This document shows positions 1 to 64,000 of a stretch of 64,000 nt of DNA, in pieces. The stretch comes from Nitrospirota bacterium. Its GTDB lineage: Bacteria > Nitrospirota > JACRHJ01. Under the pieces are notes generated by a model. The model saw nothing but the letters and a program-made list of their open reading frames with translations. It was not told where the DNA came from and ran no database searches. The translations under genes and the position numbers were made by a program. Location: positions 89,004 to 153,003 of the forward strand of contig JAJYJM010000001.1 in the NCBI GenBank assembly GCA_021789495.1. Direction: 5' to 3'. Positions within the stretch are counted from its first letter, which is position 1. Each line of letters opens with the position of its first letter.

Positions 1-108
1 ATCGCCTGGGCTATCATCCTGTGCAGTGTGCCGTGGCTGCATCCCGGACAAAACCGAAACGGCACAGGCTTCAAGGACTTAGGCCTTCCGGAAATCTGCT
101 TCAAATAG
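1..108 (+). CDS. 3' end of an unidentified upstream ORF (36 codons in frame 1, hydrophobic tail, TAG at 106-108)
   Basis: Open frame from the window edge (IAWAIILCSVPWLHPGQNRNGTGFKDLGLPEICFK*). No recognisable family, so it could be non-coding. Confidence 0.2.
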   Translation: MAWAIILCSVPWLHPGQNRNGTGFKDLGLPEICFK

Positions 109-189
109 TAACCTCAAGAAGATGGCTGGTGGGGATGCATCGGCAAAGCCCGTAAGCCCTGTAATCGCGATCGGCCTGCTATAATTTTC

Positions 190-218
190 TTGACAAACCG
201 TCGGACGCTCTGTTAATT
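190..218 (+). promoter_or_regulatory. sigma70-like promoter for tRNA-Phe (TTGACA -17 nt- TTAATT)
   Basis: TTGACA at 190-195, a 17-nt spacer, TTAATT at 213-218, then about 12 nt to the mature tRNA 5' end at 231. Confidence 0.45.
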
Positions 219-230
219 TATTGGCTTCGT

Positions 231-306
231 GCCGAGGTAGCTCAGTTGGTAGAGCAGAGGCCTGAAAAGCCTCGTGTCCGCAGTTCGATTCTGCGCCTCG
301 GCACCA
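231..306 (+). tRNA. tRNA-Phe (anticodon GAA), CCA encoded
   Basis: Cloverleaf read by hand: acceptor GCCGAGG/CCTCGGC, D-arm AGCTCAGTTGGTAGAGC, anticodon loop CTGAAAA (GAA), T-arm GTTCGATTC, discriminator A, CCA at 304-306. Close to E. coli tRNA-Phe. Confidence 0.9.
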
Positions 307-314
307 TCTTCCGC

Positions 315-1706
315 CTATTTTTTTACCTCCGTATAAACCCCTTCGGAGGCCTCCTTCTCCGCTTTCATCTTCTCCCAGACTACATCCGCAATCCCGCAAT
401 ATTCCTCGGAATACCTGTCCAGGTCCTTCGCCAGGTCGGTCAGTATCTTCTCCGCGCCCTCGTGTGTGGCCCTGGCGCCTGAGGCCAGAACGGCCTCCCG
501 GATAAATTCCGGTTTGTCTATCATCATGCAGGGCGTCAGCATGTTCTTGTTCGTCTTCTGCCGCTCGCGTATCGTCTTGAAGAAAGGCGACATCAAAGCG
601 TCTTTTATCTTCGTCTTCCTGATGTTGTCCACGGCGAAGTGGCAGAACACGCACGGCTCTATATCTCCGTGGGCGTTTATGTGCAGATATTTCCTGCCTC
701 CCGCGAGGCATCCGCCCACGACATGGCCGTCGTTCCAGAAGTCGGCAAGCAGTATCGGCTTCGTCTTGCGTATTCGCCAGACAGTCTCCCTGAGCGCGCT
801 CCTCTGGCTCGGCGTGGGCATGAGTTCGATATTCGGCTCCCTGCCTATGGGTATATACGAGAAAAACCACCCTACCGTGCAGCCCTTCTCAATCATCAGG
901 TCGTAATACCCGTCGGAAGTAATGGTCTCGAAGTTCTTCCTTGTGGCGGTGCAGGAGAAGCCGAAAAGCACCCCCGCGTCCTTCAGGAGGTCCATGGCTT
1001 GCATGACCTTCCGGAAGTGGCCTTTGCCGCGCCTCAAGTCTGTCTCCTCCTCGAACCCCTCCACGCTTATGCAGGGCAGGACGTTGCCGAGTTCCGCAAC
1101 CTCTTTTACCTTCTTCTCGTCGAGAAGCCCGCCATGCGTAAATACCAGGAACGCGACATCGTCGTGCTTCTCGAATATCTTAAGCAGATCCTGCCGGAAG
1201 AAGGGTTCCCCGCCGGAGACGACGCAGAAGAACACCCCCATCTCCTTCATCTGGTTTATTACGCCGTCAACCTCGTCGAAAGAGAGCTCGTCCGTCCTCT
1301 TGTAGCTCCCGGCATAGCACCCGAAGCAGTTGAGATTGCAGCGCATAGATGGCGAAATGACGTAAAGACCGGGCGGGTAGAAACCTCCGCCTTCGTCCTG
1401 GAACGCCTTCCGCCTGTTCGTGCCGACGAGCATCTGGCCTACTATGAACGTCTTTACCAGCCTCTTGCGGACGTTCGGGTGGGTTTCCCTCAGTATCTTC
1501 TTTGCGACCTGGAGGCTGGGGTGGCCGTCCATGAACATCCGGCGGATGGAGCGGATTGCCTTGACGTAATGGTCCTTTTTGGCGAACTTCTCGGCAAGGT
1601 ATGTAAACCTGATAAGGTTTTCATCAGAACTGTTCCCGATAATCCCAAGAAGCGCGTCCGCCGCCTGGGTAATAGTATAATTTTTAAGCTGCTCAAAATA
1701 ACTCAT
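315..1706 (-). CDS. radical SAM protein with C-terminal Cys-rich (SPASM-like) region
   Basis: CNLNCFGC (CxxxCxxC) radical SAM motif and GGEPF motif. C-terminal Cys cluster (GGCLAGG...CVFCHF...). 463 aa. Confidence 0.8.
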   Translation of the reverse strand: MSYFEQLKNYTITQAADALLGIIGNSSDENLIRFTYLAEKFAKKDHYVKAIRSIRRMFMDGHPSLQVAKKILRETHPNVRKRLVKTFIVGQMLVGTNRRKAFQDEGGGFYPPGLYVISPSMRCNLNCFGCYAGSYKRTDELSFDEVDGVINQMKEMGVFFCVVSGGEPFFRQDLLKIFEKHDDVAFLVFTHGGLLDEKKVKEVAELGNVLPCISVEGFEEETDLRRGKGHFRKVMQAMDLLKDAGVLFGFSCTATRKNFETITSDGYYDLMIEKGCTVGWFFSYIPIGREPNIELMPTPSQRSALRETVWRIRKTKPILLADFWNDGHVVGGCLAGGRKYLHINAHGDIEPCVFCHFAVDNIRKTKIKDALMSPFFKTIRERQKTNKNMLTPCMMIDKPEFIREAVLASGARATHEGAEKILTDLAKDLDRYSEEYCGIADVVWEKMKAEKEASEGVYTEVKK

Positions 1707-1777
1707 TAATTAAATTACCCTCCGATCCTTAATCTGGTAGCGTAATTTTTACAGAATGGAGGGCGTCAAGTCAAGGA

Positions 1778-2689
1778 TTAATCCCAAAAATAATAAAAAT
1801 TAAACCATTGCTCAGGATGACGGCGGACATATTTCTCAAATATTATGGCTATTTTGCTTATATTTGCTTTTAAGTCCGACTCGACGTCTCCGGTATCCGT
1901 CATTTCTATCGGAGGCTCCGCCACGGGATGGTATCTGCCGTCTTCCCCCATAATCGTAAACGCGGGTATCAGCGGCGCGCCAGTCTTCATTGCAAGGAGC
2001 ACGGGGCCTTTCGGGAGCATGGCCGGTTTTCCGAAGAAATCGGCCATAATCCCGGATTTATTCAATACCCTGTCACCCTGTATCGCCACAAGTTCGTTTC
2101 TTTTAAGCGCATTATATGTGCCCAGAGCGAACCCGGCTGGATTATCAGGAGAGATTATTTTTATCCCTCTTATCTCCTTGTTTTTGTCCAGGAGCCGGTT
2201 CTGCTCCTCTGAGTTATACAGATACTGCACGACGTTCACCTTGAACCCCAGGTATTTCAGCAGTATGCCACCCAGTTCCCAATGACCGATATGCGCGGTG
2301 AGGATTATCGCCCCTTTTCCGGACTCGATGGCCTTTTTTATATTTTCAAGGCCAATAAATTCCGGAACTCTCGATGCAATCTCGGCGTCGCTCATGCGCT
2401 CGAAGCGGAAGAGGTCTAGCAGGAACCTCCCGTGCCTGCGCCAGAGCCTGCGCACTACCTTTCGCTTCTCACGCGGGGAGACATCCGGGCCGAGGACGTG
2501 GTCGAGGTTTCTTACCTGCTCCGGGACTATATTTTCCGATTTATAGTAGAACAGCCAGTCGGCGATCCTGTTTCCTATGAAATTGGCGACAGGGGCGGGA
2601 ATATATTTTGCTCCCCAGGAAATCCACCAGTAGATGGAATGCCTGTCCAGACGGTAGGAATGCGTCCCCTTAACCATCCAAAAGCCCAA
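1778..2689 (-). CDS. lysophospholipid/lipid A-type acyltransferase (LpxL/HtrB family)
   Basis: 303 aa with an AHIGHWE (H-x4-E/D-like) motif and general LpxL-like architecture. Overlaps the downstream rSAM by about 20 nt, so the start may be the internal Met at 2677. Confidence 0.6.
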   Translation of the reverse strand: MGFWMVKGTHSYRLDRHSIYWWISWGAKYIPAPVANFIGNRIADWLFYYKSENIVPEQVRNLDHVLGPDVSPREKRKVVRRLWRRHGRFLLDLFRFERMSDAEIASRVPEFIGLENIKKAIESGKGAIILTAHIGHWELGGILLKYLGFKVNVVQYLYNSEEQNRLLDKNKEIRGIKIISPDNPAGFALGTYNALKRNELVAIQGDRVLNKSGIMADFFGKPAMLPKGPVLLAMKTGAPLIPAFTIMGEDGRYHPVAEPPIEMTDTGDVESDLKANISKIAIIFEKYVRRHPEQWFNFYYFWD

Positions 2690-4226
2690 GCCTGCTCAAG
2701 GCTTCCCTCATAGGCCCCCGGAACGGGCGGGGAGTCTCGGAGAGAAATGCGTCCCTTACGTCCTTTACCAGGACTTTCCCGGAACCCTGAGATGCGGACG
2801 TTTGCGCCTTTTTCCCAACCGCCTTGCGCGCAATAGGCCGCAAAAGCGCCGGAACCTCCGACAGCACTTTCTCGAAGACCTCGCGGGCAAGGGCGTCCCA
2901 GGAGATTTCTCTCAAATTTGATTCCGGGCGCATCCCCTGAAGGATGCCCTTCGCGGGATAGCAGACCCAGTCCGGGTGTCTCTTGAAATAATCTCCGGCA
3001 ATCGAATACAGATTATCCCCCAGTTTGTCGGAGACATAAAACTTCGGCTCCATAAGCGGGTCGCCTGGGTCAATCAGCCTTTCTTTTACGGCGAGACGGG
3101 CAAGAGGCGTGCCGGGGTATATCCGGATTCCGGCGACGGCGAAGACCTTGTCGGGTTGGACGTCTTCCAGGGTGTCGAAGGTCTCCCTTAAGGTGTCAAT
3201 ATCCTCGCCGGGACCGCCGAGGATGAGGAAAACAAGGCACATCAACCCCGCTTCCTTTGCGGCAATTATTGACCTTGCGGCCTCTTTTTTATCGAAATTC
3301 TTGCCGAGTTTTGAAAGCACCCTGTCGGAGAGCGAATCCGCGCCGACCTCCACGCTCTCGCATCCCGCCCGTTTCATCTTCTCAAGAAGTTTTGCGTCGA
3401 GACCGACGGGGCTTGCGAGGCAGCCGAAAGAAGGCTTTATGCCGCGGCTGATTATTTCGTCGCATATTGCAAAGGCGTGTTCCGGCGGGTTGTTGAAGAT
3501 ATTGTCCACAAAATAAAAAGGCGCGGAAAGTCCCCTGTCCATCGCGCCGGCCATCTCCCGCACGACTTCTGCCGGTGGCCTGAGGCGCATTTTTACCCCT
3601 TCCAGGCCGGGATATGTGCAATAGACGCACGAGAACGAACATCCGCGCTTGGACTGTATGCCGAGCATGTCATATTTATTCGCCGGGAAAATATCCCACG
3701 CGGGCATGAAGAACGAACCGGAGCCGAGCTGACTTGGCGGGTTCCGGATATAAGAGCCGTCCTCGAACCTGCAAAGGCCCGGAACGGAAGCATGTGGGAT
3801 TTTGCCCTGAAGAGCGTCCGCAAGCATCGGCACGGACATTTCGCCCTCGCCGGCTATCCCGTAGTCCGCCCCCAGGAATTCGAGCGCGGCCTTCGGCATA
3901 ATGGAATAGCCCGGCCCGCCGACGACAACCGGGGCATTCGTTTCCCGTTTTATCAGGGCTATGGTTTCTTTGTAATCCGGCAGGAGGAAGCGGCTGGAAG
4001 ACTCTATGTTGCGTATCGAGACGGCTATGAGTTCAGGTTTGGCGGAAGCAATGGTATGCTTTAGCAGGGACTCCGGATTGTCCGCGAAGAGTAGGTCGAG
4101 CGCGCGCACGTCGTGCCCAGCCCGGCGAAGCGCAGAGGCTACAAGCGCAAGGCCGAGCGGGGCCGCCGTGAACGGTTCCGTTTCCCTGTTTACGGAAACA
4201 AGCAGGATGCGCAAATGAAACTCCAA
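2670..4226 (-). CDS. B12-binding domain radical SAM protein
   Basis: N-terminal B12-binding-like region (RILLVSVN...GLALVASALRRAGHDV), then RGCSFSCVYC (CxxxCxxC). 518 aa. Confidence 0.8.
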   Translation of the reverse strand: MEFHLRILLVSVNRETEPFTAAPLGLALVASALRRAGHDVRALDLLFADNPESLLKHTIASAKPELIAVSIRNIESSSRFLLPDYKETIALIKRETNAPVVVGGPGYSIMPKAALEFLGADYGIAGEGEMSVPMLADALQGKIPHASVPGLCRFEDGSYIRNPPSQLGSGSFFMPAWDIFPANKYDMLGIQSKRGCSFSCVYCTYPGLEGVKMRLRPPAEVVREMAGAMDRGLSAPFYFVDNIFNNPPEHAFAICDEIISRGIKPSFGCLASPVGLDAKLLEKMKRAGCESVEVGADSLSDRVLSKLGKNFDKKEAARSIIAAKEAGLMCLVFLILGGPGEDIDTLRETFDTLEDVQPDKVFAVAGIRIYPGTPLARLAVKERLIDPGDPLMEPKFYVSDKLGDNLYSIAGDYFKRHPDWVCYPAKGILQGMRPESNLREISWDALAREVFEKVLSEVPALLRPIARKAVGKKAQTSASQGSGKVLVKDVRDAFLSETPRPFRGPMREALSRLGLLDG

Positions 4227-4283
4227 ATCCCCCTCAATCCCCTTTGAAAAAGGGGGAAGCCGAAGGCAGGGGATTTTTCCCCG

Positions 4284-4859
4284 TTACTTCCTCAGTTTCT
4301 CCACGAAATCCGTCAGTTTGTCGCCCAGGTCCTGCGCCTCGTGGAGCACCATCTCCCATTTGTCGTTCGTGTTGCGCAGGCCGGATGAGTTCGAGTGCCT
4401 GAACTTTGCCAGTACCTCCCCGGTCTTAGCGTCCTTGATGTCGCCTTTTACGGAAACGTTGACGCCTCCCGCTCCCCAGCCTACAAACAACCTTGTGACT
4501 GCGCTTCCGAGGTCTATCTTCGTTATCTCGCCCTCGATTATCATATCGGCCTTGTCGGCGTTCTTCCCGTCCTTGTCAATCAGGAATGCGTTTATGCCAT
4601 CGCCCTTGAGGTCGCTGACGACCGTCTTGGAAAGCCGCTTCTGCACCCTTTCCAGGAATCCGCCCTTCATCCTCCTCATCTCATCCCTGTTCACGTTATC
4701 GTAGTTTATGTTATCCGTGGAAAAGAGTTTGACGCCGATGGATTTATAGTCTTTCAGACTTTTATCCGTAAGCACTTTCGTATGATCGAGACTTCCCGCA
4801 AAAGACAATGACGGCACGGCAATAACAGCCGTTAAAACGAGAAATAAAAATTTCTTCAT
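4284..4859 (-). CDS. secreted/lipoprotein of unknown function
   Basis: Signal peptide MKKFLFLVLTAVIAVPSLSFAGS. Charged, Lys/Asp-rich mature part with no catalytic motif. Confidence 0.5.
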   Translation of the reverse strand: MKKFLFLVLTAVIAVPSLSFAGSLDHTKVLTDKSLKDYKSIGVKLFSTDNINYDNVNRDEMRRMKGGFLERVQKRLSKTVVSDLKGDGINAFLIDKDGKNADKADMIIEGEITKIDLGSAVTRLFVGWGAGGVNVSVKGDIKDAKTGEVLAKFRHSNSSGLRNTNDKWEMVLHEAQDLGDKLTDFVEKLRK

Positions 4860-4940
4860 GTTCCAACCTCCTATCGTGATTAGATCTGAAAAATCCCACA
4901 GACTATCCCGATAAACCGGAAAATGCGCCTCCTTTCTTTT

Positions 4941-6296
4941 TTATTTACTTTTTAATATCTGTCTGGCCGCCGCCCTTCCGGAGAGTATCGACGATGCGGT
5001 GCACCCGCCGACCGGCAGAACCGTAGATCCTACGCAGAACAGTCCGCGCACCGGAGTCGCCGTAGACATCTTTTCGTAATGCACGCTTTCGGCAACCGGA
5101 GAGACCGAGCTTGTAAAACCGAAATTGGTCGCGTAATCGGCAGGGGTGTAAAGTCTGCTGTCCACGGTGTTTTCACTGAAACCCGGTATCAGTGAATCCG
5201 CCCTGCCCATTATCCTTCCGGCTTCCGCCTCAATCGCCTCTCTCGGAACGGCGCCTCTCGGGACAAGGAATTTTATCGTCCCCGCCAGATGTTCCTCCGC
5301 AGCGCCGTATGCGGCATGCGGGACGGAAATGACGAACATGTTGTCTTCCGGGAAAGAACCTTCCTTCAGCGTCCTGAACATCCCGCTGACGCCGGCCGGG
5401 AACATGGCATAGACATGCGCGCCGGGGATTATTTTAGCACCTTTCTTAAACACTGTAAATACGCTCGCCATGCTGAATCCTTCCTTGTAGTAGCCGAGCG
5501 TGTTAAGAAATTCCGACGGGAAATCTTTTCTGTCTGCAAGAGAATGCACCGTGTGAAGGATTCCAGTCCCGCTTATTACATTTACCGACTCCATCTCCCT
5601 GCCGTCGAGCAGTATTCCACGCGCACTGCCGTCCCGGATGATTATTCTGTCGGGCTGCGCATTATACACTATCCCCCCGCCGTTTTCGCGTATGACTGAG
5701 GCCAAGAGTTCCGGCAGTCTCCCGGAACCCGCCCTCGGTATAAACGGCTTGTCGTATCCGTACGTCCTGCCGAAGACAAGATTGAACCAGTGCGAAGGCA
5801 TGTTCTCAGGATTGTTGCCGGAAAAAAACGCCCCGACGTTGAATATCTCCCTCAGGCTCCCGTTTTCCGTAATCCTGTTTACGAGTTCGCTGTACCCGGA
5901 TATTTTCCTGTAGCGGTTGAACATTATCTGTCCACCCGTCCGAAGCCCCAGTTTTCCCATATCTCCGGCGTTCATGCCCATGCCCCGGAAATCCCGGAAT
6001 GTATGAAGGCCGGGCGGGATTGTCATGGATGAATTTCCGTGCCTTGCGATAACCTTGAACCATACGGGGTCAAGCTCTTTTTTCTTGCCGAGTTCTGAAA
6101 ATATCCCCAGTATCTTTTTCCCGAAATAGTCCGCGCCGATGTCGAAGCGATGGCCCATAAGCTCCACGCTCCGGCAGCGCCCGCCCGGCTCGGACATCTT
6201 CTCAAGCACAAGCACTTTCCTGCCGGCCCGCGCGAGATACGCCCCGGCGGACAGCCCGCCCAGCCCCGCGCCGATTATTATCGCGTCATATTTCAT
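4941..6296 (-). CDS. FAD/NAD(P)-binding oxidoreductase, phytoene desaturase (CrtI/CrtD)-like
   Basis: N-terminal dinucleotide fold MKYDAIIIGAGLGGLSAGAYLARAGRKVLVLEK. About 450 aa, typical of the CrtI family. Confidence 0.7.
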   Translation of the reverse strand: MKYDAIIIGAGLGGLSAGAYLARAGRKVLVLEKMSEPGGRCRSVELMGHRFDIGADYFGKKILGIFSELGKKKELDPVWFKVIARHGNSSMTIPPGLHTFRDFRGMGMNAGDMGKLGLRTGGQIMFNRYRKISGYSELVNRITENGSLREIFNVGAFFSGNNPENMPSHWFNLVFGRTYGYDKPFIPRAGSGRLPELLASVIRENGGGIVYNAQPDRIIIRDGSARGILLDGREMESVNVISGTGILHTVHSLADRKDFPSEFLNTLGYYKEGFSMASVFTVFKKGAKIIPGAHVYAMFPAGVSGMFRTLKEGSFPEDNMFVISVPHAAYGAAEEHLAGTIKFLVPRGAVPREAIEAEAGRIMGRADSLIPGFSENTVDSRLYTPADYATNFGFTSSVSPVAESVHYEKMSTATPVRGLFCVGSTVLPVGGCTASSILSGRAAARQILKSK

Positions 6297-7491
6297 TTTT
6301 TATTCTCTCGACCGCCTGTTTAGCCGTATATACGCACGACTCTATGCATGGCAGGCGGTAGAAATCTCCAACGATGTAAGCTCCGGGGACTTCCGTCTCG
6401 ACGCCCCTTGTCCTGCTTGCCGGAGGGATGAGCGTTATCGCGGGCGACCAGCCGACCTTCGGAAGCTCCTTGTATTTCCCGAACACCGCTTCAATATCAG
6501 CGTCGGGCCTGTAGAGAAACATCCCGGCGATGGTCCTGCCGTCCGGGAGATGCTTCATCTCTCCGCCGTGCACGCCGTGCGGGTTGTTGAATTTCGAGAA
6601 GAGAAGGACGTCGTACTTCCGATATTGCGGACAGCGCGCCTCGAATATGACGCCGCGCGTCTTGGTGCACTTCATATTGAAATTTATCTCCGGCATTATT
6701 CTGCCGAGGCTCTCCTGCCCGGTGGCGAATACGATATTATCTGCGGTTTCCTTAAACGGCTTTTCGTCAGGCCCTATAATATTTACATCAAATGCTCCCG
6801 ATGAGTTCTTCCCGGCGCTCTCGATCCTGAATCCCGCCCTTACAACGCCCGGCATTCGCCGGACGAGTTCCGACGCCACGTCCGCCATGCCCTTGTGCGG
6901 CACGCGTATCGGCGTATCGCCGTAAGCGAGCAGAAAGAGGCCGTGGTCGGCGGCGATGTGCGGCGGGTCTATGTATCCGAAGCTTGAGAACGGCTGGACG
7001 ATATAATCGAGCATTTTCCTGGAATATCCCATGTCCCTGACACAGAACTCTTCGAGGGAGACGGAATGCAGTTCCTGGAGCTTCGGGTCCCAACTCTCAA
7101 GGCGGAAATCGAGACCCTTTATAAATTTTACGAGCCTCCTCCACTTCATATATTCCGAAATGGAAAAAAGCCCGCTTCTGAACATCGACCATGAATCGAG
7201 ACCGGTAATTTTATCGCCGACCTGGAGCGCGAATTTCTTCAGCCTTATAAGCTCATGCGGCACTCCAAGCTCGGCAATCAGTTCCGTAAAACCGCGGTTC
7301 AGTTCCGGCGCGAACATCATCGCGCCCTTGTTTATGTATACACCTTCATACTCAAGCGTCGCAAAACGACCGCCGGCTTCCGGCCTCTTTTCGTATACGA
7401 CAGGCAGGAAACCTTCATTCCGGAGGTAGTAAGCGGTGGACAGGCCGGCGATTCCCGCGCCGAATATCAAAATCCTTTTATTCAATTGCAT
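6286..7491 (-). CDS. FAD-dependent oxidoreductase (amine oxidase/protoporphyrinogen oxidase-like)
   Basis: RILIFGAGIAGLSTAYYLRNEGF...EKRPEAGGR Rossmann motif. Overlaps the neighbouring genes by 10-11 nt. Confidence 0.7.
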   Translation of the reverse strand: MQLNKRILIFGAGIAGLSTAYYLRNEGFLPVVYEKRPEAGGRFATLEYEGVYINKGAMMFAPELNRGFTELIAELGVPHELIRLKKFALQVGDKITGLDSWSMFRSGLFSISEYMKWRRLVKFIKGLDFRLESWDPKLQELHSVSLEEFCVRDMGYSRKMLDYIVQPFSSFGYIDPPHIAADHGLFLLAYGDTPIRVPHKGMADVASELVRRMPGVVRAGFRIESAGKNSSGAFDVNIIGPDEKPFKETADNIVFATGQESLGRIMPEINFNMKCTKTRGVIFEARCPQYRKYDVLLFSKFNNPHGVHGGEMKHLPDGRTIAGMFLYRPDADIEAVFGKYKELPKVGWSPAITLIPPASRTRGVETEVPGAYIVGDFYRLPCIESCVYTAKQAVERIKNEI

Positions 7492-8393
7492 AAGAGCGTC
7501 TCGAGGTTGCCTGAAAATATATTCATTTTCGACGTATCGCTTATTAAAAGTTCCTTAACCGCGTCTATCGATGCCCGTATATCCCTGTTCGCCGGAAAAT
7601 CGCTGCCCCACAGCACTCTATCCTCCCCGAAAACATTAATCGCAAGGTCGAGCATTCTCGCGTCCGCCGCGCCGGAAGTGTCGATATAAATCTTTTTCAG
7701 AACCTCTTCCGGCCCTTCGCCCATGCCTTTTACAATCCCGCGGCCCAGGAGCATTTTATATGTCCTTCCGTATCTCCCGGCGAGAAACGGCATGACGCCG
7801 GCAAAGCTTGCGAATACAAGCTTCAGCCGGGGCAATTTCTCAAGCAGCCCGCAGTCTATGATTTTTGCAAGGCATAGCGTGGTATCGAACGCATATTGGA
7901 ATACCGGCGTGATGAGCGGATGGCGAAGCTTCTCAAAACCGAAAGGCGAAAGCGTCGTCGGGTGGAAAAATACGGGTTTGCACCAGGCCTCGGCTTTCTC
8001 GAAAAACGGCAGGAACCTCCCCTCATCCGGATAGACTCCGCCGCCGTTTGTCGGCATTGTAAAACCGGACGCGCCTTCGGACAGCGCCTCTTCGCCAAGT
8101 GAAATCATCCCGCCGGCGTCCGCCAACGGAACCGCCGCAAGCCAGGATAGGCGCCCGCCTGAATTCGCGGCAATATCCTTCACGCCTCGGTTATACGCCG
8201 CCGCCGCGGCAATCTCCGTCATTGCGGCCCGGACATGGAAATCCGTCGTTGGATATGAAATCAGCGCGCGTGAGACGCCGGCCTCGTCCATAGCCCTGAG
8301 ATGACCGTCCATGCCGCCCCAGGATTCGTTATAGAAAGAGGCGTTTCTGATTACTTCGTCCGGCAGTAAGTGAAAGTGAGCGTCTAATATCAT
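7482..8393 (-). CDS. amidohydrolase family 2 (PF04909-like; decarboxylase/hydrolase TIM barrel)
   Basis: MILDAHFHL canonical start and VLWGSDFP C-terminal motif. Start moved to the internal Met at 8393, which forms a TGATG stop/start overlap with the upstream gene. The ORF track gives 8441. Confidence 0.7.
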   Translation of the reverse strand: MILDAHFHLLPDEVIRNASFYNESWGGMDGHLRAMDEAGVSRALISYPTTDFHVRAAMTEIAAAAAYNRGVKDIAANSGGRLSWLAAVPLADAGGMISLGEEALSEGASGFTMPTNGGGVYPDEGRFLPFFEKAEAWCKPVFFHPTTLSPFGFEKLRHPLITPVFQYAFDTTLCLAKIIDCGLLEKLPRLKLVFASFAGVMPFLAGRYGRTYKMLLGRGIVKGMGEGPEEVLKKIYIDTSGAADARMLDLAINVFGEDRVLWGSDFPANRDIRASIDAVKELLISDTSKMNIFSGNLETLLCN

Positions 8394-9118
8394 CAGTATC
8401 GCAGCACTTCTTTTATAGTCTGATACAACTCCGAGTTCCATACGTCGTAAACCTGCTCTCCGACCGCGCGCGCCATGGCAAGGGCAGGTTTATTCTCTTC
8501 GTAAGACGGCATCGGCTTGTCCAGGAGCGATTTGAAACCCGGATGCTCCATAGCGAACCGCTTGCCAACCATGCAGAGATTTTTCATCTCCGCCTCCATT
8601 AATGCTATTCCCGCGCAGGCGACCGACGTCGCGGTCATGGCCTTGAGGTAATGGAAGAGGTAATAAAGCGCGCCTTCCATGCCGATGGCCGCGCCGACGG
8701 CGATGTTTCCCACGGGCGCGCCCTTGAACGGATTTTTCGGATAAGCCGTTATCGTCGTGCCCCACACTTCGGAGCGTTCCTGCTCGTGGAGCGGACGCGT
8801 CCTGTGCAAGAGATTAATTACAATCGCCGGCTGCTGATACGCATAGACGGGCGATGAAAATATAAACGCGTCGGATTCTGACATCTTGTCGAAGATGAAT
8901 TTCCCGTCGTCGTCCTTGTCTTCAAGGAGCGGACAGCTAAGGCCGCAGAGGCATCGGTTGCACGCGAGACACGGCTTCACGTTGTAGTTTATCAGCCTGA
9001 TGACTTCTGACTCGGCCCCCTTTTCCTCGGCGGCCTCAAGCGCCTTGCGCAGGAAGTAATCGCTTGCGGATTTCCGTTTTCCCCTTTTATGCGTGCCGCA
9101 TATGCCGAGAATTTTCAT
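8393..9118 (-). CDS. flavodoxin-like NAD(P)H-dependent FMN reductase / iron-sulfur flavoprotein-like
   Basis: MKILGICGTHKRGK start, CLACNRCLCGLSC Cys cluster, flavodoxin fold signature. A paralog is truncated at the window end (63523-64000). Confidence 0.6.
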   Translation of the reverse strand: MKILGICGTHKRGKRKSASDYFLRKALEAAEEKGAESEVIRLINYNVKPCLACNRCLCGLSCPLLEDKDDDGKFIFDKMSESDAFIFSSPVYAYQQPAIVINLLHRTRPLHEQERSEVWGTTITAYPKNPFKGAPVGNIAVGAAIGMEGALYYLFHYLKAMTATSVACAGIALMEAEMKNLCMVGKRFAMEHPGFKSLLDKPMPSYEENKPALAMARAVGEQVYDVWNSELYQTIKEVLRY

Positions 9119-9132
9119 ACATGCCTTTCGCC

Positions 9133-9191
9133 GTCATTCCCGCCCCGGCTTTATACATACCGGGGCAGGCTCCGGTGTGAATCCAGGTTTT
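9133..9191. repeat. REP/MITE-like intergenic repeat (GTCATTCCCG...hairpin...GAATCCAGGTTTT)
   Basis: Near-identical inverted copy at 40929-40982. Related copies at 19664-19701, 19755-19783 and 34031-34061. Contains a CCCCGG/CCGGGG stem. Confidence 0.7.
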
Positions 9192-9627
9192 ATTGTGGTT
9201 TGCCGTTTTCTATTATTTCTTTTATCCTCTGCATGTTCTTTTTCGAGTGCTCGTTTATCCGGCCTTCCGCTGTCTTGTCGTCCACCGGCGCTTTCTCGTC
9301 CATCGAGAAATTCTGCTCCCAGGTCATCTCCACGCCGCCGTCCTTCTCGACGTATGTCCAGAGAAGCTCCATGTATTTGAACGGGAACATCGGCTCCTCG
9401 CGCTTCGCCGTGCATCTGTGCCCAGCCTTGTCGAGGACGCGGCTCGAACGCCAGGACTTACCTTCTTTATTGGTGAGCTGAAAAGTTATCCTGTTCCCTT
9501 CGCGCGAAAGAATCTTTGCGTCTGTATATTCGTCGAAAAGCTCCGGCCAGCGTTCGATGTCGTTTGTAATATCGAACACCTTTTCGTACGGCGCATTGAT
9601 GAATATGGAATTTTTCGTATGTGCCAT
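9190..9627 (-). CDS. SRPBCC family protein (polyketide cyclase/aromatase-like START fold)
   Basis: 145 aa. The N-terminus FINAPYEKVFDITNDIERWPELF is typical of Polyketide_cyc2/SRPBCC. Confidence 0.65.
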   Translation of the reverse strand: MAHTKNSIFINAPYEKVFDITNDIERWPELFDEYTDAKILSREGNRITFQLTNKEGKSWRSSRVLDKAGHRCTAKREEPMFPFKYMELLWTYVEKDGGVEMTWEQNFSMDEKAPVDDKTAEGRINEHSKKNMQRIKEIIENGKPQ

Positions 9628-9630
9628 TTT

Positions 9631-10398
9631 TTAGTCCTCGATTATCGCCACGGCGCGCGCCCATGCCGCGCCCGCGTCTTTTATCTTTACGGGGAAACAC
9701 GCGAACTTGAAACCATGCGTCGGCAGCGCGCCGAGGTTTGCGAGTCGCTCGATATGGCAGTATTCTTTTTTGCGCCCCAGGAGATGCACCGGCCAGAGTT
9801 TTGAACCGTCCGCCGTCCGTTGATAGTCCGCGACCATATTCATGAACGGCCTGTCCAGGCCAGGCGCGTCGGTTCCGATAGTCCGTATCCTCAGGCCGAA
9901 AAGATATTCCACCGCTTCGACGCTTAGACCTGCAAATTGCAGAAAATATTCCTTGCCGCCGAAATACCTGTCTGCGCCTGTCCTGATAAGCGCAATGTCG
10001 CCCGGCTGCGGCTGATAATCTATTTTCCCCAGCCCCCGGCGGACGTCTTCCGGCGTTATTTCACCGCCCGGCGGAAGGGCAGTCGCGTCTATTACAAAAC
10101 CGTTTCCGTAACACCACTCTAACGGGACGTCGGCTATCTTCTTGGCGGGCAGTCCTTCGGACTGCGGGCCGAAATGCCAGGGCGCGTCCATGTGAGTGCC
10201 GCAATGCACCGAGGCCTCTACCGTTTCATGCGAAAGGAACATCCCGCCGGGAAACGTATCCGGGCCAATTTTTCTCTCGCCGGGAAATTTTTCTCCTACC
10301 CTTCCCGCGCCTTCCGCATGGCCTATGCGTGCTATCCGCACAGCAAAAGGCTCCGGCGCACAGTCGTCTATGGGAATACTCAGGTCTATTATTCTCAA
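9631..10398 (-). CDS. putative cyclase family protein (PF04199; kynurenine formamidase-like fold)
   Basis: HCGTHMDAPWHF motif and 255 aa length match the 'putative cyclase' family first described in polyketide clusters. Confidence 0.75.
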   Translation of the reverse strand: MRIIDLSIPIDDCAPEPFAVRIARIGHAEGAGRVGEKFPGERKIGPDTFPGGMFLSHETVEASVHCGTHMDAPWHFGPQSEGLPAKKIADVPLEWCYGNGFVIDATALPPGGEITPEDVRRGLGKIDYQPQPGDIALIRTGADRYFGGKEYFLQFAGLSVEAVEYLFGLRIRTIGTDAPGLDRPFMNMVADYQRTADGSKLWPVHLLGRKKEYCHIERLANLGALPTHGFKFACFPVKIKDAGAAWARAVAIIED

Positions 10399-10631
10399 GG
10401 CCTTGCCGCCTCGTTTGAGAAATATTCTATTATCCCGCGAACCGTGCTCCCCCCGTTTATCGCTCCGTCAGGAATCTTAACCGAGAATTCCTTTTCCAGC
10501 GCAACCAGCAGTTCGACCATCTCCGTCGAGTCAACTCCAAGGCCCGTTTTTAAAGTGGCTTCCGGACGCAGCTCGCTTTTGTCTATGCCAATCTCCCCGA
10601 AGACCTTCTCTATTCTCTCTTCTACCGGCAT
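10395..10631 (-). CDS. acyl carrier protein
   Basis: 78 aa. GVDSTEMVELLVALEKEF carries the phosphopantetheine-Ser motif (DSx). 4-nt overlap with the upstream gene. Confidence 0.8.
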   Translation of the reverse strand: MPVEERIEKVFGEIGIDKSELRPEATLKTGLGVDSTEMVELLVALEKEFSVKIPDGAINGGSTVRGIIEYFSNEAARP

Positions 10632-10646
10632 CGCTGTACCCCTTGC

Positions 10647-11852
10647 TCAAGGTCTGCCTATTAAAAGACAGGCGTTCACACCGCCACGCCCGATGGAATT
10701 TATAACAATATTCTCTTTGATTATTTTTTTTCTGCCGCTATTATCGAAGAAATCAAACTCAGGCTCGTTTACATTCAGACACGGCGTCTCCCCGTGATTC
10801 AGCGCCATGCACGCGAAAGCCGCATCGAGCGCGCCCGATGCGCCAAGCGAATTTCCTATCTGAGGCTTAGGAGAATAAAACGGCATCTCTCCAACCATGT
10901 CTCCAAATATTCTTGAGATCGCCCTGCCCTCGGATAAATCGGCATATTTCCCCGCGTTGGCCGACGGTATCGCCATGCCAATCTCGGACGCGGTAATATT
11001 CGCCTCACGCATGGCAATGGTCATGGCGCGTGCCATGCCGTCGCCCGACACATCGGGGATTATCGGGTGCATCCCGTCGCTCGTATGTCCGAATCCTTTT
11101 ATCTCGGCATATATCCCGGCGCCTCTCGCAACCGCCCTGTCCATCTCCTCGACAACGAGCGTCGCCGCGCCTTCTCCGATTATGTAGCCGTCGCGGTCTT
11201 TACAAAACGGCCTGTAGCGCCCTGTCCGGCTCAGTTCGCCTGATGTGTTGCAGCATAAGAGCGCGTAGGGCGATACCGGCGCCTCGGCGCCTCCAGCGAG
11301 CATCACATCCGCCCTGCCCATCTTTACTGCTCGCGCGGCATATGCGATGGCCATGTGCGAACTGGCGATGTCTGAGATTATGGTCTTGGAGAAGCCTTTC
11401 AGCCCATAGAAAATGGATACCTGTCCCTGCGGCGCGGCGGGGAACCATGCGGTCGCCTGGTAGGGGCTTACCTCCCTCAGGCCGCGCGTCCAGAGGTCTC
11501 TAAGCTCCTCCTCGGCAAACGACCAGCCGCCAAGGGCGTTGCCGAAGGCAATGCCGATATTTTCCTTGTTCTCGGCGTCAAGGTCTATCCCACTGTCTTT
11601 GAATGCGGCGTCGGAAGCAGACAGCGCCATATGGGAAAACCTGTCGAGCTTCTTGATGAGCCTCTTTGTAAAAATCTCTTCGCTCCCCGGGTCTAAAACC
11701 AGGCCCGCATGACGCGAAGGATAGCGCGAGGCGTCGAAACGGTCTATTTCGCCGATAAAGCTTTCTCCGGATGACAGCCTTCCGAAAAATTCATCCGGGG
11801 TATTTCCAGCGGGACTTACTACCCCGATGCCCGTTATGACCGCTCGTCTCAT
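10647..11852 (-). CDS. beta-ketoacyl synthase-like protein lacking the active-site Cys (KS-beta / chain-length-factor-like partner)
   Basis: Thiolase fold, aligns along its length with the upstream KS. The GLKGFSKTIISDIASSH region has Ile/Asp at the position of the catalytic Cys. Start at the internal ATG 11852, which gives an ATGA overlap with the KS-alpha stop. The ORF track gives 11963. Confidence 0.7.
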   Translation of the reverse strand: MRRAVITGIGVVSPAGNTPDEFFGRLSSGESFIGEIDRFDASRYPSRHAGLVLDPGSEEIFTKRLIKKLDRFSHMALSASDAAFKDSGIDLDAENKENIGIAFGNALGGWSFAEEELRDLWTRGLREVSPYQATAWFPAAPQGQVSIFYGLKGFSKTIISDIASSHMAIAYAARAVKMGRADVMLAGGAEAPVSPYALLCCNTSGELSRTGRYRPFCKDRDGYIIGEGAATLVVEEMDRAVARGAGIYAEIKGFGHTSDGMHPIIPDVSGDGMARAMTIAMREANITASEIGMAIPSANAGKYADLSEGRAISRIFGDMVGEMPFYSPKPQIGNSLGASGALDAAFACMALNHGETPCLNVNEPEFDFFDNSGRKKIIKENIVINSIGRGGVNACLLIGRP

Positions 11853-13123
11853 GCCCGCCTCAGTATCATGGATGAATGAATGCCGGAGAAGCCGCTGCTC
11901 GTTTTTATCAGCACGTTCACCTTTTTGTCTCTGGCCTCGTTCGGAACATAGTCGAGGTCGCATTCCGGGTCTTGCTCCCTGTAATTTGCGGTCGGGGGGA
12001 TTACGCCGCGCTCAATGACCATCGCCGACAGCGCGAGTTCAATGGAATTCGCCGCCGAAAGCGGATGTCCTATCATGGATTTTATGGAGCTTACCGGCAC
12101 GCGGTATGCCATGTCTCCGAGGGCGGATTTTATCGCGTTCGTCTCGAAAACGTCGTTCTGCTCCGTGGAGCTTCCGTGCGAGTTTATGTAGTCTATGCCG
12201 GAGGCGTCAACCCGCGCCTCGTCCATTGCGAGCCTTATTGAACGGGCCAGCGCGTCGCCGTCTTTCGGCAGGTCTGTCATATGGTATGCGTTGGATGTCG
12301 AGCCGAAGCCCGCTATCTCCGCATATATCCTCGCGCCGCGCCGGACGGCATGATCGTATTCTTCGATGACGAGGATCCCCGCGCCTTCCGAGATGACAAA
12401 ACCGTTCCTTGTCCGGTCAAAGGGGCGCGAGGCCGCCTCCGGCTCGCCGTTATGCTTCGAGAGCGCCTTTATGACGTCGAACGCCGCAAGGGCGATAGGC
12501 GTAATCGGGGCCTCGGACGCCCCGGTTATCATAACGTCGCATAGGCCAAGCTGGATGTTTTCGTATGCGTAGGCAACGGAATCGGTCCCCGCCGTGCAGC
12601 CGGTCGAAATGACGCACGACCCGCCTTTCAGCCCGTAGCGCGCGGCAATGAAATTGGCGGGAGAATTGAATATCGACGCATCGTAGAGAAACGGCGAAGC
12701 AAGCGCCGGGTCGATGGGCTCGTGTCCGTTCTGCGTAACTCTCAGGAACTCCTCTTCCATCCACTTCGTGCCGCATATGGCGTTTGCAAGCGCCACGCCG
12801 CACCGCTCGCGGTTCACCTTATCAAACTCCAGCCCGGCATCATCCACCGCTAGCTTCGCCCCGGCCAGGGCGAATTGCAGATACCTGTCCATTCCCGACG
12901 CATCTTCATGCGAGATGCCGAAGAGCGCGGGATTAAAACCCTTCACCTCCGCCGCTACCTTCGACAGAAACCCGGAGGTATCGAACGCCGTGATTAACCC
13001 CGTCTGGGTGCGCGCGTTTATCATGGAGTCCCAGAAGGCGTCCTTGCCGATGCCTCCCGGAGCGATGACGCCCAGGCCCGTTATGACAACCCGCCGGACG
13101 GTCGACCGTCTTCGGAGATTCAA
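11849..13123 (-). CDS. beta-ketoacyl-ACP synthase (KS-alpha type, FabF/type II PKS KS family)
   Basis: VISTGCTAGTDSVAYA active-site Cys motif, HGSST His motif, GLGVIAPGG N-terminus. The start is uncertain: the 13171 ATG overlaps the upstream gene by 52 nt, and a TTG at 13123 overlapping the TGA stop (TTGA) is a plausible alternative. Confidence 0.85.
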   Translation of the reverse strand: MNLRRRSTVRRVVITGLGVIAPGGIGKDAFWDSMINARTQTGLITAFDTSGFLSKVAAEVKGFNPALFGISHEDASGMDRYLQFALAGAKLAVDDAGLEFDKVNRERCGVALANAICGTKWMEEEFLRVTQNGHEPIDPALASPFLYDASIFNSPANFIAARYGLKGGSCVISTGCTAGTDSVAYAYENIQLGLCDVMITGASEAPITPIALAAFDVIKALSKHNGEPEAASRPFDRTRNGFVISEGAGILVIEEYDHAVRRGARIYAEIAGFGSTSNAYHMTDLPKDGDALARSIRLAMDEARVDASGIDYINSHGSSTEQNDVFETNAIKSALGDMAYRVPVSSIKSMIGHPLSAANSIELALSAMVIERGVIPPTANYREQDPECDLDYVPNEARDKKVNVLIKTSSGFSGIHSSMILRRA

Positions 13124-13389
13124 GCCTCCACCCGCCTGACCTTGAACCGCACGTACCCTCCGTCCGGGCATGTCACGGTATTGATGGAGTTCGGGTCTTC
13201 CATGAACGGATATTTCGCGCCGAAGTTCAGCGCGAATAGCACCGGGAAGAGCGTGTGGTATGCCGCCCCGCAGAAACCCTCGGGCGTCCTGAGCCCCAGC
13301 ACCTCCACCTCCTGCCCCTGCTCGTATTTATAAAAACACGGCCCGGAGACCTCTTCGACGGAAATAATCATCTTCTTCGGATTTGCCAT
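13120..13389 (-). CDS. TIGR04076-like small Cys-containing protein (paralog 2)
   Basis: 89 aa. Motifs GPC..., PEGFCGAAYH, FPxM, TCPDGG, FKVRRVE match my recollection of the TIGR04076 family. Paralogous to the adjacent gene. Confidence 0.5.
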   Translation of the reverse strand: MANPKKMIISVEEVSGPCFYKYEQGQEVEVLGLRTPEGFCGAAYHTLFPVLFALNFGAKYPFMEDPNSINTVTCPDGGYVRFKVRRVEA

Positions 13390-13655
13390 TATAACTTCCT
13401 CACTTTAAATGTAAGATTCCCGCCGTCCGGGCACGTCGTCCGGACGCAGCCTTCAGCGTCCTTGAACGGAAATTCCGCGCCGAACGTCCAAGCGTAAAGG
13501 ATAGGGAACAGCGAATGATACGCGCCGTAGCAGAAGCCGTCCGGCGGCGTCACGAAGTCTTTTACCTCGAAAGTGTCGCCCTTTTTCAATCCCTTGAAGC
13601 ATTCCTTGCCGACTTTATCCACCGTCAGGATAAAACCCGGGAATTCCATCATCAT
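13389..13655 (-). CDS. TIGR04076-like small Cys-containing protein (paralog 1)
   Basis: 88 aa. KECF, DGFCYGAYHSLFP, TCPDGGNLTFKVRKL. Tandem paralog of 13120-13389. Confidence 0.5.
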   Translation of the reverse strand: MMMEFPGFILTVDKVGKECFKGLKKGDTFEVKDFVTPPDGFCYGAYHSLFPILYAWTFGAEFPFKDAEGCVRTTCPDGGNLTFKVRKL

Positions 13656-14650
13656 AGTCCGAACCTCCTCAGCATTTCATCGACCGACAGATACCTGTTC
13701 GTTTTTTCGATCTCCTTCACAAGCTCGACGGCCTTGCCGTTCAGCCTCGCCTCGCGCCCCGTCCTGTCTGCCTCCCTGACTACCTCGCCGTTTAAATAAT
13801 CCACCTCGGAATCCCTCCCGCGCATGACGCTCTGGAGGACGGAGCCGGGTAGCGGCAGGTGCGAAAGACCGCGCATTATGTTCCCGTAAATCTTAGGGCC
13901 TATTTCCTTCGGCGCGCACAGAAGCGATTTAAGTTTTTCGAGCGGAAGGTCCGGGAGGTCTGCCATCTCGCTGCCTGCGGCCTCGAAAACATCCCATGCC
14001 TCACGCATAAGCGAGAGGCCCAGGGAGCAGACCTCGTCTTCCGAAAACGTCTCCTGGAGGTCTTTGCCGAGGATGCAGGCGACGGCGTTATTTAAGTTCA
14101 GTATCAGCTTCGCCCTATGCACGGCCTGTATGTTTTCCGTCACATGCACCTCGAAGGCGGCGGACAGTATCTTCCCGACCTTCTCCACGATACCCCCGCC
14201 ATCCCGCCCGAATGCCTTGCCGATGACAAGCCCGCCGGGGAAATTATACGTAACGCGCCCAGGCTCTTTATACGTGGCTCCGAACATGACGACGGAAGAC
14301 ACTATCCGCTTGCTGCCGAGGATTCTTCCGGCTATCTCGTCGGCCATAAGACCGTTCTGCATCGTCAGCACCGGGAAATCTCCCATCCCCGCCATCTGCC
14401 TGCAAGCCGCTTCCATGTCCTGCGTCTTTACGGCAATCAGCGTCAGGTCTGGAATGAATTCCAGGGTTCTCGCGGCGTAGATTACATAATTTCTCCCGCC
14501 GGCTATGCCGTCGATTGAAAGGCCGTTATGATTGATTGCTCTGACCTGGCGCGGGTCCCGGCTCACGAGCGTAACCGCGTGCCCCTTTTCATGGAGCATC
14601 GCGCCCGCGACGCATCCTATTGCCCCTGCGCCGATTACAGCGATTTTCAT
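13652..14650 (-). CDS. ketopantoate reductase (ApbA/PanE) family 2-dehydropantoate 2-reductase-like oxidoreductase
   Basis: MKIAVIGAGAIGCVAGAML Rossmann start. C-terminal SVLQSVMRGRDSEVDYLNGEVV matches the KPR family signature. Confidence 0.75.
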   Translation of the reverse strand: MKIAVIGAGAIGCVAGAMLHEKGHAVTLVSRDPRQVRAINHNGLSIDGIAGGRNYVIYAARTLEFIPDLTLIAVKTQDMEAACRQMAGMGDFPVLTMQNGLMADEIAGRILGSKRIVSSVVMFGATYKEPGRVTYNFPGGLVIGKAFGRDGGGIVEKVGKILSAAFEVHVTENIQAVHRAKLILNLNNAVACILGKDLQETFSEDEVCSLGLSLMREAWDVFEAAGSEMADLPDLPLEKLKSLLCAPKEIGPKIYGNIMRGLSHLPLPGSVLQSVMRGRDSEVDYLNGEVVREADRTGREARLNGKAVELVKEIEKTNRYLSVDEMLRRFGL

Positions 14651-16590
14651 GAATCGATATCCGCTTCGCTTAAGATAACGCCGGTTTCGTTTACGTTCTC
14701 ATCCCATAAAATACTGTTTATTATCTCCTTCGGCCTTCCCGTGTTGATGTCCCAGCTGTGGCAGGCGTAGTATTCGTCGAGCATCCCGTCGTAGAGCGCC
14801 CTGTCAAGCTTCATTTTTCTTGACTCTTCGTCCAGCCCGTCCTGCAATGCAAGCGGCTCGAAATATCTCGCGGGCGGATAGTCGTCTTTGCGTCCCACGC
14901 CTTCGCGGCAGATGAACCTGCGCTCCACGTCAGTAATCGCGTTGCCCGCCTCGAACACCTCTTCCGGGGTCATATCAATGCCGCTTGCCGTTTTTATGAG
15001 GTCGCTGAAGACCCTGAAGCCGAATACGCCCGGTTCGGGCAGCGTGTGGAACGCAAGGAGCTTGCAAAGGCCGAGGGCGTCGAAAAGCGCGAGGTAGCAC
15101 TCCCACCACCAGACCACGCGCCCCTTGCCGCCATATTTCAGCGGGTCCGGCTCCACGGGGCCGCCGTAGATTCCCTCCAGGAAATTCCTGTCGAACTCGA
15201 AGGCCTCCCACGGGCACCGGCTGCGCAGGTGATCCGCGCCCCTGGTTGAAGTGGAGACGCCAAGGGCGAACGCCTTGATGAAGCGAAGGTCTACCGGGTC
15301 GGACTGCGGGAGGTTCTTTACCCATATCAGGCGGCTTTTCGATGCTTCTCCGAGCTTTGCCGAGGCTTCTTTCGCGCCGTCGGCAAGGAAATCTCCAAAA
15401 CCCCTTCGGAACGCAATATCCTCCAGAAGCCCGGCGACCGTCTCCGGAGCGTTCCAGTCGAGACCGACTCCGCCAGTCTCGGCGTCCCCTATGATGCCTT
15501 CCTTGTATAACTCTATCGCCCAGGCGATGATGTTTCCGGCGGAGCTTGCGTCTATTCCGAGGCGGTTAAGCCTGTCGTTCAGCATCAACACGGCCTCGGC
15601 GGAATTTATGCCGAGAACCGGCCCCATGTGTCCCATAACGCCGTATTCCGGGCCTTCGCCGGAAAGCCCGGCGTGCTTTCCTTTATCTATCCTGTATGAA
15701 TGCCTGCATGAGACTACGCAGTTCCTGCACCCGCGCCTGCCGGAATAGTAACCGGTTTCAAGCGTCTGCGGGGAGAGGTCTCCCGGCTCTTTCATTTTCG
15801 TGGACAGGCCGTTATACGCCCGCCCCATCTCGATATTCGTGTTTATTACATTATAGAGATGCCCGGTCCCGTAACGCGCAAGGTCCTGCGTAAGGAACTC
15901 CGCCTTCAATTTCCTGTTTATTTCGCGCGTCAGAGACGCGAAGTTTTCGGCGTCGCGCGGATGCGTTTTCCCGCTATCGACCGCCACGACCGCCTTGAGG
16001 TTCTTGCTCCCCATAAGGCAGCCCATGCCCGTGCGGCCCGCGGCGTTCTTCCTGCCGTGCATGATGCAGGCGAAGCGCACGAGGTTCTCTCCCGCGGGGC
16101 CTATGCATGCAGTCTGAACCCCCTCGCCGCACTGCTCCTCTATAGCCCTCTGCGTATCGAAGGAGTCCATGCCCCAGACGCGCGAGGCGTCCTTTATCTC
16201 GGCAATCGCGCCGCCGCCGTTTTTCCTGATGAGCAGGTAAACAGGTTTTTTTGATTTCCCCGTAATGAATAGGTGCCTGACGCCCGTGGAAACGAGGGCG
16301 CATCCAAAATCGCCTCCGATATTCGCGTCTCCGAAAAGGCCGCTCTCCGGGCTTTTGCCGGTAACGGTCAACCTCGCCGATGACGGCCCCGGCATCCCGG
16401 TTAATAGCCCGGCCCCGAATATCAACGGGTTTTCCGGACTCAGGGGGTCAAGCCCGGCCCCGGTGTTTTCAAGCAGAAGCGCGCTGTTTATTCCCCGCCC
16501 GCCGATATACCCGCGAATCAAGGCTTCCGGCATATCTCTGGTTTCACAGGAGCCGGAGGATAAATTTATGTATAAAATCTTATGGTTCAT
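14647..16590 (-). CDS. aldehyde:ferredoxin oxidoreductase (AOR) family, tungsten/molybdopterin enzyme
   Basis: 647 aa. N-terminal MNHKILYINLSSGSCETRDMPEALIRGYIGGRG is typical of the AOR family, and the Cys ligands for the 4Fe-4S cluster are present. Confidence 0.85.
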   Translation of the reverse strand: MNHKILYINLSSGSCETRDMPEALIRGYIGGRGINSALLLENTGAGLDPLSPENPLIFGAGLLTGMPGPSSARLTVTGKSPESGLFGDANIGGDFGCALVSTGVRHLFITGKSKKPVYLLIRKNGGGAIAEIKDASRVWGMDSFDTQRAIEEQCGEGVQTACIGPAGENLVRFACIMHGRKNAAGRTGMGCLMGSKNLKAVVAVDSGKTHPRDAENFASLTREINRKLKAEFLTQDLARYGTGHLYNVINTNIEMGRAYNGLSTKMKEPGDLSPQTLETGYYSGRRGCRNCVVSCRHSYRIDKGKHAGLSGEGPEYGVMGHMGPVLGINSAEAVLMLNDRLNRLGIDASSAGNIIAWAIELYKEGIIGDAETGGVGLDWNAPETVAGLLEDIAFRRGFGDFLADGAKEASAKLGEASKSRLIWVKNLPQSDPVDLRFIKAFALGVSTSTRGADHLRSRCPWEAFEFDRNFLEGIYGGPVEPDPLKYGGKGRVVWWWECYLALFDALGLCKLLAFHTLPEPGVFGFRVFSDLIKTASGIDMTPEEVFEAGNAITDVERRFICREGVGRKDDYPPARYFEPLALQDGLDEESRKMKLDRALYDGMLDEYYACHSWDINTGRPKEIINSILWDENVNETGVILSEADIDS

Positions 16591-16598
16591 TCCAGAGT

Positions 16599-16841
16599 TT
16601 ATTCCGGCATATTAAACCCGGAGTTCCTTGCGGTATCGCGCATACTCTTTTGGAACGGCGCCGGGGTTTCGGAGATAAACGCGGCGACAATATCCTGTTC
16701 TTCCACCAGCGCGGCTCCGCGCGCGGAAGCGTTTTCCTCCGCCTTCTTCCCGGCCAGCTTCTCCGCCATTTTCCTCTGAAAAAACGGTATCGTGGAAATC
16801 ATCTTATCGAACTTAGCCTTTCCTCCATGCTCCCAATCCAT
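16599..16841 (-). CDS. small protein with PCP_red-like (protochlorophyllide reductase 57 kDa subunit C-terminal-like) domain
   Basis: 80 aa. DIVAAFISETPAPFQKSMRDTA resembles the C-terminus of the 17327-18733 product (DDICAAWLRATPAPFRKLIEEKI). Confidence 0.4.
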   Translation of the reverse strand: MDWEHGGKAKFDKMISTIPFFQRKMAEKLAGKKAEENASARGAALVEEQDIVAAFISETPAPFQKSMRDTARNSGFNMPE

Positions 16842-16856
16842 AAAAATATCTCCTTT

Positions 16857-17330
16857 TTATTTCATGCCTCCTGCCTGCCCTCGCGCGGGAATTTCTGCGC
16901 CCTCAAGGGCGGATTTCATCGCGTTCAGTATCCGGACTATGTTCTCGTCGTGCATCCTGCGGTATGCAAGTTTCCATAAAATCCGGTTTATGCCGCCCAT
17001 GACTTCGTAGTCCATCAGGAAATGGACTTCGTTTGCCTTTTCGCTTTGTTTTATATACACTTGGTCCGTGCCCCGGAACATGCCGGTGATGAATCTCCTC
17101 GATATTTCATATCCGGGGGTTATCGATATTACTTCGACGTCCCATTCCGGCGCGAACGGCCTGTAAACCTTCTGGTGAAAGCACGTGCCGACCTTTACCT
17201 CCCCGGAATCCGCCCGGCTGTATTTCATGGGAGATTCGCCCGGCCACCAGGCGCTCTCGCCCCAGAGGACGATTTCTCTATATATCGCGTCTACGGGCGC
17301 GTTTATCGTTATAAAATGATGGCTTATCAA
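16857..17330 (-). CDS. SRPBCC family protein (polyketide cyclase/dehydrase-like)
   Basis: FITINAPVDAIYREIVLW START-fold N-terminus. Start reset to TTG at 17330, overlapping the upstream TGA. The ORF-track ATG at 17405 would overlap the upstream gene by 79 nt. Confidence 0.6.
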   Translation of the reverse strand: MISHHFITINAPVDAIYREIVLWGESAWWPGESPMKYSRADSGEVKVGTCFHQKVYRPFAPEWDVEVISITPGYEISRRFITGMFRGTDQVYIKQSEKANEVHFLMDYEVMGGINRILWKLAYRRMHDENIVRILNAMKSALEGAEIPARGQAGGMK

Positions 17331-18733
17331 CTCCTCATCTCCATTATTTTTTCCTCTATCAGCTTCCTGAAAGGCGCGGGAGTAGCCCTCAGCCATGCGG
17401 CGCATATGTCATCTACGCCCACCTTCCCGCCATTTGAGGCGCGAACCTCGGACGCGATCTTTTTCTCGGCGGCCTGACGAAATACTGCGGGCACAAAGTC
17501 AAGGAGCTTCTTATGCGCCTTGCCGGCATCCGCGTCCCATTCATCGGCGGAACCCGTTGAATCTTCACGGTAAATATCGCCGGAGACCAGGGATTCCAGC
17601 AGGGCCTCATATTTTCCCGCCGCCACGCCGACCATCCCTTCGTCCACCTTCAGCGCTTTTCTGGCAATCAGGCCGCAGTAGCCGCACTCCCGGCAGTCGC
17701 TCGTGGCGCAGTCTTTCGTCTTGAAAAAGCTGAGGAAATTAGATGGAATCCTGGAGTTGTCCAGCACGAGGCCTTCCGTGACCGGATAGTCCGTAATATC
17801 GGCGAATTCCATTAATTTTGCGGTATTTATATACTCATCCCTAAGGAGATATTTCACGTTTGCCGGCAGAAAGGCCTTCTTGCGCGGTAGATTTAGAAGC
17901 TCGACCAGATTTCCATCGTATCGTCTTTCGGAATAAGCCTTAAGGTAGGACAGCAGCGTCTCCGTGGTCTTGTAGCGGTCGATAATCTTGAGGCAGTCGA
18001 TCCCGGCCATCTCGTAATCCTCGACATCTTCCGGGCGTATCCACCTGATTTTTATAAGTTCTTCCGGATGCCGGACCTTTTCGCTCGTGCAGGAAAAATA
18101 GCAGTGGTCTACTAGAAATCCCTCAGAGGAATGCCCGCCCTGGGATCCATGCGTCATTACATTGGCGTGATAGAAAGAGCGCGGGCACCCGTATAGGCAG
18201 CCGGGGTTTGCAATCAGAATAAGTTTACACTTTACTGCCTTACGGATGGCCTCCAACGTCTTGAAATCCCTGTTTATTTCCTCTGAGAGCACAATGGCGT
18301 CGGCGCCTATGGATTCCCAGTACTGGGCCTTCCGCACGCTCTCGACCCGCGCCCAGCTCGATACGGCAATCTTAAGTTCCGGGAAATGCCTCCTGATTAT
18401 CTCAAGGAGATAGGGAATTGTTACCGTCACCCAGTCCGCCCCGGTGGACTCTACCCAGCCTATGTGTTGGATTATCTTGGCGAATTCGTCTTTTCTGTAT
18501 TCCCTGTTGTCGAGACAGGAGGCGTTCAGCAGGAAATTGAAGGAATATCCGGCCTTCCTTGCGGATTCGATATATTTTCCGGCGTCCGATTCGGTTATTT
18601 CCGGGGCTACGAAGGACGCCCTGCCCCCTGCGATAAGGCTTCCAGGGATGCCGCCGAAAAGCTCCACGTCCGGAAATTTCTCCAGTCCTTTCAGGAGATT
18701 AACGTCCCAGTTGCAGGCCAGTTCGAATTTCAT
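17327..18733 (-). CDS. U32 peptidase-family-like TIM-barrel protein with C-terminal PCP_red-like domain
   Basis: The N-terminus ELACNWDVNLLKGLEKFPDVELFGG has the pattern of U32 proteins (ELLxPAGN..LKAAI..GADAVY.G). It has a Cys cluster GCLYGC...CYFSC...CRECGYC and the C-terminal PAPF motif. Family assignment is tentative. Confidence 0.4.
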   Translation of the reverse strand: MKFELACNWDVNLLKGLEKFPDVELFGGIPGSLIAGGRASFVAPEITESDAGKYIESARKAGYSFNFLLNASCLDNREYRKDEFAKIIQHIGWVESTGADWVTVTIPYLLEIIRRHFPELKIAVSSWARVESVRKAQYWESIGADAIVLSEEINRDFKTLEAIRKAVKCKLILIANPGCLYGCPRSFYHANVMTHGSQGGHSSEGFLVDHCYFSCTSEKVRHPEELIKIRWIRPEDVEDYEMAGIDCLKIIDRYKTTETLLSYLKAYSERRYDGNLVELLNLPRKKAFLPANVKYLLRDEYINTAKLMEFADITDYPVTEGLVLDNSRIPSNFLSFFKTKDCATSDCRECGYCGLIARKALKVDEGMVGVAAGKYEALLESLVSGDIYREDSTGSADEWDADAGKAHKKLLDFVPAVFRQAAEKKIASEVRASNGGKVGVDDICAAWLRATPAPFRKLIEEKIMEMRS

Positions 18734-19287
18734 GCCGCATCCTTTCCGGCCTCAAGCCTGGCGATTATTCCTTCGAGAAATTTTATCTCCGCCGCCGAGT
18801 GGGCGAGGTAATGCTCCGGAATAAAAAGGAAATTTTCCGGCGCGCGTTTTGAGACAAGCTCCTCCCTGAACCTCTCCGCTTCGGCATGATATTCCTTAAG
18901 TCTTACACGGAGTTCCCGTATCTGGGCAAGAAAACTGCCACGGTCGGATTCCCGGAGGAAGTAAAAAGAGATGTCGAGCGCCAGGTGCGGACGCTCGAAA
19001 TTCGTAATGTTTTCCTGGATTAAGCTGTCGAAAGTCCTGACGCCCTCGTCGGTAATGTGGTATATCTGCTTTTCGGGATGCGCGGTGTCCTTGAGGGCGC
19101 TTTTGGTTACAAGGCCGCGTTTTTCAAGGGTTTTCAGGTTATGATAGAGGGAGCCGGAGGTGATGGGCGCCACATGGACGAGTTCCTCGTCCACAAGTTG
19201 CTTTATCTCGTAGCCATACATGGGCTTTTTCTTGAGAAGACCAAGAATAAGCACCTCTTTCGACATGGTCGTATAGAGACCGGCCAC
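18730..19287 (-). CDS. PadR family transcriptional regulator
   Basis: ILGLLKKKPMYGYEIKQLV...HNLKTLEKRGLV winged-helix signature. GTG start at 19287 with a GGGGGA RBS. An alternative ATG at 19266 is possible. First gene of the co-directional cluster. Confidence 0.8.
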   Translation of the reverse strand: MAGLYTTMSKEVLILGLLKKKPMYGYEIKQLVDEELVHVAPITSGSLYHNLKTLEKRGLVTKSALKDTAHPEKQIYHITDEGVRTFDSLIQENITNFERPHLALDISFYFLRESDRGSFLAQIRELRVRLKEYHAEAERFREELVSKRAPENFLFIPEHYLAHSAAEIKFLEGIIARLEAGKDAA

Positions 19288-19346
19288 CTCATCCCCCTTT
19301 CGTGAAGTATTACGGCTTAAAATAGTTCATGTAAAATAGTCTGCGT

Positions 19347-19375
19347 ATAATATCAGGCAAAATCCGGCATGTCAA
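19347..19375 (-). promoter_or_regulatory. sigma70-like promoter (TTGACA -17 nt- TATTAT) upstream of padR and the cluster
   Basis: Minus-strand TTGACA at 19375-19370, a 17-nt spacer, TATTAT at 19352-19347. About 55 nt upstream of the padR start. Confidence 0.5.
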
Positions 19376-19527
19376 GAGGAAGAGAGCATTAAAAAACACA
19401 CCTTCCCCGCGCCCGTTTTTTGCCCCGAAAATGCCCTAAAACGGCCCGTTTTTGAGCCGTTTTCGGTACCGGGGAAAAATTACTATTTAATCGTCTTTTT
19501 ACTTTAATAATCAGCAGGTTTTGAAGG

Positions 19528-19612
19528 CAATCCGGAACAGCTATTGATAATGAACTTTCCCGACCGATGAGGTTTACTCCTGGGCGTTCGATTTGCGATA
19601 TGAGTAAAACGC
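19528..19612. repeat. about 85-bp duplicated non-coding element, copy A
   Basis: About 80% identical to 40725-40805 (caatccggaaNNgctattgaNaatgaactttcccgaccgatgaNNtttactcNtgggcgtt...). Confidence 0.7.
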
Positions 19613-19663
19613 AAAAGCGGATTCTTCGGCGATGCCTCAGAATGACAGGCGCGCCCCCAGTCC

Positions 19664-19701
19664 GTCATTCCCGAACGCCTCAATCGGGAATCCAGGTTTT
19701 T
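19664..19701. repeat. REP/MITE-like repeat (GTCATTCCCG...GGGAATCCAGGTTTT)
   Basis: Shares ends with 9133-9191 and has a shorter internal segment. Confidence 0.6.
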
Positions 19702-19754
19702 GTTTGTCGCTCCGGTTTTGTAATTGCCCCATTTATGGGGCGGGTTTCAAGTCG

Positions 19755-19783
19755 CCGGGTTCCCGCTTTCGCGGGAATGACGG
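19755..19783. repeat. REP-like hairpin repeat (GGGTTCCCGCTTTCGCGGGAATGACGG)
   Basis: 27-mer nearly identical to 34035-34061. CCCGC-TTTC-GCGGG hairpin. Confidence 0.65.
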
Positions 19784-19789
19784 ACATGG

Positions 19790-20983
19790 CTACGACAGCG
19801 CGGCTACCGCCTTCTCTATCCTGCTGAGGCCCTTTTCGATGGCTGCCATCGAAGTCGCGTAGGACAGGCGGATGTAGTCGTCCGCACCGAACGCATCGCC
19901 GGAGACCACGGCCACCTTCGCCTCTTCAAGGAGATACGCAGCCATGTCGGAGGAGCCTTTTATCTCCTTGCCGTTGAACTTCCTGCCGTAAAGCGGCGAC
20001 ACGCGCGGGAATGCGTAGAACGCGCCGACAGGCATCGGGCACGACACTCCGGGTATGGAGTTCAGGCGCTCGACGATATACTTCCGGCGCTTGTCGAACT
20101 CCGCGACCATAGGGGCAAGGAAGTCCTGCGGGCCGTTCAGGGCCTCGACGGCGGCCTTCTGCGTGATGGAGCAGGGATTGGACGTGCTCTGGGACTGTAT
20201 ATTCGTCATGGCGCCGATGACATCCTTCGGCCCGGCGGCATAGCCCAGCCGCCAGCCGGTCATGGCGTGGGACTTGGAAAGTCCGTTGATCGTTATGGTA
20301 AGCTCTTCAATATCCCTGCCGAGAGACGCGATGCTCACGTGTCTGAAGCCGTCGTAGATAATCTTCTCGTAAATCTCGTCCGAGATTACCATGACCTTGT
20401 GTTTGACCGCAACCTCCGCGATGGCCTGAAGCGCCTCTTTCGGGTAGCCCAGGCCGGTGGGGTTCGACGGGCTGTTGAGGATAAGCGCCTTTGTCCTTGG
20501 CGTAATCGCCTTCTCGAACGCCTCCGCCGTGAGGACGAAAGACTCTTCTTCGCGTGTTTGCACTATTACGGGTTTTGCGTCATTCAGGATGACCTGGTCG
20601 GGATACGAGACCCAGTACGGGGCGGGTATTATTACCTCGTCTCCGGGGCCGTAGAGTGCCTGGGCGACGTTATAGAGCGAGTGTTTCGCGCCTGTCGAGA
20701 CGATTATGCGGGAGCGGTCGTAGGTTATGCCGTTGTCTTTTTTAAGCTTGTTTATTATCGCGTCTTTTAGTTCATCCGTGCCGCCGACGGGGGTATATTT
20801 CGTAAAGCCGCTCTTCAGGGCCTTTATCGCGGCCTCTTTTATATTCTCAGGAGTGTCGAAATCCGGTTCTCCCGCGCCGAAACCGACGACGTCTATGCCT
20901 TCCGCCTTCATCGCCTTCGCCCTCGCGTCCACCGCAAGCGTGGGAGATGGTTTAATACCCTTTACGCGCTGTGCAAGAGACAT
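19790..20983 (-). CDS. aspC: aspartate/aromatic aminotransferase (PLP-dependent, class I)
   Basis: 397 aa. The N-terminus VKGIKPSPTLAVDARAKAMKAEGIDVVGFGAGEPDFDTP is a classic AspC signature. GGAGG RBS. Confidence 0.85.
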   Translation of the reverse strand: MSLAQRVKGIKPSPTLAVDARAKAMKAEGIDVVGFGAGEPDFDTPENIKEAAIKALKSGFTKYTPVGGTDELKDAIINKLKKDNGITYDRSRIIVSTGAKHSLYNVAQALYGPGDEVIIPAPYWVSYPDQVILNDAKPVIVQTREEESFVLTAEAFEKAITPRTKALILNSPSNPTGLGYPKEALQAIAEVAVKHKVMVISDEIYEKIIYDGFRHVSIASLGRDIEELTITINGLSKSHAMTGWRLGYAAGPKDVIGAMTNIQSQSTSNPCSITQKAAVEALNGPQDFLAPMVAEFDKRRKYIVERLNSIPGVSCPMPVGAFYAFPRVSPLYGRKFNGKEIKGSSDMAAYLLEEAKVAVVSGDAFGADDYIRLSYATSMAAIEKGLSRIEKAVAALS

Positions 20984-21020
20984 TTTAAATCCCTCCTTAT
21001 TTATTTATCCCCTCTCCCTA

Positions 21021-21082
21021 CCCTCTCCCACAAGGGGCGAGGGTTAAATCATTTCACCCCTCTCCCGCTACTGGGAGAGGGG
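21021..21082. repeat. GC-rich palindromic repeats (CCCTCTCCCACAAGGGGCGAGGG; CCCCTCTCCCGCTACTGGGAGAGGGG)
   Basis: The first unit is the reverse complement of 34071-34093. The second is a perfect-arm palindrome that overlaps the last about 9 codons of cbiC. Confidence 0.65.
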
Positions 21083-21713
21083 ATGGGGGAGAGGGCTTAT
21101 TCGCCAATTTTATTATCGCATTCACAATCGCAGCCGCGACGGGAGTGCCGCCCTTTACGCCGCGATTTGTAATAAACGGAACCTCGCTAACGCCTTCCAG
21201 GGCCTCCTTGGACTCCGCCGCGCCCACGAAGCCCACCGGCACGCCCACAATTAGCGCGGGCCGCGCGCCGCCTTGCACCAGCTTTATAATCTCGAAAAGC
21301 GCCGTCGGGGCGTTGCCGATTGCCACGATGGAGCCGTCTATAAGGCCGAGTTTTGCCGCCTTACTCATGCCCGCCGAGGAACGCGTAACGCCGTTTTCGC
21401 GTGCGGACTCCTTCACGTCATCGTCCGAGACGAAACATATCGCTTCCGCGCCGCCCGGCCTGTTTTTCGTTATGCCCGCGCGCAGCATGTTGACGTCGGT
21501 TATTATTTTGCAGGACGAGGCGATAGCGGATATGCCGGAGGAAAGCGAGCCTTGCGAGAAGATTATCGTATCGGCGAAATCCGGGTCGGCTGTGGCGTGG
21601 ACGGCGCGCTTGACTACTTCCTTCTCCGGCCCGTCAAGGCCCTTGCCGGAGAGAAGCGTTTCTATGATTTCAAAGCTCCTGGACTCTATAGAACGCGGAT
21701 CGGAGGGCAATTG
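21054..21713 (-). CDS. cbiC: precorrin-8X methylmutase (CbiC/CobH)
   Basis: SIESRSFEIIE...GNAPTALFE...VGVPVGFVGAAESKE match CbiC. The 361-aa ORF-track entry has a spurious low-complexity N-terminal extension overlapping exbD, so the start is estimated at about 21713 with no ATG seen. Confidence 0.7.
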   Translation of the reverse strand, partial: QLPSDPRSIESRSFEIIETLLSGKGLDGPEKEVVKRAVHATADPDFADTIIFSQGSLSSGISAIASSCKIITDVNMLRAGITKNRPGGAEAICFVSDDDVKESARENGVTRSSAGMSKAAKLGLIDGSIVAIGNAPTALFEIIKLVQGGARPALIVGVPVGFVGAAESKEALEGVSEVPFITNRGVKGGTPVAAAIVNAIIKLANKPSPPSPLPVAGEG

Positions 21714-21718
21714 CAATC

Positions 21719-22147
21719 CTACTGGGCCCCTTCTTTCCCGCGCTCGGTGGCGATGGCGAGCTTCAGTGCTCCGGCCTGTTTCGCCACGTCCAGGATTTTC
21801 ACGACCTCGCCCTCCATGACGGTCCTGTCGGCCTTTATGACGACCGTCTTGTCCGGGCTTGTCGCCATGCGGGAGGTAAGGAGGCCTTTTAAGTCGTCGA
21901 TGCTTACCTGCGCCCTGTTCAGGTAGATTACGTCCGGCGGCGCAATGGACACGACCGTCGTCTGCGTCTCCTGCGGCTGAGCCGTTACGGCCTTCGGGAG
22001 CTTTATCTTGAAGGCGTTGTTCATCATAAGCGGAGTCGTGACCATGAATATGACCAGGAGCACCATCACGACGTCCGTAAGCGGAGTGATGTTGATGTCC
22101 GACATTATCCTTGTCTTGCTGGTCCTGGTAATGCCCCACCGCCTCAT
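21719..22147 (-). CDS. exbD: ExbD/TolR biopolymer transport protein
   Basis: 142 aa, INITPLTDVVMVLLVIFMV single transmembrane helix. Adjacent to an ExbB-like gene. Confidence 0.8.
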   Translation of the reverse strand: MRRWGITRTSKTRIMSDINITPLTDVVMVLLVIFMVTTPLMMNNAFKIKLPKAVTAQPQETQTTVVSIAPPDVIYLNRAQVSIDDLKGLLTSRMATSPDKTVVIKADRTVMEGEVVKILDVAKQAGALKLAIATERGKEGAQ

Positions 22148-22148
22148 A

Positions 22149-22778
22149 TTATGCCTTCCTCTCCAGGAGCATGTCCACGGCCTCGGAGGCCGTCGTCTCC
22201 ATCTCGGAAACCATTCTGTTGACGCGGTGCGTGTAGTAGTTGAACATTATGACCGCCGGGACGGCGACGAAAAGTCCGGACGCCGTGGCCACGAGCGCCT
22301 CGGCTATGCCGTTGGCGACGACCATCGGGCCGCCTCCGCCCGTCGAGAGTGAGAGGTCGTGGAACGCCCGGATGATGCCGATGACCGTGCCGAAGAGTCC
22401 TACGAACGGCGTGACGCTGCCTGTGGTGCCGATAATGCCCAGGTTTTTCTCAAGGTGCAGGGTCTCCTTCATCGCGGCCTTCTCCATGGATTCGCCCATG
22501 GCCTCCTCGCCGTGATGGAAGGAGTGCAGGCCGGCCTTTACGATTGTCGCAAGGGACGTGGTGGAAGCTTCGCAGAGATCTATCGCCTCGGAGACGTTGC
22601 CGGAGCGCAGTATCTTTTTGAGTTTTTTCAAGAACTCCGACTTCCCCTTCTCCGCCTTGTGGAACACCCATCCTCGTTCCAGCATTACCGCGACCGAAAG
22701 AATGGAAAAACCGGCGAGGACTATCATTGTCCAGCCGCCTTTCGACAGGAGCTGGAAGAAACTTAGTTCCTGAAACAT
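22149..22778 (-). CDS. exbB: MotA/TolQ/ExbB proton channel family protein
   Basis: 209 aa, three transmembrane helices, C-terminal signature GLFGTVIGIIRAF. Confidence 0.8.
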   Translation of the reverse strand: MFQELSFFQLLSKGGWTMIVLAGFSILSVAVMLERGWVFHKAEKGKSEFLKKLKKILRSGNVSEAIDLCEASTTSLATIVKAGLHSFHHGEEAMGESMEKAAMKETLHLEKNLGIIGTTGSVTPFVGLFGTVIGIIRAFHDLSLSTGGGGPMVVANGIAEALVATASGLFVAVPAVIMFNYYTHRVNRMVSEMETTASEAVDMLLERKA

Positions 22779-22804
22779 CGCGTCAAGACCTCCATGTTCT
22801 TAAG

Positions 22805-23071
22805 TTATTTTGAATTTTTCAGAACGAATTCGGCAAGGGCGTTTATGGAAGCGAACGCCTCCCGCCCTACCGCCTCGTCCGGAACCTGAACACCGAATTC
22901 CTGCTCCAGACCCACGACGAGCTCCAGGGCGTCGATGGAATCAAGACCCAGACCTTCGCCGAAAAGCGGCGCGTTGTCGTCTATGCCGTCCGGTTCCATC
23001 TGGAGCTTAAGCCTCTGGATTATCAATTTTTTAAGCCTGTCCTTTACACCCAGCAACTCCACTTCCTGCAT
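22805..23071 (-). CDS. acyl carrier protein
   Basis: 88 aa. LGLDSIDALELVVGLEQEFG has the DSL phosphopantetheine site. Confidence 0.8.
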   Translation of the reverse strand: MQEVELLGVKDRLKKLIIQRLKLQMEPDGIDDNAPLFGEGLGLDSIDALELVVGLEQEFGVQVPDEAVGREAFASINALAEFVLKNSK

Positions 23072-23155
23072 TACGCCCTTGCCTCCTCGATCTATAGAAA
23101 AACGAGAGTTTATTGTATTACCGGCGGCATAATCTTGTCAAGTCAAAGTTATACC

Positions 23156-23824
23156 CTACCACAGGAAGCTCCGAAGAAACATTATGCAGATGCGGTATGT
23201 GTCCGGAACCGTCCTGAAATGGCTTTTTTTAAGCGCCTCTTCGCTGTAGATCGTCCGGACAGGGACGCTTTTTATCTTAAATCCCATCATCCCCGCCCGC
23301 ATAAGCATCTCCGATTCCGCCTCGAAACCGTCGGAGCGAACCTTCATAACCCGCAGGAGTTCCGCCATGTATATCCGGAAGCCGGACTGGGAGTCAAGGA
23401 GCCGGTTCCTCGCCCTCCAGGATATGCACTTCACGCCGACCATGTTCGCCCAGTACCGGGCGGGCGGAATTTTATCCTTCTCCGAGAGCCGCGCGCCTAT
23501 GACAATCCCGAAGCCGGGCGATGCGGCGGAGAGAAGCTTCGGTATCTCGTCCGGGTCGTGCTGGCCGTCCGCATCCAGGGTCAGGACGGCGTCGCTTCCA
23601 TTTTCGAGAGCATATCCGAAACCGGTCTTCAGCGCCGCGCCCTTCCCCATGTTGCGCGGATGGGAGATTACCCTGGCGCCCGCCCCGGATGCCTCGTCCG
23701 CCGTATTGTCGGCGCTGCCGTCGTTCACAACCAGCACCTCCGGGAGATATTTCAAAGCCTTGCCGACCACACGCCCTACCGACCCCTGCGCGTCGTACGC
23801 CGGTATCAACCCCATTACCTTCAA
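23156..23824 (-). CDS. glycosyltransferase family 2 (polyprenyl-phosphate sugar transferase-like)
   Basis: VVNDGSADNT motif, DAD motif, 222 aa. Confidence 0.75.
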   Translation of the reverse strand: MKVMGLIPAYDAQGSVGRVVGKALKYLPEVLVVNDGSADNTADEASGAGARVISHPRNMGKGAALKTGFGYALENGSDAVLTLDADGQHDPDEIPKLLSAASPGFGIVIGARLSEKDKIPPARYWANMVGVKCISWRARNRLLDSQSGFRIYMAELLRVMKVRSDGFEAESEMLMRAGMMGFKIKSVPVRTIYSEEALKKSHFRTVPDTYRICIMFLRSFLW

Positions 23825-24483
23825 GGAATATCGCCCCTGATGTGTCTCACCGCCTCTTCCAGTATCTCGTCCCGGTTGGCCTCGGTTATCGTAAGGAGAT
23901 GCACGTCAAGGCGCGCCTTTATCTCCTCGACGAATGGCGGGCCTTCAGCCGGGACGGTGGCAATAAGCGGCTTTTCCCCTTCCAGAGCCGCGGCGGCTAT
24001 CTGCATAAAATGGGCTGATAGAAGCTCCATCCTGCCTATCTCGTCCATGACCACGATGTCGTCATGGGCGAGCGCGTGCTCGACGGACTTCACGCCGATA
24101 TTTTCGAGGTCTTCCATGTTCACGGTATACTTCCCGACTTTCTGACGGCCGGGGATCTTCTCGTGCGCGAGAATTCCCTCGCGTTTGTCGAGCGTGATTA
24201 TCTTAAATCCCTTCCGCTCGCCGTGCTCCCTTATCTCGCGGGTGAGAAAACCGCCGAGCTTCATGTCCTGAAGCTTCGTTACAAGCCGTTCGACGAGCGT
24301 AGTCTTGCCGGAGCCGGGCGCTCCCTGTATGATTACCTTTATCCCCTTTTTGCCGGGGTAGTCCTTTATGCTTACGTCGCGCGAGAACTCCGGACAGCGG
24401 GAAGGGTCCGCCATGCTGAACTGCTTGTTGCACGTCTGTCTCCATGCGCATATCACGCAGGAGGGTTTCACGCCGCTTGCCAT
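23821..24483 (-). CDS. P-loop NTPase (THEP1/NTPase_1-like) with N-terminal Cys-rich (zinc-ribbon-like) extension
   Basis: IIQGAPGSGKTTLVERL Walker A and DEIGRMEL Walker B-like motifs. N-terminal CVICAWRQTC...RCPEF. Confidence 0.5.
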   Translation of the reverse strand: MASGVKPSCVICAWRQTCNKQFSMADPSRCPEFSRDVSIKDYPGKKGIKVIIQGAPGSGKTTLVERLVTKLQDMKLGGFLTREIREHGERKGFKIITLDKREGILAHEKIPGRQKVGKYTVNMEDLENIGVKSVEHALAHDDIVVMDEIGRMELLSAHFMQIAAAALEGEKPLIATVPAEGPPFVEEIKARLDVHLLTITEANRDEILEEAVRHIRGDIP

Positions 24484-24561
24484 GCCTTCTCCTTATAGGA
24501 ACGCCGATATTACTTACTTTATGTTCCGGATAAGTCCGCCCCTGCTGTTGACGATAGCCGT

Positions 24562-24762
24562 CTATCTCCTCGTAAGGGACTTCACGAACCGTTCGTAGGA
24601 GCGGTCATACGACCTCTCGTCCTCAGGGCTGAAAAAACAGCCCGGCAGTTCCCCGGACTTCCTGTGATAGGAAACGCACTCGCAGCACATGCCCTTGCGC
24701 GGGCAGGGTTCATAAGTGCATGTGCATTTGGATTTGTTTTTTTCGGCGTTGCATTCGCGCAT
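24562..24762 (-). CDS. small Cys-rich protein of unknown function
   Basis: C-x-C-x-Y-x2-C-x6-CCEC-x2-YH-x8-C pattern. Start reset to the internal Met (24762) so it does not overlap the SBP gene stop. Confidence 0.35.
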   Translation of the reverse strand: MRECNAEKNKSKCTCTYEPCPRKGMCCECVSYHRKSGELPGCFFSPEDERSYDRSYERFVKSLTRR

Positions 24763-24767
24763 ATCTT

Positions 24768-25883
24768 TCACCTTGTCACCTGGACGAACTTGCCGTTTTC
24801 GACTTCCCACATGACGTAGCGGGCGTTTTCGTTGTCGCCGTTTTTGCTGAACTTGATTTTACCAAGCGGCGTGTCGAAGGTGTTTTTATGCAGATAGCCC
24901 GCAAGGACTTTGCCGTCCGTGGACTTCGTGTCGTTTATGGCCTGAAGCATGATGTCCGCCGCGACATAGGCATAAATGGAATATGGCCCCGGCTCGCCGT
25001 ATTTCGCTCTGTATCCGGCGAGGAAACCCTTCGCGCCCGGTATGCTGGACGGGTCGGGCGTAAATGTCACGTAAAAGCCGTTCGCGTCGTCTCCGGCTAT
25101 GTCGATGAGCTTCCGGTCCATCGCTCCGTCCCCGCCGACGAATATCGCATTCAACCCTATTTCGTGCGCCTGCTTCACGAGAAGACCCGCCTCCGGATAC
25201 ATGCCTCCAAAGTATATCACTTCCGGGTTCGTGTTCTTGATGCTGGCCAGGACGCTTTTGAAGTCCTTGTCGCCCTGGATGATGCTGCCGTCGTATACAA
25301 CCTTCGACTGCTGAGGGAGGTTCTTTTTAAACTCGTCCGTTATCCCCTGGCCGTAGGTAGTCCTGTCGTTTATGACGGCGATCTGCGTCTTCTTTAAAAC
25401 TCCGGTTACGAAATCCGCCGCGACCTTTCCTTGCTGGTCGTCCCTTCCGCATACGCGGAATGTGTTCCAGTAGCCCTGGTCGGTAAACTGCGGCTCCGTC
25501 GTGGACGGGCTTATCATCAGTATGTCTCCGTCCATGTAAATCTTGGACGCCGGAATCGAGCACGACGAATTGAAGTGTCCGATAAGGCCCGCTATGCCTT
25601 CGTTCGTGAGCTTGTCGGCCACGGACACGGCCTGCTTGGGGTCGTGCTGGTCGTCCTCCAGGAGCACCTCCACCTTCTTGCCCATCACGCCGCCCTTGGC
25701 CATCCACTCGTCAACTGCCATGCCGACGCCGTTTTTGAAGTCCACGCCGTAGCGGCTCTGGTCTCCGGTCATCGGTCCGGCGACGCCGATTTTTATGACG
25801 TTCTTCCCGCCGCCTTTTGAACAGCCGGAAATCAGAAGAACGGCAGCCGAAAGCGATACGAGAAATATCATTAACCAGCGCAT
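24768..25883 (-). CDS. ABC transporter substrate-binding protein (branched-chain amino acid LivJ/LivK-like), lipoprotein
   Basis: Lipobox LISGCS. IGVAGPMTGDQSRYG is typical of the Leu/Ile/Val-binding protein family. Confidence 0.8.
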   Translation of the reverse strand: MRWLMIFLVSLSAAVLLISGCSKGGGKNVIKIGVAGPMTGDQSRYGVDFKNGVGMAVDEWMAKGGVMGKKVEVLLEDDQHDPKQAVSVADKLTNEGIAGLIGHFNSSCSIPASKIYMDGDILMISPSTTEPQFTDQGYWNTFRVCGRDDQQGKVAADFVTGVLKKTQIAVINDRTTYGQGITDEFKKNLPQQSKVVYDGSIIQGDKDFKSVLASIKNTNPEVIYFGGMYPEAGLLVKQAHEIGLNAIFVGGDGAMDRKLIDIAGDDANGFYVTFTPDPSSIPGAKGFLAGYRAKYGEPGPYSIYAYVAADIMLQAINDTKSTDGKVLAGYLHKNTFDTPLGKIKFSKNGDNENARYVMWEVENGKFVQVTR

Positions 25884-26524
25884 CAGAACCTCCCGTCAAA
25901 TAATTCCACGAACCTTCTCGTCGTGTCCGCCGCGTCTTTCGCCCCGGATATTGCGGATATTACCGCCACGGCGTCAGCTCCGGCCTTAACGACCTCACGC
26001 GCGTTATCCAGTTTTATGCCGCCGATGGCGACAATCGGAATTTTTATTTTCTCCCTGATGTGTCGTATCGCGCCCGGCCCCTTTACCTCACCGGCGTCTT
26101 TTGTCCCGGTCTTGAATATCGGCCCGAAACCGATATAGTCCGCGCCGCCTGCCTGGGCCGCACGGGCTTCTTCGAGCGAGTGCGTCGATATGCCGATTAT
26201 CAGCCTGCCTCCGGCAATCTTTCGCGCCTTCGAGAGCGGCAGGTCGCCCTGCCCCAGGTGTATACCGTCGGCATCGCAGGCGAGCGCGGTTTCGAGGTCG
26301 TCGTTTACGATAAATACCGCGAGACCTCTCGTAATCTCCCGAAGCCTGAATGCCGTTTCGCGGAACTCGCCCGCGGGAAGCGACTTGTCCCGGAACTGTA
26401 TCAGCCTCGCTCCGCCGGCAATCGCATCCCGGACAATCTCCTCGTGCCCCCTCGCCCCGCGCGCCTCAGTTATGACATACAGGCCCCGGACTGCTCCCGC
26501 GGGCCGCGCGGGCTGGCCGTTCAT
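25883..26524 (-). CDS. thiE: thiamine-phosphate synthase
   Basis: LYVITEARG...[11 protein letters not shown]...[14 protein letters not shown]...IVAIGGI. Start taken at the internal ATG 26524, which forms an ATGA overlap with the accC stop. The N-terminal 97 aa of the ORF-track entry are spurious. Confidence 0.8.
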
Positions 26525-27858
26525 GGCTTGTTGAATATTTCGAGGAACGCGGTGCTGTACCTCCCGGAGCGGAATACCGGGTCCATGAATATCCTCCTGT
26601 GGAGCGGGATGGTCGTCTTGATGCCCTCGATTATAAATTCTTCGAGGGCGCGGGACATCCTCGCCATCGCCTCTTCCCTGTCTTTTCCGTGGACGATGAG
26701 TTTCGCTATCATGGAGTCGTAGTTGGGCGGGACGGAATAGTTGGAGTAGACCGCGGTATCGACGCGCACGCCTGGGCCGCCGGGGGCGTTGTAGGTGGTT
26801 ATCCTGCCCGGGCACGGCGTGAACTTCTGCGGGTCTTCAGCGTTTATCCTGCACTCGAAGCTGTGCCCGTTTATTTTTATGTCGTCCTGCCGGTACTTGA
26901 GCGTAAGGCCCGCCGCCGCCTTTATCTGTTCCTTTACGAGGTCTATCCCCGTAACCATCTCCGTGACGGGGTGCTCCACCTGTATGCGGGTGTTCATCTC
27001 CATGAAGAAGAACTTCTCGCCGGAGACTATAAACTCCACGGTTCCGGCGTTACGGTATTTGACCGACTTCGCCGCGGCAATGGCCGCCTCGCCCATCTTC
27101 TTTCGCATCTTCGGCGTAAGGGCGGGTGACGGAGATTCCTCAATCAGCTTCTGGTGCCGCCTCTGCACGGAACAGTCCCTCTCGCCGAGATGGATTATGT
27201 TGCCCTTTTCGTCGGCGAGTATCTGCACCTCGACATGCCGGGGTTCTATAACGAACTTCTCGATGTATACTTCAGGGTTCCCGAAGGAGGACATCGCCTC
27301 GGCCTGCGCCATGAGGAAGGAGTTGATGAGGCTCCCGGCGGAATGCACGACGCGCATCCCGCGCCCTCCCCCGCCTGCGGACGCCTTGATTATGACCGGA
27401 TAACCTATCTTGCCGGCGAGGGTAAGTATCTCGTCCTCGCTCCCGACAGTCCCCTTGCTTCCGGGAATTACCGGTATGCCCGCCTTGGCCATCGTCTCCT
27501 TGGCCTTGGCCTTGTCCCCCATGAGGCGGATATTCTCAGGCGTCGGGCCTATGAACTTTATCCCCGCGGTCTCGCACATCTCGGCGAAATTCGCGTTCTC
27601 GGCAAGGAACCCGTAGCCGGGGTGTATGGCCTCGGAGTCCGTAATCTCCGCGGCGGAGAGTATGGCCGGGATGTTCCTGTAGCTCCCGGCGGAGTCTGCC
27701 GGGCCGATGCAGATGGACTCGTCCGCGAAACGGACGTGCAGAGATTCGGCGTCAACGGTGGAGTGCACCGTGACGGTCTTGATACCCATCTCCTTGCAGG
27801 CGCGGATTATGCGAAGGGCAATCTCGCCCCGGTTGGCAATCAAAATCTTTTTGAACAA
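26521..27858 (-). CDS. accC: acetyl-CoA carboxylase biotin carboxylase subunit
   Basis: [29 protein letters not shown] and the ATP-grasp motifs, 445 aa. Confidence 0.9.
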
Positions 27859-27883
27859 GTTTTACCTCGGGCTCCCGGCGGGT

Positions 27884-28342
27884 TCAGACCGGCTCGATAT
27901 GGAAAAGCGGCTCGCCGTACTCGACAGGCTGGGCGTTCTCCACGAGGATGGCCGCTATCTTTCCGCTTACTTCGGCCTCTATTTCGTTCATAAGCTTCAT
28001 GGCCTCGATGATGCAGAGTATCTGTCCCTTCTTGACGACGTCTCCCACCTCGACATAAACCGCCGCGTCCGGGGACGGCGAACGGTAGAAGGTCCCGACG
28101 ATAGGCGAATTCACCGCGAAGAGGTTTTTCCCCGCCTGCGCCGGAGACTCCGGCGCAGGCGCGGCAATCTGCGGCGCGGCCTGAACGGCGAGTTCCTCCT
28201 TTGCGTCGGGCAACTGGGCCTTTTCACGGCCCGCCAGGCCCTTTTTGAGCCTTATCCTCGTCCCGGCCTTTTCCAGCTCTATCTCGGCAATATCCGAGTC
28301 TTTGAGAACTTCTATAAGCTCTTTTATCTCTTTGAGGTTCAT
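27884..28342 (-). CDS. accB: biotin carboxyl carrier protein of acetyl-CoA carboxylase
   Basis: [13 protein letters not shown] biotinyl-Lys motif, Ala/Pro-rich linker. Confidence 0.85.
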
Positions 28343-28369
28343 TTATTATCCGCTCCGTTTTTGGGCAGA

Positions 28370-28930
28370 CTACTTGACCCTTTCCAGATATTCGCCGGTC
28401 CTGGTGTCTATTTTTATGACCTCGCCCTCTTCGAGATACAGGGGGACTTTTACCACCGCGCCCGTCTCGAGCGTTGCGGGCTTCGTCCCTCCGGAGGCCG
28501 TGTCGCCCTTCACGCCGGGGTCCGCCTTTATAACCTTCAGCTCGACGAACATGGGGACTTCCACGTTTATCGGCTCGTCGTTATGATACAGGACCTGCAC
28601 TGTTAGATTCTCCTTGAGCCATTTCGCCACGTCGCCGATATGATCCGCCGTGAGCGAGAACTGCTCGTAGCTCTCCGAGTCCATGAAGAAGTATTCCTCG
28701 CCGGTATTGTACAGATACTGCATCGTCCGCTCTTCGAGATTCGGCGTCTCCACCCTCTCGCCTGAGCGGTAGGTGCGGTCTATGACGTTGCCGGTCTTGA
28801 GGCTCTTGAGCTTCGTCCGGACGAACGCGCCGCCCTTGCCCGGCTTTACGTGCTGGAACTCGACTATGACAAACGGCTCGCCGTCTATTTCTATCTTGGC
28901 GCCGTTACGGAACTCCGCGGTCGAAATCAC
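28370..28930 (-). CDS. efp: elongation factor P
   Basis: MISTAEFRNGAKIEIDGEPFVIVEFQHVKPGKGGAFVRTKLKSLKTG, 186 aa. Confidence 0.9.
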   Translation of the reverse strand: MISTAEFRNGAKIEIDGEPFVIVEFQHVKPGKGGAFVRTKLKSLKTGNVIDRTYRSGERVETPNLEERTMQYLYNTGEEYFFMDSESYEQFSLTADHIGDVAKWLKENLTVQVLYHNDEPINVEVPMFVELKVIKADPGVKGDTASGGTKPATLETGAVVKVPLYLEEGEVIKIDTRTGEYLERVK

Positions 28931-28943
28931 TATAAATTACCTC

Positions 28944-30023
28944 CTATTTGAAATCTATTCCCCTGGGAAGCGACGTCATCATCTCGCAGCCTTCCGCCGT
29001 CACCAGTACCATGTCCTCAATCCTGAAACCGCCCCAGCCGGGCATGTATATCCCCGGCTCTATCGTTATCACCATCCCCTCTTTAAGAATGTCTTCGCTC
29101 AAGTATGATACCGCCGGGGCCTCGTGCACCTCAAGGCCCACGCCGTGCCCAAGCCCGTGTCCGAAATAATCCCCGAAACCCTTTGAGGCGATATAGCCCC
29201 TCGCGGCCTCGTCAACTTCCCGGCAGGATACCCCGGCCCTGACCTTCTCTATCGCGCGCCTCTGGGCCTCGAGGACTATGTCGTATATCTCGGACTGCTT
29301 CCTGTCCGCCTCGCCCAGGACACCGCTCCTGGTCAAGTCGGACTGGTAGCCGTAGGCCTCGCCGCCGAAGTCGATTATCAGCGTCTCCCTTTCCTTCATC
29401 TCCTTGCCGGAGGCTATGCCGTGCGGCAGGGCGGCGCGCTCCCCTGAGGCGACGATTATGTCGAACGGGACTTTCCTGGCACCGAGGCCGCGGATATTGA
29501 ACTCCAGCCCGAGCGCGGTCTCGCTCTCGACCATTCCGGGAGCAATCCTTGAGATGTTTTCCCGAAAACCTCCCTCGGCCCGCCTGACGGCCTCGGAGAT
29601 CCTGTTTATCTCGTCTTCGTCCTTCACGGCCCGGAGCCTCTCCACCGCGTCTTTGAGCGGCAGGAACTGTGCCCCGGCCATTTCCTTGAAAAGCGCCTCG
29701 TGGAAATCGAACGAGACGTTTCTCGATTCAAAGGCTATCCTGTGCGCCCCAAGGTCTTTCAGCAGTTTGCCGAATTCCTCGGAAATGCGCCCTTTCTGGA
29801 TGACAATGTCGTAGCCTTCCACCTCGTCTTTGCTCTGGGTCTGATACCGCGAATCCGTAATGAACACGGCCTTTTTGTCCGTCACGACGGCATAACCCGA
29901 CGAACCGGTGAAGCCGGTAAGGTATGAGACGTTCGTTAGGTTCGTTGCAAGAAATGCGTCCGCGCCTTCGGAGACAAACCGCTCCCTAAGGCCATCCAGT
30001 CTCTTTTCTCTCATGTCAGTCAT
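28944..30023 (-). CDS. Xaa-Pro aminopeptidase / M24 family metallopeptidase
   Basis: Creatinase N-terminal domain plus M24 core ([13 protein letters not shown]), 359 aa. Confidence 0.8.
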
Positions 30024-30471
30024 CCATGTGCCTGCCGGTCTTTACGATGCCCAGGGCTGCGCGGATGCCGAGCAGGTAGCTGTTTATTCCGAAACCGGAT
30101 ATGACGCCCGCCGCGACGCCGGATATGAAGGATTTATGCCTGAATTCCTCGCGGTTGTAGATGTTCGATATGTGGACTTCGACCGTCGGGATGCTGACGG
30201 CGGCTACGGCGTCCCGTATGGCGACGCTGGTGTGGGTATACGCGCCGGGGTTTATGATTATCGCCTCAAATTTTTCTTCCGCATCCTGGATGGTATCTAC
30301 TATGTCTCCCTCGTGGTTGGACTGGAATATTTCAAGCTCAACGTCCGCCTTCGCTGCGGATTTCCGAAGCAGGGCGTTCAGTTCGTCGAACGTAACGCGC
30401 CCGTACGTCTTAGGCTCCCTTTTGCCAAGGAGGTTCAGGTTCGGGCCGTGAATCACGAGCATCTTTTTCAT
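30016..30471 (-). CDS. aroQ: type II 3-dehydroquinate dehydratase
   Basis: [16 protein letters not shown]...HISNI, 151 aa. Confidence 0.85.
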
Positions 30472-30486
30472 TGGGGGGTTGTCTCC

Positions 30487-30843
30487 TTAGAACTCTTTTA
30501 TCAGCTTGTCCGCGGCCATCCTGAGCAGGAAGCGGCCCTTGCCCATGTTGGATTCCGGGGAGAGCAGCAGGGCTATGAAATAGTCTTCGTTAATCCTGCG
30601 CATGACGAGCCACGCCCTTTCGGCGGAGATGGTTATTTCCTCCGTCTTTCCTATCGCAAGGGAGCTCGATGCGGCCTGGGCGCCTTTCAGGAGGTTCCCG
30701 TATTCCGCGCCGACGGATTGAAGATCCACCCCCGGCTCGACCGCCGCTTCCTCGACGATTATTCCGTCCATGCCCACGACCGCCGCGCCCCTCGAACCCG
30801 GCACGCCTTCCGACAGCTCTTTAAGGACTTCCGAGAAGCTCAT
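30487..30843 (-). CDS. roadblock/LC7 domain protein
   Basis: 118 aa. GSRGAAVVGMDGIIV has the MglB/Roadblock fold pattern. Confidence 0.55.
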   Translation of the reverse strand: MSFSEVLKELSEGVPGSRGAAVVGMDGIIVEEAAVEPGVDLQSVGAEYGNLLKGAQAASSSLAIGKTEEITISAERAWLVMRRINEDYFIALLLSPESNMGKGRFLLRMAADKLIKEF

Positions 30844-32231
30844 TGTCCGGCCTTTCTCCTGATTTTATCAAGGAATTTTTCCAGCCTGTCCACCGCTTCC
30901 AGGTTTACGGATTTTGCCTCCGCCTGCGGCGGCTCGATCCCCTTTTCAATTATCTTCTCTTTTTCGCCGTAAAACTCCCAGGAATTCATGGCGTCGTATT
31001 CCGATAATTCCGAAGACCCGTCCTGCAAAACCTGCACAACCTCAATATCCGCATCAGCGCTCTCCTGAACCGGAGCCGCGGGCTCTTCTTTTCTATTCCT
31101 CTTCCCGATATTCGCGAGGAGATAGAGGTCTTCGAGCTTCTGCCTGAGCTTCATGTCGGAGGGGGATTCGACTATAAGGTTCTTGTAAATATTTATCGCC
31201 CTGTCGTAGAACCCCTGGGTTATATAAAGCTCGGCCAGCGTCTCCGTCTCGAAGGCCTCCTTCCCGGCGCTCTCCGGGGCCGGCTGTGGAATCGTCCGGT
31301 CTTCGGACGGCTGAAAGTCAACGCCGTCGATTTCCAACGGCGACGCATCGTCAGTTATTTCGTAAACCGGCTCCTCGTTCTGCTCCTCGTCTGCCGATGC
31401 GTCCCTGTATACCGCGAATATATCCTCCGCCTCGGCCTGGGCCGGGCTTTCCATCCCGTATCCCTTCACCGGCCCTTCTATTTCCTCTGCCATAGCGGTC
31501 GGTATTTCCGCCTCCGGCAAGGTCTCGATTGCCGCCGGAATTTCGGCCTCCGGCAACGCCTCCGGTTCCGGCTCAGGAGCCTCAGGCTCTACCGCATCGA
31601 TATTTACTGCCGGGAACTGCGGTTCCGGCTCAGGCACCTCGTGCCCCGCCTCGAACTGGTCAGTCGGCAGAGGGACATCGCTCCCCGGCTCAGGCTCTTT
31701 CACGGCGGCATCCGTCTCGGAAATGTCGAACATCGGGACGGCCTGCGGTTGAGCAGCCTCTTCTACGGTCTGTTCGGGAGCAGGCTCGTCGCGCCTTTCC
31801 GACCGCAGCGACTCCGTCTTTTTCAGAAGTGCGGCGGCCTCTTCGTCCCTGGGGTTAAGGAGCGTTATTATTTTGAAAGAGCGGGCGGCGTCGGTATTCA
31901 TTCCCATTCCCAGGTAAATCTCGCCGAGTTTCCTCTGAGCGACGAGGTTGTCGGGATTTGCCTTGATTACCGCCTCGAACTGTTCTCTTGCCTTTTCAGC
32001 CTCTCCGTTCTCGATATATGCCTTGCCGAGCAGAACCTTTGCGCTCGTGTAATGAGGAATCGTCTTCAGGCCGTTTTCAAGCGTGGAGATTGCCTCAGGG
32101 GCCATGCCGGCCTTTAAATACAGCTCCGCAAGCTGGAGGAAAACCCTGGAGCCGGGTTCCCTGTCAACCTGTGCCGATAGACGTTCTATCTCCGGGGAGA
32201 TGCTCCCCGCCATGTCGTCAGGCGCGGTCAT
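30840..32231 (-). CDS. tetratricopeptide-repeat protein with acidic central region
   Basis: Multiple TPR-like AxxY...G motifs at both ends. Glu/Pro-rich low-complexity middle. Confidence 0.65.
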   Translation of the reverse strand: MTAPDDMAGSISPEIERLSAQVDREPGSRVFLQLAELYLKAGMAPEAISTLENGLKTIPHYTSAKVLLGKAYIENGEAEKAREQFEAVIKANPDNLVAQRKLGEIYLGMGMNTDAARSFKIITLLNPRDEEAAALLKKTESLRSERRDEPAPEQTVEEAAQPQAVPMFDISETDAAVKEPEPGSDVPLPTDQFEAGHEVPEPEPQFPAVNIDAVEPEAPEPEPEALPEAEIPAAIETLPEAEIPTAMAEEIEGPVKGYGMESPAQAEAEDIFAVYRDASADEEQNEEPVYEITDDASPLEIDGVDFQPSEDRTIPQPAPESAGKEAFETETLAELYITQGFYDRAINIYKNLIVESPSDMKLRQKLEDLYLLANIGKRNRKEEPAAPVQESADADIEVVQVLQDGSSELSEYDAMNSWEFYGEKEKIIEKGIEPPQAEAKSVNLEAVDRLEKFLDKIRRKAGQ

Positions 32232-32369
32232 AGATGCAATTCCTCAATAATTTCCTAAGCTTTCCTATTTTACCAGAGGCGGATTCAAAGTCAAGAAAAA
32301 GTTTTCCCTTGATTAAAGCCGGCTTGGATGGTAAATTCTTAATATTGAACGTTTTTCTTGAGGTCATCC

Positions 32370-33737
32370 ATGCGCGAAACCATCCTTCTGGTAGACGACG
32401 AACAGAACACCCGCGAGGCCCTTTCGATAGCGCTTGGACGGGAGGGTTACAACATAATCCCGGCCCAAAGCGGCGCTGAGGGCATGAAAATACTCGAAAA
32501 AGAGTCCGTAGACCTGATAATCACCGACATGATAATGCCGGGCGTATCCGGGATGGACCTGCTCCATTTCGCAAGGAAGCGCCATCCGGACGTAATGGTA
32601 ATCATGATTACAGGCCATGCCTCGGTCGAGACGGCAATAGCCGCCATGAAAGACGGCGCGTTCGATTATGTCACAAAACCAATAAAGCTCGACGAGGTGA
32701 AGATAATCATCCAGCAGGCCGCCGACAAAAGGAACCTCCTGCTGGAAAACCTCTTGTTAAAACAGGAACTTAGGGGCAAATATACCTTCGAGAACATCAT
32801 CGGTAACGGCAAGGCCATGCAGGAGATATTCTCCGTGATGACAAGGGTTGTCAACTCCGACAGCACCGTGCTCATCACCGGCGACTCCGGCACCGGGAAA
32901 GAGCTTGTCGCCAAGGCCCTTCATTATAACGGCCCCAGGAAGGAAAAGCCGTTTGTGGCCATTAACTGCGCCGCAATCCCAAGCGAACTGCTCGAATCGG
33001 AGCTTTTCGGCCATGTGAAAGGCTCGTTTACCGGCGCAATTGCCAACAAGTCCGGCAAGTTCGAGCAGGCCAATACCGGGACGATGTTCTTAGACGAAAT
33101 AGGCGCAATGTCGATGGCGCTCCAGGGCAAGCTCCTCAGGGCGCTCCAGGAAAAGGAGATTGAGCGGGTCGGCGGCGCGAAACCCCTGAAGGTTGACGTC
33201 AGGATAATCTCGGCGACGAATACCGACCTCGAAAAGGCGGTTAAGAAGGGTCTGTTCAGAGACGACCTTTACTACCGCCTGAACGTCATCCCCATACACC
33301 TTCCCTCCCTGAAGGACCGCGCGGAGGACATACCGCTTCTCGCCGCCCATTTCATAAGAAAATACAACGAAAAGCTGAATAAAAAAATAAAAGGGCTTGC
33401 GCGCGGCGTCATGGACTACCTCGTGGCGTACGAGTGGCCGGGAAACATCCGGGAACTTGAGAATGTAATCGAGCGCGCGGTAACCTTGACGGACGGGGAA
33501 TACATAATGGAAGACACCTTGCCGCAGTCCATACTCGGAGTTCCAGGGCGGGAGTTTTATAACGTCCCGCAGATACCCGACAAGGGAACGGACCTGGAAA
33601 GGGAGCTTGAAGGTTTCGAGGCGGCAATGATTAAGATGGCCCTGAAAAAATCCGGCGGCGTAAAATCGAGGGCCGCCGATTTATTGAATTTAAAGCGTAC
33701 AACTCTGATAGAGAAGATGCGCAGACTTAACCTCTGA
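32370..33737 (+). CDS. sigma-54-dependent response regulator (NtrC family: REC + AAA+ + Fis-type HTH)
   Basis: LLVDDEQNTREAL...D(54)-like site, GDSGTGKE Walker A, GAFTGA-like (GSFTGA) motif, ESELFGH, C-terminal HTH. Start set to ATG 32370. The ORF track uses TTG 32358. Confidence 0.85.
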   Translation: MRETILLVDDEQNTREALSIALGREGYNIIPAQSGAEGMKILEKESVDLIITDMIMPGVSGMDLLHFARKRHPDVMVIMITGHASVETAIAAMKDGAFDYVTKPIKLDEVKIIIQQAADKRNLLLENLLLKQELRGKYTFENIIGNGKAMQEIFSVMTRVVNSDSTVLITGDSGTGKELVAKALHYNGPRKEKPFVAINCAAIPSELLESELFGHVKGSFTGAIANKSGKFEQANTGTMFLDEIGAMSMALQGKLLRALQEKEIERVGGAKPLKVDVRIISATNTDLEKAVKKGLFRDDLYYRLNVIPIHLPSLKDRAEDIPLLAAHFIRKYNEKLNKKIKGLARGVMDYLVAYEWPGNIRELENVIERAVTLTDGEYIMEDTLPQSILGVPGREFYNVPQIPDKGTDLERELEGFEAAMIKMALKKSGGVKSRAADLLNLKRTTLIEKMRRLNL

Positions 33738-33744
33738 CTACGTT

Positions 33745-33846
33745 AGAAAAGAACTCCGGTCCATATCCTGTACATGCTTACGAGCAGGTAAAGGAATATC
33801 GCACATGCTACGTAGTTCCTGCCGCAACCTATGTCCTTTTCCATGA
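33745..33846 (-). CDS. possible 33-aa hydrophobic micro-protein
   Basis: MEKDIGCGRNYVACAIFLYLLVSMYRIWTGVLF with a GGAGACGGAGG RBS-like stretch upstream. It lies downstream of a terminator and is unsupported otherwise. Confidence 0.15.
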
Positions 33847-33940
33847 CAGCCTCCGTCTCCTGTATTAATTTTGATGATAATATAGCACATGAATATTAAA
33901 AACTCATTAATGATAAATTAAATAATGTTAAGGAAAGAAT

Positions 33941-33972
33941 CGTAAAAACAGAAAAGGCGCCGAAAAAGCGCC
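33941..33972 (-). terminator. rho-independent terminator (minus strand) after the ahcY operon
   Basis: GGCGC-cgaaaaa-GCGCC hairpin followed, in the minus direction, by TTTTCTGTTTTT. Confidence 0.5.
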
Positions 33973-33982
33973 TTAATAGTTC

Positions 33983-34019
33983 GTCACCCCCGTGAAAACG
34001 GGGGCCCAGTGACTTTTTT
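33983..34019 (+). terminator. rho-independent terminator (plus strand)
   Basis: GTCACCCCCGT-gaaa-ACGGGGGCCCAGTGAC extended hairpin followed by TTTTTT. Confidence 0.55.
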
Positions 34020-34030
34020 AAGAATTAAGT

Positions 34031-34093
34031 CCCTGGATTCCCGCTTTCGCGGGAATGACGGGCCTTTTTACCCTCGCCCCTTGTGGGAGAGGG
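34031..34093. repeat. clustered intergenic repeats (REP-like 34031-34061; GC palindrome 34071-34093)
   Basis: Matches 19755-19783 and, as an inverse copy, 21021-21043. Confidence 0.65.
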
Positions 34094-34138
34094 TGGCGCG
34101 CCAGCGCCGGGTGAGGGTTGATGGGGACCAAGGGTGAG

Positions 34139-36542
<2,404 letters not shown>

Positions 36543-36546
<4 letters not shown>

Positions 36547-37772
36547 TTTGCTGATCTCCCTTTCGATTTGATTTCCTTCAACTGCAAAAGTCCGGCGGCC
36601 ACGTCGAGAAGCCGGCCCGCGGCCTCGTCTTTCGAGACAAGCCCCGTATCCATTACAAGCCCTTTTCTGTCGTATATGTAAAGCCTGTTTGTCAGGCAAC
36701 CGAAACCCGTATTCTCTCCGATAATGTTCGCCGCTATAATATCGGCGTTCTTTTCCTTGAGTTTCTTGAGAGCGTTCGGCCCGGCGTCGTCCGTCTCCGC
36801 GGCGAAACCGACGACCACCTGCCCCTTTTTCTTGTCTTTTCCAAAGGCGCTTAATATATCAGGAGTTTTAATCAGCTTCAACGAATAATTTTGCAGCCCC
36901 TCTTTTTTTATCTTGGAGGCGGAATATTCCGCAGGGGCGAAGTCCGAAACGGCGGCGGCCATGATGGCCATGTCCGCGTTACTGAAAGCCTCAAGGGCAG
37001 CCTTCGCCATCTCCCGGGCCGAACGGACGGCTATGGCCTTCACGCCCGGAGGCGGGACAAGAGCCGCAGGCCCGCATATCAACGTAACCTCGGCCCCGCG
37101 GGAAAGCGCCTCTTTTGCGACGGCGAAACCCATCCTGCCCGTGGAGCGGTTCCCGATGAACCGCACCGGGTCGAGGTCCTCAAATGTCGGCCCCGCGCTC
37201 ACCAGCACCCTGACGCCGGAAAGCGTCTTCTCCTTGAACAGCGAAACAGCCGCCCGCAGAATATCCGCAGGCTCGCTCATTCTCCCCAGGCCGAATTCGT
37301 TGCAGGCCATCGGGCCAACCGAAGGCCCGACAAAGAGAACACCCCTGTCCCTGAGTATCTTTAAATTAGCCTGGAGGGCCGGGTTGTCGAACATACGGCA
37401 GTTCATGGCCGGGGCGAAAAGAACCGGGCATTTCGCGGCCATAAGCATGGTGGAGAGCAGGTCGTCCGCGATGCCGTTTGCCGCCTTGCCGATAATATTT
37501 GCCGTGGCCGGGGCGACGATAAACGCGTCCGCCCTGGCGGTAATGTCGATATGTGTAATACCGTGCGGCTCGAAAAGCTCTGCTCTCGCCTCCCTGCCGG
37601 AAAGCGCGGAGAACGTAAGCGGCGAGACGAACCTGCACGCGGCATCTGTCATAACGACGCTTACCGACGCGCCGTTTTCGCGCAGACCACGGACAAGCTC
37701 GCATGACTTGTATGCGGCTATGCCGCCGGTAATTCCAACTATAATCTCTTTACCGTCGAGCGGCAGGCCCAT
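36543..37772 (-). CDS. coaBC: bifunctional phosphopantothenoylcysteine decarboxylase / phosphopantothenate-cysteine ligase
   Basis: [21 protein letters not shown] flavoprotein domain plus a C-terminal CoaB domain, 409 aa. Confidence 0.9.
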
Positions 37773-37778
37773 GTAAAA

Positions 37779-38201
37779 TTATTCCTCGAAATCCTCTTCC
37801 GGGGACCCTTCGTCTTCCGGAATCACCTCTTCCTCAATGCCTTCCTCCGGCTCCTTCCCGGACATTGCCGCCGTCTCCGCCTTGTAGGCCTCTTTTATCT
37901 CCTCCATCTTCTCAAGCGACACTGCGGCGGCCTCTTCCATGCTTTCCCTGGCCATCCTCTCGCGACGCATCCGGTATTCATAAGACCTGGCGCGTTTTGC
38001 GTCTTCGCCGGTAAGATACTTCAGATGGCCTTCGATGCCCTCTTCCAGCGCGAGGCTTATGTTTTTCACGTATCTCTTTTTCACCAGCACCGGCGAGCCT
38101 TCAGTAAGCTGTCTTGCCCTCTGGGCGGTAACAAGCACAAGCCTGAACCGGCTGTCGAAAAGTTCGTTCCCGTATTCTATCGGCAGTTTGATTATCTCCA
38201 A
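37779..38201 (-). CDS. rpoZ: DNA-directed RNA polymerase subunit omega (with acidic C-terminal extension)
   Basis: RFRLVLVTAQRARQL core. Sits in the conserved rpoZ-gmk neighbourhood. Confidence 0.7.
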   Translation of the reverse strand: MEIIKLPIEYGNELFDSRFRLVLVTAQRARQLTEGSPVLVKKRYVKNISLALEEGIEGHLKYLTGEDAKRARSYEYRMRRERMARESMEEAAAVSLEKMEEIKEAYKAETAAMSGKEPEEGIEEEVIPEDEGSPEEDFEE

Positions 38202-38228
38202 TTCCTGTCCCTCCCGGTTATTTTGTCC

Positions 38229-38840
38229 TTATGCAAGCCTAAATTTTTTTCTCACTGCAGCGGTGTCCGTATTGACAAGTCTGCACCTCTCGGCGATTAT
38301 AACGGATTTCAGCGCGTCAAGGGCCTTGCCGAGGTTGTCGTTTATGATTACGTAATCGTACCGGTCGAAGCTTTCCAGCTCCTCAAGCGCCCTTTTGAGT
38401 CTTCTCGCTATCTCCGCCTCGTCGTCCGAATCCCTGCCCCGAAGCCGCCTTTCAAGCTCCTCCATCGAAGGCGGCAGTATGAAGATGAACGTGCCCTCGA
38501 TGCCAGCATTCCTTATCTGCGTCGCGCCCTGGGTATCGATGTCGAGTATGACGTCTTTTCCCTGGCCGAATATGCGCTCAAGCTCTTTCTTAGACGTCCC
38601 GTACAGGTGGCCGTGCACGGTGGCGTATTCCACGAAACCGCCGCTTTCGGCGAGTTTTTTAAATTCCGTTTCGGAGACGAAATAATAATGTTCGCCCTCT
38701 TTTTCCGTCGGGCGCGGCGCCCTCGTGGTATGGGAGATTGCGTGAGATATGTCCGGCAGGAAGCCTGAAAGCTCCTTGCAGAGAGTGGTCTTGCCGGCGC
38801 CCGAAGGGGCGGATACGATGAACAGAAGGCCCTTATTCAA
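38229..38840 (-). CDS. gmk: guanylate kinase
   Basis: LFIVSAPSGAGKTTL P-loop and GMP-binding signature. Confidence 0.9.
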   Translation of the reverse strand: MNKGLLFIVSAPSGAGKTTLCKELSGFLPDISHAISHTTRAPRPTEKEGEHYYFVSETEFKKLAESGGFVEYATVHGHLYGTSKKELERIFGQGKDVILDIDTQGATQIRNAGIEGTFIFILPPSMEELERRLRGRDSDDEAEIARRLKRALEELESFDRYDYVIINDNLGKALDALKSVIIAERCRLVNTDTAAVRKKFRLA

Positions 38841-39699
38841 TATTCTGCACCTGTTCCCGAATTTTCTCCATCTCGGATTTCATTTCGATTACGCGCCTCG
38901 CTATCTCGAAATCGGACGCCTTGCTCCCGATGGTATTCAGTTCCCGGTTTATTTCCTGTATCAGGAAGTCCAGCTTCCTGCCCACGGGGCCGCCGTCGTC
39001 GAGCATCCTGGTAAGCTGGGCAAGGTGGCTCCTGCCCCGGACGACTTCCTCCGTGATGTCGCATCTGTCAGCCATCAGGGCCGTTTCCTGCGCAAGCCTT
39101 TCACCGTCGAGTTCAATTCCCTGCGCAAGCTTTTCCACGCGCTCCTTGAGCTTAGCCTGGTATTCCCTGACAACTTCCGGCGAGCGTTTCGCCACTTCGT
39201 CGAGACCGAGTGAGATATTCCGCGAGCGGCTCCGGATGTCGGCGCCTAAGTTTGCGCCCTCCTCGGCGCGCATCCTCTCAAGCGCGTCCATCGCTTCCCT
39301 GAGCGGAGCTTCCAGGGCCGCCCAGAGCGCCTCCACGTCGCCCGTTTCCTCCTGGACGATAATTATATCCTTAAGCGAGCCGACCATGTTCAAGTCTACC
39401 TCTCCGGGCAGGCCGAAGCGGGACTTAAGCTCCGATAAAAGCTCGATATATTGCTTAGCCGCCGGGACGTCGAGCTTCAGCGCCCTGGGGCCTTCCTCTG
39501 AGCCGCCGGAGGTAACAAAGACGTCTATCCTGCCGCGCGAGAAACGCTCTCCGATGGCCTTCTTAAGCCGCGCCTCAAGCGGGGAAAGTATCTTCGGCAG
39601 CCTCGGCGCGATGTCGAGGAACTTGTGGTTGACGGAGCGCATTTCGACGACGAAACCGCCGCCCTCGCCCTTGCCGAAACCGGTCATGCTCCTTATCAT
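38833..39699 (-). CDS. yicC: YicC family stress-induced protein
   Basis: MIRSMTGFG start. 288 aa with the YicC N-terminal and DUF1732 C-terminal pattern. Confidence 0.8.
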   Translation of the reverse strand: MIRSMTGFGKGEGGGFVVEMRSVNHKFLDIAPRLPKILSPLEARLKKAIGERFSRGRIDVFVTSGGSEEGPRALKLDVPAAKQYIELLSELKSRFGLPGEVDLNMVGSLKDIIIVQEETGDVEALWAALEAPLREAMDALERMRAEEGANLGADIRSRSRNISLGLDEVAKRSPEVVREYQAKLKERVEKLAQGIELDGERLAQETALMADRCDITEEVVRGRSHLAQLTRMLDDGGPVGRKLDFLIQEINRELNTIGSKASDFEIARRVIEMKSEMEKIREQVQNIE

Positions 39700-39778
39700 G
39701 TATCAGTCCCTCAAAATTAGGAATCATATTATAAAAAATCCCTTTTGTCAACGGGGCTTTTATGCTATCTTTCGATAC

Positions 39779-40597
39779 ATGCAGGGACGCTTCAGGCTCA
39801 TAGATTCGGGGGCGGGGGACGCCGCATGGAACATGGCGGTGGACGAGGCGCTGCTCGTTTTGTGCGGCCCGGAGCCTGTCCTGAGGTTCTATTCCTGGAA
39901 TGCCCCGTCGCTCTCAATCGGTTCATTTCAAAAGGTTTTTGCCTTTGACTTAGACGGCATTTCGGCCAGAGGCATTCCCCTTGTCAGAAGGCCGACCGGC
40001 GGACGCGCGGTGCTGCACGACTCGGAGCTTACATACAGCCTAACATGTTGTATTCCCAACGATTTTTTCCAGTCAGACCTCATGGGTTCCTATAAGAAAA
40101 TCGGCGCGTGTTTCCTTCGCGGGCTGAATTCCATCGGGCTTCCGGCGGAGCTTGTTCCTGTAAAAAAAAATAGCAATAACAACAGGTTAAGCGGGCCGTT
40201 ATGTTTTTCGTCGCCGTCGTGGCACGAGGTTTTGGCGGGCGGGAAAAAGCTTATCGGCAGCGCGCAGAGAAGGCTGAAAAACTCTTTTCTTCAGCAGGGT
40301 TCCATAATTATCGATAAAGATTACGATGCGCTTTTGTCGCTTATGAGGTTCGAGGACGAATCAGGCAGGGAAACCGCGCTTGAGACGCTTTCCCGAAAGA
40401 TGACGGCCCTGAGGGAACATCTGCCGGAGGTCGATATTTCCGAGCTTAAGTCTGCTATTATAAAGGGATTTTCCGATGTGCTCGATGCGGATTTTCTGCC
40501 CGGTTCCCTGACGACGGAAGAGGAGGCCCTGGCCCGCGACCTGCTGGAGAACAAGTATTCGCGCCCTGAATGGAACCTCGAAAGACGCCTTTCCTGA
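39779..40597 (+). CDS. lipoate-protein ligase / octanoyltransferase family (BPL/LPL catalytic domain)
   Basis: LIDSGAGDAAWNMAVDEALL...RRPTGGRAVLHD...KLIGSAQRR. Start at ATG 39779. The 558-aa ORF-track entry is a chimera with a spurious N-terminus. Confidence 0.7.
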   Translation: MQGRFRLIDSGAGDAAWNMAVDEALLVLCGPEPVLRFYSWNAPSLSIGSFQKVFAFDLDGISARGIPLVRRPTGGRAVLHDSELTYSLTCCIPNDFFQSDLMGSYKKIGACFLRGLNSIGLPAELVPVKKNSNNNRLSGPLCFSSPSWHEVLAGGKKLIGSAQRRLKNSFLQQGSIIIDKDYDALLSLMRFEDESGRETALETLSRKMTALREHLPEVDISELKSAIIKGFSDVLDADFLPGSLTTEEEALARDLLENKYSRPEWNLERRLS

Positions 40598-40724
40598 CCC
40601 ACGTTTTTGGCCCGAAACCCGCCCGCAGAGACCAAATTTAACCCCGTTTCCGATGCCGGGGGAAAATTGCGATTTTTACCAATTTTACCTTGAAGAATCG
40701 GTGGGTTCCAAATACAATCCGGAA

Positions 40725-40805
40725 TTGCTATTGACAATGAACTTTCCCGACCGATGATATTTACTCTTGGCGTTTTGGCGACAAGTATGAGCAAATCCCC
40801 ATCGT
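40725..40805. repeat. about 85-bp duplicated non-coding element, copy B
   Basis: Matches 19528-19612. Contains TTGACA followed 19-21 nt later by GATATT/TATTTA. Confidence 0.7.
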
Positions 40806-40928
40806 CCCGACCGAAGCGGAGGGACCTAACTTTGACTTTTGAAGTCAACTGTGGATTCTTCTGACGGCGAACCCTCACCCGGCCTTCGGCCACCCTCTCC
40901 CATGAAAGGGCGATGGTAAGAAAAGTCG

Positions 40929-40982
40929 CCGGGTTTCCGCTGGAGCCTGCCCCGGTATGTTTAAAGCCGGGGCGGGAATGAC
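40929..40982. repeat. REP/MITE-like repeat, inverse copy of 9133-9191
   Basis: The reverse complement gtcattcccgccccggctttaaacataccggggcaggctcc matches the 9133 copy with 1-2 mismatches over about 42 nt. Confidence 0.7.
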
Positions 40983-41090
40983 CGACCTTCATCCCCCTCT
41001 TAAGTTAAGAGGGGGACAGAGGGGGCGTTATGAAATTTGCGTCCGGGCGGCGGGTTTATGGTATAATGCGCAATAATCCGGAGGTGGCCT

Positions 41091-41936
41091 ATGCCTGTGA
41101 GGGTTCCTGTAGCCGCGCCGTTTTATTCAGGGGACATCCGTGCGCAGATGGAGAGATACGAACGCGGGTTCACGCCTCCATCCGGCCTGCCGGAGATAAT
41201 TTCGGGCGGGATTGTCCCTCATGCCGGATGGTATTATTCCGGCGGGACAGCGTCGAAGGTTTATCTTTCCATAAAGCTCAGGCGCTCTCCCAGGACGTTC
41301 GTCATCTTCGGGGCCGTGCACGCTCCCGGCGTCAGTTCTTTCGCGGTCTATCCCGACGGCTCATGGCAGACCCCTATAGGCGAGGCAAAGGTAGACCGCG
41401 CGCTTGCCGAAATGTTCCTTGAAGAGATACCGGATTTACTCGTGTCCGACACGCGCGCCCATGCCCTGGAGCACTCGATAGAAGTCCAGCTCCCGATGAT
41501 AAAACACCTCTTTACGGATGCCATGATAGTGCCCGTCGCGGCGCCGCCGCTCGAAGAAGCCGTGAAGGTCGGCGGCAGGATAGGAAGGCTGATTGCCGGG
41601 ATGGACGTTGCGGTGATAGGCTCGTCCGACCTCACGCATTACGGAGACGATTACGGCTTTACTCCCGCCGGATACGGCGAAGGCGCAAGGGCGTGGATGC
41701 GGTCAAACGATATGAAGATTATCCGCGCCGCGCTCGACATGCATGAAGAGAGCATAATCCCGGAGGCCGAGGCGGACGGGAACGCATGTGGGGCGGGCGC
41801 GATGGCCGCGACAGTCGCCGCCGCGAAATCCCTCGGCGCAGAGAAAGGGATTTTACTGGAACACACGTCGAGTTTCGACGCGCATCCTGAGGGCGAGTTC
41901 CGTATGGCGGTAGGCTATGCGGGGATTATTTTCTGA
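41091..41936 (+). CDS. AmmeMemoRadiSam system protein B (Memo-like)
   Basis: APFYSGD...IVPHAGWYYSGGTASKVY and 281 aa length fit the MEMO1 family. Confidence 0.7.
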   Translation: MPVRVPVAAPFYSGDIRAQMERYERGFTPPSGLPEIISGGIVPHAGWYYSGGTASKVYLSIKLRRSPRTFVIFGAVHAPGVSSFAVYPDGSWQTPIGEAKVDRALAEMFLEEIPDLLVSDTRAHALEHSIEVQLPMIKHLFTDAMIVPVAAPPLEEAVKVGGRIGRLIAGMDVAVIGSSDLTHYGDDYGFTPAGYGEGARAWMRSNDMKIIRAALDMHEESIIPEAEADGNACGAGAMAATVAAAKSLGAEKGILLEHTSSFDAHPEGEFRMAVGYAGIIF

Positions 41937-42408
41937 CGTCGCGCGGAGGCTCCACGTCGGTAATGGTCCAGCCGACCTTGATCTTGAGGTCTTTCCTGAG
42001 GGAATGATAAACCGAGCAGTATTTTTCCTGCGAGAGCGCAACCGCGCGCTCGATGCGCCGCTCGGTGATACCGCTTCCGCTCACGTGTATGTGCATCGTG
42101 ATAGACTTGAAATACTGCGGCGGGGTGGTGTTCCTTTCGGCGTCGATGTCCACCTTGAACTTCTCGATACGGCATTTCATTTTTTTGAGGAAGCTCAGGA
42201 CGTCTATCCCCATGCACCCGGCAAGCGAGAGCATAAGCGACTCCGTCGGCATACAGCCCCACTGCACCTCGGCGTCGAACTCAATCTCGTAGCCGGACTG
42301 CGTCATGCCCTTGAAGAGCAGGTCTCTCTCCCAGAAGAGAAAGCCCTTCATTTGGCCCCTTACCTTGCTTTTATATTCCTCAAGCTGAAGTTCCGCATCG
42401 TGCGTCAT
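41926..42408 (-). CDS. OsmC/Ohr family peroxiredoxin-like protein
   Basis: 160 aa with two conserved Cys (LAGCMGID ... CSVY). Confidence 0.7.
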   Translation of the reverse strand: MTHDAELQLEEYKSKVRGQMKGFLFWERDLLFKGMTQSGYEIEFDAEVQWGCMPTESLMLSLAGCMGIDVLSFLKKMKCRIEKFKVDIDAERNTTPPQYFKSITMHIHVSGSGITERRIERAVALSQEKYCSVYHSLRKDLKIKVGWTITDVEPPRDVRK

Positions 42409-42410
42409 TT

Positions 42411-43196
42411 TTAAATTTTCGCCTTTTCTTCCGCCGCCATGTATTCAGACAACAGGGTTTTGAATTCCTTGCGAAGACCTACCACCTCTCCGATTACGAT
42501 AAGCGCCGGAGTGTCGAGCCCCGCCGCCGAAGCCGCCGAAAAAAGCTCCGAAAGCGGCGCGATCACCTGCCTCTGGCCGTGCGAAGTCCCGTGGCTTATG
42601 ACCGCCGCGGGCGTGTTTCCGGGGCGTCCGGCGGAGATGAGGCGCTCCGCTATCTCGGGGAGGCGCGTAAGTCCCATGTATATTACAATCGTGCCGACGG
42701 CGGTGGAAAGCTTCTCCCAGTCCACGGGGTCTTCAAGCCCGCTTCCCGGATGCCCCGTGACGAACGCGACGCTGCCGGAGACGCCCCTGTGCGTGACGGG
42801 TATGCCGAGCGAACCGGGGACGGCCACGCCGGACGTTACGCCGGGGACGACCTCGCAGGGAACGCCCGCTTCGCCGAGCGCCATGACCTCCTCGCCGCCG
42901 CGCCCGAAGACAAACGGGTCTCCGCCCTTGAGCCGCACGACCGTATTGCCAGCCAGCGCCTGCTCTATGAGCGTGCGGTTTATCTCTTCCTGCGAAGGGC
43001 ACATCCTGCCCGCGCGCTTGCCCATGTACAGGAGCTTTGCGTCCGGAGGCGCGAGCTTAAGGAGCGACTCCTGCACGAGGGCGTCGTAGACCACCACCTG
43101 CGCCTTCTTCAGGATGGCCGCGCCTTTCAGGGTTATAAGCTCCGGGTCTCCGGGACCCGCACCGATGAGATATACGATGCCTGTTTTTACTGCCAT
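42411..43196 (-). CDS. cobA: uroporphyrinogen-III C-methyltransferase (SUMT)
   Basis: VYLIGAGPGDPELITLKG...VVRLKGGDPFVFGRGGEE signature, 261 aa. Confidence 0.85.
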   Translation of the reverse strand: MAVKTGIVYLIGAGPGDPELITLKGAAILKKAQVVVYDALVQESLLKLAPPDAKLLYMGKRAGRMCPSQEEINRTLIEQALAGNTVVRLKGGDPFVFGRGGEEVMALGEAGVPCEVVPGVTSGVAVPGSLGIPVTHRGVSGSVAFVTGHPGSGLEDPVDWEKLSTAVGTIVIYMGLTRLPEIAERLISAGRPGNTPAAVISHGTSHGQRQVIAPLSELFSAASAAGLDTPALIVIGEVVGLRKEFKTLLSEYMAAEEKAKI

Positions 43197-43215
43197 TGCA
43201 AACTTCCTTTTGCTG

Positions 43216-43566
43216 CTATTCTTCGGGATGAAGCGGCCCCTGGAGATATACCAGGATTTCTTCGCCCGGATTCGGGAGTCCCGCCACCTTCCACGCCTTC
43301 AAAGGGTCCATTTTAAACGGCCTTGACGCGCAGGTCTTCGGTTTATGAAGGTTGGTGCATACCATCTTGAGTAGCGGGAACGAATGGAATTTGATGTAAT
43401 AGTTTCTGAGGAACTTTATTACTTCCAGGCGGTCTTCCGTAAGCTTGCTGATCCCTTCACGCTTCGCAATCGCTGCCGCCACGGCCTCGTTCCAGGCGTT
43501 GATGCTTGCCAGATAGCCGTTTTTATCCAACTCGACGCTGCCGCCTTCATATTTCAGCGATGGCAT
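43216..43566 (-). CDS. TusE/DsrC-family protein lacking both C-terminal redox cysteines (DsrC paralog)
   Basis: Aligns with the bona fide DsrC at 60156-60491 (NAWNEAVAA/NDWNEDVAG; KVAGLPNPGEE vs KIAGLPKPTGCV), but the Cys(B) position is Trp and the C-terminal GCV is replaced by an extended tail. Confidence 0.6.
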   Translation of the reverse strand: MPSLKYEGGSVELDKNGYLASINAWNEAVAAAIAKREGISKLTEDRLEVIKFLRNYYIKFHSFPLLKMVCTNLHKPKTCASRPFKMDPLKAWKVAGLPNPGEEILVYLQGPLHPEE

Positions 43567-43585
43567 GAGACCTCCGTTTTAGTTT

Positions 43586-44029
43586 TTACTGGTAGCCCTC
43601 GAATTTGCCTTCGATGTAGTCCTTGAGGTAGCGGTTCTCCGCCTCCACCTTGTGCATCAGCCCGCGCACAACGTCCCTGATGGATATAATGCCGGTAAGG
43701 TTCTGCCCGGACATGACGGGCAGATGGCGGATAGTGTTCTTCGTCATGATGTTCATGACGTAGTCGAGGTCGTCGTCTACAAGCCCGATAAGGATGTTGT
43801 GGGACATGACCTCGGCCACCTTGCGCGCACCGTATCCGCCGGGGTTGTCGTGGACCTCGCGGAGAATGTCTCTCTCCGCGATGACGCCTTTTAAGCTGCC
43901 GTTGCCGTCGATGACGGGAAGACAGCTTATCTTGTTGACAATGAGGGTCTTGAGAGCTTCCGAGACTTTCTGGTCAACATTTGCCGTTATAAGGCCCCTG
44001 CTGGTATCGAGAATGTCCTTGATCTTCAT
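43586..44029 (-). CDS. CBS domain pair protein
   Basis: Two CBS motifs (HLPVMSGQNLTGIISIRDV; CLPVIDGNGSLKGVIAERDI), 147 aa. Confidence 0.7.
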   Translation of the reverse strand: MKIKDILDTSRGLITANVDQKVSEALKTLIVNKISCLPVIDGNGSLKGVIAERDILREVHDNPGGYGARKVAEVMSHNILIGLVDDDLDYVMNIMTKNTIRHLPVMSGQNLTGIISIRDVVRGLMHKVEAENRYLKDYIEGKFEGYQ

Positions 44030-44091
44030 TGCCGCCCCCTTTGTCTGAAGCCCGGAGGCCCCGGAAGGCCGGGGCCTCGCATGCCCTTATG

Positions 44092-44334
44092 CTACTTCGT
44101 CTTCTTTATGAAGTAGTGCTGCTTGCCGTCTTTGTCTTCCGTGCCGAGAAGCTCGTTGCCCGTCCTCTTGGCCCATGCCACGATGTCGTTGACGGTGCCG
44201 AGGTCGGTGCCTATCATCTCAAGAATCTTCCCGGTCTCCATCTTCTTCACGGTCATGTTGGTCTTCAGTATCGGCTCCGGACATACCATCCCGGAACAGT
44301 CGAGCACCTGATCAGCCTTGATGTCCATGATCAA
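44092..44334 (-). CDS. tusA: TusA-like sulfurtransferase
   Basis: 80 aa with the LDCSGMVCPEPILK (CPxP) motif. Confidence 0.75.
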   Translation of the reverse strand: MIMDIKADQVLDCSGMVCPEPILKTNMTVKKMETGKILEMIGTDLGTVNDIVAWAKRTGNELLGTEDKDGKQHYFIKKTK

Positions 44335-44439
44335 CCCCCTTGTGTTACGCGTTTATAGATAGATGCGCCCCAAAAATATTTCGGCGAAGACAAATCAACA
44401 AATCATAGCGCCCCTGCATCCCGGCCCCCTTGCGCCGGC

Positions 44440-45909
44440 CTACCTGCTCCACCACTCGCCGGTCTTTAAGTACTGGTCTATGTTCTTTGCGGCGCTTCTG
44501 CCCGCGCCCATCGCCAGGATAACCGTGGCGGAGCCGGTGACGATGTCGCCGCCCGCGAAGACGCCCTTCTTGGTCGTCCGGCAGGTCTCTTCGTTTTCCA
44601 CTTCGATATAGCCCTTCTTCGTCTGGCCGAGGCCCGGAGTCGTCTGGAACAAAAGCGGATTGGAGCTCGTGCCGATGGACACGACCACGGCGTCCACTTC
44701 CAAAGTGAACTCCGAGCCCGGCTTCGCAACCGGCCTGCGCCTGCCGGAATCGTCCGGAAGGCCGAGCTCCATCTCTATGCACTCAAGGCCCTTGACCCAG
44801 CCCTGCTCGTTTCCAAGAACTTTAACCGGCGCGACAAGGAGCTTGAACTGCACGCCCTCGTGCATCGCGTGCTCGACCTCTTCCTTTCTGGCCGGAAGCT
44901 CGTCCTTCGAGCGCCTGTAGACGATATAGGCGTTGTCCGCGCCGAGCCTCAGCGCCGTGCGGACGGCGTCCATTGCGACGTTGCCGCCGCCGACTACCGC
45001 GACATTTTTGAACCTCTTTATCGGCGTGTCGTATTCCGGGAACCGGAATGCCTTCATGAGGTTCGAGCGCGTGAGGAACTCGTTGGCGGAGTAGACGCCG
45101 TTCAGGTTCTCGCCGGGTATGCCCATGAACCACGGAAGCCCCGCGCCGTTGCAGATATATACTGCGTCGAAGCCGTCCTCGCTCATGAGCTGGTCTATTG
45201 TCTTTATCTTGCCGATGACGTAGTTCAGCTTTATCTCGACGCCCATCTGCTCAAGCACCTTGACCTCGCGCTCGACGATGGCCTTCGGAAGCCTGAACTC
45301 CGGTATGCCGTATACCAGAACGCCGCCGGCCTTGTGCAGGGCCTCGAATACCGTTACCTTGTGGCCCATCACAGTGAGGTCGAACGCGGCTGTCAGGCCG
45401 GACGGCCCCGCGCCGACTATGGCAATCTTTTTGCCGGACGGCGCCGCGGCCTTGGGTATACGGCCTCCGCCGTGCTTCGCCTGAAAATCGGCCACGAACC
45501 GCTCAAGGCGCCCTATGGCCACGGAATCGCCCTTCTTGCTGAGGATGCAGACCTTCTCGCACTGCATCTCCTGCGGGCATACGCGCCCGCATACCGCGGG
45601 CAGGAGGCTCGACTCCTTTATCTTCGCAAGCGCGGAGAGGTAGTCCTTGCTCTGGATGAGGCCGATAAAAGACTTGATGTCGATACCTACCGGGCATCCC
45701 GTGGTGCAGAAAGGCTTCTTGCACTGGAGGCACCGCGACGCCTCAAGGAGCGCCTGCTCCTCCGTATAGCCCAGCGTCACCTCGTCGAAATTTTTCGCCC
45801 GTACGTGCGGGTCCTGCTCCGGCATGGCCTGCCTGGGGACCTTGGGCTTGGCCTGCTTTTGGCCACCTTCCCCCTGGCCCGCCTGACCCTCTTTTTTCTC
45901 TTCGCTCAT
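44440..45909 (-). CDS. GltD-like NAD(P)H oxidoreductase large subunit (NfnB/SudA-type)
   Basis: 489 aa with two N-terminal Cys clusters and FAD and NAD(P) Rossmann motifs (IAIVGAGPSGL; VAVVGGGNVAMD). Confidence 0.8.
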   Translation of the reverse strand: MSEEKKEGQAGQGEGGQKQAKPKVPRQAMPEQDPHVRAKNFDEVTLGYTEEQALLEASRCLQCKKPFCTTGCPVGIDIKSFIGLIQSKDYLSALAKIKESSLLPAVCGRVCPQEMQCEKVCILSKKGDSVAIGRLERFVADFQAKHGGGRIPKAAAPSGKKIAIVGAGPSGLTAAFDLTVMGHKVTVFEALHKAGGVLVYGIPEFRLPKAIVEREVKVLEQMGVEIKLNYVIGKIKTIDQLMSEDGFDAVYICNGAGLPWFMGIPGENLNGVYSANEFLTRSNLMKAFRFPEYDTPIKRFKNVAVVGGGNVAMDAVRTALRLGADNAYIVYRRSKDELPARKEEVEHAMHEGVQFKLLVAPVKVLGNEQGWVKGLECIEMELGLPDDSGRRRPVAKPGSEFTLEVDAVVVSIGTSSNPLLFQTTPGLGQTKKGYIEVENEETCRTTKKGVFAGGDIVTGSATVILAMGAGRSAAKNIDQYLKTGEWWSR

Positions 45910-45928
45910 TAGTTACCGTCCTTATCGC

Positions 45929-46780
45929 TTAAGCCGAATGGCAGAGTTTTTTCCTGCATATGTCAGCCGCCTGCTTCTCCTCGGGCAGATACTGCCTCTG
46001 GCGCGCCATCATCTCGTCGTAGTCCACCTCGTGCCCGTCGAACTCCGGGCCGTCAACGCAGACGAACTTTGTCTTCCCGCCGACGGTTACGCGGCACGCG
46101 CCGCACATCCCGGTGCCGTCCACCATGATGGTGTTGAGGCTGGCGAAAGTCTTTAGTCTGTGCGGCTCCGTAACCTTGCAGACGAACTTCATCATAATCG
46201 GCGGGCCGATTACGACGACAAGGTCGACAGGTATCTTCTCGACCTCTATCATCTGCTTGAGCTCGTCCGTCACGAAGCCTTTCTTCACGTATGAGCCGTC
46301 GTCCGTGGTGATGCGCACCTCGGTCGAAGCCTTTCTCATCAGGTCTTCGTATATCAAAAGGTCCTTCGTCCTGGCACCCAGGATGGATATGACCTTGTTG
46401 CCTGCGTCTTTCATGGCCTTCGCAATCGGATGTACCGGCGCGATGCCCACGCCGCCCCCGATGCAGACGACCGTTCCGAATTTCTCCACGTGCGTCGGCT
46501 TGCCGAGCGGCCCCGCGACATGCATGAGCTTGTCGCCTTCCTTGAACGAGCCGAGGAGCATCGTGGAGGCCCCGACTTCCTGGAACAGGATGTTTATGGT
46601 GCCCTTTTCGGCGTCCTTGTCGGCAATCGTGAGAGGTATCCTCTCGCCCGATTCCCGCGGTATTATGATGACGAACTGCCCGGCCTTGTGTGCCCTGGCT
46701 ATCTCCGGAGCGTCAAGCACGAACTCCGTTATCCTCGGTTCCTGCGCAGACCAAACTGTCTTTTTTAAGATTTCGTACAT
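45929..46780 (-). CDS. ferredoxin-NADP reductase-like small subunit (NfnA/SudB-type, 2Fe-2S)
   Basis: 283 aa. FAD/NAD-binding PDR-like fold plus a C-terminal GTGMCGACRV...C cluster. Confidence 0.75.
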   Translation of the reverse strand: MYEILKKTVWSAQEPRITEFVLDAPEIARAHKAGQFVIIIPRESGERIPLTIADKDAEKGTINILFQEVGASTMLLGSFKEGDKLMHVAGPLGKPTHVEKFGTVVCIGGGVGIAPVHPIAKAMKDAGNKVISILGARTKDLLIYEDLMRKASTEVRITTDDGSYVKKGFVTDELKQMIEVEKIPVDLVVVIGPPIMMKFVCKVTEPHRLKTFASLNTIMVDGTGMCGACRVTVGGKTKFVCVDGPEFDGHEVDYDEMMARQRQYLPEEKQAADICRKKLCHSA

Positions 46781-46792
46781 TCAGCCCCGTCC

Positions 46793-47263
46793 TTAGTTAT
46801 GTTCTATTTCTCTCATAAAATCGTCGTATTTCTCCTCGAAACCCCTCAAATGCCTGCTCTCTTCGTCCGCCAGCAGAAGGAACAATTTCCTGGCCTTCGG
46901 GTCGTCGGACAGCGCGGCGTATTTCTTGTAAGACTCGAACGCCTCTTTCTCCTTGGCCATCGCCGCCCTGAGCACGTCCTGGTAGCTCGCCGTCTCGTCC
47001 AGCCTTACCGAGCCTACGTAATCGGCATATCCGAGCGGTTTCGCCACGCCTTGCGACTTCGGTATCTTTCCGCCTTTTTCGACCTTCTTTTCCAGCTCGT
47101 TCAAGTGGTCGATGTGTTTCTGCTCCTCCTTCGCCAGGTGCTGGAGGTATGCCCGGACGTTATCAACCGAGGACTTTTCAGCGGCCTCAAGGTAGAAACG
47201 TTTTGAGTTCTCCTCGTTTATCCTGGCGTAGTCGATTATCTCTCTCAGCGTGATTTCTTCCAT
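46793..47263 (-). CDS. rubrerythrin/ferritin-like diiron domain protein
   Basis: Repeated E...EExH motifs (AKEEQKH; ADEESRH), 156 aa. Confidence 0.5.
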   Translation of the reverse strand: MEEITLREIIDYARINEENSKRFYLEAAEKSSVDNVRAYLQHLAKEEQKHIDHLNELEKKVEKGGKIPKSQGVAKPLGYADYVGSVRLDETASYQDVLRAAMAKEKEAFESYKKYAALSDDPKARKLFLLLADEESRHLRGFEEKYDDFMREIEHN

Positions 47264-47273
47264 TCAGATCTCC

Positions 47274-47323
47274 TGATAAAAAACAGCCCGGAGGGTCCGC
47301 CTAATGGACAGGCGGCCCTCCGG
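47274..47323 (-). terminator. rho-independent terminator after the dsrL-like gene
   Basis: On the minus strand, CCCGGAGGGCCGCCTG-tccatta-GGCGGACCCTCCGGG is followed by CTGTTTTTTAT. Confidence 0.6.
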
Positions 47324-47340
47324 GTGACGGAACGAATATT

Positions 47341-49020
47341 TTAGAACATGTCTATATAGCCGCAGGGACAGGCTTCCGCGCATTTTTTGCAGCCCTGGCA
47401 CTTGTCCAAGACGAACTCGTAATGCGTGCCGCGCGGAGTATCCTTCGCCTTCTTTTCCACCGCGCCGTCCGAGCAGTACATCCAGCAGTTGTCGCAGTCG
47501 AAGCACAGGCCGCAGCTCATGCAGCGCGAGACCTCTTCCTTGAACTCCGGATCCGAGAGGGCTATCATCGGCTCTTTCGTCATGCTCGCCTTCACCTCGG
47601 ACGCCGGGATGTACTTTGTCGCGTTCCGCTCCTTCTTGACGAAGAAGTCTCGGTACATGTTCTGATACCTGATGACCGTAAGCGGGGCCTCGGCGGGCTT
47701 CTCCTTCTTCTGGATGAAGTCGTCGATGGCCTCGGCGGCCTTCCTGCCAAGGCCGATGGCCTCCGTTACAAGGCCGAGCTGGTTCGTGACGTCGCCGCCC
47801 GCGAAGACTCCGTCCGCCGGGGTCTTGCCGCCTGCGTCCGTGGATATCCAGCCCTTTTCGTTCTTCAGGCTCTCAAGGCCGCCAAACTCCGGCTCCTGGC
47901 TGATGGACGGGCAGACGAACGTCGCCTCCACCACGAACTCGGAACCCGGCACCGGGACAGGCCTGCGCCTGCCGGAGGCGTCCGGCTCGCCAAGCTCCAT
48001 CCTCTGGAGCTTGAGACCTGCCGCCTTGCCGTCCTTTACCACAACCTCGACCGGGGCGGTAAGGTATTCGAACTTGACGCCTTCTTCCTCGGCGGAATGT
48101 ATCTCGTGCTCGATTGCCGGCATTTCGGTCCTGGTCCTGCGGTAGGATAGTGTCACGTCCGCGCCGAGCCTCAGGGCGACTCGCGCGGCGTCGATGGCGC
48201 TGTTTCCGCCGCCGATTACCACAACCTTCCTGCCTATATCGACCTTTTCGCCTTCATTGACCCTATGCAGGAATTCCGCGCCGGTCATGACATTCGGCGC
48301 GTTCTCCCCGGGAACTCCGAGCTTCTTGCCCGCATGGGCGCCGATGCCCATGAAGACGACGCTGTTGGACTTCCGTATCTCGTCGAACGATACGTCTTTC
48401 CCAACCTTCGTCTTCAGCTTGAGCTGCACGCCAAGGTCGAGGATTTTCTTGATCTCGGCGTCGAGCACGTCTTCCGGCAGCCTGTAGGAAGGTATGCCGT
48501 AGCGCAACATGCCGCCGGCCTTTTCAAAGGACTCGTAGATGGTCACGCCGTAGCCGCGCCTGGCAAGCTGATATGCGCAGGAGAGACCCGCCGGACCGGA
48601 GCCTACCACCGCGACTGATTCAGCTTTCTTCTCCGTCGGCGCCGTGAGCGGCAGGTTGTTCTTGATGCCGTAGTCGCCCATGTAGCGCTCGATGTTGTTG
48701 ATGTTCAGCGGCCCTTCGAGGCTTCCCCTGTTGCACTCGCTCTCGCACGGATGCGGACAGACCCTGCCGGTTGTGGCCGGGAGCGGGTTCTTGTCCGTAA
48801 GCATGTACCAGGCCTCTTTCATGGACTGGTCGAAGGTCCTGCCGTACATCTCCGACTGGTTGACGTGCATCACGTAGCCGCGGATGTCAACGCCTGACGG
48901 GCACTTGAACGTGCACGGCGGCGTTTTCGGCTGGTATTTGGGCCTCAGCGCGGAAGCCTGCGTCGCGGAGCCGGCTTTTATGCTGTAGTCCTTCTTTTTC
49001 TTCTTAACTACAATGGCCAT
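47341..49020 (-). CDS. DsrL-like NAD(P)H oxidoreductase (GltD-like core plus C-terminal 2x[4Fe-4S] ferredoxin domain)
   Basis: 559 aa. N-terminal Cys clusters (CTFKCPSG; CPHPCESEC), FAD/NAD Rossmann motifs, C-terminal CMSCGLCFDCDNC...CQGCKKCAEACP. Sits immediately downstream of dsrABD. The DsrL assignment rests on architecture and context only. Confidence 0.55.
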   Translation of the reverse strand: MAIVVKKKKKDYSIKAGSATQASALRPKYQPKTPPCTFKCPSGVDIRGYVMHVNQSEMYGRTFDQSMKEAWYMLTDKNPLPATTGRVCPHPCESECNRGSLEGPLNINNIERYMGDYGIKNNLPLTAPTEKKAESVAVVGSGPAGLSCAYQLARRGYGVTIYESFEKAGGMLRYGIPSYRLPEDVLDAEIKKILDLGVQLKLKTKVGKDVSFDEIRKSNSVVFMGIGAHAGKKLGVPGENAPNVMTGAEFLHRVNEGEKVDIGRKVVVIGGGNSAIDAARVALRLGADVTLSYRRTRTEMPAIEHEIHSAEEEGVKFEYLTAPVEVVVKDGKAAGLKLQRMELGEPDASGRRRPVPVPGSEFVVEATFVCPSISQEPEFGGLESLKNEKGWISTDAGGKTPADGVFAGGDVTNQLGLVTEAIGLGRKAAEAIDDFIQKKEKPAEAPLTVIRYQNMYRDFFVKKERNATKYIPASEVKASMTKEPMIALSDPEFKEEVSRCMSCGLCFDCDNCWMYCSDGAVEKKAKDTPRGTHYEFVLDKCQGCKKCAEACPCGYIDMF

Positions 49021-49034
49021 TGATTTTTCTCCGT

Positions 49035-49280
49035 TTATGCGTTCGCGCTTCCCTCTACGTGCGGAAGCTCGATCGTAGTGCCGCCGAAATAGCCATATAC
49101 GAGCTTCTCCTCGTCGATCAGCTCCTTAAGGGCCTCCTTCACGTCTTTCTTGGAGCACGCGGCCTCGCCGAAGTGCTCTATGACTTCCTGGGTAAGGTGG
49201 GGAACCTTCACCTGCTTTTTGCCGGCATAGGACTCCACCTTGTGGAACAAGTAGTCTTTTATCTCTTCTAAGGACGCCAT
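49035..49280 (-). CDS. dsrD: DsrD (dissimilatory sulfite reductase D, winged-helix)
   Basis: 81 aa, Lys/Glu-rich, directly downstream of dsrB. YGYFGGTTIEL is typical of the DsrD C-terminus. Confidence 0.7.
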   Translation of the reverse strand: MASLEEIKDYLFHKVESYAGKKQVKVPHLTQEVIEHFGEAACSKKDVKEALKELIDEEKLVYGYFGGTTIELPHVEGSANA

Positions 49281-49291
49281 TTTAGCACCTC

Positions 49292-50368
49292 TTAAAATTT
49301 AACGTGTGTAGAGGAATTGTACGTGCTGGACGCCAGGGTGTAGTCGTCGATATGGTACTTGGTGAATTCCAGGCCCGTCTTCTCGAAGAACTTCTGCCAG
49401 CCTATCCTGCCTATCCACTCGCCGACCCTCTCGTACTTCTTCGCGTCTTTCGCGTAGGTCTCGACGATGTTCTTGACCGCGCTCGTGACTTCCGGCCAGC
49501 GCGGCGGGTTGTTCGGGAGATAGGGTATCGCGAGCTTGGAGAACATCGGAGCGGTGCGGGAGTTGGAGACCTTGCCGCCAACCCATATCGAGATACCGTC
49601 GTTCAGCGGGTTCGCTATCGGCATCGCCGGGCAGACGGTGTAGCAGTTGCCGCAGTACATGCAGAGGTCCTCCACCACCTCGACCGTCTTCTTGCCGGCT
49701 ACCACCTTCGGGCGTATTGCTGCCTTCGGGCAGGAGGCGACGGTTGACGGGATTTCGCACATGTTGGCGAGCTTGTCATTATCTATCGTCGGCGGAGTCC
49801 TGTGGATGCCGAGGATGGCGATGTCGGAGCAGTGGACCGCGCCGCACATGTTGAGGCAGCATGCGACCGCTATCCTCAGGTGCGCGGGAAGCGTCATGGA
49901 CGTGAAGTAGTCGATAAGCTCGTCCATGGTGGCCTTCACCACTCCGGATGCGTCCGTCGCGGAGCTGTGGCAGTGAACCCAGCCCTGGGTATGGACGATG
50001 TTTGAGATGGAGTTACCCGTGCCGCCGACCGGCTGCCCCATCTTGGCGAGCTCGTCGATAATCGGCTGGATGTTGGCTTCCTTGTCCGTCATGAACTCGA
50101 CGTTGTTGCGGCTCGTGAACCTGAGATACCCGTCGCAGTACTTGTCGGCAAGGTTGCAGTAATCGCGTATCTTCTCGATGCTTACAAGCCTTGATGACGC
50201 CGCGCGGATGGTATACAGCTTGTCGCCGGTCTCCGAGACGTGCATCAGAACGCCCGGCTTGACTTTCTCGTGATACTTCCACTTGCCGTAGTTCTTCTTC
50301 ACCATAGGGTGGAGCATCTGTTCGTAATGGGGTGGCCCTATGTCTGTCTTTCTCTTCGGAGCTGCCAT
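49292..50368 (-). CDS. dsrB: dissimilatory sulfite reductase beta subunit
   Basis: Closely matches Desulfovibrio DsrB (DIGPPHYEQ...[10 protein letters not shown]...[11 protein letters not shown]...[13 protein letters not shown]). Confidence 0.9.
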
Positions 50369-50470
50369 TTTCTCATTCCCTCCGTTTTTATTTATTCGTA
50401 GACCTGTTTACAATAAGTCGTTAATCCTGCTAATTCCGCCGGGGCGCTTTCACTCCGCCCCCGGCCACCA

Positions 50471-51649
50471 TTATTCTTCGTCGAAATACTCTTCGTAGAA
50501 GATATACGGGTTGGACCTCGGCTCCTTTATCATGGCGGGAGTAGGCTCAAGACCGACTTCCTCGACAAAGTTGCCCTTGCCGATACGGACGATCATCTCG
50601 CCTATGCGCTCCCTGTTCTCGCCGTGCTCATCCCAGAACTCCCATATGCGGCGGATAAGGTCCTTGAACTCCTCGTACGGCGGCTCCATTTTTATAAATG
50701 GAACCAGCACGGAAGAGAGCAGGGCGCCCTGGACAATAGGGGCCTTTGCGCCGAGAAGTATCATCGCGCCCTTGTCCTTGCCGGGGCGAAGAGCCTTCGG
50801 CATGACGTTTATGCAATGCATGCAGCGGTTGCAGTTCTTGTTGTCAATGGAGAGCTTGGAGCCGTCCCATGACATGCAGCCGGTCGGGCATTTCGCGACG
50901 ACGTCATTCGCTATATCCACCTTGCCGCCCTTGGCGTATTCCGTGATTGCGGCGTTGTCCTGCTGGATATCGTCCCTCCATGTGCCGATAATGGAGCAGT
51001 CGGAGCGAGCTATCGAGGCGACGCAGTCGTTCGGGCAGCCCGACATCTTGAACTTGAACTTGTACGGGAACGCCGGCCTGTGAAGCTCGTCCTGGTACTC
51101 GTTCGTCAGGTCGTAGCATAAGTTCATGGTGTCGTAGCAGGCGAACTCGCAACGGGCCATGCCGTTGCAGCAGGACGGGGTGCGGACGTCGGAGCCGGAG
51201 CCGCCAAGGTCCCAGCCGTGCTCGGAGAGGTCTGTGAATATGTCTTCGAGGTGGTCGGTAGTGGTGCCGAGCATGATGAAGTCGCCGGTCGAGCCGTGCA
51301 GGTTCGTAAGACCGGAGCCGTGCTTCTCCCAGAGGTCGCAGAGATAGCGGAGCGCGCCGGTGTTGTAGAACCATGCGGATGGCTGGTTCACGCGGACGGT
51401 GTGGAAGTGGGAGACGTTCGGGAACTTCTCCGGCGAATCGGAATAGCGGCCTATGATGCCGCCGCCGTAACCGCGGACGCCGACTATGCCGCCGTGTTTC
51501 CAGTGCGTCTTCTTGTCCTTGTAGGACATCTCAAGGAGACCCAGGAGGTCTTTGCACATGGCGTTCTTCGCGGCCATCCTCTTGATGTCCTTGATGAAGC
51601 TCGGCCATGGGCCGGTTTCAAGCTGGTCAATCATTGGGGTATCTGACAT
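50471..51649 (-). CDS. dsrA: dissimilatory sulfite reductase alpha subunit
   Basis: [17 protein letters not shown]...[11 protein letters not shown]...CEFACYD...[14 protein letters not shown]...[10 protein letters not shown]. 392 aa, shorter than the typical DsrA. Confidence 0.9.
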
Positions 51650-51719
51650 CTACTTTCTCCTTTTCTGGTTATGAAACTAAACCTAAGAAAATGCCGAACC
51701 GGGCTATTCCTCACCTCCT

Positions 51720-52385
51720 TTATTCGTCGTTTTTCCGAATTTTTTCGAGCGCGTCGCCCGCGGCGCGCGCTACGCTAATATTTGTTAAGGCATCTCCCTC
51801 GTAAAGACTAATAACGGCTTCGTCCCCTGTAAGTTTCCCGAGGCCCTCTTTAGCCGCCGCGAAACGCATCCTGCCGAGCGCCCATGCGGAGAAGCCCCTT
51901 ATCACCGGCTCCGGGTCTTCAAGGAACTTCACGAGCGCCGGTCCCATCTCCGAAACCAGCGCAGGCTCGTCTTCCGCAAGCGCCCCGATGGCCCAGACGG
52001 AACCCGCGAGTATCGGCGTATTCCTGTTCGCGGGAAGGGAAACTTCCTCGTCGTCGGAGAGGTGGAGAACCGCTCGTATGGCGTCCCGCGCCATGCCCGG
52101 ATTATTTCTGTATATCTCCGCGATGGCCTGCGCGGAACACCAGCCTACGGTGCTCGATTCCTCGTTGAGGAACCATAGAAGCCGTCTCACCGCCGGCGCG
52201 AGGTCGGTACTGCCCTCAGCCGCAACCAGCCCCAGCAGCGTCACGGCCCTCCATCTGAGAAGCTCCTCCTCGGAATATAAAAGACCGAGCAGAATCCGCA
52301 GGTTTCCATGTCTTTTTTTAACGAGGTCCATCGCTTCCTGATACTTCCGGGCAAGCAGTAGTTCCGACAGGGTTTCCCTGTCCAT
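51720..52385 (-). CDS. HEAT/PBS-lyase-like repeat protein
   Basis: 221 aa of repeated helical LLxxLxDxxxxVRxxAxxALG-type units. Confidence 0.5.
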   Translation of the reverse strand: MDRETLSELLLARKYQEAMDLVKKRHGNLRILLGLLYSEEELLRWRAVTLLGLVAAEGSTDLAPAVRRLLWFLNEESSTVGWCSAQAIAEIYRNNPGMARDAIRAVLHLSDDEEVSLPANRNTPILAGSVWAIGALAEDEPALVSEMGPALVKFLEDPEPVIRGFSAWALGRMRFAAAKEGLGKLTGDEAVISLYEGDALTNISVARAAGDALEKIRKNDE

Positions 52386-52390
52386 GTTTA

Positions 52391-52687
52391 TTAAAGCCAG
52401 GTCATCGGCTTGTGCTGCTCGACAAGATCGACAAAATCGGCGTAGTCGATTACTTTCACGCCGGGGGTCAGGCTGCCCGCGAGGCCCCTCGCGGAAATGT
52501 CCGCGCCGAGCGCGTAGACCGGGTGGTCCTTAAGCGCGCCCTGGACAAGGCCCTCCACCGAGCCTCCAACGGCGGCGCCGAGCACGGCGTCTTCAATAAG
52601 CAGTATCGGGGCGTTCTTCTGCGCCACCCTGATGCAGCTCTCCAGGCTGCTTTTCATGTACGGAGATTTGTTTACTATGTGAAGCAC
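52391..52687 (-). CDS. dsrH: DsrH/TusB family sulfur relay protein
   Basis: 98 aa. MLHIVNKSPY..., VYAL..D..ARGL..., IDYADFVDL align well with E. coli TusB. Confidence 0.7.
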   Translation of the reverse strand: MLHIVNKSPYMKSSLESCIRVAQKNAPILLIEDAVLGAAVGGSVEGLVQGALKDHPVYALGADISARGLAGSLTPGVKVIDYADFVDLVEQHKPMTWL

Positions 52688-52703
52688 CTTGAAAGCCTCC
52701 TGT

Positions 52704-53060
52704 TTAAAAGGGCAGTATCACGTCCTGCTCTTCCATTATCTTGCCGATGCCCGCCGAATCCATCACCTCGACCGGTATTGCGAAATCATCCACCTTCAGG
52801 CCGCGTTTTTCCATGGATTCCTTGTCCACGTATATTTTCTCGCAGCCGTAGTCCTCAAGCACAGGCAGGGTCTGGAGAAATCCCTTTATGCCGAGTGCCG
52901 AGGTATCCTGCCCTTTTTTGAGGGAGAAAACGGCGTCGTCCATGTAGACGGCGGAGAGCTCGTTTTCGTATGCGCCGAAGATGAGGACGACTTCCAGCCC
53001 TTCCCAGGCGTATATCGTCCCGTGCGGGGCGTTCCTGTTCACGAACATTATCTTTGCCAC
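52704..53060 (-). CDS. dsrF: DsrF/TusC family sulfur relay protein
   Basis: 118 aa. NRNAPHGT...EGL, DDAVF, DVILPF match the TusC pattern. Confidence 0.7.
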   Translation of the reverse strand: MAKIMFVNRNAPHGTIYAWEGLEVVLIFGAYENELSAVYMDDAVFSLKKGQDTSALGIKGFLQTLPVLEDYGCEKIYVDKESMEKRGLKVDDFAIPVEVMDSAGIGKIMEEQDVILPF

Positions 53061-53080
53061 TTTTTAAATCTCCTTTCCTC

Positions 53081-53437
53081 TTAGTCTCCGAAGGTGACTA
53101 CGCGCTCCGCCTCGGTGCATATCTCGCTAAGCTGGCCCAGGCCGGATATTCTTGTATTATCGACTATAAGTTCCGGCTTCATCCCGCGCCTCTTGGCCGC
53201 CGCCACGCAGACGACTATGTCAACGCCCTTGGCCCCGAGCTCCGACCACCGCCTTGCGATATGCCTGTCGTCCTGCGGCGGCTCCATGTGCTTGGCGACG
53301 TTCGTAACCGCGTCGTCATAGAGAAAGACGCCCTGGATGGTATGACCCTTGGCCATTGCCGCTTCGATAAACTTGTAGGCGGTATCGGAGGCCTCGTGGT
53401 TATACGGGCCTTCCTGTATCATTACGCCTATTTTCAT
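53081..53437 (-). CDS. dsrE: DsrE/TusD family sulfur relay protein (conserved active-site Cys)
   Basis: 118 aa. VFLYDDAV...CVAAAKRRG matches the TusD/DsrE Cys motif. Strong AGGAGG RBS. Confidence 0.75.
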   Translation of the reverse strand: MKIGVMIQEGPYNHEASDTAYKFIEAAMAKGHTIQGVFLYDDAVTNVAKHMEPPQDDRHIARRWSELGAKGVDIVVCVAAAKRRGMKPELIVDNTRISGLGQLSEICTEAERVVTFGD

Positions 53438-53561
53438 TTCCCCCTCCTCTAAGATGTTCTTTCAGATATAAATTGCGTTGAAACCCCGCACTCTAAAACC
53501 TTGCATATCGACACGAGAAGCCATTCCTCTATCCGGGCATAACCAGCCCCCCGCCCCGGTT

Positions 53562-55340
53562 TTAACTTTCCGTCGCGCCTATCTTGCCGGCCTTCTGAAG
53601 GGCCTTGCTGAATATGTCGGCGGCCCTGGTCTTGTCGTATTTCGCGCAGGCGGAGGCAATCTTTGCAAGCAGGTCGGCTGAAGCGGCATTGTCGCTCACG
53701 GAAGAGGCGGACTTAACCGCCATGTCCCAGACCATCGGCGAGCGGTAATCGCCCTTGGCCGAGAAATCCGCCGCAATCTCGGAGAGGTAGCCAGCCTTCA
53801 TGTCGTCGTCGCCTTCCAGGCCCGCCGCGTAAGAGACGAACTGGTTCGGGTCCAGCCTGCAAAGCGCGACGGCTGTCTTCCATTGAAGCGCGTCGCTTTT
53901 AGCCGCGGCAGCCGCGGACGCGGCCCTTTTGTAGAGCTTTATGGCGGCGGCAGGGTCTGTCTGCTCCTTGAGCTTTGCGGCGGCGTAATATGCGCGCGCC
54001 TGCTCGTAAACCGCTTCGTCATTTGCGAACCTCGGCACGTCAATTTTGTCGAATTCTTTTTTGAATGCCTTGTCTCCGTCCTTTGAAGCCGCAGCCGCGA
54101 GCGACGCGTATATCGCGTCCTTTATGGCCGGATATTCCTCGTCTCCGGCCAGTTTCCCGGCCTTGTTGGGGTCGGAACCGACAAGCGAATCCGCCGTAAG
54201 CTCAAGCGCCTTAGCCCGGTCGTACGGATCCGATATCGCCTGGGCGGTCTCGATAACGCCGGACATGTCTGCGGCATTACAGCTTCCGCCCGCGGTGGCG
54301 GCCTTCATCATGGCTGCGAACTTGGCGTCGTTATGCTCTATCTTCGAGGCATATGCGTCCGCATCGTCTGGATTCGCTCCGGAAAGGGCCATTGCGACGT
54401 CGCTCATCGCATAAGACCTGGCGTACGGCTGCTTTATCGATGAGGCGATTTCTTCCGCCCTTGAGAACATGGTCCGGGACTTTGCGGCGTCGGAATCCTT
54501 CAGCGCGAGGGCGGCATTGGCGAGCGCCCTGGCGGAATACGCCATCAGGTCCCCTTTTTCCTTTGCGAGGACTGCCGCCTTTACTTCGGGAGGAGTCGAG
54601 TCGGTGATAAGGTCGCTCGTGGGTTCCATGTTAAGCACGGCCTCTGCCGCATCGCCCGCGGCGGCAAACGCGGAGGCCGCGTCGCCGGAGCCGTTCGCCT
54701 TCGCAGTCTTGCCCATTTCCATGTATGCCCAGGCCCTTATCCTTGGGTCGGAGATCTTCGCGGCGGCGTCCATGCCTGCCTTGAAATCAAGCTCCGCGAG
54801 CGCTGCGGAAACTCCGCGAAGGTCGAGGTCCCGGTATTTCGGGTCCGGTATGGACTCTGCGTCCTGCGCCGCCTGGTTAAGGATTCCAATCGCCTTCGCC
54901 TTGTCGAGCTTCGCTATGCCTTCGGCAATGGAGCGTATAACCCAGACGCGGGTGGAGTCGTTTGTAATCCTTTCAATCAGTGGGTCGATGGCCTCGTGGT
55001 CCTTAGGCCCCCACTCGCTCGACATCCGGCGCAACCCCGCCGCATATGTCTGGTTGGACTGCGCCCGAACCTGCGTCGCAAGTTTCAGGGCAGAGTCGAG
55101 GGTATCGGACGCGCCGGAGACTCCCTGCTCCGCCATCGCCATCCCAAGCTTTCCGAGCTCGAACGCTTTGAGGTTCATGTTGTCCAGGGTGTCCGCAGTC
55201 TTGCTCGCCTGAGAGACGGCTGCGGCCACCACCTTGGGGTCTGCCGAGTTGCCCTCCTTTTGTCCGTTATATTCGGAACAGGAGGAAAGGAAGGCCAGCA
55301 GCGTGACAGCACATGTTATTGCGAATATTCTTTTGAGCAT
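53562..55340 (-). CDS. Ala-rich lipoprotein of unknown function
   Basis: Lipobox LAFLSSCSE. 592 aa of Ala/Asp/Lys-rich helical repeats with no catalytic motif. Confidence 0.5.
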   Translation of the reverse strand: MLKRIFAITCAVTLLAFLSSCSEYNGQKEGNSADPKVVAAAVSQASKTADTLDNMNLKAFELGKLGMAMAEQGVSGASDTLDSALKLATQVRAQSNQTYAAGLRRMSSEWGPKDHEAIDPLIERITNDSTRVWVIRSIAEGIAKLDKAKAIGILNQAAQDAESIPDPKYRDLDLRGVSAALAELDFKAGMDAAAKISDPRIRAWAYMEMGKTAKANGSGDAASAFAAAGDAAEAVLNMEPTSDLITDSTPPEVKAAVLAKEKGDLMAYSARALANAALALKDSDAAKSRTMFSRAEEIASSIKQPYARSYAMSDVAMALSGANPDDADAYASKIEHNDAKFAAMMKAATAGGSCNAADMSGVIETAQAISDPYDRAKALELTADSLVGSDPNKAGKLAGDEEYPAIKDAIYASLAAAASKDGDKAFKKEFDKIDVPRFANDEAVYEQARAYYAAAKLKEQTDPAAAIKLYKRAASAAAAAKSDALQWKTAVALCRLDPNQFVSYAAGLEGDDDMKAGYLSEIAADFSAKGDYRSPMVWDMAVKSASSVSDNAASADLLAKIASACAKYDKTRAADIFSKALQKAGKIGATES

Positions 55341-55351
55341 CCTCAGACCTC

Positions 55352-55939
55352 TTATTCCTTTACGGTTTTCTTAAGCCCCAGGAAGAAAAGCAGGGAGACA
55401 ATCATCACCACGAGCAGGCCAAGCCCTATCACCTTTTCCAGCTTGTAGTCGTCGCGGAGCTTGTTTATCTTCTCGTAGATTTCTCCCATACCCTTTTTAA
55501 TTTTCAGGTTCGGTCCCGCGAAGGAATCTATGGAGTCCACGTCCTTCGTTCTCAGGTCTGCATACTTTATGTTGTATTTGACCAGGTCCGCCCGCATATA
55601 TTCCGGGTATCTCATGGTCTGCTCTTCGAGGTCGCTCAGGAACTGGTTGTATTTCAGGAGCCTGCTTTCCGTGAAATACTGCTCCTTCTTTATCTCGAAA
55701 AGCCCGGGGCAGAGCGTGCTCTTCTGCTCCTGATAGATGCTCCTGTCCCATTTCATCAGGCTCCCGAATGAGGCAATTTCGCCCGCGGTATGGCATTCGG
55801 CGCAGTAGTTGTCCTTGGCCGCCGCGTAAGCCGGGATAAAAAGCACGATGAGAACCGCTGCTATAAAAATTCCTCTTACTCTCCCTGTCACGGTATACTC
55901 CTTTTTATTAAGAGTAATGTCCCACGATTGTAAGGCCAA
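55352..55939 (-). CDS. membrane-anchored monoheme c-type cytochrome
   Basis: One CAECH heme-binding site, N-terminal and C-terminal hydrophobic helices. The start overlaps the upstream gene by about 30 nt and may lie downstream. Confidence 0.55.
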   Translation of the reverse strand: MALQSWDITLNKKEYTVTGRVRGIFIAAVLIVLFIPAYAAAKDNYCAECHTAGEIASFGSLMKWDRSIYQEQKSTLCPGLFEIKKEQYFTESRLLKYNQFLSDLEEQTMRYPEYMRADLVKYNIKYADLRTKDVDSIDSFAGPNLKIKKGMGEIYEKINKLRDDYKLEKVIGLGLLVVMIVSLLFFLGLKKTVKE

Positions 55940-56339
55940 CGAAAATTAAAACGCCGCCTATAATGGCAGCCTTGCCGAGCATTGACCGATTCTTCCAGCC
56001 CTTCGCCGGCCCCCTGTCAAGGAACGGCAGCAGGAAAAGCCCCGTTATCGCGAGCACCTGCACCCCCATGCCTATCAGTTCCGCCACGTCTCCGAAGATG
56101 GTGGTCGGGAACATCTTCAGCGTCTGGTACGCCGCAAGGAAATACCACTCCGGCTTCACGCCGAGCGGGGTGTTGGTGGTGTCAGCAGGCACCTCCGGCG
56201 GCAGGAAAAGCTTTGGAATAAAAAAGGCAATCAGGAAGAAGATGCCGATTATAATGGAGGCTATTATCCCCTTGTCTATTACGTCGTTCGGCCAGAAAGG
56301 TTCAAGCTCGCCTTTCCAGTTGTCCTTGTTATATTTCAT
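55908..56339 (-). CDS. cytochrome b C-terminal domain / b6f subunit IV-like protein
   Basis: PEWYFL motif, three transmembrane helices, 143 aa. Confidence 0.75.
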   Translation of the reverse strand: MKYNKDNWKGELEPFWPNDVIDKGIIASIIIGIFFLIAFFIPKLFLPPEVPADTTNTPLGVKPEWYFLAAYQTLKMFPTTIFGDVAELIGMGVQVLAITGLFLLPFLDRGPAKGWKNRSMLGKAAIIGGVLIFVGLTIVGHYS

Positions 56340-56354
56340 TCTCCATTCCTCTCT

Positions 56355-57020
56355 TTATAACTGCTCTTGAATGCCCGACCTTCTAATCATCATAAAGTGG
56401 AAGGCCATGAGAAGCGACATGACTACCGGAAGCGCCAGGTGCAGGGCGAAGAACCTGCCGAGCGTGGCGCCGGAAACCGCGTCCGCGCCGCGTATCACCT
56501 TCATCATTATCGGCCCGACGACAGGCACGACGGAGAACGAGGTCGTGAGAACCGTGACCGCCCAGTAGGAGAGCTGCGTCCAGGGAAGCAGATAGCCGGA
56601 GATTCCCATCATCATCGTGAGCATAAGAAGGGCGAAGCCTGACAGCCAGTGGAACTCCCTGGGGGCCTTGTACGCCCCGGTCATTATCACTTTCAGCATG
56701 TGTATCATCACGAGGAGTATCATGACGTTGGCGCCTATGGCGTGCAGACGTCTGAAGAGCCAGCCGAAATAGACGCCGTTGTCGATGAATACGACGCTGG
56801 AGAAGGCCTCCTTCGGCGAGGGCGTGTAGTAGATGAGGAGAAACGTGCCCGTGAGCACCTGGATTACAAAGAGTATGAGGGACATCCCGCCGAAGCAGCC
56901 GAAGAACTCGTACCACTTTTTGATAGTCGGGGCCTTCTTGGAAAACACCTCGTCGTCCAGCAGCTCGGAGATCCCCGTGCGGGAATCTATCCATTCAATC
57001 ACCTTGCTCATCCTATGCAC
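56355..57020 (-). CDS. cytochrome b6-like (cytochrome b N-terminal domain)
   Basis: 221 aa, four transmembrane helices, conserved His pairs (RRLHAIGANVMILLVMIHM). Confidence 0.8.
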   Translation of the reverse strand: MHRMSKVIEWIDSRTGISELLDDEVFSKKAPTIKKWYEFFGCFGGMSLILFVIQVLTGTFLLIYYTPSPKEAFSSVVFIDNGVYFGWLFRRLHAIGANVMILLVMIHMLKVIMTGAYKAPREFHWLSGFALLMLTMMMGISGYLLPWTQLSYWAVTVLTTSFSVVPVVGPIMMKVIRGADAVSGATLGRFFALHLALPVVMSLLMAFHFMMIRRSGIQEQL

Positions 57021-57498
57021 CTCCGACTATCAATTTGTCGCCGGCAATCTTGTAATCGAGCTTCTCGAGAGGCGCGGGAGGAGGACCGCCTTTGTTTATC
57101 CCGTGCTCGTCGTACCAGCCGTCATGGCAGGGGCACTTGAAAATCTTCTTGTCCGGTTCCCATTTTACCGTGCAGCCCAGATGGGTGCACTTCAGGGATA
57201 TAACCTCCAGTCCCGTCTTCCTGTTGAAGACCATGAAGGAATATCCGGCGTAAACGCCCTTCGCGGAACTTCCGACGGGTATATCCCCCAGGTTCATTAT
57301 CGCGGGTTCAGGCTTGCCTCTCTGGACGGGCGTGAAGGACGCCAGAAGCGGAACACCGACAAGCCCCGCGCCCAGCGCGCCTACGCATCCGGCGAAAGCG
57401 CCAAGGAAAGCCCGCCTTCCGGCCATGAATTTTCCACCGTGGTGCTCTTCGGGCACCGGGGCGGCGCCTTCTTTAGCGGTGTTTTTATTTTCTTCCAT
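57013..57498 (-). CDS. Rieske [2Fe-2S] iron-sulfur protein
   Basis: CTHLGC...CPCHDGW Rieske boxes. N-terminal Tat-like RR (AGRRAFLGA). Confidence 0.8.
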   Translation of the reverse strand: MEENKNTAKEGAAPVPEEHHGGKFMAGRRAFLGAFAGCVGALGAGLVGVPLLASFTPVQRGKPEPAIMNLGDIPVGSSAKGVYAGYSFMVFNRKTGLEVISLKCTHLGCTVKWEPDKKIFKCPCHDGWYDEHGINKGGPPPAPLEKLDYKIAGDKLIVGGA

Positions 57499-57514
57499 GA
57501 TTTGAGATCCCCCT

Positions 57515-57820
57515 TTATTCGTATCCTGAGACCCTTTTGACGCCTACATAATCATGGCAATTATTGCACGAGGTGTTCGCGTCGTGGCAGAGCATGCACT
57601 CGTGCTTGTTGTAGTCGCCTCTTTTAAGGATGTCCATGTGGTGGTCTTTCCAGTAATCGACCGGCTGATGGTATTCCGGGGAGAGGATTCCCGGAGGAAG
57701 CTTGAGCGCAAGCGGCCCCGTGCCCTTGAGCTCCGGCTTGGCGACTCGCTCGTTGGAACAGCCGACGGCGAAAACGGCCAGAAGGGATATAAACAGCAGG
57801 ACAAGGATTGGTTTCCTCAT
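57515..57820 (-). CDS. small diheme c-type cytochrome lipoprotein
   Basis: Lipobox AVGCS and two CxxCH motifs (CMLCH, CNNCH), 101 aa. Confidence 0.65.
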   Translation of the reverse strand: MRKPILVLLFISLLAVFAVGCSNERVAKPELKGTGPLALKLPPGILSPEYHQPVDYWKDHHMDILKRGDYNKHECMLCHDANTSCNNCHDYVGVKRVSGYE

Positions 57821-59323
57821 TTATATCCCCTCCTTCCCGCCGAGAACAATCGCGCGGCTGACGAGCTGGTGCACTCCGCCGACTTCCTCCATCTCATACC
57901 CGTAATACGGGAAGACCTTCGTGAACTGCGCCTTGCATATTGCGCAGATGAGCGCGAAGAAGTTTGCTCCGTGGCTGTCCTTGACGGCTTTATACGCCTG
58001 CATTCTCGGCATAACGCCTTTTATGCGAAGGTCGATTATCTCGTCGGCGAGCAGTCCTCCTCCGGCTCCGCAGCAGAATGTCTTTTCGCGGATGGTGTCC
58101 GGGTGCATGTCCACGAACTTGTTGCACGTGGCCCTGATTATCGCCCTCGGTATCTCGAACTGGCCTCCGGGACTGTTGCCCATCCTCGATGCGCGGGCCA
58201 CGTTGCAGGAGTCGTGGAATGTGACGACGAAATCGTCGTTGGCCGTCTTGTCGAGTTTCAGCGCCCCCCTGTTTATAAGGTCGTACGTAAACTCGCAGAT
58301 ATGCTGCGGCGCGGGATATTTCGGGTCGAGGGAATCGAACGGCCCGATGAGGGTATTCCAGAAGCTGTAGGCCACGCGCCAGGCATGGCCGCATTCGCCG
58401 TGTATAAGCCTCTTCGGCTTAAGTTCGTTTATTGCCACCTTTATCCTGCCGGCAATCTTGCGCATATGCTCGTAGTTTCCGTTGAACATGCCGAAATTGC
58501 CGGCCTCGGAGGCGTATGACGAGAGCGTCCATGAAATCCCCGCCTGGTGAAACACCTTCGCGTATCCGGCGAGCGACTCGACATGCGGCGTGGCGAAGAA
58601 ATCAGCCGAAGGGGTTATGAGCAGGACATCCGCTCCCTTTACGTCCATCGGGAACTTCACCGGGACGCCTGTCTGCTCCTTGACGTCTTCTTCCATGAAG
58701 TCGAGCGTGCTGCGGATGGCCGGGCCGGGCATTCCGAGGTTGTTGCCTATCGTTATAGCCTTGTTGATGGTCTGAAGAGGATATTTCGCGCCAAGACCAA
58801 CGGTGTCCATTATCTCCCTGGCGGCCATGGTTATCTCTGCGGTGTCTATGCCGTAAGGGCAGAAGAGCGAACAGCGCCTGCACTCCGTGCACTGGTAAAA
58901 ATAGGTATACCATTCTTCCATGACTTCTCTGGTTAGATCCTCCGCCTCGGCCAGCTTGCCCAATACCTTTCCGGCCGTCGTGAAGTAGCGGCGATAGACC
59001 TTCCGCAGGAGCTCAGCCCTCGCCACCGGCATATTGCGCGGGTCCTTTGTGCCGAGGTAGAAGTGGCACTTGTCGGTACATGCGCCGCACTTGACGCAGA
59101 TGTCCATGAAGACCTTGAGGGAGCGGTATTTCTTGAGAAGCTCGGCGAACTTGGCGACCGCCTTCTCTTTCCAGTCCGGGACAAGCTCCGTGGGAAAACC
59201 CAGGTCGGTCATGTCCTTCGCCGGCGCGTTATGGCTTTTTACAGCCGCCGCGGCGTCTTCTTTCAGGCCGGGTATCGCTATCTCACCGGTCAGTTCCGGG
59301 ACCTCAAACTTTACTTTTGCCAA
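57821..59323 (-). CDS. dsrK: DsrK (HdrD-like FeS/CCG-domain subunit)
   Basis: Two ferredoxin motifs (CVKCGACTDKC; CTECRRCSLFCP) and CCG-domain motifs (FCCGAGGG). Immediately downstream of dsrM. Confidence 0.75.
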   Translation of the reverse strand: MAKVKFEVPELTGEIAIPGLKEDAAAAVKSHNAPAKDMTDLGFPTELVPDWKEKAVAKFAELLKKYRSLKVFMDICVKCGACTDKCHFYLGTKDPRNMPVARAELLRKVYRRYFTTAGKVLGKLAEAEDLTREVMEEWYTYFYQCTECRRCSLFCPYGIDTAEITMAAREIMDTVGLGAKYPLQTINKAITIGNNLGMPGPAIRSTLDFMEEDVKEQTGVPVKFPMDVKGADVLLITPSADFFATPHVESLAGYAKVFHQAGISWTLSSYASEAGNFGMFNGNYEHMRKIAGRIKVAINELKPKRLIHGECGHAWRVAYSFWNTLIGPFDSLDPKYPAPQHICEFTYDLINRGALKLDKTANDDFVVTFHDSCNVARASRMGNSPGGQFEIPRAIIRATCNKFVDMHPDTIREKTFCCGAGGGLLADEIIDLRIKGVMPRMQAYKAVKDSHGANFFALICAICKAQFTKVFPYYGYEMEEVGGVHQLVSRAIVLGGKEGI

Positions 59324-59335
59324 TTTGAAATCTCC

Positions 59336-64000: not shown

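Follow-up and report, generated by a model that had tools for sequence, protein, structure and literature searches.

A probable DsrL-2-type iron-sulfur flavoprotein encoded downstream of dsrABD in an uncultured Nitrospirota-like lineage

The gene directly downstream of dsrABD in the window (the whole 64,000-nt stretch of Nitrospirota DNA that was analysed) very probably encodes a DsrL-2 iron-sulfur flavoprotein of the subtype linked to reductive DsrAB and DsrD, which would pass electrons from NADPH to DsrAB. Its family membership, diagnostic residues, gene order and conservation, and predicted fold are documented below. The physiological electron donor of DsrAB in sulfite/sulfate reducers has long been uncertain, and the published answer where DsrL-2 occurs is a route from NADPH through DsrL-2 to DsrAB. 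Both this type of protein and the dsrABD-dsrL order have already been published for related groundwater bacteria, and the case described here, though rightly identified, is an ordinary one: it adds a further clear example from a Nitrospirota-like lineage that is uncultured, and leaves knowledge of DsrL unchanged.

Family membership and phylogeny

The only family model passed by the protein is NCBIfam NF009410/PRK12771, which it matches over its full length with 601 bits (cut-off 516). It falls far under each of the cut-offs of the NfnB, GltD, AegA and YgfK models, scoring 324.9 bits against 471.75 for TIGR01316 (NfnB/GltA), which the window's own NfnB matches with 576.4 bits, and 211 and 274 bits against 448 and 483 for the GltD models TIGR01317 and TIGR01318. 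In a bootstrapped neighbour-joining (NJ) tree built from 408 core columns with Escherichia coli GltD as outgroup, the NfnB proteins of Thermotoga maritima, the window and L001 and NfnI-L of Pyrococcus furiosus form one clade (100% support), and the protein lies in a Nitrospirota clade (100% support) nested among dsrAB-adjacent homologs. Clustering with NfnB or GltD, the outcome named in the first-pass annotation as speaking against its claim of a DsrL-type protein, was thus absent, and the claim holds. Support is 99% for the dsr-linked clade when it is joined by a sister pair whose genes are not beside dsr (L034/L035), 53% for the dsr-linked clade by itself and 26-58% for the deep nodes inside DsrL-2.

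The protein clusters with three proteins published as DsrL-2 or DsrL, from RBG_19FT_COMBO_42_15 (L037), Desulforhopalus IMCC35007 (L044) and Lambdaproteobacteria (L027), all from genomes used by Loeffler et al. and recovered in our scan of species genomes. Among the matches listed in that scan none exceeded 57% identity and there was no locus of Allochromatium vinosum, Chlorobaculum or Desulfurella; a tblastn search of plasmids for DsrL-1 returned only GltA, PreT, YgfK and generic paralogs, none of them above 41% identity. Our tree being one without DsrL-1 sequences, it is the diagnostic features and the published tree that appear to set the protein apart from DsrL-1. The closest homologs, which NCBI and JGI mostly name 'NAD(P)-binding protein', are proteins of Nitrospirota MAGs (72-94% identity) followed by those of Candidatus Desantisbacteria (about 60%), a ranking that matches the published DsrL-2 tree. 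None of PIW85965, PIV84583, PIS37301 and OIP62037 was present in the ten clusters of close homologs checked for them, so the tie to the published CG2_30_53_67 clade rests on taxonomy and tree shape.

Domain architecture and diagnostic residues

The domains and motifs of the protein are encoded as follows, all on the minus strand:
48943..48954, S23-A-L-R26, the columns 'NfnB C39' and 'NfnB C42' of Loeffler et al.
48658..48933, N-terminal two-[4Fe-4S] domain (residues 30-121; Pfam Fer4_20, E = 1.8e-15)
47752..48618, Rossmann domain for FAD enclosing a second one for NAD(P)H (residues 135-423; matched by Pfam Pyr_redox_2, Pyr_redox and NAD_binding_8)
48136..48144, YRR motif (Y293-R294-R295) for the 2'-phosphate of NADP(H), invariant in our alignment A1
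47536..47703, linker to the C-terminal ferredoxin domain (about residues 440-495), without Pfam domain
47344..47535, C-terminal ferredoxin domain (Pfam Fer4_21 / Fer4_7, residues 506-558)

The Pfam matches to Fer4_20, Pyr_redox_2 and Fer4_21 agree with the Cys clusters, FAD/NAD Rossmann folds and C-terminal ferredoxin domain that had been read from the sequence beforehand. In the N-terminal domain six ligand candidates (C36, C40, C88, C92, C96 and E111) are invariant in the 28 homologs of alignment A1, and they align with C47, C51, C90, C96, C100 and E117 of NfnB. According to Loeffler et al. (2020), the 'NfnB C39' column is Ser or Thr in DsrL and the 'C42' column is Arg in the DsrL-2 of reductive-type organisms. 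We identified these columns as S23 and R26 through the exceptions that these authors name and not through the MAFFT alignment, in which S23 and R26 are not placed opposite NfnB C39 and C42. None of the 28 homologs departs from R26, and S23 is kept in at least 90% of them; in the R26 column, Cys is found in rDsrAB-linked DsrL-2 (L037, L044, L022, L026 and L033) and Leu in Lambdaproteobacteria (L027 and L029). Both columns vary exactly as stated by Loeffler et al. for 'C39/C42', the named exceptions included. That they act as cluster ligands is a proposal of the same authors (Loeffler et al., 2020).

The Rossmann domains carry GSGPAG at residues 140-145 and GGGNSA at residues 270-275. The YRR motif has been described as the diagnostic mark of DsrL-2 versus DsrL-1 (Loeffler et al., 2020); as a mark specific to DsrL it was rejected, since NfnB and GltD carry it too and it divides only DsrL-2 from DsrL-1. 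The linker, of about 56 aa, is of the short form (the general figure for DsrL is 'about 100 aa', and the linkers of DsrL-1A are about 30 aa longer). In the ferredoxin domain, whose pattern includes C541-x2-C-x2-C-x3-C551-P-C553, all 11 Cys are invariant in A1, among them C506, C509, C512 and C516 and C541, C544, C547 and C551 (28 homologs), and most dsr-linked homologs retain all 11. Two checks had been suggested for the DsrL assignment: placement against NfnB and GltD bore it out through the separate clades, but the spacing of the C-terminal Cys, although present, had to be dropped as a DsrL-specific mark, since paralogs not linked to dsr have the same spacing. These paralogs do lack the motif S-x-x-R-P...K-x-P-P-C.

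An AF2 model of the protein (mean pLDDT 85.5; 76-93 in the linker) is consistent with the DsrL domain order. Foldseek aligned it to NfnB/NfnI-L chains with a TM of about 0.8 when normalised to the target (TMt). A solved DsrL structure, sought by sequence and by structure in our copy of the PDB, was not found; the best matches over the whole length come from NfnABC and StnABC, whose NADPH-entry subunits reach a TMq of about 0.8.

Taken by the features that define DsrL, the gene is complete and comes from a dsrAB-bearing organism, it is flanked by the dsrD-position ORF and a rubrerythrin-like gene, with no direct link to pyruvate/ketoisovalerate:ferredoxin oxidoreductase genes, and the protein combines a Ser at the position of NfnB Cys39 with the conserved C-terminal Cys ligands. 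None of the marks of DsrL-1A (the insertion, the long linker, the absence of YRR and the Cys at 'C42') is seen.

The dsr gene cluster and its transcription

The dsrL-2 gene and the dsr genes around it all lie on the minus strand:
47278..47324, intrinsic-terminator-like element (GC-rich 16-bp hairpin at 47287-47324 and T6 run at 47278-47283)
47341..49020, dsrL-2 coding sequence (559 aa plus stop codon, ATG start)
49035..49280, dsrD-position ORF (81 aa, predicted divergent winged-helix protein)
49292..50368, dsrB (TIGR02066, 529.7 bits)
50471..51649, dsrA of the reductive bacterial type (TIGR02064, 586 bits)
51720..52385, DVU0298-family HEAT-repeat protein (NF045662, 149.6 bits)
52391..53437, dsrH, dsrF and dsrE (TIGR03011, TIGR03010 and TIGR03012, all above cut-off)
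57821-59323, dsrK
59336-60067, dsrM
60156-60533, canonical dsrC, whose product ends in ...PKPTGCV

The dsrL-2 ORF is intact from its ribosome-binding site and start codon through to its stop. A spacer of 14 nt (49021-49034), in which GGAGA precedes the ATG, separates it from the end of the dsrD-position ORF at 49035, and dsrA and dsrB lie upstream on the same strand at a distance of 14 nt plus this one small ORF. The coordinates and the matches to TIGR02064 and TIGR02066 thus agree with the first-pass annotation, which had placed a 559-aa ORF 14 nt past dsrD with dsrAB upstream. With so short a spacer and its own ribosome-binding site, dsrL-2 would be co-transcribed with dsrABD, and the hairpin with its U-run (47278-47324) may terminate or attenuate the transcript.

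This hairpin begins 16 nt past the dsrL-2 stop codon and has a stem of 16 pairs (9 + 7 flanking a 1-nt bulge), a loop of 5 nt and a folding free energy of about -37 kcal/mol (z-score -4.6 relative to dinucleotide shuffles, 0 of 200 of which folded as well). A simple terminator scan does not report it, probably because of the 1-nt bulge, but RNA folding detects both the 16-bp hairpin and the adjoining T-run, as expected from the strong terminator annotated after dsrL. At the same position L086 and L087 also have GC-rich hairpins, but of other sequence and without a U-run. Rfam contained no known RNA family matching the spacer, the sole match in the window being a tRNA at 231-303.

The assignment of the small ORF as dsrD is suggested mainly by its context. 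It matches Pfam DsrD (PF08679) with E = 0.027 and 15.2 bits against a cut-off of 24.2, a profile of 16 of its homologs, searched against the PDB, brought up no DsrD chain at E <= 10, and its AF2 model is a winged helix for which Foldseek returns generic winged-helix matches only. Its position, size and Y-x-Y-x-G-G motif are conserved, in about 30 loci a homolog with 34-49% identity separates dsrB from dsrL, and two close homologs have a precomputed PF08679 match. Diao et al. (2023) use the name 'DsrL-2C' for the subtype that accompanies DsrD and a DsrAB of the reductive type, and the window shows this combination, with Arg at 'C42' beside reductive-type dsrAB and dsrD, though the ORF in the position of dsrD is divergent. 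The reductive type of DsrA is apparent from its matches to the DsrA chains of Archaeoglobus fulgidus and Desulfovibrio in the PDB (538-563 bits) and from its grouping with dsrD-linked DsrA (NJ support 68%), apart from L037 and L044, whose DsrA is of the oxidative type in the literature.

Of the dsrMKJOP-type genes only dsrMK were identified in the window. The HEAT-repeat gene is found in the same position in L001, L085-87 and L089. A tusA gene lies downstream in the same cluster. Parts of the context may be less well described, namely dsrEFH directly upstream of reductive-type dsrAB, the divergent 'DsrD' and the genes that succeed dsrL (see below). The window combines 'reductive' markers (reductive-type DsrAB, a DsrD-position ORF and an Arg-type DsrL-2) with 'oxidative' ones (DsrEFH and TusA), which illustrates why marker genes alone cannot give the direction of sulfur metabolism.

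The same DsrL-2 might work in the opposite direction or in both. When sulfur is oxidised or disproportionated, it would use electrons from DsrAB to reduce NADP+, and DsrEFH and TusA would supply DsrC with sulfur. We consider this unlikely, although it would suit the location of dsrEFH directly upstream of dsrAB and of tusA downstream, Loeffler et al. document DsrL-2 in organisms proven to oxidise sulfur and state that its direction is not readable from sequence, and Ferreira et al. tie the co-occurrence of DsrAB, DsrD and DsrL-2 to disproportionation. The DsrA of the window falls in the reductive group, a DsrD-position ORF is present where organisms with oxidative rDsrAB lack dsrD (Ferreira et al.), and the 'C42' column, which is Cys in every rDsrAB-linked DsrL-2 checked, is Arg. 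Moreover, DsrL-2C beside reductive DsrAB is taken as a marker of reduction by Diao et al. (2023).

Electron transfer and the conserved nfnAB neighbourhood

In the favoured reductive direction, NADPH would be bound by the embedded Rossmann domain, with YRR 293-295 touching its 2'-phosphate, and would deliver a hydride to FAD, from which electrons would pass one at a time to the two N-terminal [4Fe-4S] clusters. The putative ligands are C40, C88, C92 and E111 for the proximal cluster and, for the distal one, C36, C96 and two residues other than Cys, S23 and R26. The N-terminal clusters would then reduce the two clusters of the C-terminal ferredoxin domain, and these DsrAB, where sulfite would be reduced to the DsrC-bound trisulfide. 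Cofactor specificity, cluster content and DsrAB binding are predicted here by homology; the D. amilsii DsrL-2 and the A. vinosum rDsrABL make NADPH specificity, contact with DsrAB and this direction of electron flow the most likely properties of the protein. For DsrABL-2, Loeffler et al. (2020) proposed NAD(P)H as direct electron partner of DsrAB on the basis of the Desulfurella amilsii enzyme, and DsrL-2 is described as electron donor to DsrAB by Ferreira et al. The first-pass suggestion that NAD(P)H is a direct electron partner of DsrAB is therefore tenable by homology, but published work restricts the partner to NADPH, to the exclusion of NADH.

Downstream of the hairpin three further genes are encountered on the minus strand:
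46793-47263, rubrerythrin-like gene, directly downstream of the hairpin
45929-46780, nfnA, after the rubrerythrin-like gene
44440-45909, nfnB (546.6 bits to T. maritima NfnB, 4YLF_B)

In 80 species-representative loci, homologs with at least 48% identity are nearly all located 0.1-2.4 kb downstream of dsrB, mostly with a dsrD-position ORF in between, and the adjacency to dsrAB(D) recurs in at least 10 phylum-level lineages. Three Nitrospirota relatives have an identical 15-kb gene order, and both in this lineage and in the distant L001/L089 (57-60% identity) dsrL is always succeeded by the rubrerythrin-like gene and nfnAB, giving a conserved order of dsrEFH, HEAT protein, dsrABD, dsrL, rubrerythrin-like gene and nfnAB. 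A tentative idea is that DsrL-2 and NfnAB form a conserved module of two enzymes. NfnAB, an electron-bifurcating transhydrogenase, would make NADPH from NADH and reduced ferredoxin, the NADPH-specific DsrL-2 would pass the electrons to DsrAB, and the ratio in which the two halves are expressed would be set by the hairpin (47278-47324). If true, catabolic reductant would reach sulfite reductase by a soluble route that is hard-wired genetically. We found no paper on this nfnAB-dsrL gene-order link in open-access text, and the neighbourhood as a supply line of NADPH is the sole lead here that may be worth following.

The conserved presence of nfnAB also bears on the notion that the protein is itself an NfnB-like bifurcating or confurcating enzyme, whose FAD would split the electron pair of NADPH between DsrAB (high potential) and a ferredoxin-like acceptor reached through low-potential clusters, possibly with NfnAB. 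The core is indeed NfnB-like (target-normalised TM of about 0.8 to 4YLF_B and 5JCA_L) and there are two separate cluster pairs, one on each side of the flavin. Nevertheless, this is improbable, since the literature reports no bifurcation for any DsrL, no NfnA-like partner is found beside dsrL itself, the nearby nfnA having its own nfnB, and the best whole-length structural matches are subunits of the Bfu-type complexes NfnABC and StnABC. Those subunits are plain NADPH entry modules, bifurcation taking place elsewhere in the complex. A generic GltD/NfnB-family NADPH oxidoreductase lying beside dsr by chance, such as the 2-oxoacid:ferredoxin oxidoreductase-associated type that Loeffler et al. 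(2020) leave out of DsrL, is hardly credible: PRK12771 does include stand-alone non-dsr paralogs with the same C-terminal Cys spacing (L034/35, L046-48 and L051-54) and the database names are uninformative for the most part, but these paralogs branch outside the dsr-linked clade and are without S-x-x-R-P...K-x-P-P-C, no PFOR genes flank dsrL-2, and the repeated adjacency to dsrAB(D) across so many phylum-level lineages argues strongly against it.

Comparison with known systems

Among characterised relatives, GltD (E. coli; Azospirillum brasilense, 2VDC_G) has the same N-terminal cluster domain and FAD/NADPH core, but is without the C-terminal ferredoxin domain, and the window contains no gltB. 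NfnB (4YLF_B; 5JCA_L) shares YRR and the fold of residues 30-438 (40-41% identity; TMt 0.80), as well as the ligands of the proximal cluster, the Glu among them. It differs in its length of about 470 aa, with neither linker nor C-terminal ferredoxin domain, in its all-Cys distal cluster and in its partner NfnA, and the window's true NfnB matches 4YLF_B with 546.6 bits versus 301.9 for DsrL-2. The best PDB matches over nearly the whole length, past the flavoprotein core too, are the NADPH-binding subunits of Bfu-type transhydrogenases, NfnA of NfnABC (9BOV_A and 9N5U_A) and StnC (8OH5_C), with 398 bits and a TMq of 0.78-0.81. These are, however, proteins of 950-1180 aa with 33-35% identity to ours, fused to more Fe-S and formate-dehydrogenase-like domains in three-subunit complexes, and have no link to dsr genes.

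DsrL-1A of A. vinosum (AAG13082), a physical and functional partner of (r)DsrAB, has the same overall architecture. It is distinguished by about 32 aa inserted into its NAD(P) domain, a linker longer by about 30 aa, the absence of YRR, a preference for NAD(H), a Cys at the 'C42' column and an association only with oxidative rDsrAB. The protein described here is without the insertion, residues 30-438 aligning to NfnB 41-461 with no large insertion. The D. amilsii DsrL-2 (OSS41879), the only DsrL-2 characterised biochemically, belongs to the same family and has the same domain order and YRR. Its activity is with NADP(H) only and it has been proposed as electron donor to reductive DsrAB (Loeffler et al., 2020); it is abundant during thiosulfate reduction. 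It lies on another branch of the published DsrL-2 tree than our clade, and its operon encodes a DsrE-like protein and a one-Cys DsrC.

The closest known parallel is the dsrABDL-2 order of 'Nitrospirae bacterium CG2_30_53_67' (Tan et al., 2019; Loeffler et al., 2020). The DsrL-2 of this organism (OIP62037) and its clade (PIW85965, PIV84583 and PIS37301), sister to Desantisbacteria, have the same succession of dsrA, dsrB, dsrD and dsrL-2 and a DsrA of the reductive type. The two differ in dsrEFH, which in CG2_30_53_67 is reported from elsewhere in the genome, in a dsrTMKJOPCEFH cluster, whereas in the window it is directly upstream of dsrAB.

Identity of the flavoprotein downstream of dsrAB

The 559-aa protein encoded at 47341-49020 (-) is a DsrL-2 of a reductive-type organism, as computed here from family, diagnostic residues, synteny and fold. 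Its ORF is complete, with a GGAGA upstream of the ATG start and a TAA stop. The window belongs to a metagenome assembly, and several contigs from ENA, NCBI and Logan encode the identical protein. The first-pass annotation had described a three-part protein following dsrABD, with a 14-nt gap after dsrD. The small ORF in the dsrD position ends at 49035 (spacer 49021-49034), the family models for dsrA and dsrB are unambiguous and Pfam recovers each of the three parts:

Residues 30-121: GltD/DPD-type two-cluster domain (Fer4_20)
Residues 135-423: FAD/NAD(P) double Rossmann body
Residues 506-558: dicluster ferredoxin domain

Among NCBIfam models, only NF009410/PRK12771 is passed, over the full length (601 bits, cut-off 516). 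The protein falls short of the NfnB/GltA model (325 bits against a cut-off of 472) and of the models for GltD, AegA, YgfT and YgfK. The NfnB model is passed, with 576 bits, by a protein of 489 aa encoded two genes downstream, so that the window offers an NfnB for direct comparison: it scores 546.6 bits against Thermotoga maritima NfnB, versus 301.9 bits for the DsrL-2. The closest relatives of the latter are Nitrospirota MAG proteins (72-94% identity) with generic or no names, followed by Candidatus Desantisbacteria (~60%) and by proteins in Acidobacteriota, Actinomycetota, Chloroflexota and others (54-60%); two relatives are named 'dissimilatory sulfite reductase flavoprotein subunit' by JGI.

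Placement relative to NfnB and GltD, where clustering would have argued for another identity, was addressed in a neighbour-joining tree (408 core columns, 100 bootstraps, E. coli GltD as the root) that includes no DsrL-1 or D. amilsii sequence. The Nitrospirota clade containing the protein has 100% support and lies apart from both the root and an NfnB clade (100%) in which the window's own NfnB joins those of T. maritima, P. furiosus and L001, a distant lineage. All dsr-linked proteins, together with a sister pair that is not beside dsr genes (L034/35), form a clade at 99%; without this pair they are united at 53%, and nodes within the DsrL-2 portion are weak (26-58%). In a DsrA tree, the window's DsrA groups with that of dsrD-linked loci with moderate support (68%), apart from RBG_19FT_COMBO_42_15 (L037) and Desulforhopalus IMCC35007 (L044), whose DsrA were classed as oxidative (Loeffler et al. 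2020, PMC7596348). Its identity is 64-71% to the former group and 47-52% to the latter.

Diagnostic residues

DsrL has been defined by the presence of dsrAB, its domain order and the lack of adjacent PFOR genes, and by residues: the position of NfnB C39 is Ser/Thr in all DsrL, while that of C42 is Cys in DsrL-1 and in DsrL-2 of oxidative-rDsrA organisms, Arg in DsrL-2 of reductive-DsrA organisms and Leu in two Lambdaproteobacteria; YRR occurs in all DsrL-2, and DsrL-1A has two ~30-aa extensions (Loeffler et al. 2020, PMC7596348). Across the protein and 27 aligned homologs there is no variation at R26, C36, C40, C88, C92, C96, E111, Y293-R294-R295 or eleven Cys of the C-terminal domain, and S23 is conserved at 90% or more. 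Because MAFFT does not place S23/R26 opposite NfnB C39/C42, these columns were identified through the published exceptions, which they match exactly: at R26, the L037 and L044 DsrL-2 and three more rDsrAB-linked proteins have Cys, and the Lambdaproteobacteria/SAR324 proteins L027 and L029 have Leu. The protein thus has the Ser, Arg and YRR set of reductive-type DsrL-2, S23 and R26 being putative cluster ligands. It differs from DsrL-1A in lacking the insertion (residues 30-438 span NfnB 41-461) and has a linker of ~56 aa.

The eleven invariant Cys of the C-terminal domain (47344-47535, -) compare with eight needed for two [4Fe-4S] clusters. The Pfam ferredoxin models begin at C506, leaving over the C500-x2-C503 pair and C553, most of which are also present in paralogs without dsr linkage.

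Gene neighbourhood

A one-genome-per-species scan returned at least 80 loci, and the window's proteins were mapped onto those listed. Among these, stand-alone homologs with at least 48% identity are nearly all found 0.1-2.4 kb downstream of dsrB, most of them separated from it by a small ORF in the dsrD position, and dsrN, dsrC and dsrMK are often nearby; exceptions to dsrB adjacency include contig ends and Lambdaproteobacteria. Listed homologs that fall below ~47% identity and lack the S-x-x-R-P motif have no dsr genes beside them, and many are long fusion proteins.

The dsr cluster of the window in gene order (window positions; entirely on the minus strand)
(-) cobB-type amidase in the dsrN position
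60156-60533 (-) canonical dsrC, adjoining dsrMK; protein end ...PKPTGCV (...QACKIAGLPKPTGCV)
(-) dsrM, dsrK
55352-57820 (-) Rieske/cytochrome b-type set: 101-aa small two-haem protein (two CxxCH motifs); Rieske protein, cytochrome b6-like protein and subunit-IV-like membrane protein; 195-aa one-haem protein (one CxxCH motif)
53562-55340 (-) 592-aa Ala-rich predicted lipoprotein
52391-53437 (-) dsrE, dsrF, dsrH
51720-52385 (-) DVU0298-family HEAT-repeat protein
(-) dsrA, dsrB, 81-aa ORF (49035-49280), dsrL-2 (47341-49020)
47287-47324 (-) hairpin
44440-47263 (-) rubrerythrin-like gene, nfnA, nfnB; then tusA
(-) CBS protein; DsrC-like protein without the two conserved C-terminal Cys (43216-43566); cobA; OsmC gene

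No dsrJOP was identified in the stretch between dsrMK and dsrEFH, and the Rieske/cytochrome b-type set located there may connect the Dsr system to the membrane in an alternative way. The lipoprotein matched no Pfam or NCBIfam family; homologs of 590-612 aa lie directly upstream of dsrE in the Nitrospirota relatives L085-87, which also keep the DsrC-like copy (end ...AGLPNPGEEILVYLQGPLHPEE). Elsewhere in the window, the only tRNA gene (231-303, +) adjoins a lipid-type cluster (315-13171, -) encoding a B12-binding radical SAM protein just under the cut-off for TIGR04072 ('ladder lipid'; 335 bits, cut-off 360), two FabF-like synthases, phytoene-desaturase-like proteins and an acyltransferase.

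The 81-aa 'DsrD' is divergent. Its score with Pfam DsrD is 15.2 bits, under the cut-off of 24.2, and no DsrD chain in the PDB was found with a profile built from 16 homologs. AF2 predicts a winged helix (pLDDT 83) whose structural matches are all generic. It has a conserved Y-G-Y-F-G-G-T-T stretch, which may correspond to Y-W-S-S-G-S-T-T in Desulfovibrio DsrD. The spacer between this ORF and dsrL, 14 nt in the window, measures 175-265 nt in relatives at 72-84% identity, and the window's lineage seems to have lost an attenuator that separated dsrABD from dsrL. The L085 spacer (6826-7000) has a GC-rich hairpin and then a T-run.

The hairpin after dsrL

The hairpin noted after dsrL as a strong terminator is confirmed as a predicted structure. 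Sixteen nt past the stop there is a 16-bp hairpin (9 + 7, one-base bulge, 5-nt loop) followed by TTTTTT at 47278-47283; its fold of about -37 kcal/mol (z-score -4.6) was equalled by none of 200 shuffles. A simple consensus terminator scan did not list it, probably because of the bulge. Only 14 nt, including the AGGAG of the rubrerythrin-like gene, separate the end of the U-run from the ATG of this gene, which leaves no room for a promoter, so that expression of rbr-nfnAB would depend on read-through or on a promoter within dsrL. The hairpin may attenuate transcription or stabilise the 3' end as much as it terminates fully. Its position is conserved within the lineage: L086 and L087 have equally strong GC-rich hairpins there, of different sequence and without a U-run, and none was found at the equivalent position in the distant relative L001.

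Proposed electron transfer and comparison with known systems

The best-supported reading for this protein is the published one for DsrABL-2, in which NADPH would give hydride to FAD, single electrons would reach DsrAB by way of the clusters in the N-terminal domain and the ferredoxin domain at the C-terminus, and sulfite would be reduced by DsrAB with DsrC; the same DsrL-2 role was described by Ferreira et al. (2022). The D. amilsii enzyme is specific for NADP(H), a property linked to YRR by its authors (Loeffler et al. 2020, PMC7596348), and for this reason the expected donor here is NADPH rather than NADH. Cofactor specificity, contact with DsrAB and direction of electron flow are inferred, the direction, unreadable from sequence according to the same authors, being the least certain point. 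A role of the cluster in sulfur oxidation or disproportionation would suit the presence of dsrEFH and tusA.

The AF2 model of the DsrL-2, for which the alignment served as input, has high confidence (mean pLDDT 85.5, pTM 0.84), and this extends to the linker. No DsrL structure was present in the PDB copy searched with Foldseek, where the best whole-length matches (TMq 0.78-0.81) are the subunits that bind NADPH in two Bfu-type transhydrogenases, NfnABC (9BOV_A, 9N5U_A) and StnABC (8OH5_C), with core matches to NfnI-L, NfnB, Xfn, GltD and DPD. The body plan (flavin, two clusters, connecting stretch, more clusters) is common to these enzymes.

Two features go slightly beyond the descriptions consulted. 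The rubrerythrin-like gene and true nfnA-nfnB directly after dsrL are kept in L085-87, L001 and L089 (the latter two of the distant lineage, 57-60% identity) and absent in Desantisbacteria (L088) and L090; no gene-order link between nfnAB and dsrL was found in open-access text, and the block may serve to provide NADPH to an NADPH-specific DsrL-2. The same five loci share dsrEFH directly upstream of reductive-type dsrAB with only the HEAT protein in between; DsrEFH with reductive DsrAB has been described as a rare exception (Diao et al. 2023, PMC10591310). The published DsrL tree has the same local shape, Nitrospirae CG sequences forming the sister clade of Desantisbacteria inside DsrL-2, and DsrL-2 beside reductive DsrAB and DsrD, the situation found here, is DsrL-2C (Diao et al. 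2023, PMC10591310). For this group of bacteria the gene order has already been published, as have the protein type, its subtype and its biochemical role, and the finding is the recognition of a known system.

Follow-up and report, generated by a model that had tools for sequence, protein, structure and literature searches.

Does a single locus of an uncultured Nitrospirota combine a sulfate-reducer-type sulfite reductase with the sulfur-relay genes typical of sulfur oxidizers and, if so, in which direction could its pathway run? In the window, i.e., the whole 64,000-nucleotide stretch of DNA analyzed here, we found a conserved 20-kb cluster of 25 genes, extending on the minus strand from 62186 to 42411 (Table 1). 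The genes from dsrE to cobA are separated by short gaps of 5 to 124 bp, and the run from 53437 to 47341 comprises dsrE, dsrF, dsrH, a HEAT-repeat gene, dsrA, dsrB, an 81-aa DsrD-like gene, and dsrL. The order of the 25 genes is retained in three further assemblies (loci L081, L089, and L090, of which L089 is the Nitrospirae MAG GCA_016222885.1) and in part in locus L001, and therefore it is not a chance arrangement; the dsrN-like gene opens the cluster in L089 and L090. The mixture of the two gene types in one cluster is real, and within one uncultured Nitrospirota lineage this complete mixed-type dsr cluster is conserved. As stated in the original prediction, which concerned positions 49035 to 53437, dsrEFH and tusA occur together with the dsrD-like gene in one co-directional cluster, at or near those positions, with tusA further down the same strand and outside that segment; the dsrAB of this cluster is of the reductive type. 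The same prediction placed dsrEFH directly upstream of dsrABD-dsrL; the upstream position is correct, but dsrH and dsrA are separated by the HEAT-repeat gene, whose product has weaker homologues in dsr-containing loci of about 10 other lineages.

Table 1. Genes of the Nitrospirota dsr cluster, listed from 62186 downward, with the evidence for each assignment
Product	Position	Strand	Evidence
DsrN-like amidotransferase (CobB/CobQ type)	60783..62186	-	Pfam GATase_3 131 bits, CbiA 66 bits
DsrC, both conserved C-terminal cysteines	60156..60533 (likely start 60491)	-	Pfam DsrC 159 bits
DsrM, membrane cytochrome b	59336..60067	-	NF038037 188 bits, E 2.8e-55, below 300-bit cut-off; directly 5' of dsrK
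DsrK	57821..59323	-	NF045796 582 bits, cut-off 400
DsrJ-like lipoprotein cytochrome, two heme motifs instead of three	57515..57820	-	two CxxCH and lipobox
Rieske iron-sulfur protein	57013..57498	-	Pfam Rieske 33 bits; weak Tat-signal domain match
Cytochrome b, b6-like N-terminal part	56355..57020	-	Pfam Cytochrome_B 182 bits
Cytochrome b C-terminal part/subunit IV-like	55908..56339	-	Pfam Cytochrom_B_C 61 bits; TIGR01156 37 bits, below cut-off
Membrane-anchored one-heme cytochrome c, no known family	55352..55939	-	one CxxCH; hydrophobic stretches near N and C termini
Alanine-rich lipoprotein, 592 aa, no known family	53562..55340	-	lipobox
DsrE, canonical type I	53081..53437	-	Pfam DsrE 110 bits; TIGR03012 110 bits, cut-off 89
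DsrF	52704..53060	-	TIGR03010 109 bits, cut-off 94
DsrH	52391..52687	-	Pfam DsrH 89 bits
HEAT-repeat protein, DVU0298 family, 221 aa	51720..52385	-	NF045662 150 bits, cut-off 75
DsrA, reductive bacterial type	50471..51649	-	TIGR02064 586 bits
DsrB, reductive bacterial type	49292..50368	-	TIGR02066 530 bits
Divergent DsrD-like winged-helix protein, 81 aa	49035..49280	-	position, size, fold, weak profile similarity, orthologues
DsrL-2, NAD(P)H oxidoreductase with C-terminal ferredoxin domain, 559 aa	47341..49020	-	PRK12771 601 bits, cut-off 516
Rubrerythrin/ferritin-like protein	46793..47263	-	Pfam Rubrerythrin 53 bits
NfnA-like FAD/NAD-binding subunit	45929..46780	-	NF004862 402 bits, cut-off 220
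NfnB/GltA-like subunit	44440..45909	-	TIGR01316 576 bits, cut-off 472
TusA sulfur carrier	44092..44334	-	CPEP motif; NCBIfam TusA model 52 bits, below 78-bit cut-off
CBS-pair protein	43586..44029	-	weak NCBIfam matches, all CBS-domain proteins; orthologue has Pfam CBS match
Second DsrC/TusE-like protein without C-terminal cysteines	43216..43566	-	TIGR03342 69 bits, cut-off 53.5
Uroporphyrinogen-III C-methyltransferase (siroheme branch; CobA)	42411..43196	-	NF004790 319 bits, cut-off 198

According to our analysis, DsrAB is of the reductive bacterial type. The phylogeny that the original prediction had proposed as a check places both DsrA and DsrB within the radiation of reductive bacterial enzymes, close to Aquicultor and Desantisbacteria; in this paralog-rooted neighbor-joining tree, which contains one firmly oxidative reference, a reductive clade free of oxidative references has moderate bootstrap support (71/100 for DsrA and 62/100 for DsrB). 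DsrA is 60 to 71% identical to DsrA of sulfate reducers and of the Acidobacteria/Zixibacteria type (64.8% for Desulfacinum hydrothermale and 60.5% for Desulfofustis glycolicus), 50.8% identical to DsrA of a dsrEFH-C-AB-L cluster (locus L084), and 43.1% identical to phage rdsrA (38.7% by tblastn). Zixibacteria, Acidobacteriota, Myxococcota, and non-Chlorobia Bacteroidota are among the nearest DsrA relatives outside its own lineage. These results are consistent with a purely reductive organism, namely, a sulfite, sulfate, or thiosulfate reducer in which DsrEFH and TusA are leftovers or channel sulfane sulfur (derived from, e.g., thiosulfate or polysulfide) toward reduction instead of feeding DsrAB oxidatively. 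We deem such a lifestyle unlikely, although the nearest DsrAB relatives (Desantisbacteria, Zixibacteria, and Acidobacteria) are interpreted as reducers in the literature.

The 81-aa DsrD-like gene also fits a purely reductive pathway. The standard models miss it: its score against Pfam DsrD is 15.2 bits, below the gathering score of 24.2, and we could detect no match in NCBIfam and, by sequence or profile search, none to the DsrD structures in the PDB. Homologues were found, instead, in 53 of 80 related loci, directly 3' of dsrB in most of those 53 and fused to DsrB in L074 and L080, and two orthologues (P0128 and P0131) exceed the Pfam cut-off. AlphaFold models the protein as a winged helix (pLDDT of 83), and it is retained across the lineage with 66 to 96% identity. 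Since its location, length, and fold all fit, as do a weak profile similarity and the orthologues that pass Pfam, we regard the gene as a divergent, DsrD-like one, and the dsrD of the original prediction is upheld in this qualified form.

The DsrL of the cluster was originally listed among the markers of sulfur oxidizers, a view that is outdated. Its sequence includes a YRR motif and SALR, in which Arg takes the place of NfnB Cys42, and YRR and this Arg mark the DsrL-2 proteins encoded with reductive DsrAB (Loffler 2020, PMC7596348); therefore, this DsrL does not count as an oxidative marker. In Desulfurella, such a DsrL-2 passes electrons from NADPH to DsrAB (PMC7596348), and here NfnAB-like genes flank the reductive core of DsrAB, divergent DsrD, and DsrL-2, both of which speak for the purely reductive reading.

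The sulfur-relay genes point the other way. DsrE, DsrF, and DsrH are intact with their catalytic cysteines retained, and they represent a canonical type I DsrEFH. DsrE shares 55.9% identity with Allochromatium DsrE (2hy5_A), with the cysteine of VVCVAAA aligned, and 61 to 70% with the named DsrE of Magnetococcus, Sulfuricaulis, Thiohalobacter, and others; in DsrH, the cysteine of SLESC is aligned with that of 2hy5_C. Type I and type II DsrEFH share less than 30% identity (PMC13293266). It could be argued that these genes are tusBCD, serving tRNA 2-thiouridine modification and unconnected with dsr, since the NCBIfam models TIGR03010, TIGR03011, and TIGR03012 span TusBCD and DsrEFH alike and the orthologues go by "tRNA 2-thiouridine synthesizing protein D" in some sources. 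However, DsrE matches Allochromatium DsrE with an E value of 1.6e-33 versus 1e-14 for E. coli TusD, DsrH matches its Allochromatium counterpart with 5.5e-21 versus 4.6e-11 for E. coli TusB, and the E. coli-type models NF001237 and NF010035 score below their cut-offs. Moreover, in four assemblies these genes lie inside the dsr cluster, with dsrK on one side and dsrA on the other, no mnmA was found among the scanned open reading frames (ORFs), and the sole extra TusE/DsrC-like gene, conserved in L081 and L089, lacks the C-terminal cysteines. This possibility, which the original prediction had named as its refutation, with tusE and mnmA nearby, is close to refuted, and we give it hardly any weight. 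The same genes weigh against a purely reductive organism: intact proteins with their cysteines, a DsrE conserved at 76 to 93% across the lineage, and a position fixed in four assemblies are not what would be expected of leftovers, and just 2.4% of the genomes with type I DsrEFH also have reductive dsrAB, which makes it unusual in reducers (PMC13293266).

Conversely, the organism could be a pure sulfur oxidizer which reverses a reductive-type DsrAB, a scenario put forward for Desulfurivibrio alkaliphilus and cable bacteria, with DsrD as a holdover; oxidation with a reducer-like gene set has a precedent in the literature (PMC13293266). In agreement with this, type I DsrEFH shares the cluster with a DsrC having both cysteines (C terminus ...CKIAGLPKPTGCV) and with TusA, of which the L081 orthologue is 79% identical and the L081, L089, and L090 orthologues match Pfam TusA. 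A quinol-oxidizing Rieske/cytochrome b module and periplasmic cytochromes c also adjoin dsrMK. Nevertheless, we judge a purely oxidative lifestyle quite improbable, since dsrD is conserved here but has not been found in established oxidizers (PMC8794893), the DsrL subtype is the one occurring with reductive DsrAB, and the ORFs scanned included no gene for a terminal oxidase or a nitrate reductase and neither sox nor sqr. The Rieske/cytochrome b module accompanies dsrMK also in L058 and L020, with no dsrEFH within the fetched flanks, and thus the module alone is no sign of oxidation. Two further genes of this region are conserved in L081, L089, and L090, namely, that for the one-heme cytochrome c and that for the 592-aa lipoprotein, the latter without a match in Pfam or NCBIfam.

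We think that the cluster is best, and rather probably, explained as a mixed-type dsr cluster with DsrC as the hub of a pathway able to run both ways. In the reductive direction, NADPH, possibly from Nfn, would reduce DsrL-2, which would deliver electrons to a DsrD-activated DsrAB; sulfite would be converted to the DsrC trisulfide, which DsrMK would then reduce by using menaquinol. In the oxidative direction, TusA and DsrEFH would load sulfane sulfur on DsrC and DsrAB would oxidize the DsrC-bound sulfur to sulfite, with electrons leaving via DsrL-2 to NADP+ and via DsrMK to the quinone pool. With both directions active at once, sulfur or thiosulfate would be disproportionated. The original suggestion of a disproportionator or of a bidirectional or reversed DsrAB agrees with the published reading of such gene sets as "sulfite reduction, sulfur oxidation, or both" (Anantharaman 2018, PMC6018805, Table 2; Tan 2019, PMC6776010; Klier 2024, PMC11406059), but direction cannot be read from sequence, and a disproportionating or switchable lifestyle is what we infer to be most likely. 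Against it, DsrD, the Arg-type DsrL-2, and NfnAB are all compatible with a purely reductive pathway, and operation of a reductive-type DsrAB in reverse has never been demonstrated at the enzyme level (PMC8794893; PMC13293266). Among the larger ORFs scanned in the window there was no sat, apr, qmo, sox, or sqr, so a complete route cannot be confirmed for either sulfate reduction or sulfide oxidation. Elsewhere, the genome may carry another dsrAB copy of the oxidative kind, as is on record for CG2_30_53_67 and Gaiellales.

Genomes or operons in which dsrD is found alongside dsrEFH and dsrL were already described in papers dating from 2018 to 2026. The cluster is a member of this known class of genomes and adds one more example to it instead of being a discovery, as the mixture has been on record since 2018 both in Nitrospirota and in phyla other than this one. 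In "Candidatus Acidulodesulfobacterales," of another phylum and habitat, reductive-type dsrAB, dsrD, dsrL, and dsrEFH likewise share one dsr operon, which its authors read as a possible switch between sulfate reduction and sulfide oxidation; similar operons were noted in Actinobacteria, Lambdaproteobacteria, one Nitrospirae genome, and one Deltaproteobacteria genome (Tan 2019, PMC6776010). Compared with these operons by description only, the present cluster differs in having dsrEFH 5' of dsrA behind the Rieske/cytochrome b module, the HEAT-repeat gene in between, and nfnAB-tusA downstream. The "transitionary phyla" or group two (Nitrospirota, SAR324, Nitrospinota, Actinomycetota, and CG2-30-53-67) also combine dsrA, B, C, D, E, and L, and their DsrAB adjoins a clade of Zixibacteria, Acidobacteriota, Myxococcota, and non-Chlorobia Bacteroidota which kept dsrD and dsrL but lost dsrEFH; in the DsrD-encoding SAR324, dsrEFH and dsrAB are on different scaffolds (Klier 2024, PMC11406059), whereas here they form one gene string. 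In cable bacteria and many sulfate reducers, a type II DsrEFH (YTD cluster) with tusA accompanies reductive-type dsrAB and is interpreted as a capacity for sulfur oxidation (Plum-Jensen 2026, PMC13293266). Unlike type II, DsrEFH is here of type I, judging from DsrE, and lies inside the dsr cluster instead of in a yeeE-tusA-dsrEFH cluster, with no yeeE/yedE adjacent.

With the canonical oxidative dsrABEFHCMKLJOPNRS system of Allochromatium vinosum, the cluster shares the same type of DsrE, DsrF, and DsrH with the same active cysteines, as well as TusA, DsrC, DsrMK, DsrL, and DsrN. It differs in its reductive-type DsrAB, in the DsrD-like gene, in a short DsrL-2 in place of DsrL-1A, in the absence of dsrOP, and in a DsrJ with two hemes versus three. 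The dsrA-B-D-L order and the DsrL-2 with YRR and Arg are shared, instead, with the dsrABD-dsrL-2 clusters of Desulfurella amilsii, Acidobacteria, Zixibacteria, and Desantisbacteria (PMC7596348), and the 80 loci with the closest DsrA all lack dsrEFH within 10 kb. Outside the lineage, the Desantisbacteria locus L009, which is among the nearest neighbors in the DsrAB tree, matches best for DsrC, DsrK, and DsrL and nearly best for DsrM, and it has dsrJOP in place of the Rieske module and dsrEFH found here. The two-heme DsrJ-like cytochrome, which together with the Rieske/cytochrome b module follows DsrMK, can be aligned with DsrJ of L009 and L018, both of which have three hemes, but is missing the third motif. 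The replacement of dsrOP by a Rieske/cytochrome b module adjoining this cytochrome is, in our opinion, the most original side observation on the cluster.

According to our analysis, which identified genes by Pfam and NCBIfam scans and by motifs read directly, the genes in question all lie on the minus strand of the window (G+C content of about 56%), and the family matches and motifs confirm the original prediction that dsrEFH and tusA share one locus with dsrAB and a dsrD-like gene. Two details stood only in part. The genes dsrEFH are located upstream of dsrA, but not directly upstream, as a HEAT-repeat gene intervenes between dsrH and dsrA; the gene named dsrD is where it was expected, but it is not plainly recognized by Pfam or NCBIfam and its identity required separate proof. 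From dsrE through cobA, the intergenic gaps measure 5 to 124 bp, and a crude scan of this stretch, too crude to establish one transcript, revealed no clear internal promoter or terminator.

Coordinates of the dsr cluster, neighboring genes, and corresponding regions in other loci (positions refer to the window unless a locus is named)
Feature	Location	Strand	Remark
dsrN-like amidotransferase	62186-60783	-	
dsrC	60533-60156	-	both cysteines present
dsrM	60067-59336	-	
dsrK	59323-57821	-	
101-aa two-heme lipoprotein cytochrome (DsrJ-like; J')	57820-57515	-	
Rieske protein	57498-57013	-	
cytochrome b	57020-56355	-	
cytochrome b C-terminal/subunit IV-like protein	56339-55908	-	
one-heme membrane cytochrome	55939-55352	-	
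592-aa alanine-rich lipoprotein (predicted)	55340-53562	-	no family
dsrE	53437-53081	-	
dsrF	53060-52704	-	
dsrH	52687-52391	-	
HEAT-repeat protein, DVU0298 family	52385-51720	-	NF045662
dsrA	51649-50471	-	
dsrB	50368-49292	-	
81-aa DsrD-like protein	49280-49035	-	
dsrL-like flavoprotein	49020-47341	-	
rubrerythrin-like protein	47263-46793	-	
NfnA-like and NfnB-like subunits	46780-44440	-	
tusA	44334-44092	-	
CBS-pair protein	44029-43586	-	
second DsrC/TusE-like protein	43566-43216	-	without C-terminal cysteines
uroporphyrinogen-III methyltransferase (cobA)	43196-42411	-	
558-aa protein with ligase domain	38921-40597	+	
cysteine synthase	62265-63173		
short cytochrome c-like ORF	63161-63517	+	
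J'/Rieske/cytochrome b module, window	55352-57820	-	
J'/Rieske/cytochrome b module, L081	1458-3991		
J'/Rieske/cytochrome b module, L089	3385-5990		
J'/Rieske/cytochrome b module, L058	9680-11255		
J'/Rieske/cytochrome b module, L020	15599-17751		
dsrEFH-C-AB cluster, L084	8516-19617		without dsrD
dsrEFH-C-AB cluster, L085	8528-13941		without dsrD

The nearest DsrA sequences come from Nitrospirota metagenome-assembled genomes (MAGs) with 82 to 92% identity, and among GTDB representatives the nearest by DsrA (89%; L001) is a MAG of the same phylum from the SPRUCE peat site. The order of the 25 genes is repeated in a 291-kb ENA contig of ERZ25039477 (L081), in the Nitrospirae MAG GCA_016222885.1 (L089), which is not among the entries of the supplementary file of Diao 2023, and in an 83-kb ENA contig (L090). 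Across these relatives, identity amounts to 76 to 93% for DsrE and 66 to 96% for the 81-aa protein, and the habitats of the sequenced relatives are peat bog and groundwater. Since the same gene order recurs in the relatives, the arrangement is deemed a stable property of the lineage rather than an artifact of assembly or the product of a recent insertion.

The type of DsrAB was inspected by aligning DsrA and DsrB of the window with those of 35 related loci, of the dsrEFH-C-AB clusters L084 and L085, and with the SUP05 phage Lau218 rdsrA, which is annotated as reverse type and is the sole firmly oxidative reference in the tree. In neighbor-joining trees, a distance method, in which each paralog was rooted with the other, the window DsrA and DsrB both fall within the reductive bacterial radiation, beside Aquicultor primus and a Desantisbacteria MAG, while the phage rdsrA and L084/L085 branch apart from them. 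Of 100 bootstrap replicates each, 71 for DsrA and 62 for DsrB contained the reductive clade that includes the window and leaves out rdsrA and L084/L085. The window DsrA is 70.6% identical to that of Desantisbacteria, 68.3% to Zixibacteria, 64.8% to Desulfacinum hydrothermale, 60.5% to Desulfofustis glycolicus, 50.8% to L084, and 43.1% to the phage rdsrA. The phylogeny proposed for separating reductive from oxidative DsrAB therefore places the window among the former, and DsrAB is classified here as reductive bacterial type, as judged by a distance tree with one firmly oxidative reference.

The gene of the 81-aa protein begins 11 bp past the end of dsrB. DsrD is described as a lysine-rich, winged-helix protein of about 78 residues, encoded immediately 3' of dsrB and sometimes fused to DsrB, as in the known fusion of Bilophila (PMC8794893). 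Of the 80 related loci, 53 have a homologue of the 81-aa protein, mostly right after dsrB, with DsrB fusions in two of them (L074 and L080). NCBIfam gave no match for the protein, and with the Pfam DsrD family PF08679 it scores 15.2 bits, under the gathering score of 24.2; the orthologues P0128 (84% identical, 25.3 bits) and P0131 (81%, 26.1 bits) are above this cut-off, as are two more distant family members. An hhalign comparison with canonical Desulfobulbia DsrD returned a full-length alignment with a probability of 39% and an E value of 3e-4, which places YGYFGGTT of the window on FWSSGSTT of the canonical protein, the family consensus being Y-x-Y-F-G-G-S. The literature reports a YWSSGSTT motif and conserved lysines in DsrD, the motif being described for Desulfobacterota only (PMC8794893). 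In the 81-aa family, K25 and K44 never vary, and K31 and K48 are almost invariant. A profile search of 1.84 billion representatives found 113 family members, none of which is a canonical YWSSGSTT DsrD, together with intermediates that exceed or come near the Pfam DsrD cut-off. The Desulfovibrio DsrD structure was not retrieved from the PDB either by phmmer or by the 33-sequence profile. The AlphaFold model of the protein (pLDDT 83) is a winged helix with three helices and a hairpin; when it was compared with the PDB by Foldseek, DsrD was not among the best 50 matches, all of which were generic winged-helix domains (cullin WHB, MCM4 WHD), a result that confirms the predicted fold and not family membership. 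Considering position, size, sequence, and model together, we conclude that the 81-aa protein is a putative divergent DsrD orthologue. Even at an E value of <1, the Pfam DsrD family detects only 2 of the 33 post-dsrB DsrD-like proteins that we aligned from Nitrospirota, Zixibacteria, Acidobacteria, Ignavibacteria, and other lineages. Pfam-based pipelines and surveys would miss DsrD in the window lineage and in many of its relatives and undercount dsrD, and such organisms would look "dsrD-negative", tilting annotation pipelines toward oxidizer calls.

DsrL had also been taken as a marker of oxidation, a reading that is not upheld by the window protein. DsrL-2 is marked by a YRR motif in the NAD(P) site and DsrL-1A by two insertions of about 30 residues, and the position of NfnB Cys42 is occupied by Cys in DsrL proteins that accompany oxidative DsrA and by Arg in DsrL-2 proteins that accompany reductive DsrA (Loffler et al. 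2020, PMC7596348). The 559-aa DsrL of the window, which reads ...TLSYRRTRTEMPA, carries YRR in its NAD(P)-binding domain and is free of the DsrL-1A insertions; its C-terminal cysteine motifs align with those of other DsrL proteins, and Pfam Fer4_21 is matched at residues 506 to 558. In our own alignment reading against the published description, the NfnB Cys42 position corresponds to S-A-L-R in the window, to S-x-L-R in the Desantisbacteria, Acidobacteria, and Zixibacteria relatives, and to S-W-K-C in L084. On account of YRR and the Arg, the window DsrL is regarded as a DsrL-2 of the kind accompanying reductive DsrAB. Directly after dsrL, all relatives encode the rubrerythrin-like protein, whose gene is broken into two short ORFs in L081, and the NfnAB-like pair. 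That Nfn is encoded beside a DsrL-2 of the NADP(H) type suggests a dedicated connection through NADPH, in which the pair could supply or consume the NADPH used by DsrL-2.

Three adjacent genes match Pfam DsrE, DsrE, and DsrH, and their products exceed the cut-offs of TIGR03012 (DsrE, 110 bits; cut-off 89), TIGR03010 (DsrF, 109; cut-off 94), and TIGR03011 (DsrH, 90; cut-off 49), which are models shared by TusBCD and DsrEFH. The active-site cysteine of DsrE (VVCVAAA on VVCVAAA of 2hy5_A) and the conserved cysteine of DsrH (SLESC on SLESC of 2hy5_C) are both aligned, at positions which we take to be DsrE Cys78 and DsrH Cys20 in the A. vinosum numbering. The window DsrE is 55.9% identical to that of Allochromatium vinosum and 61 to 70% identical to named DsrE proteins, those at 62 to 69% being from Magnetococcus and other Magnetococcales, Sulfuricaulis, Thiohalobacter, a tubeworm symbiont, a Deltaproteobacteria MAG, and a Leptospirales MAG. 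In the loci inspected of Thiohalobacter, Magnetococcus, the tubeworm symbiont, and Sulfuricaulis, no dsrAB was detected within 10 kb of the DsrE gene, and among the 80 genomes whose DsrA is most similar, not one carries dsrE, dsrF, or dsrH within 10 kb of dsrAB. Type II DsrEFH is less than 30% identical to the canonical type I, and reductive dsrAB is present in only 2.4% of the genomes with type I DsrEFH (Plum-Jensen et al. 2026, PMC13293266). By its sequence, the window DsrEFH is assigned to type I, within that 2.4% minority. TusA contains the CPEP (CPxP) motif with the active cysteine; it reaches 52 bits with the NCBIfam equivalog NF001423, under the 78-bit cut-off, and Pfam TusA PF01206 is recorded for its orthologues in L081, L089, and L090.

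The original prediction had named as its counter-case that DsrEFH might be TusBCD, the relay for tRNA 2-thiouridine, accompanied by tusE and mnmA. With the E. coli-type TusBCD equivalog models NF001237 and NF010035, the proteins score 90.5 and 60 bits, under cut-offs of 92 and 104, respectively; Allochromatium DsrE and DsrH match them much better than E. coli TusD and TusB, and no mnmA was detected among the ORFs scanned in the window. The second DsrC/TusE-family protein (TIGR03342, 69 bits) ends in ...GPLHPEE and is missing both C-terminal cysteines, and is therefore unable to serve as a DsrC-type sulfur carrier. We reject tRNA thiolation as an explanation because of the better match to Allochromatium, the dsr gene context, and the lack of a usable TusE in the window. 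The gene of this second protein adjoins those of the CBS protein and cobA, an order kept in L081 and L089.

Outside the lineage, the closest DsrEFH proteins (DsrE 70% identical) were found in L084 and L085. Both have the order dsrN-EFH-C-AB, which continues into dsrL-...-MK in L084 and stops inside dsrA in L085; dsrE is duplicated in L084, and three to four genes with DsrC domains are present in L085. With 45% to the phage rdsrA and 47% to Desulfacinum DsrA, the L084 DsrA is about equidistant from both.

As to the DsrMKJOP complex, the cluster encodes M, K, and a J-like protein with two heme motifs, not three, and neither DsrO nor DsrP was detected in it. Between dsrK and dsrA, the Desantisbacteria locus (L009) encodes a three-heme DsrJ, DsrO, and DsrP, whereas the corresponding interval of the window and its relatives contains J', a protein alignable with DsrJ in which the third heme motif has been lost, followed by the Rieske protein, cytochrome b, the subunit IV-like protein, the one-heme cytochrome, the lipoprotein, dsrEFH, and the HEAT-repeat gene. 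A Tariuqbacter locus (L058) repeats the order dsrM-K-J'-Rieske-cytochrome b, and in a Phycisphaerae MAG (L020) J'-Rieske-cytochrome b follows dsrM with a dsrK-like gene upstream. Since no dsrEFH was detected within the fetched flanks of either locus, the module was rejected as evidence for oxidation. A full-text literature search did not find an arrangement of DsrJ, Rieske protein, and DsrMK, and the replacement of DsrOP by Rieske/cytochrome b may represent an undescribed variant of the Dsr membrane complex. A broader proposal, which we put forward tentatively and consider rather improbable as a whole, is that in the window lineage, L058, and L020, DsrOP was replaced by a Rieske/cytochrome b quinol oxidase module acting together with a two-heme DsrJ derivative, forming a new respiratory unit (DsrMK-J'-bc), and that an insertion immediately after this module added type I dsrEFH in the Nitrospirota lineage, which would yield a single operon for both Dsr directions. 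If so, DsrMK-J'-bc would connect periplasmic c-type cytochromes with the redox state of DsrC; the association between dsrMK and the Rieske/cytochrome b module may merit separate study.

One conserved, co-directional cluster thus holds reductive-type DsrAB, the putative DsrD, and DsrL-2 along with oxidizer-type TusA and DsrEFH, and it also encodes the shared parts, namely, DsrC with both cysteines, DsrMK, DsrN, and a siroheme gene. The two sets would converge on DsrC. In the reductive direction, electrons from NADPH would pass via DsrL-2 to DsrAB, stimulated by DsrD, and the DsrC trisulfide formed would then be reduced by DsrMK; stimulation of DsrAB by DsrD was shown with Archaeoglobus and Desulfovibrio proteins (PMC8794893). 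In the oxidative direction, TusA and DsrEFH would persulfurate DsrC, a reaction shown in Allochromatium according to a citing paper, and DsrAB would release sulfite. Both directions at once would amount to disproportionation of sulfur or thiosulfate. Because both accessory gene sets are intact and their order is fixed across the lineage, we favor a predicted switchable or disproportionating organism. Reversal of a reductive DsrAB has not been demonstrated at the enzyme level (PMC8794893, PMC13293266), and no sat, apr, qmo, sox, sqr, or oxidase genes were detected among the larger ORFs scanned in the window.

The interpretation initially given to this gene mix agrees with the published one (Tan 2019, Klier 2024). 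Single operons with dsrAB, dsrD, dsrL, and dsrEFH were reported together with similar cases that include a Nitrospirae genome (Tan 2019, PMC6776010), and further exceptions were discussed subsequently (Loffler 2020, PMC7596348; Diao 2023). Nitrospirota are among the phyla that keep dsrA, B, C, D, E, and L, and these phyla adjoin a clade of Zixibacteria, Acidobacteriota, Myxococcota, and non-Chlorobia Bacteroidota (Klier 2024, PMC11406059), a clade that is among the nearest DsrA neighbors of the window outside its own lineage. The mixed cluster is a further case of a kind already described and leaves the picture from the 2018-2026 surveys unchanged. As dsrD, dsrEFH, and dsrL are common labels for calling metagenome bins sulfate reducers or sulfur oxidizers, the locus offers a clean single-operon example of those labels in conflict.

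Some other genes deserve mention. All four assemblies have the HEAT-repeat gene between dsrH and dsrA, and weaker homologues occur in dsr-containing loci of about 10 other lineages, placed after dsrN in the two orders mapped (L002 and L024). The 592-aa lipoprotein, encoded between the cytochrome genes and dsrE, matched neither Pfam nor NCBIfam families; L081 has a conserved counterpart (480 bits, phmmer), and in L089 and L090 the gene occupies the same position. On the plus strand, the 558-aa protein harbors a lipoate-protein ligase catalytic domain at residues 300 to 517, preceded by about 300 residues without a family match. Finally, a short ORF with a weak SoxA/TsdA-type cytochrome c domain (31 bits), which overlaps the end of the cysteine synthase gene by 13 bases, may be a fragment.
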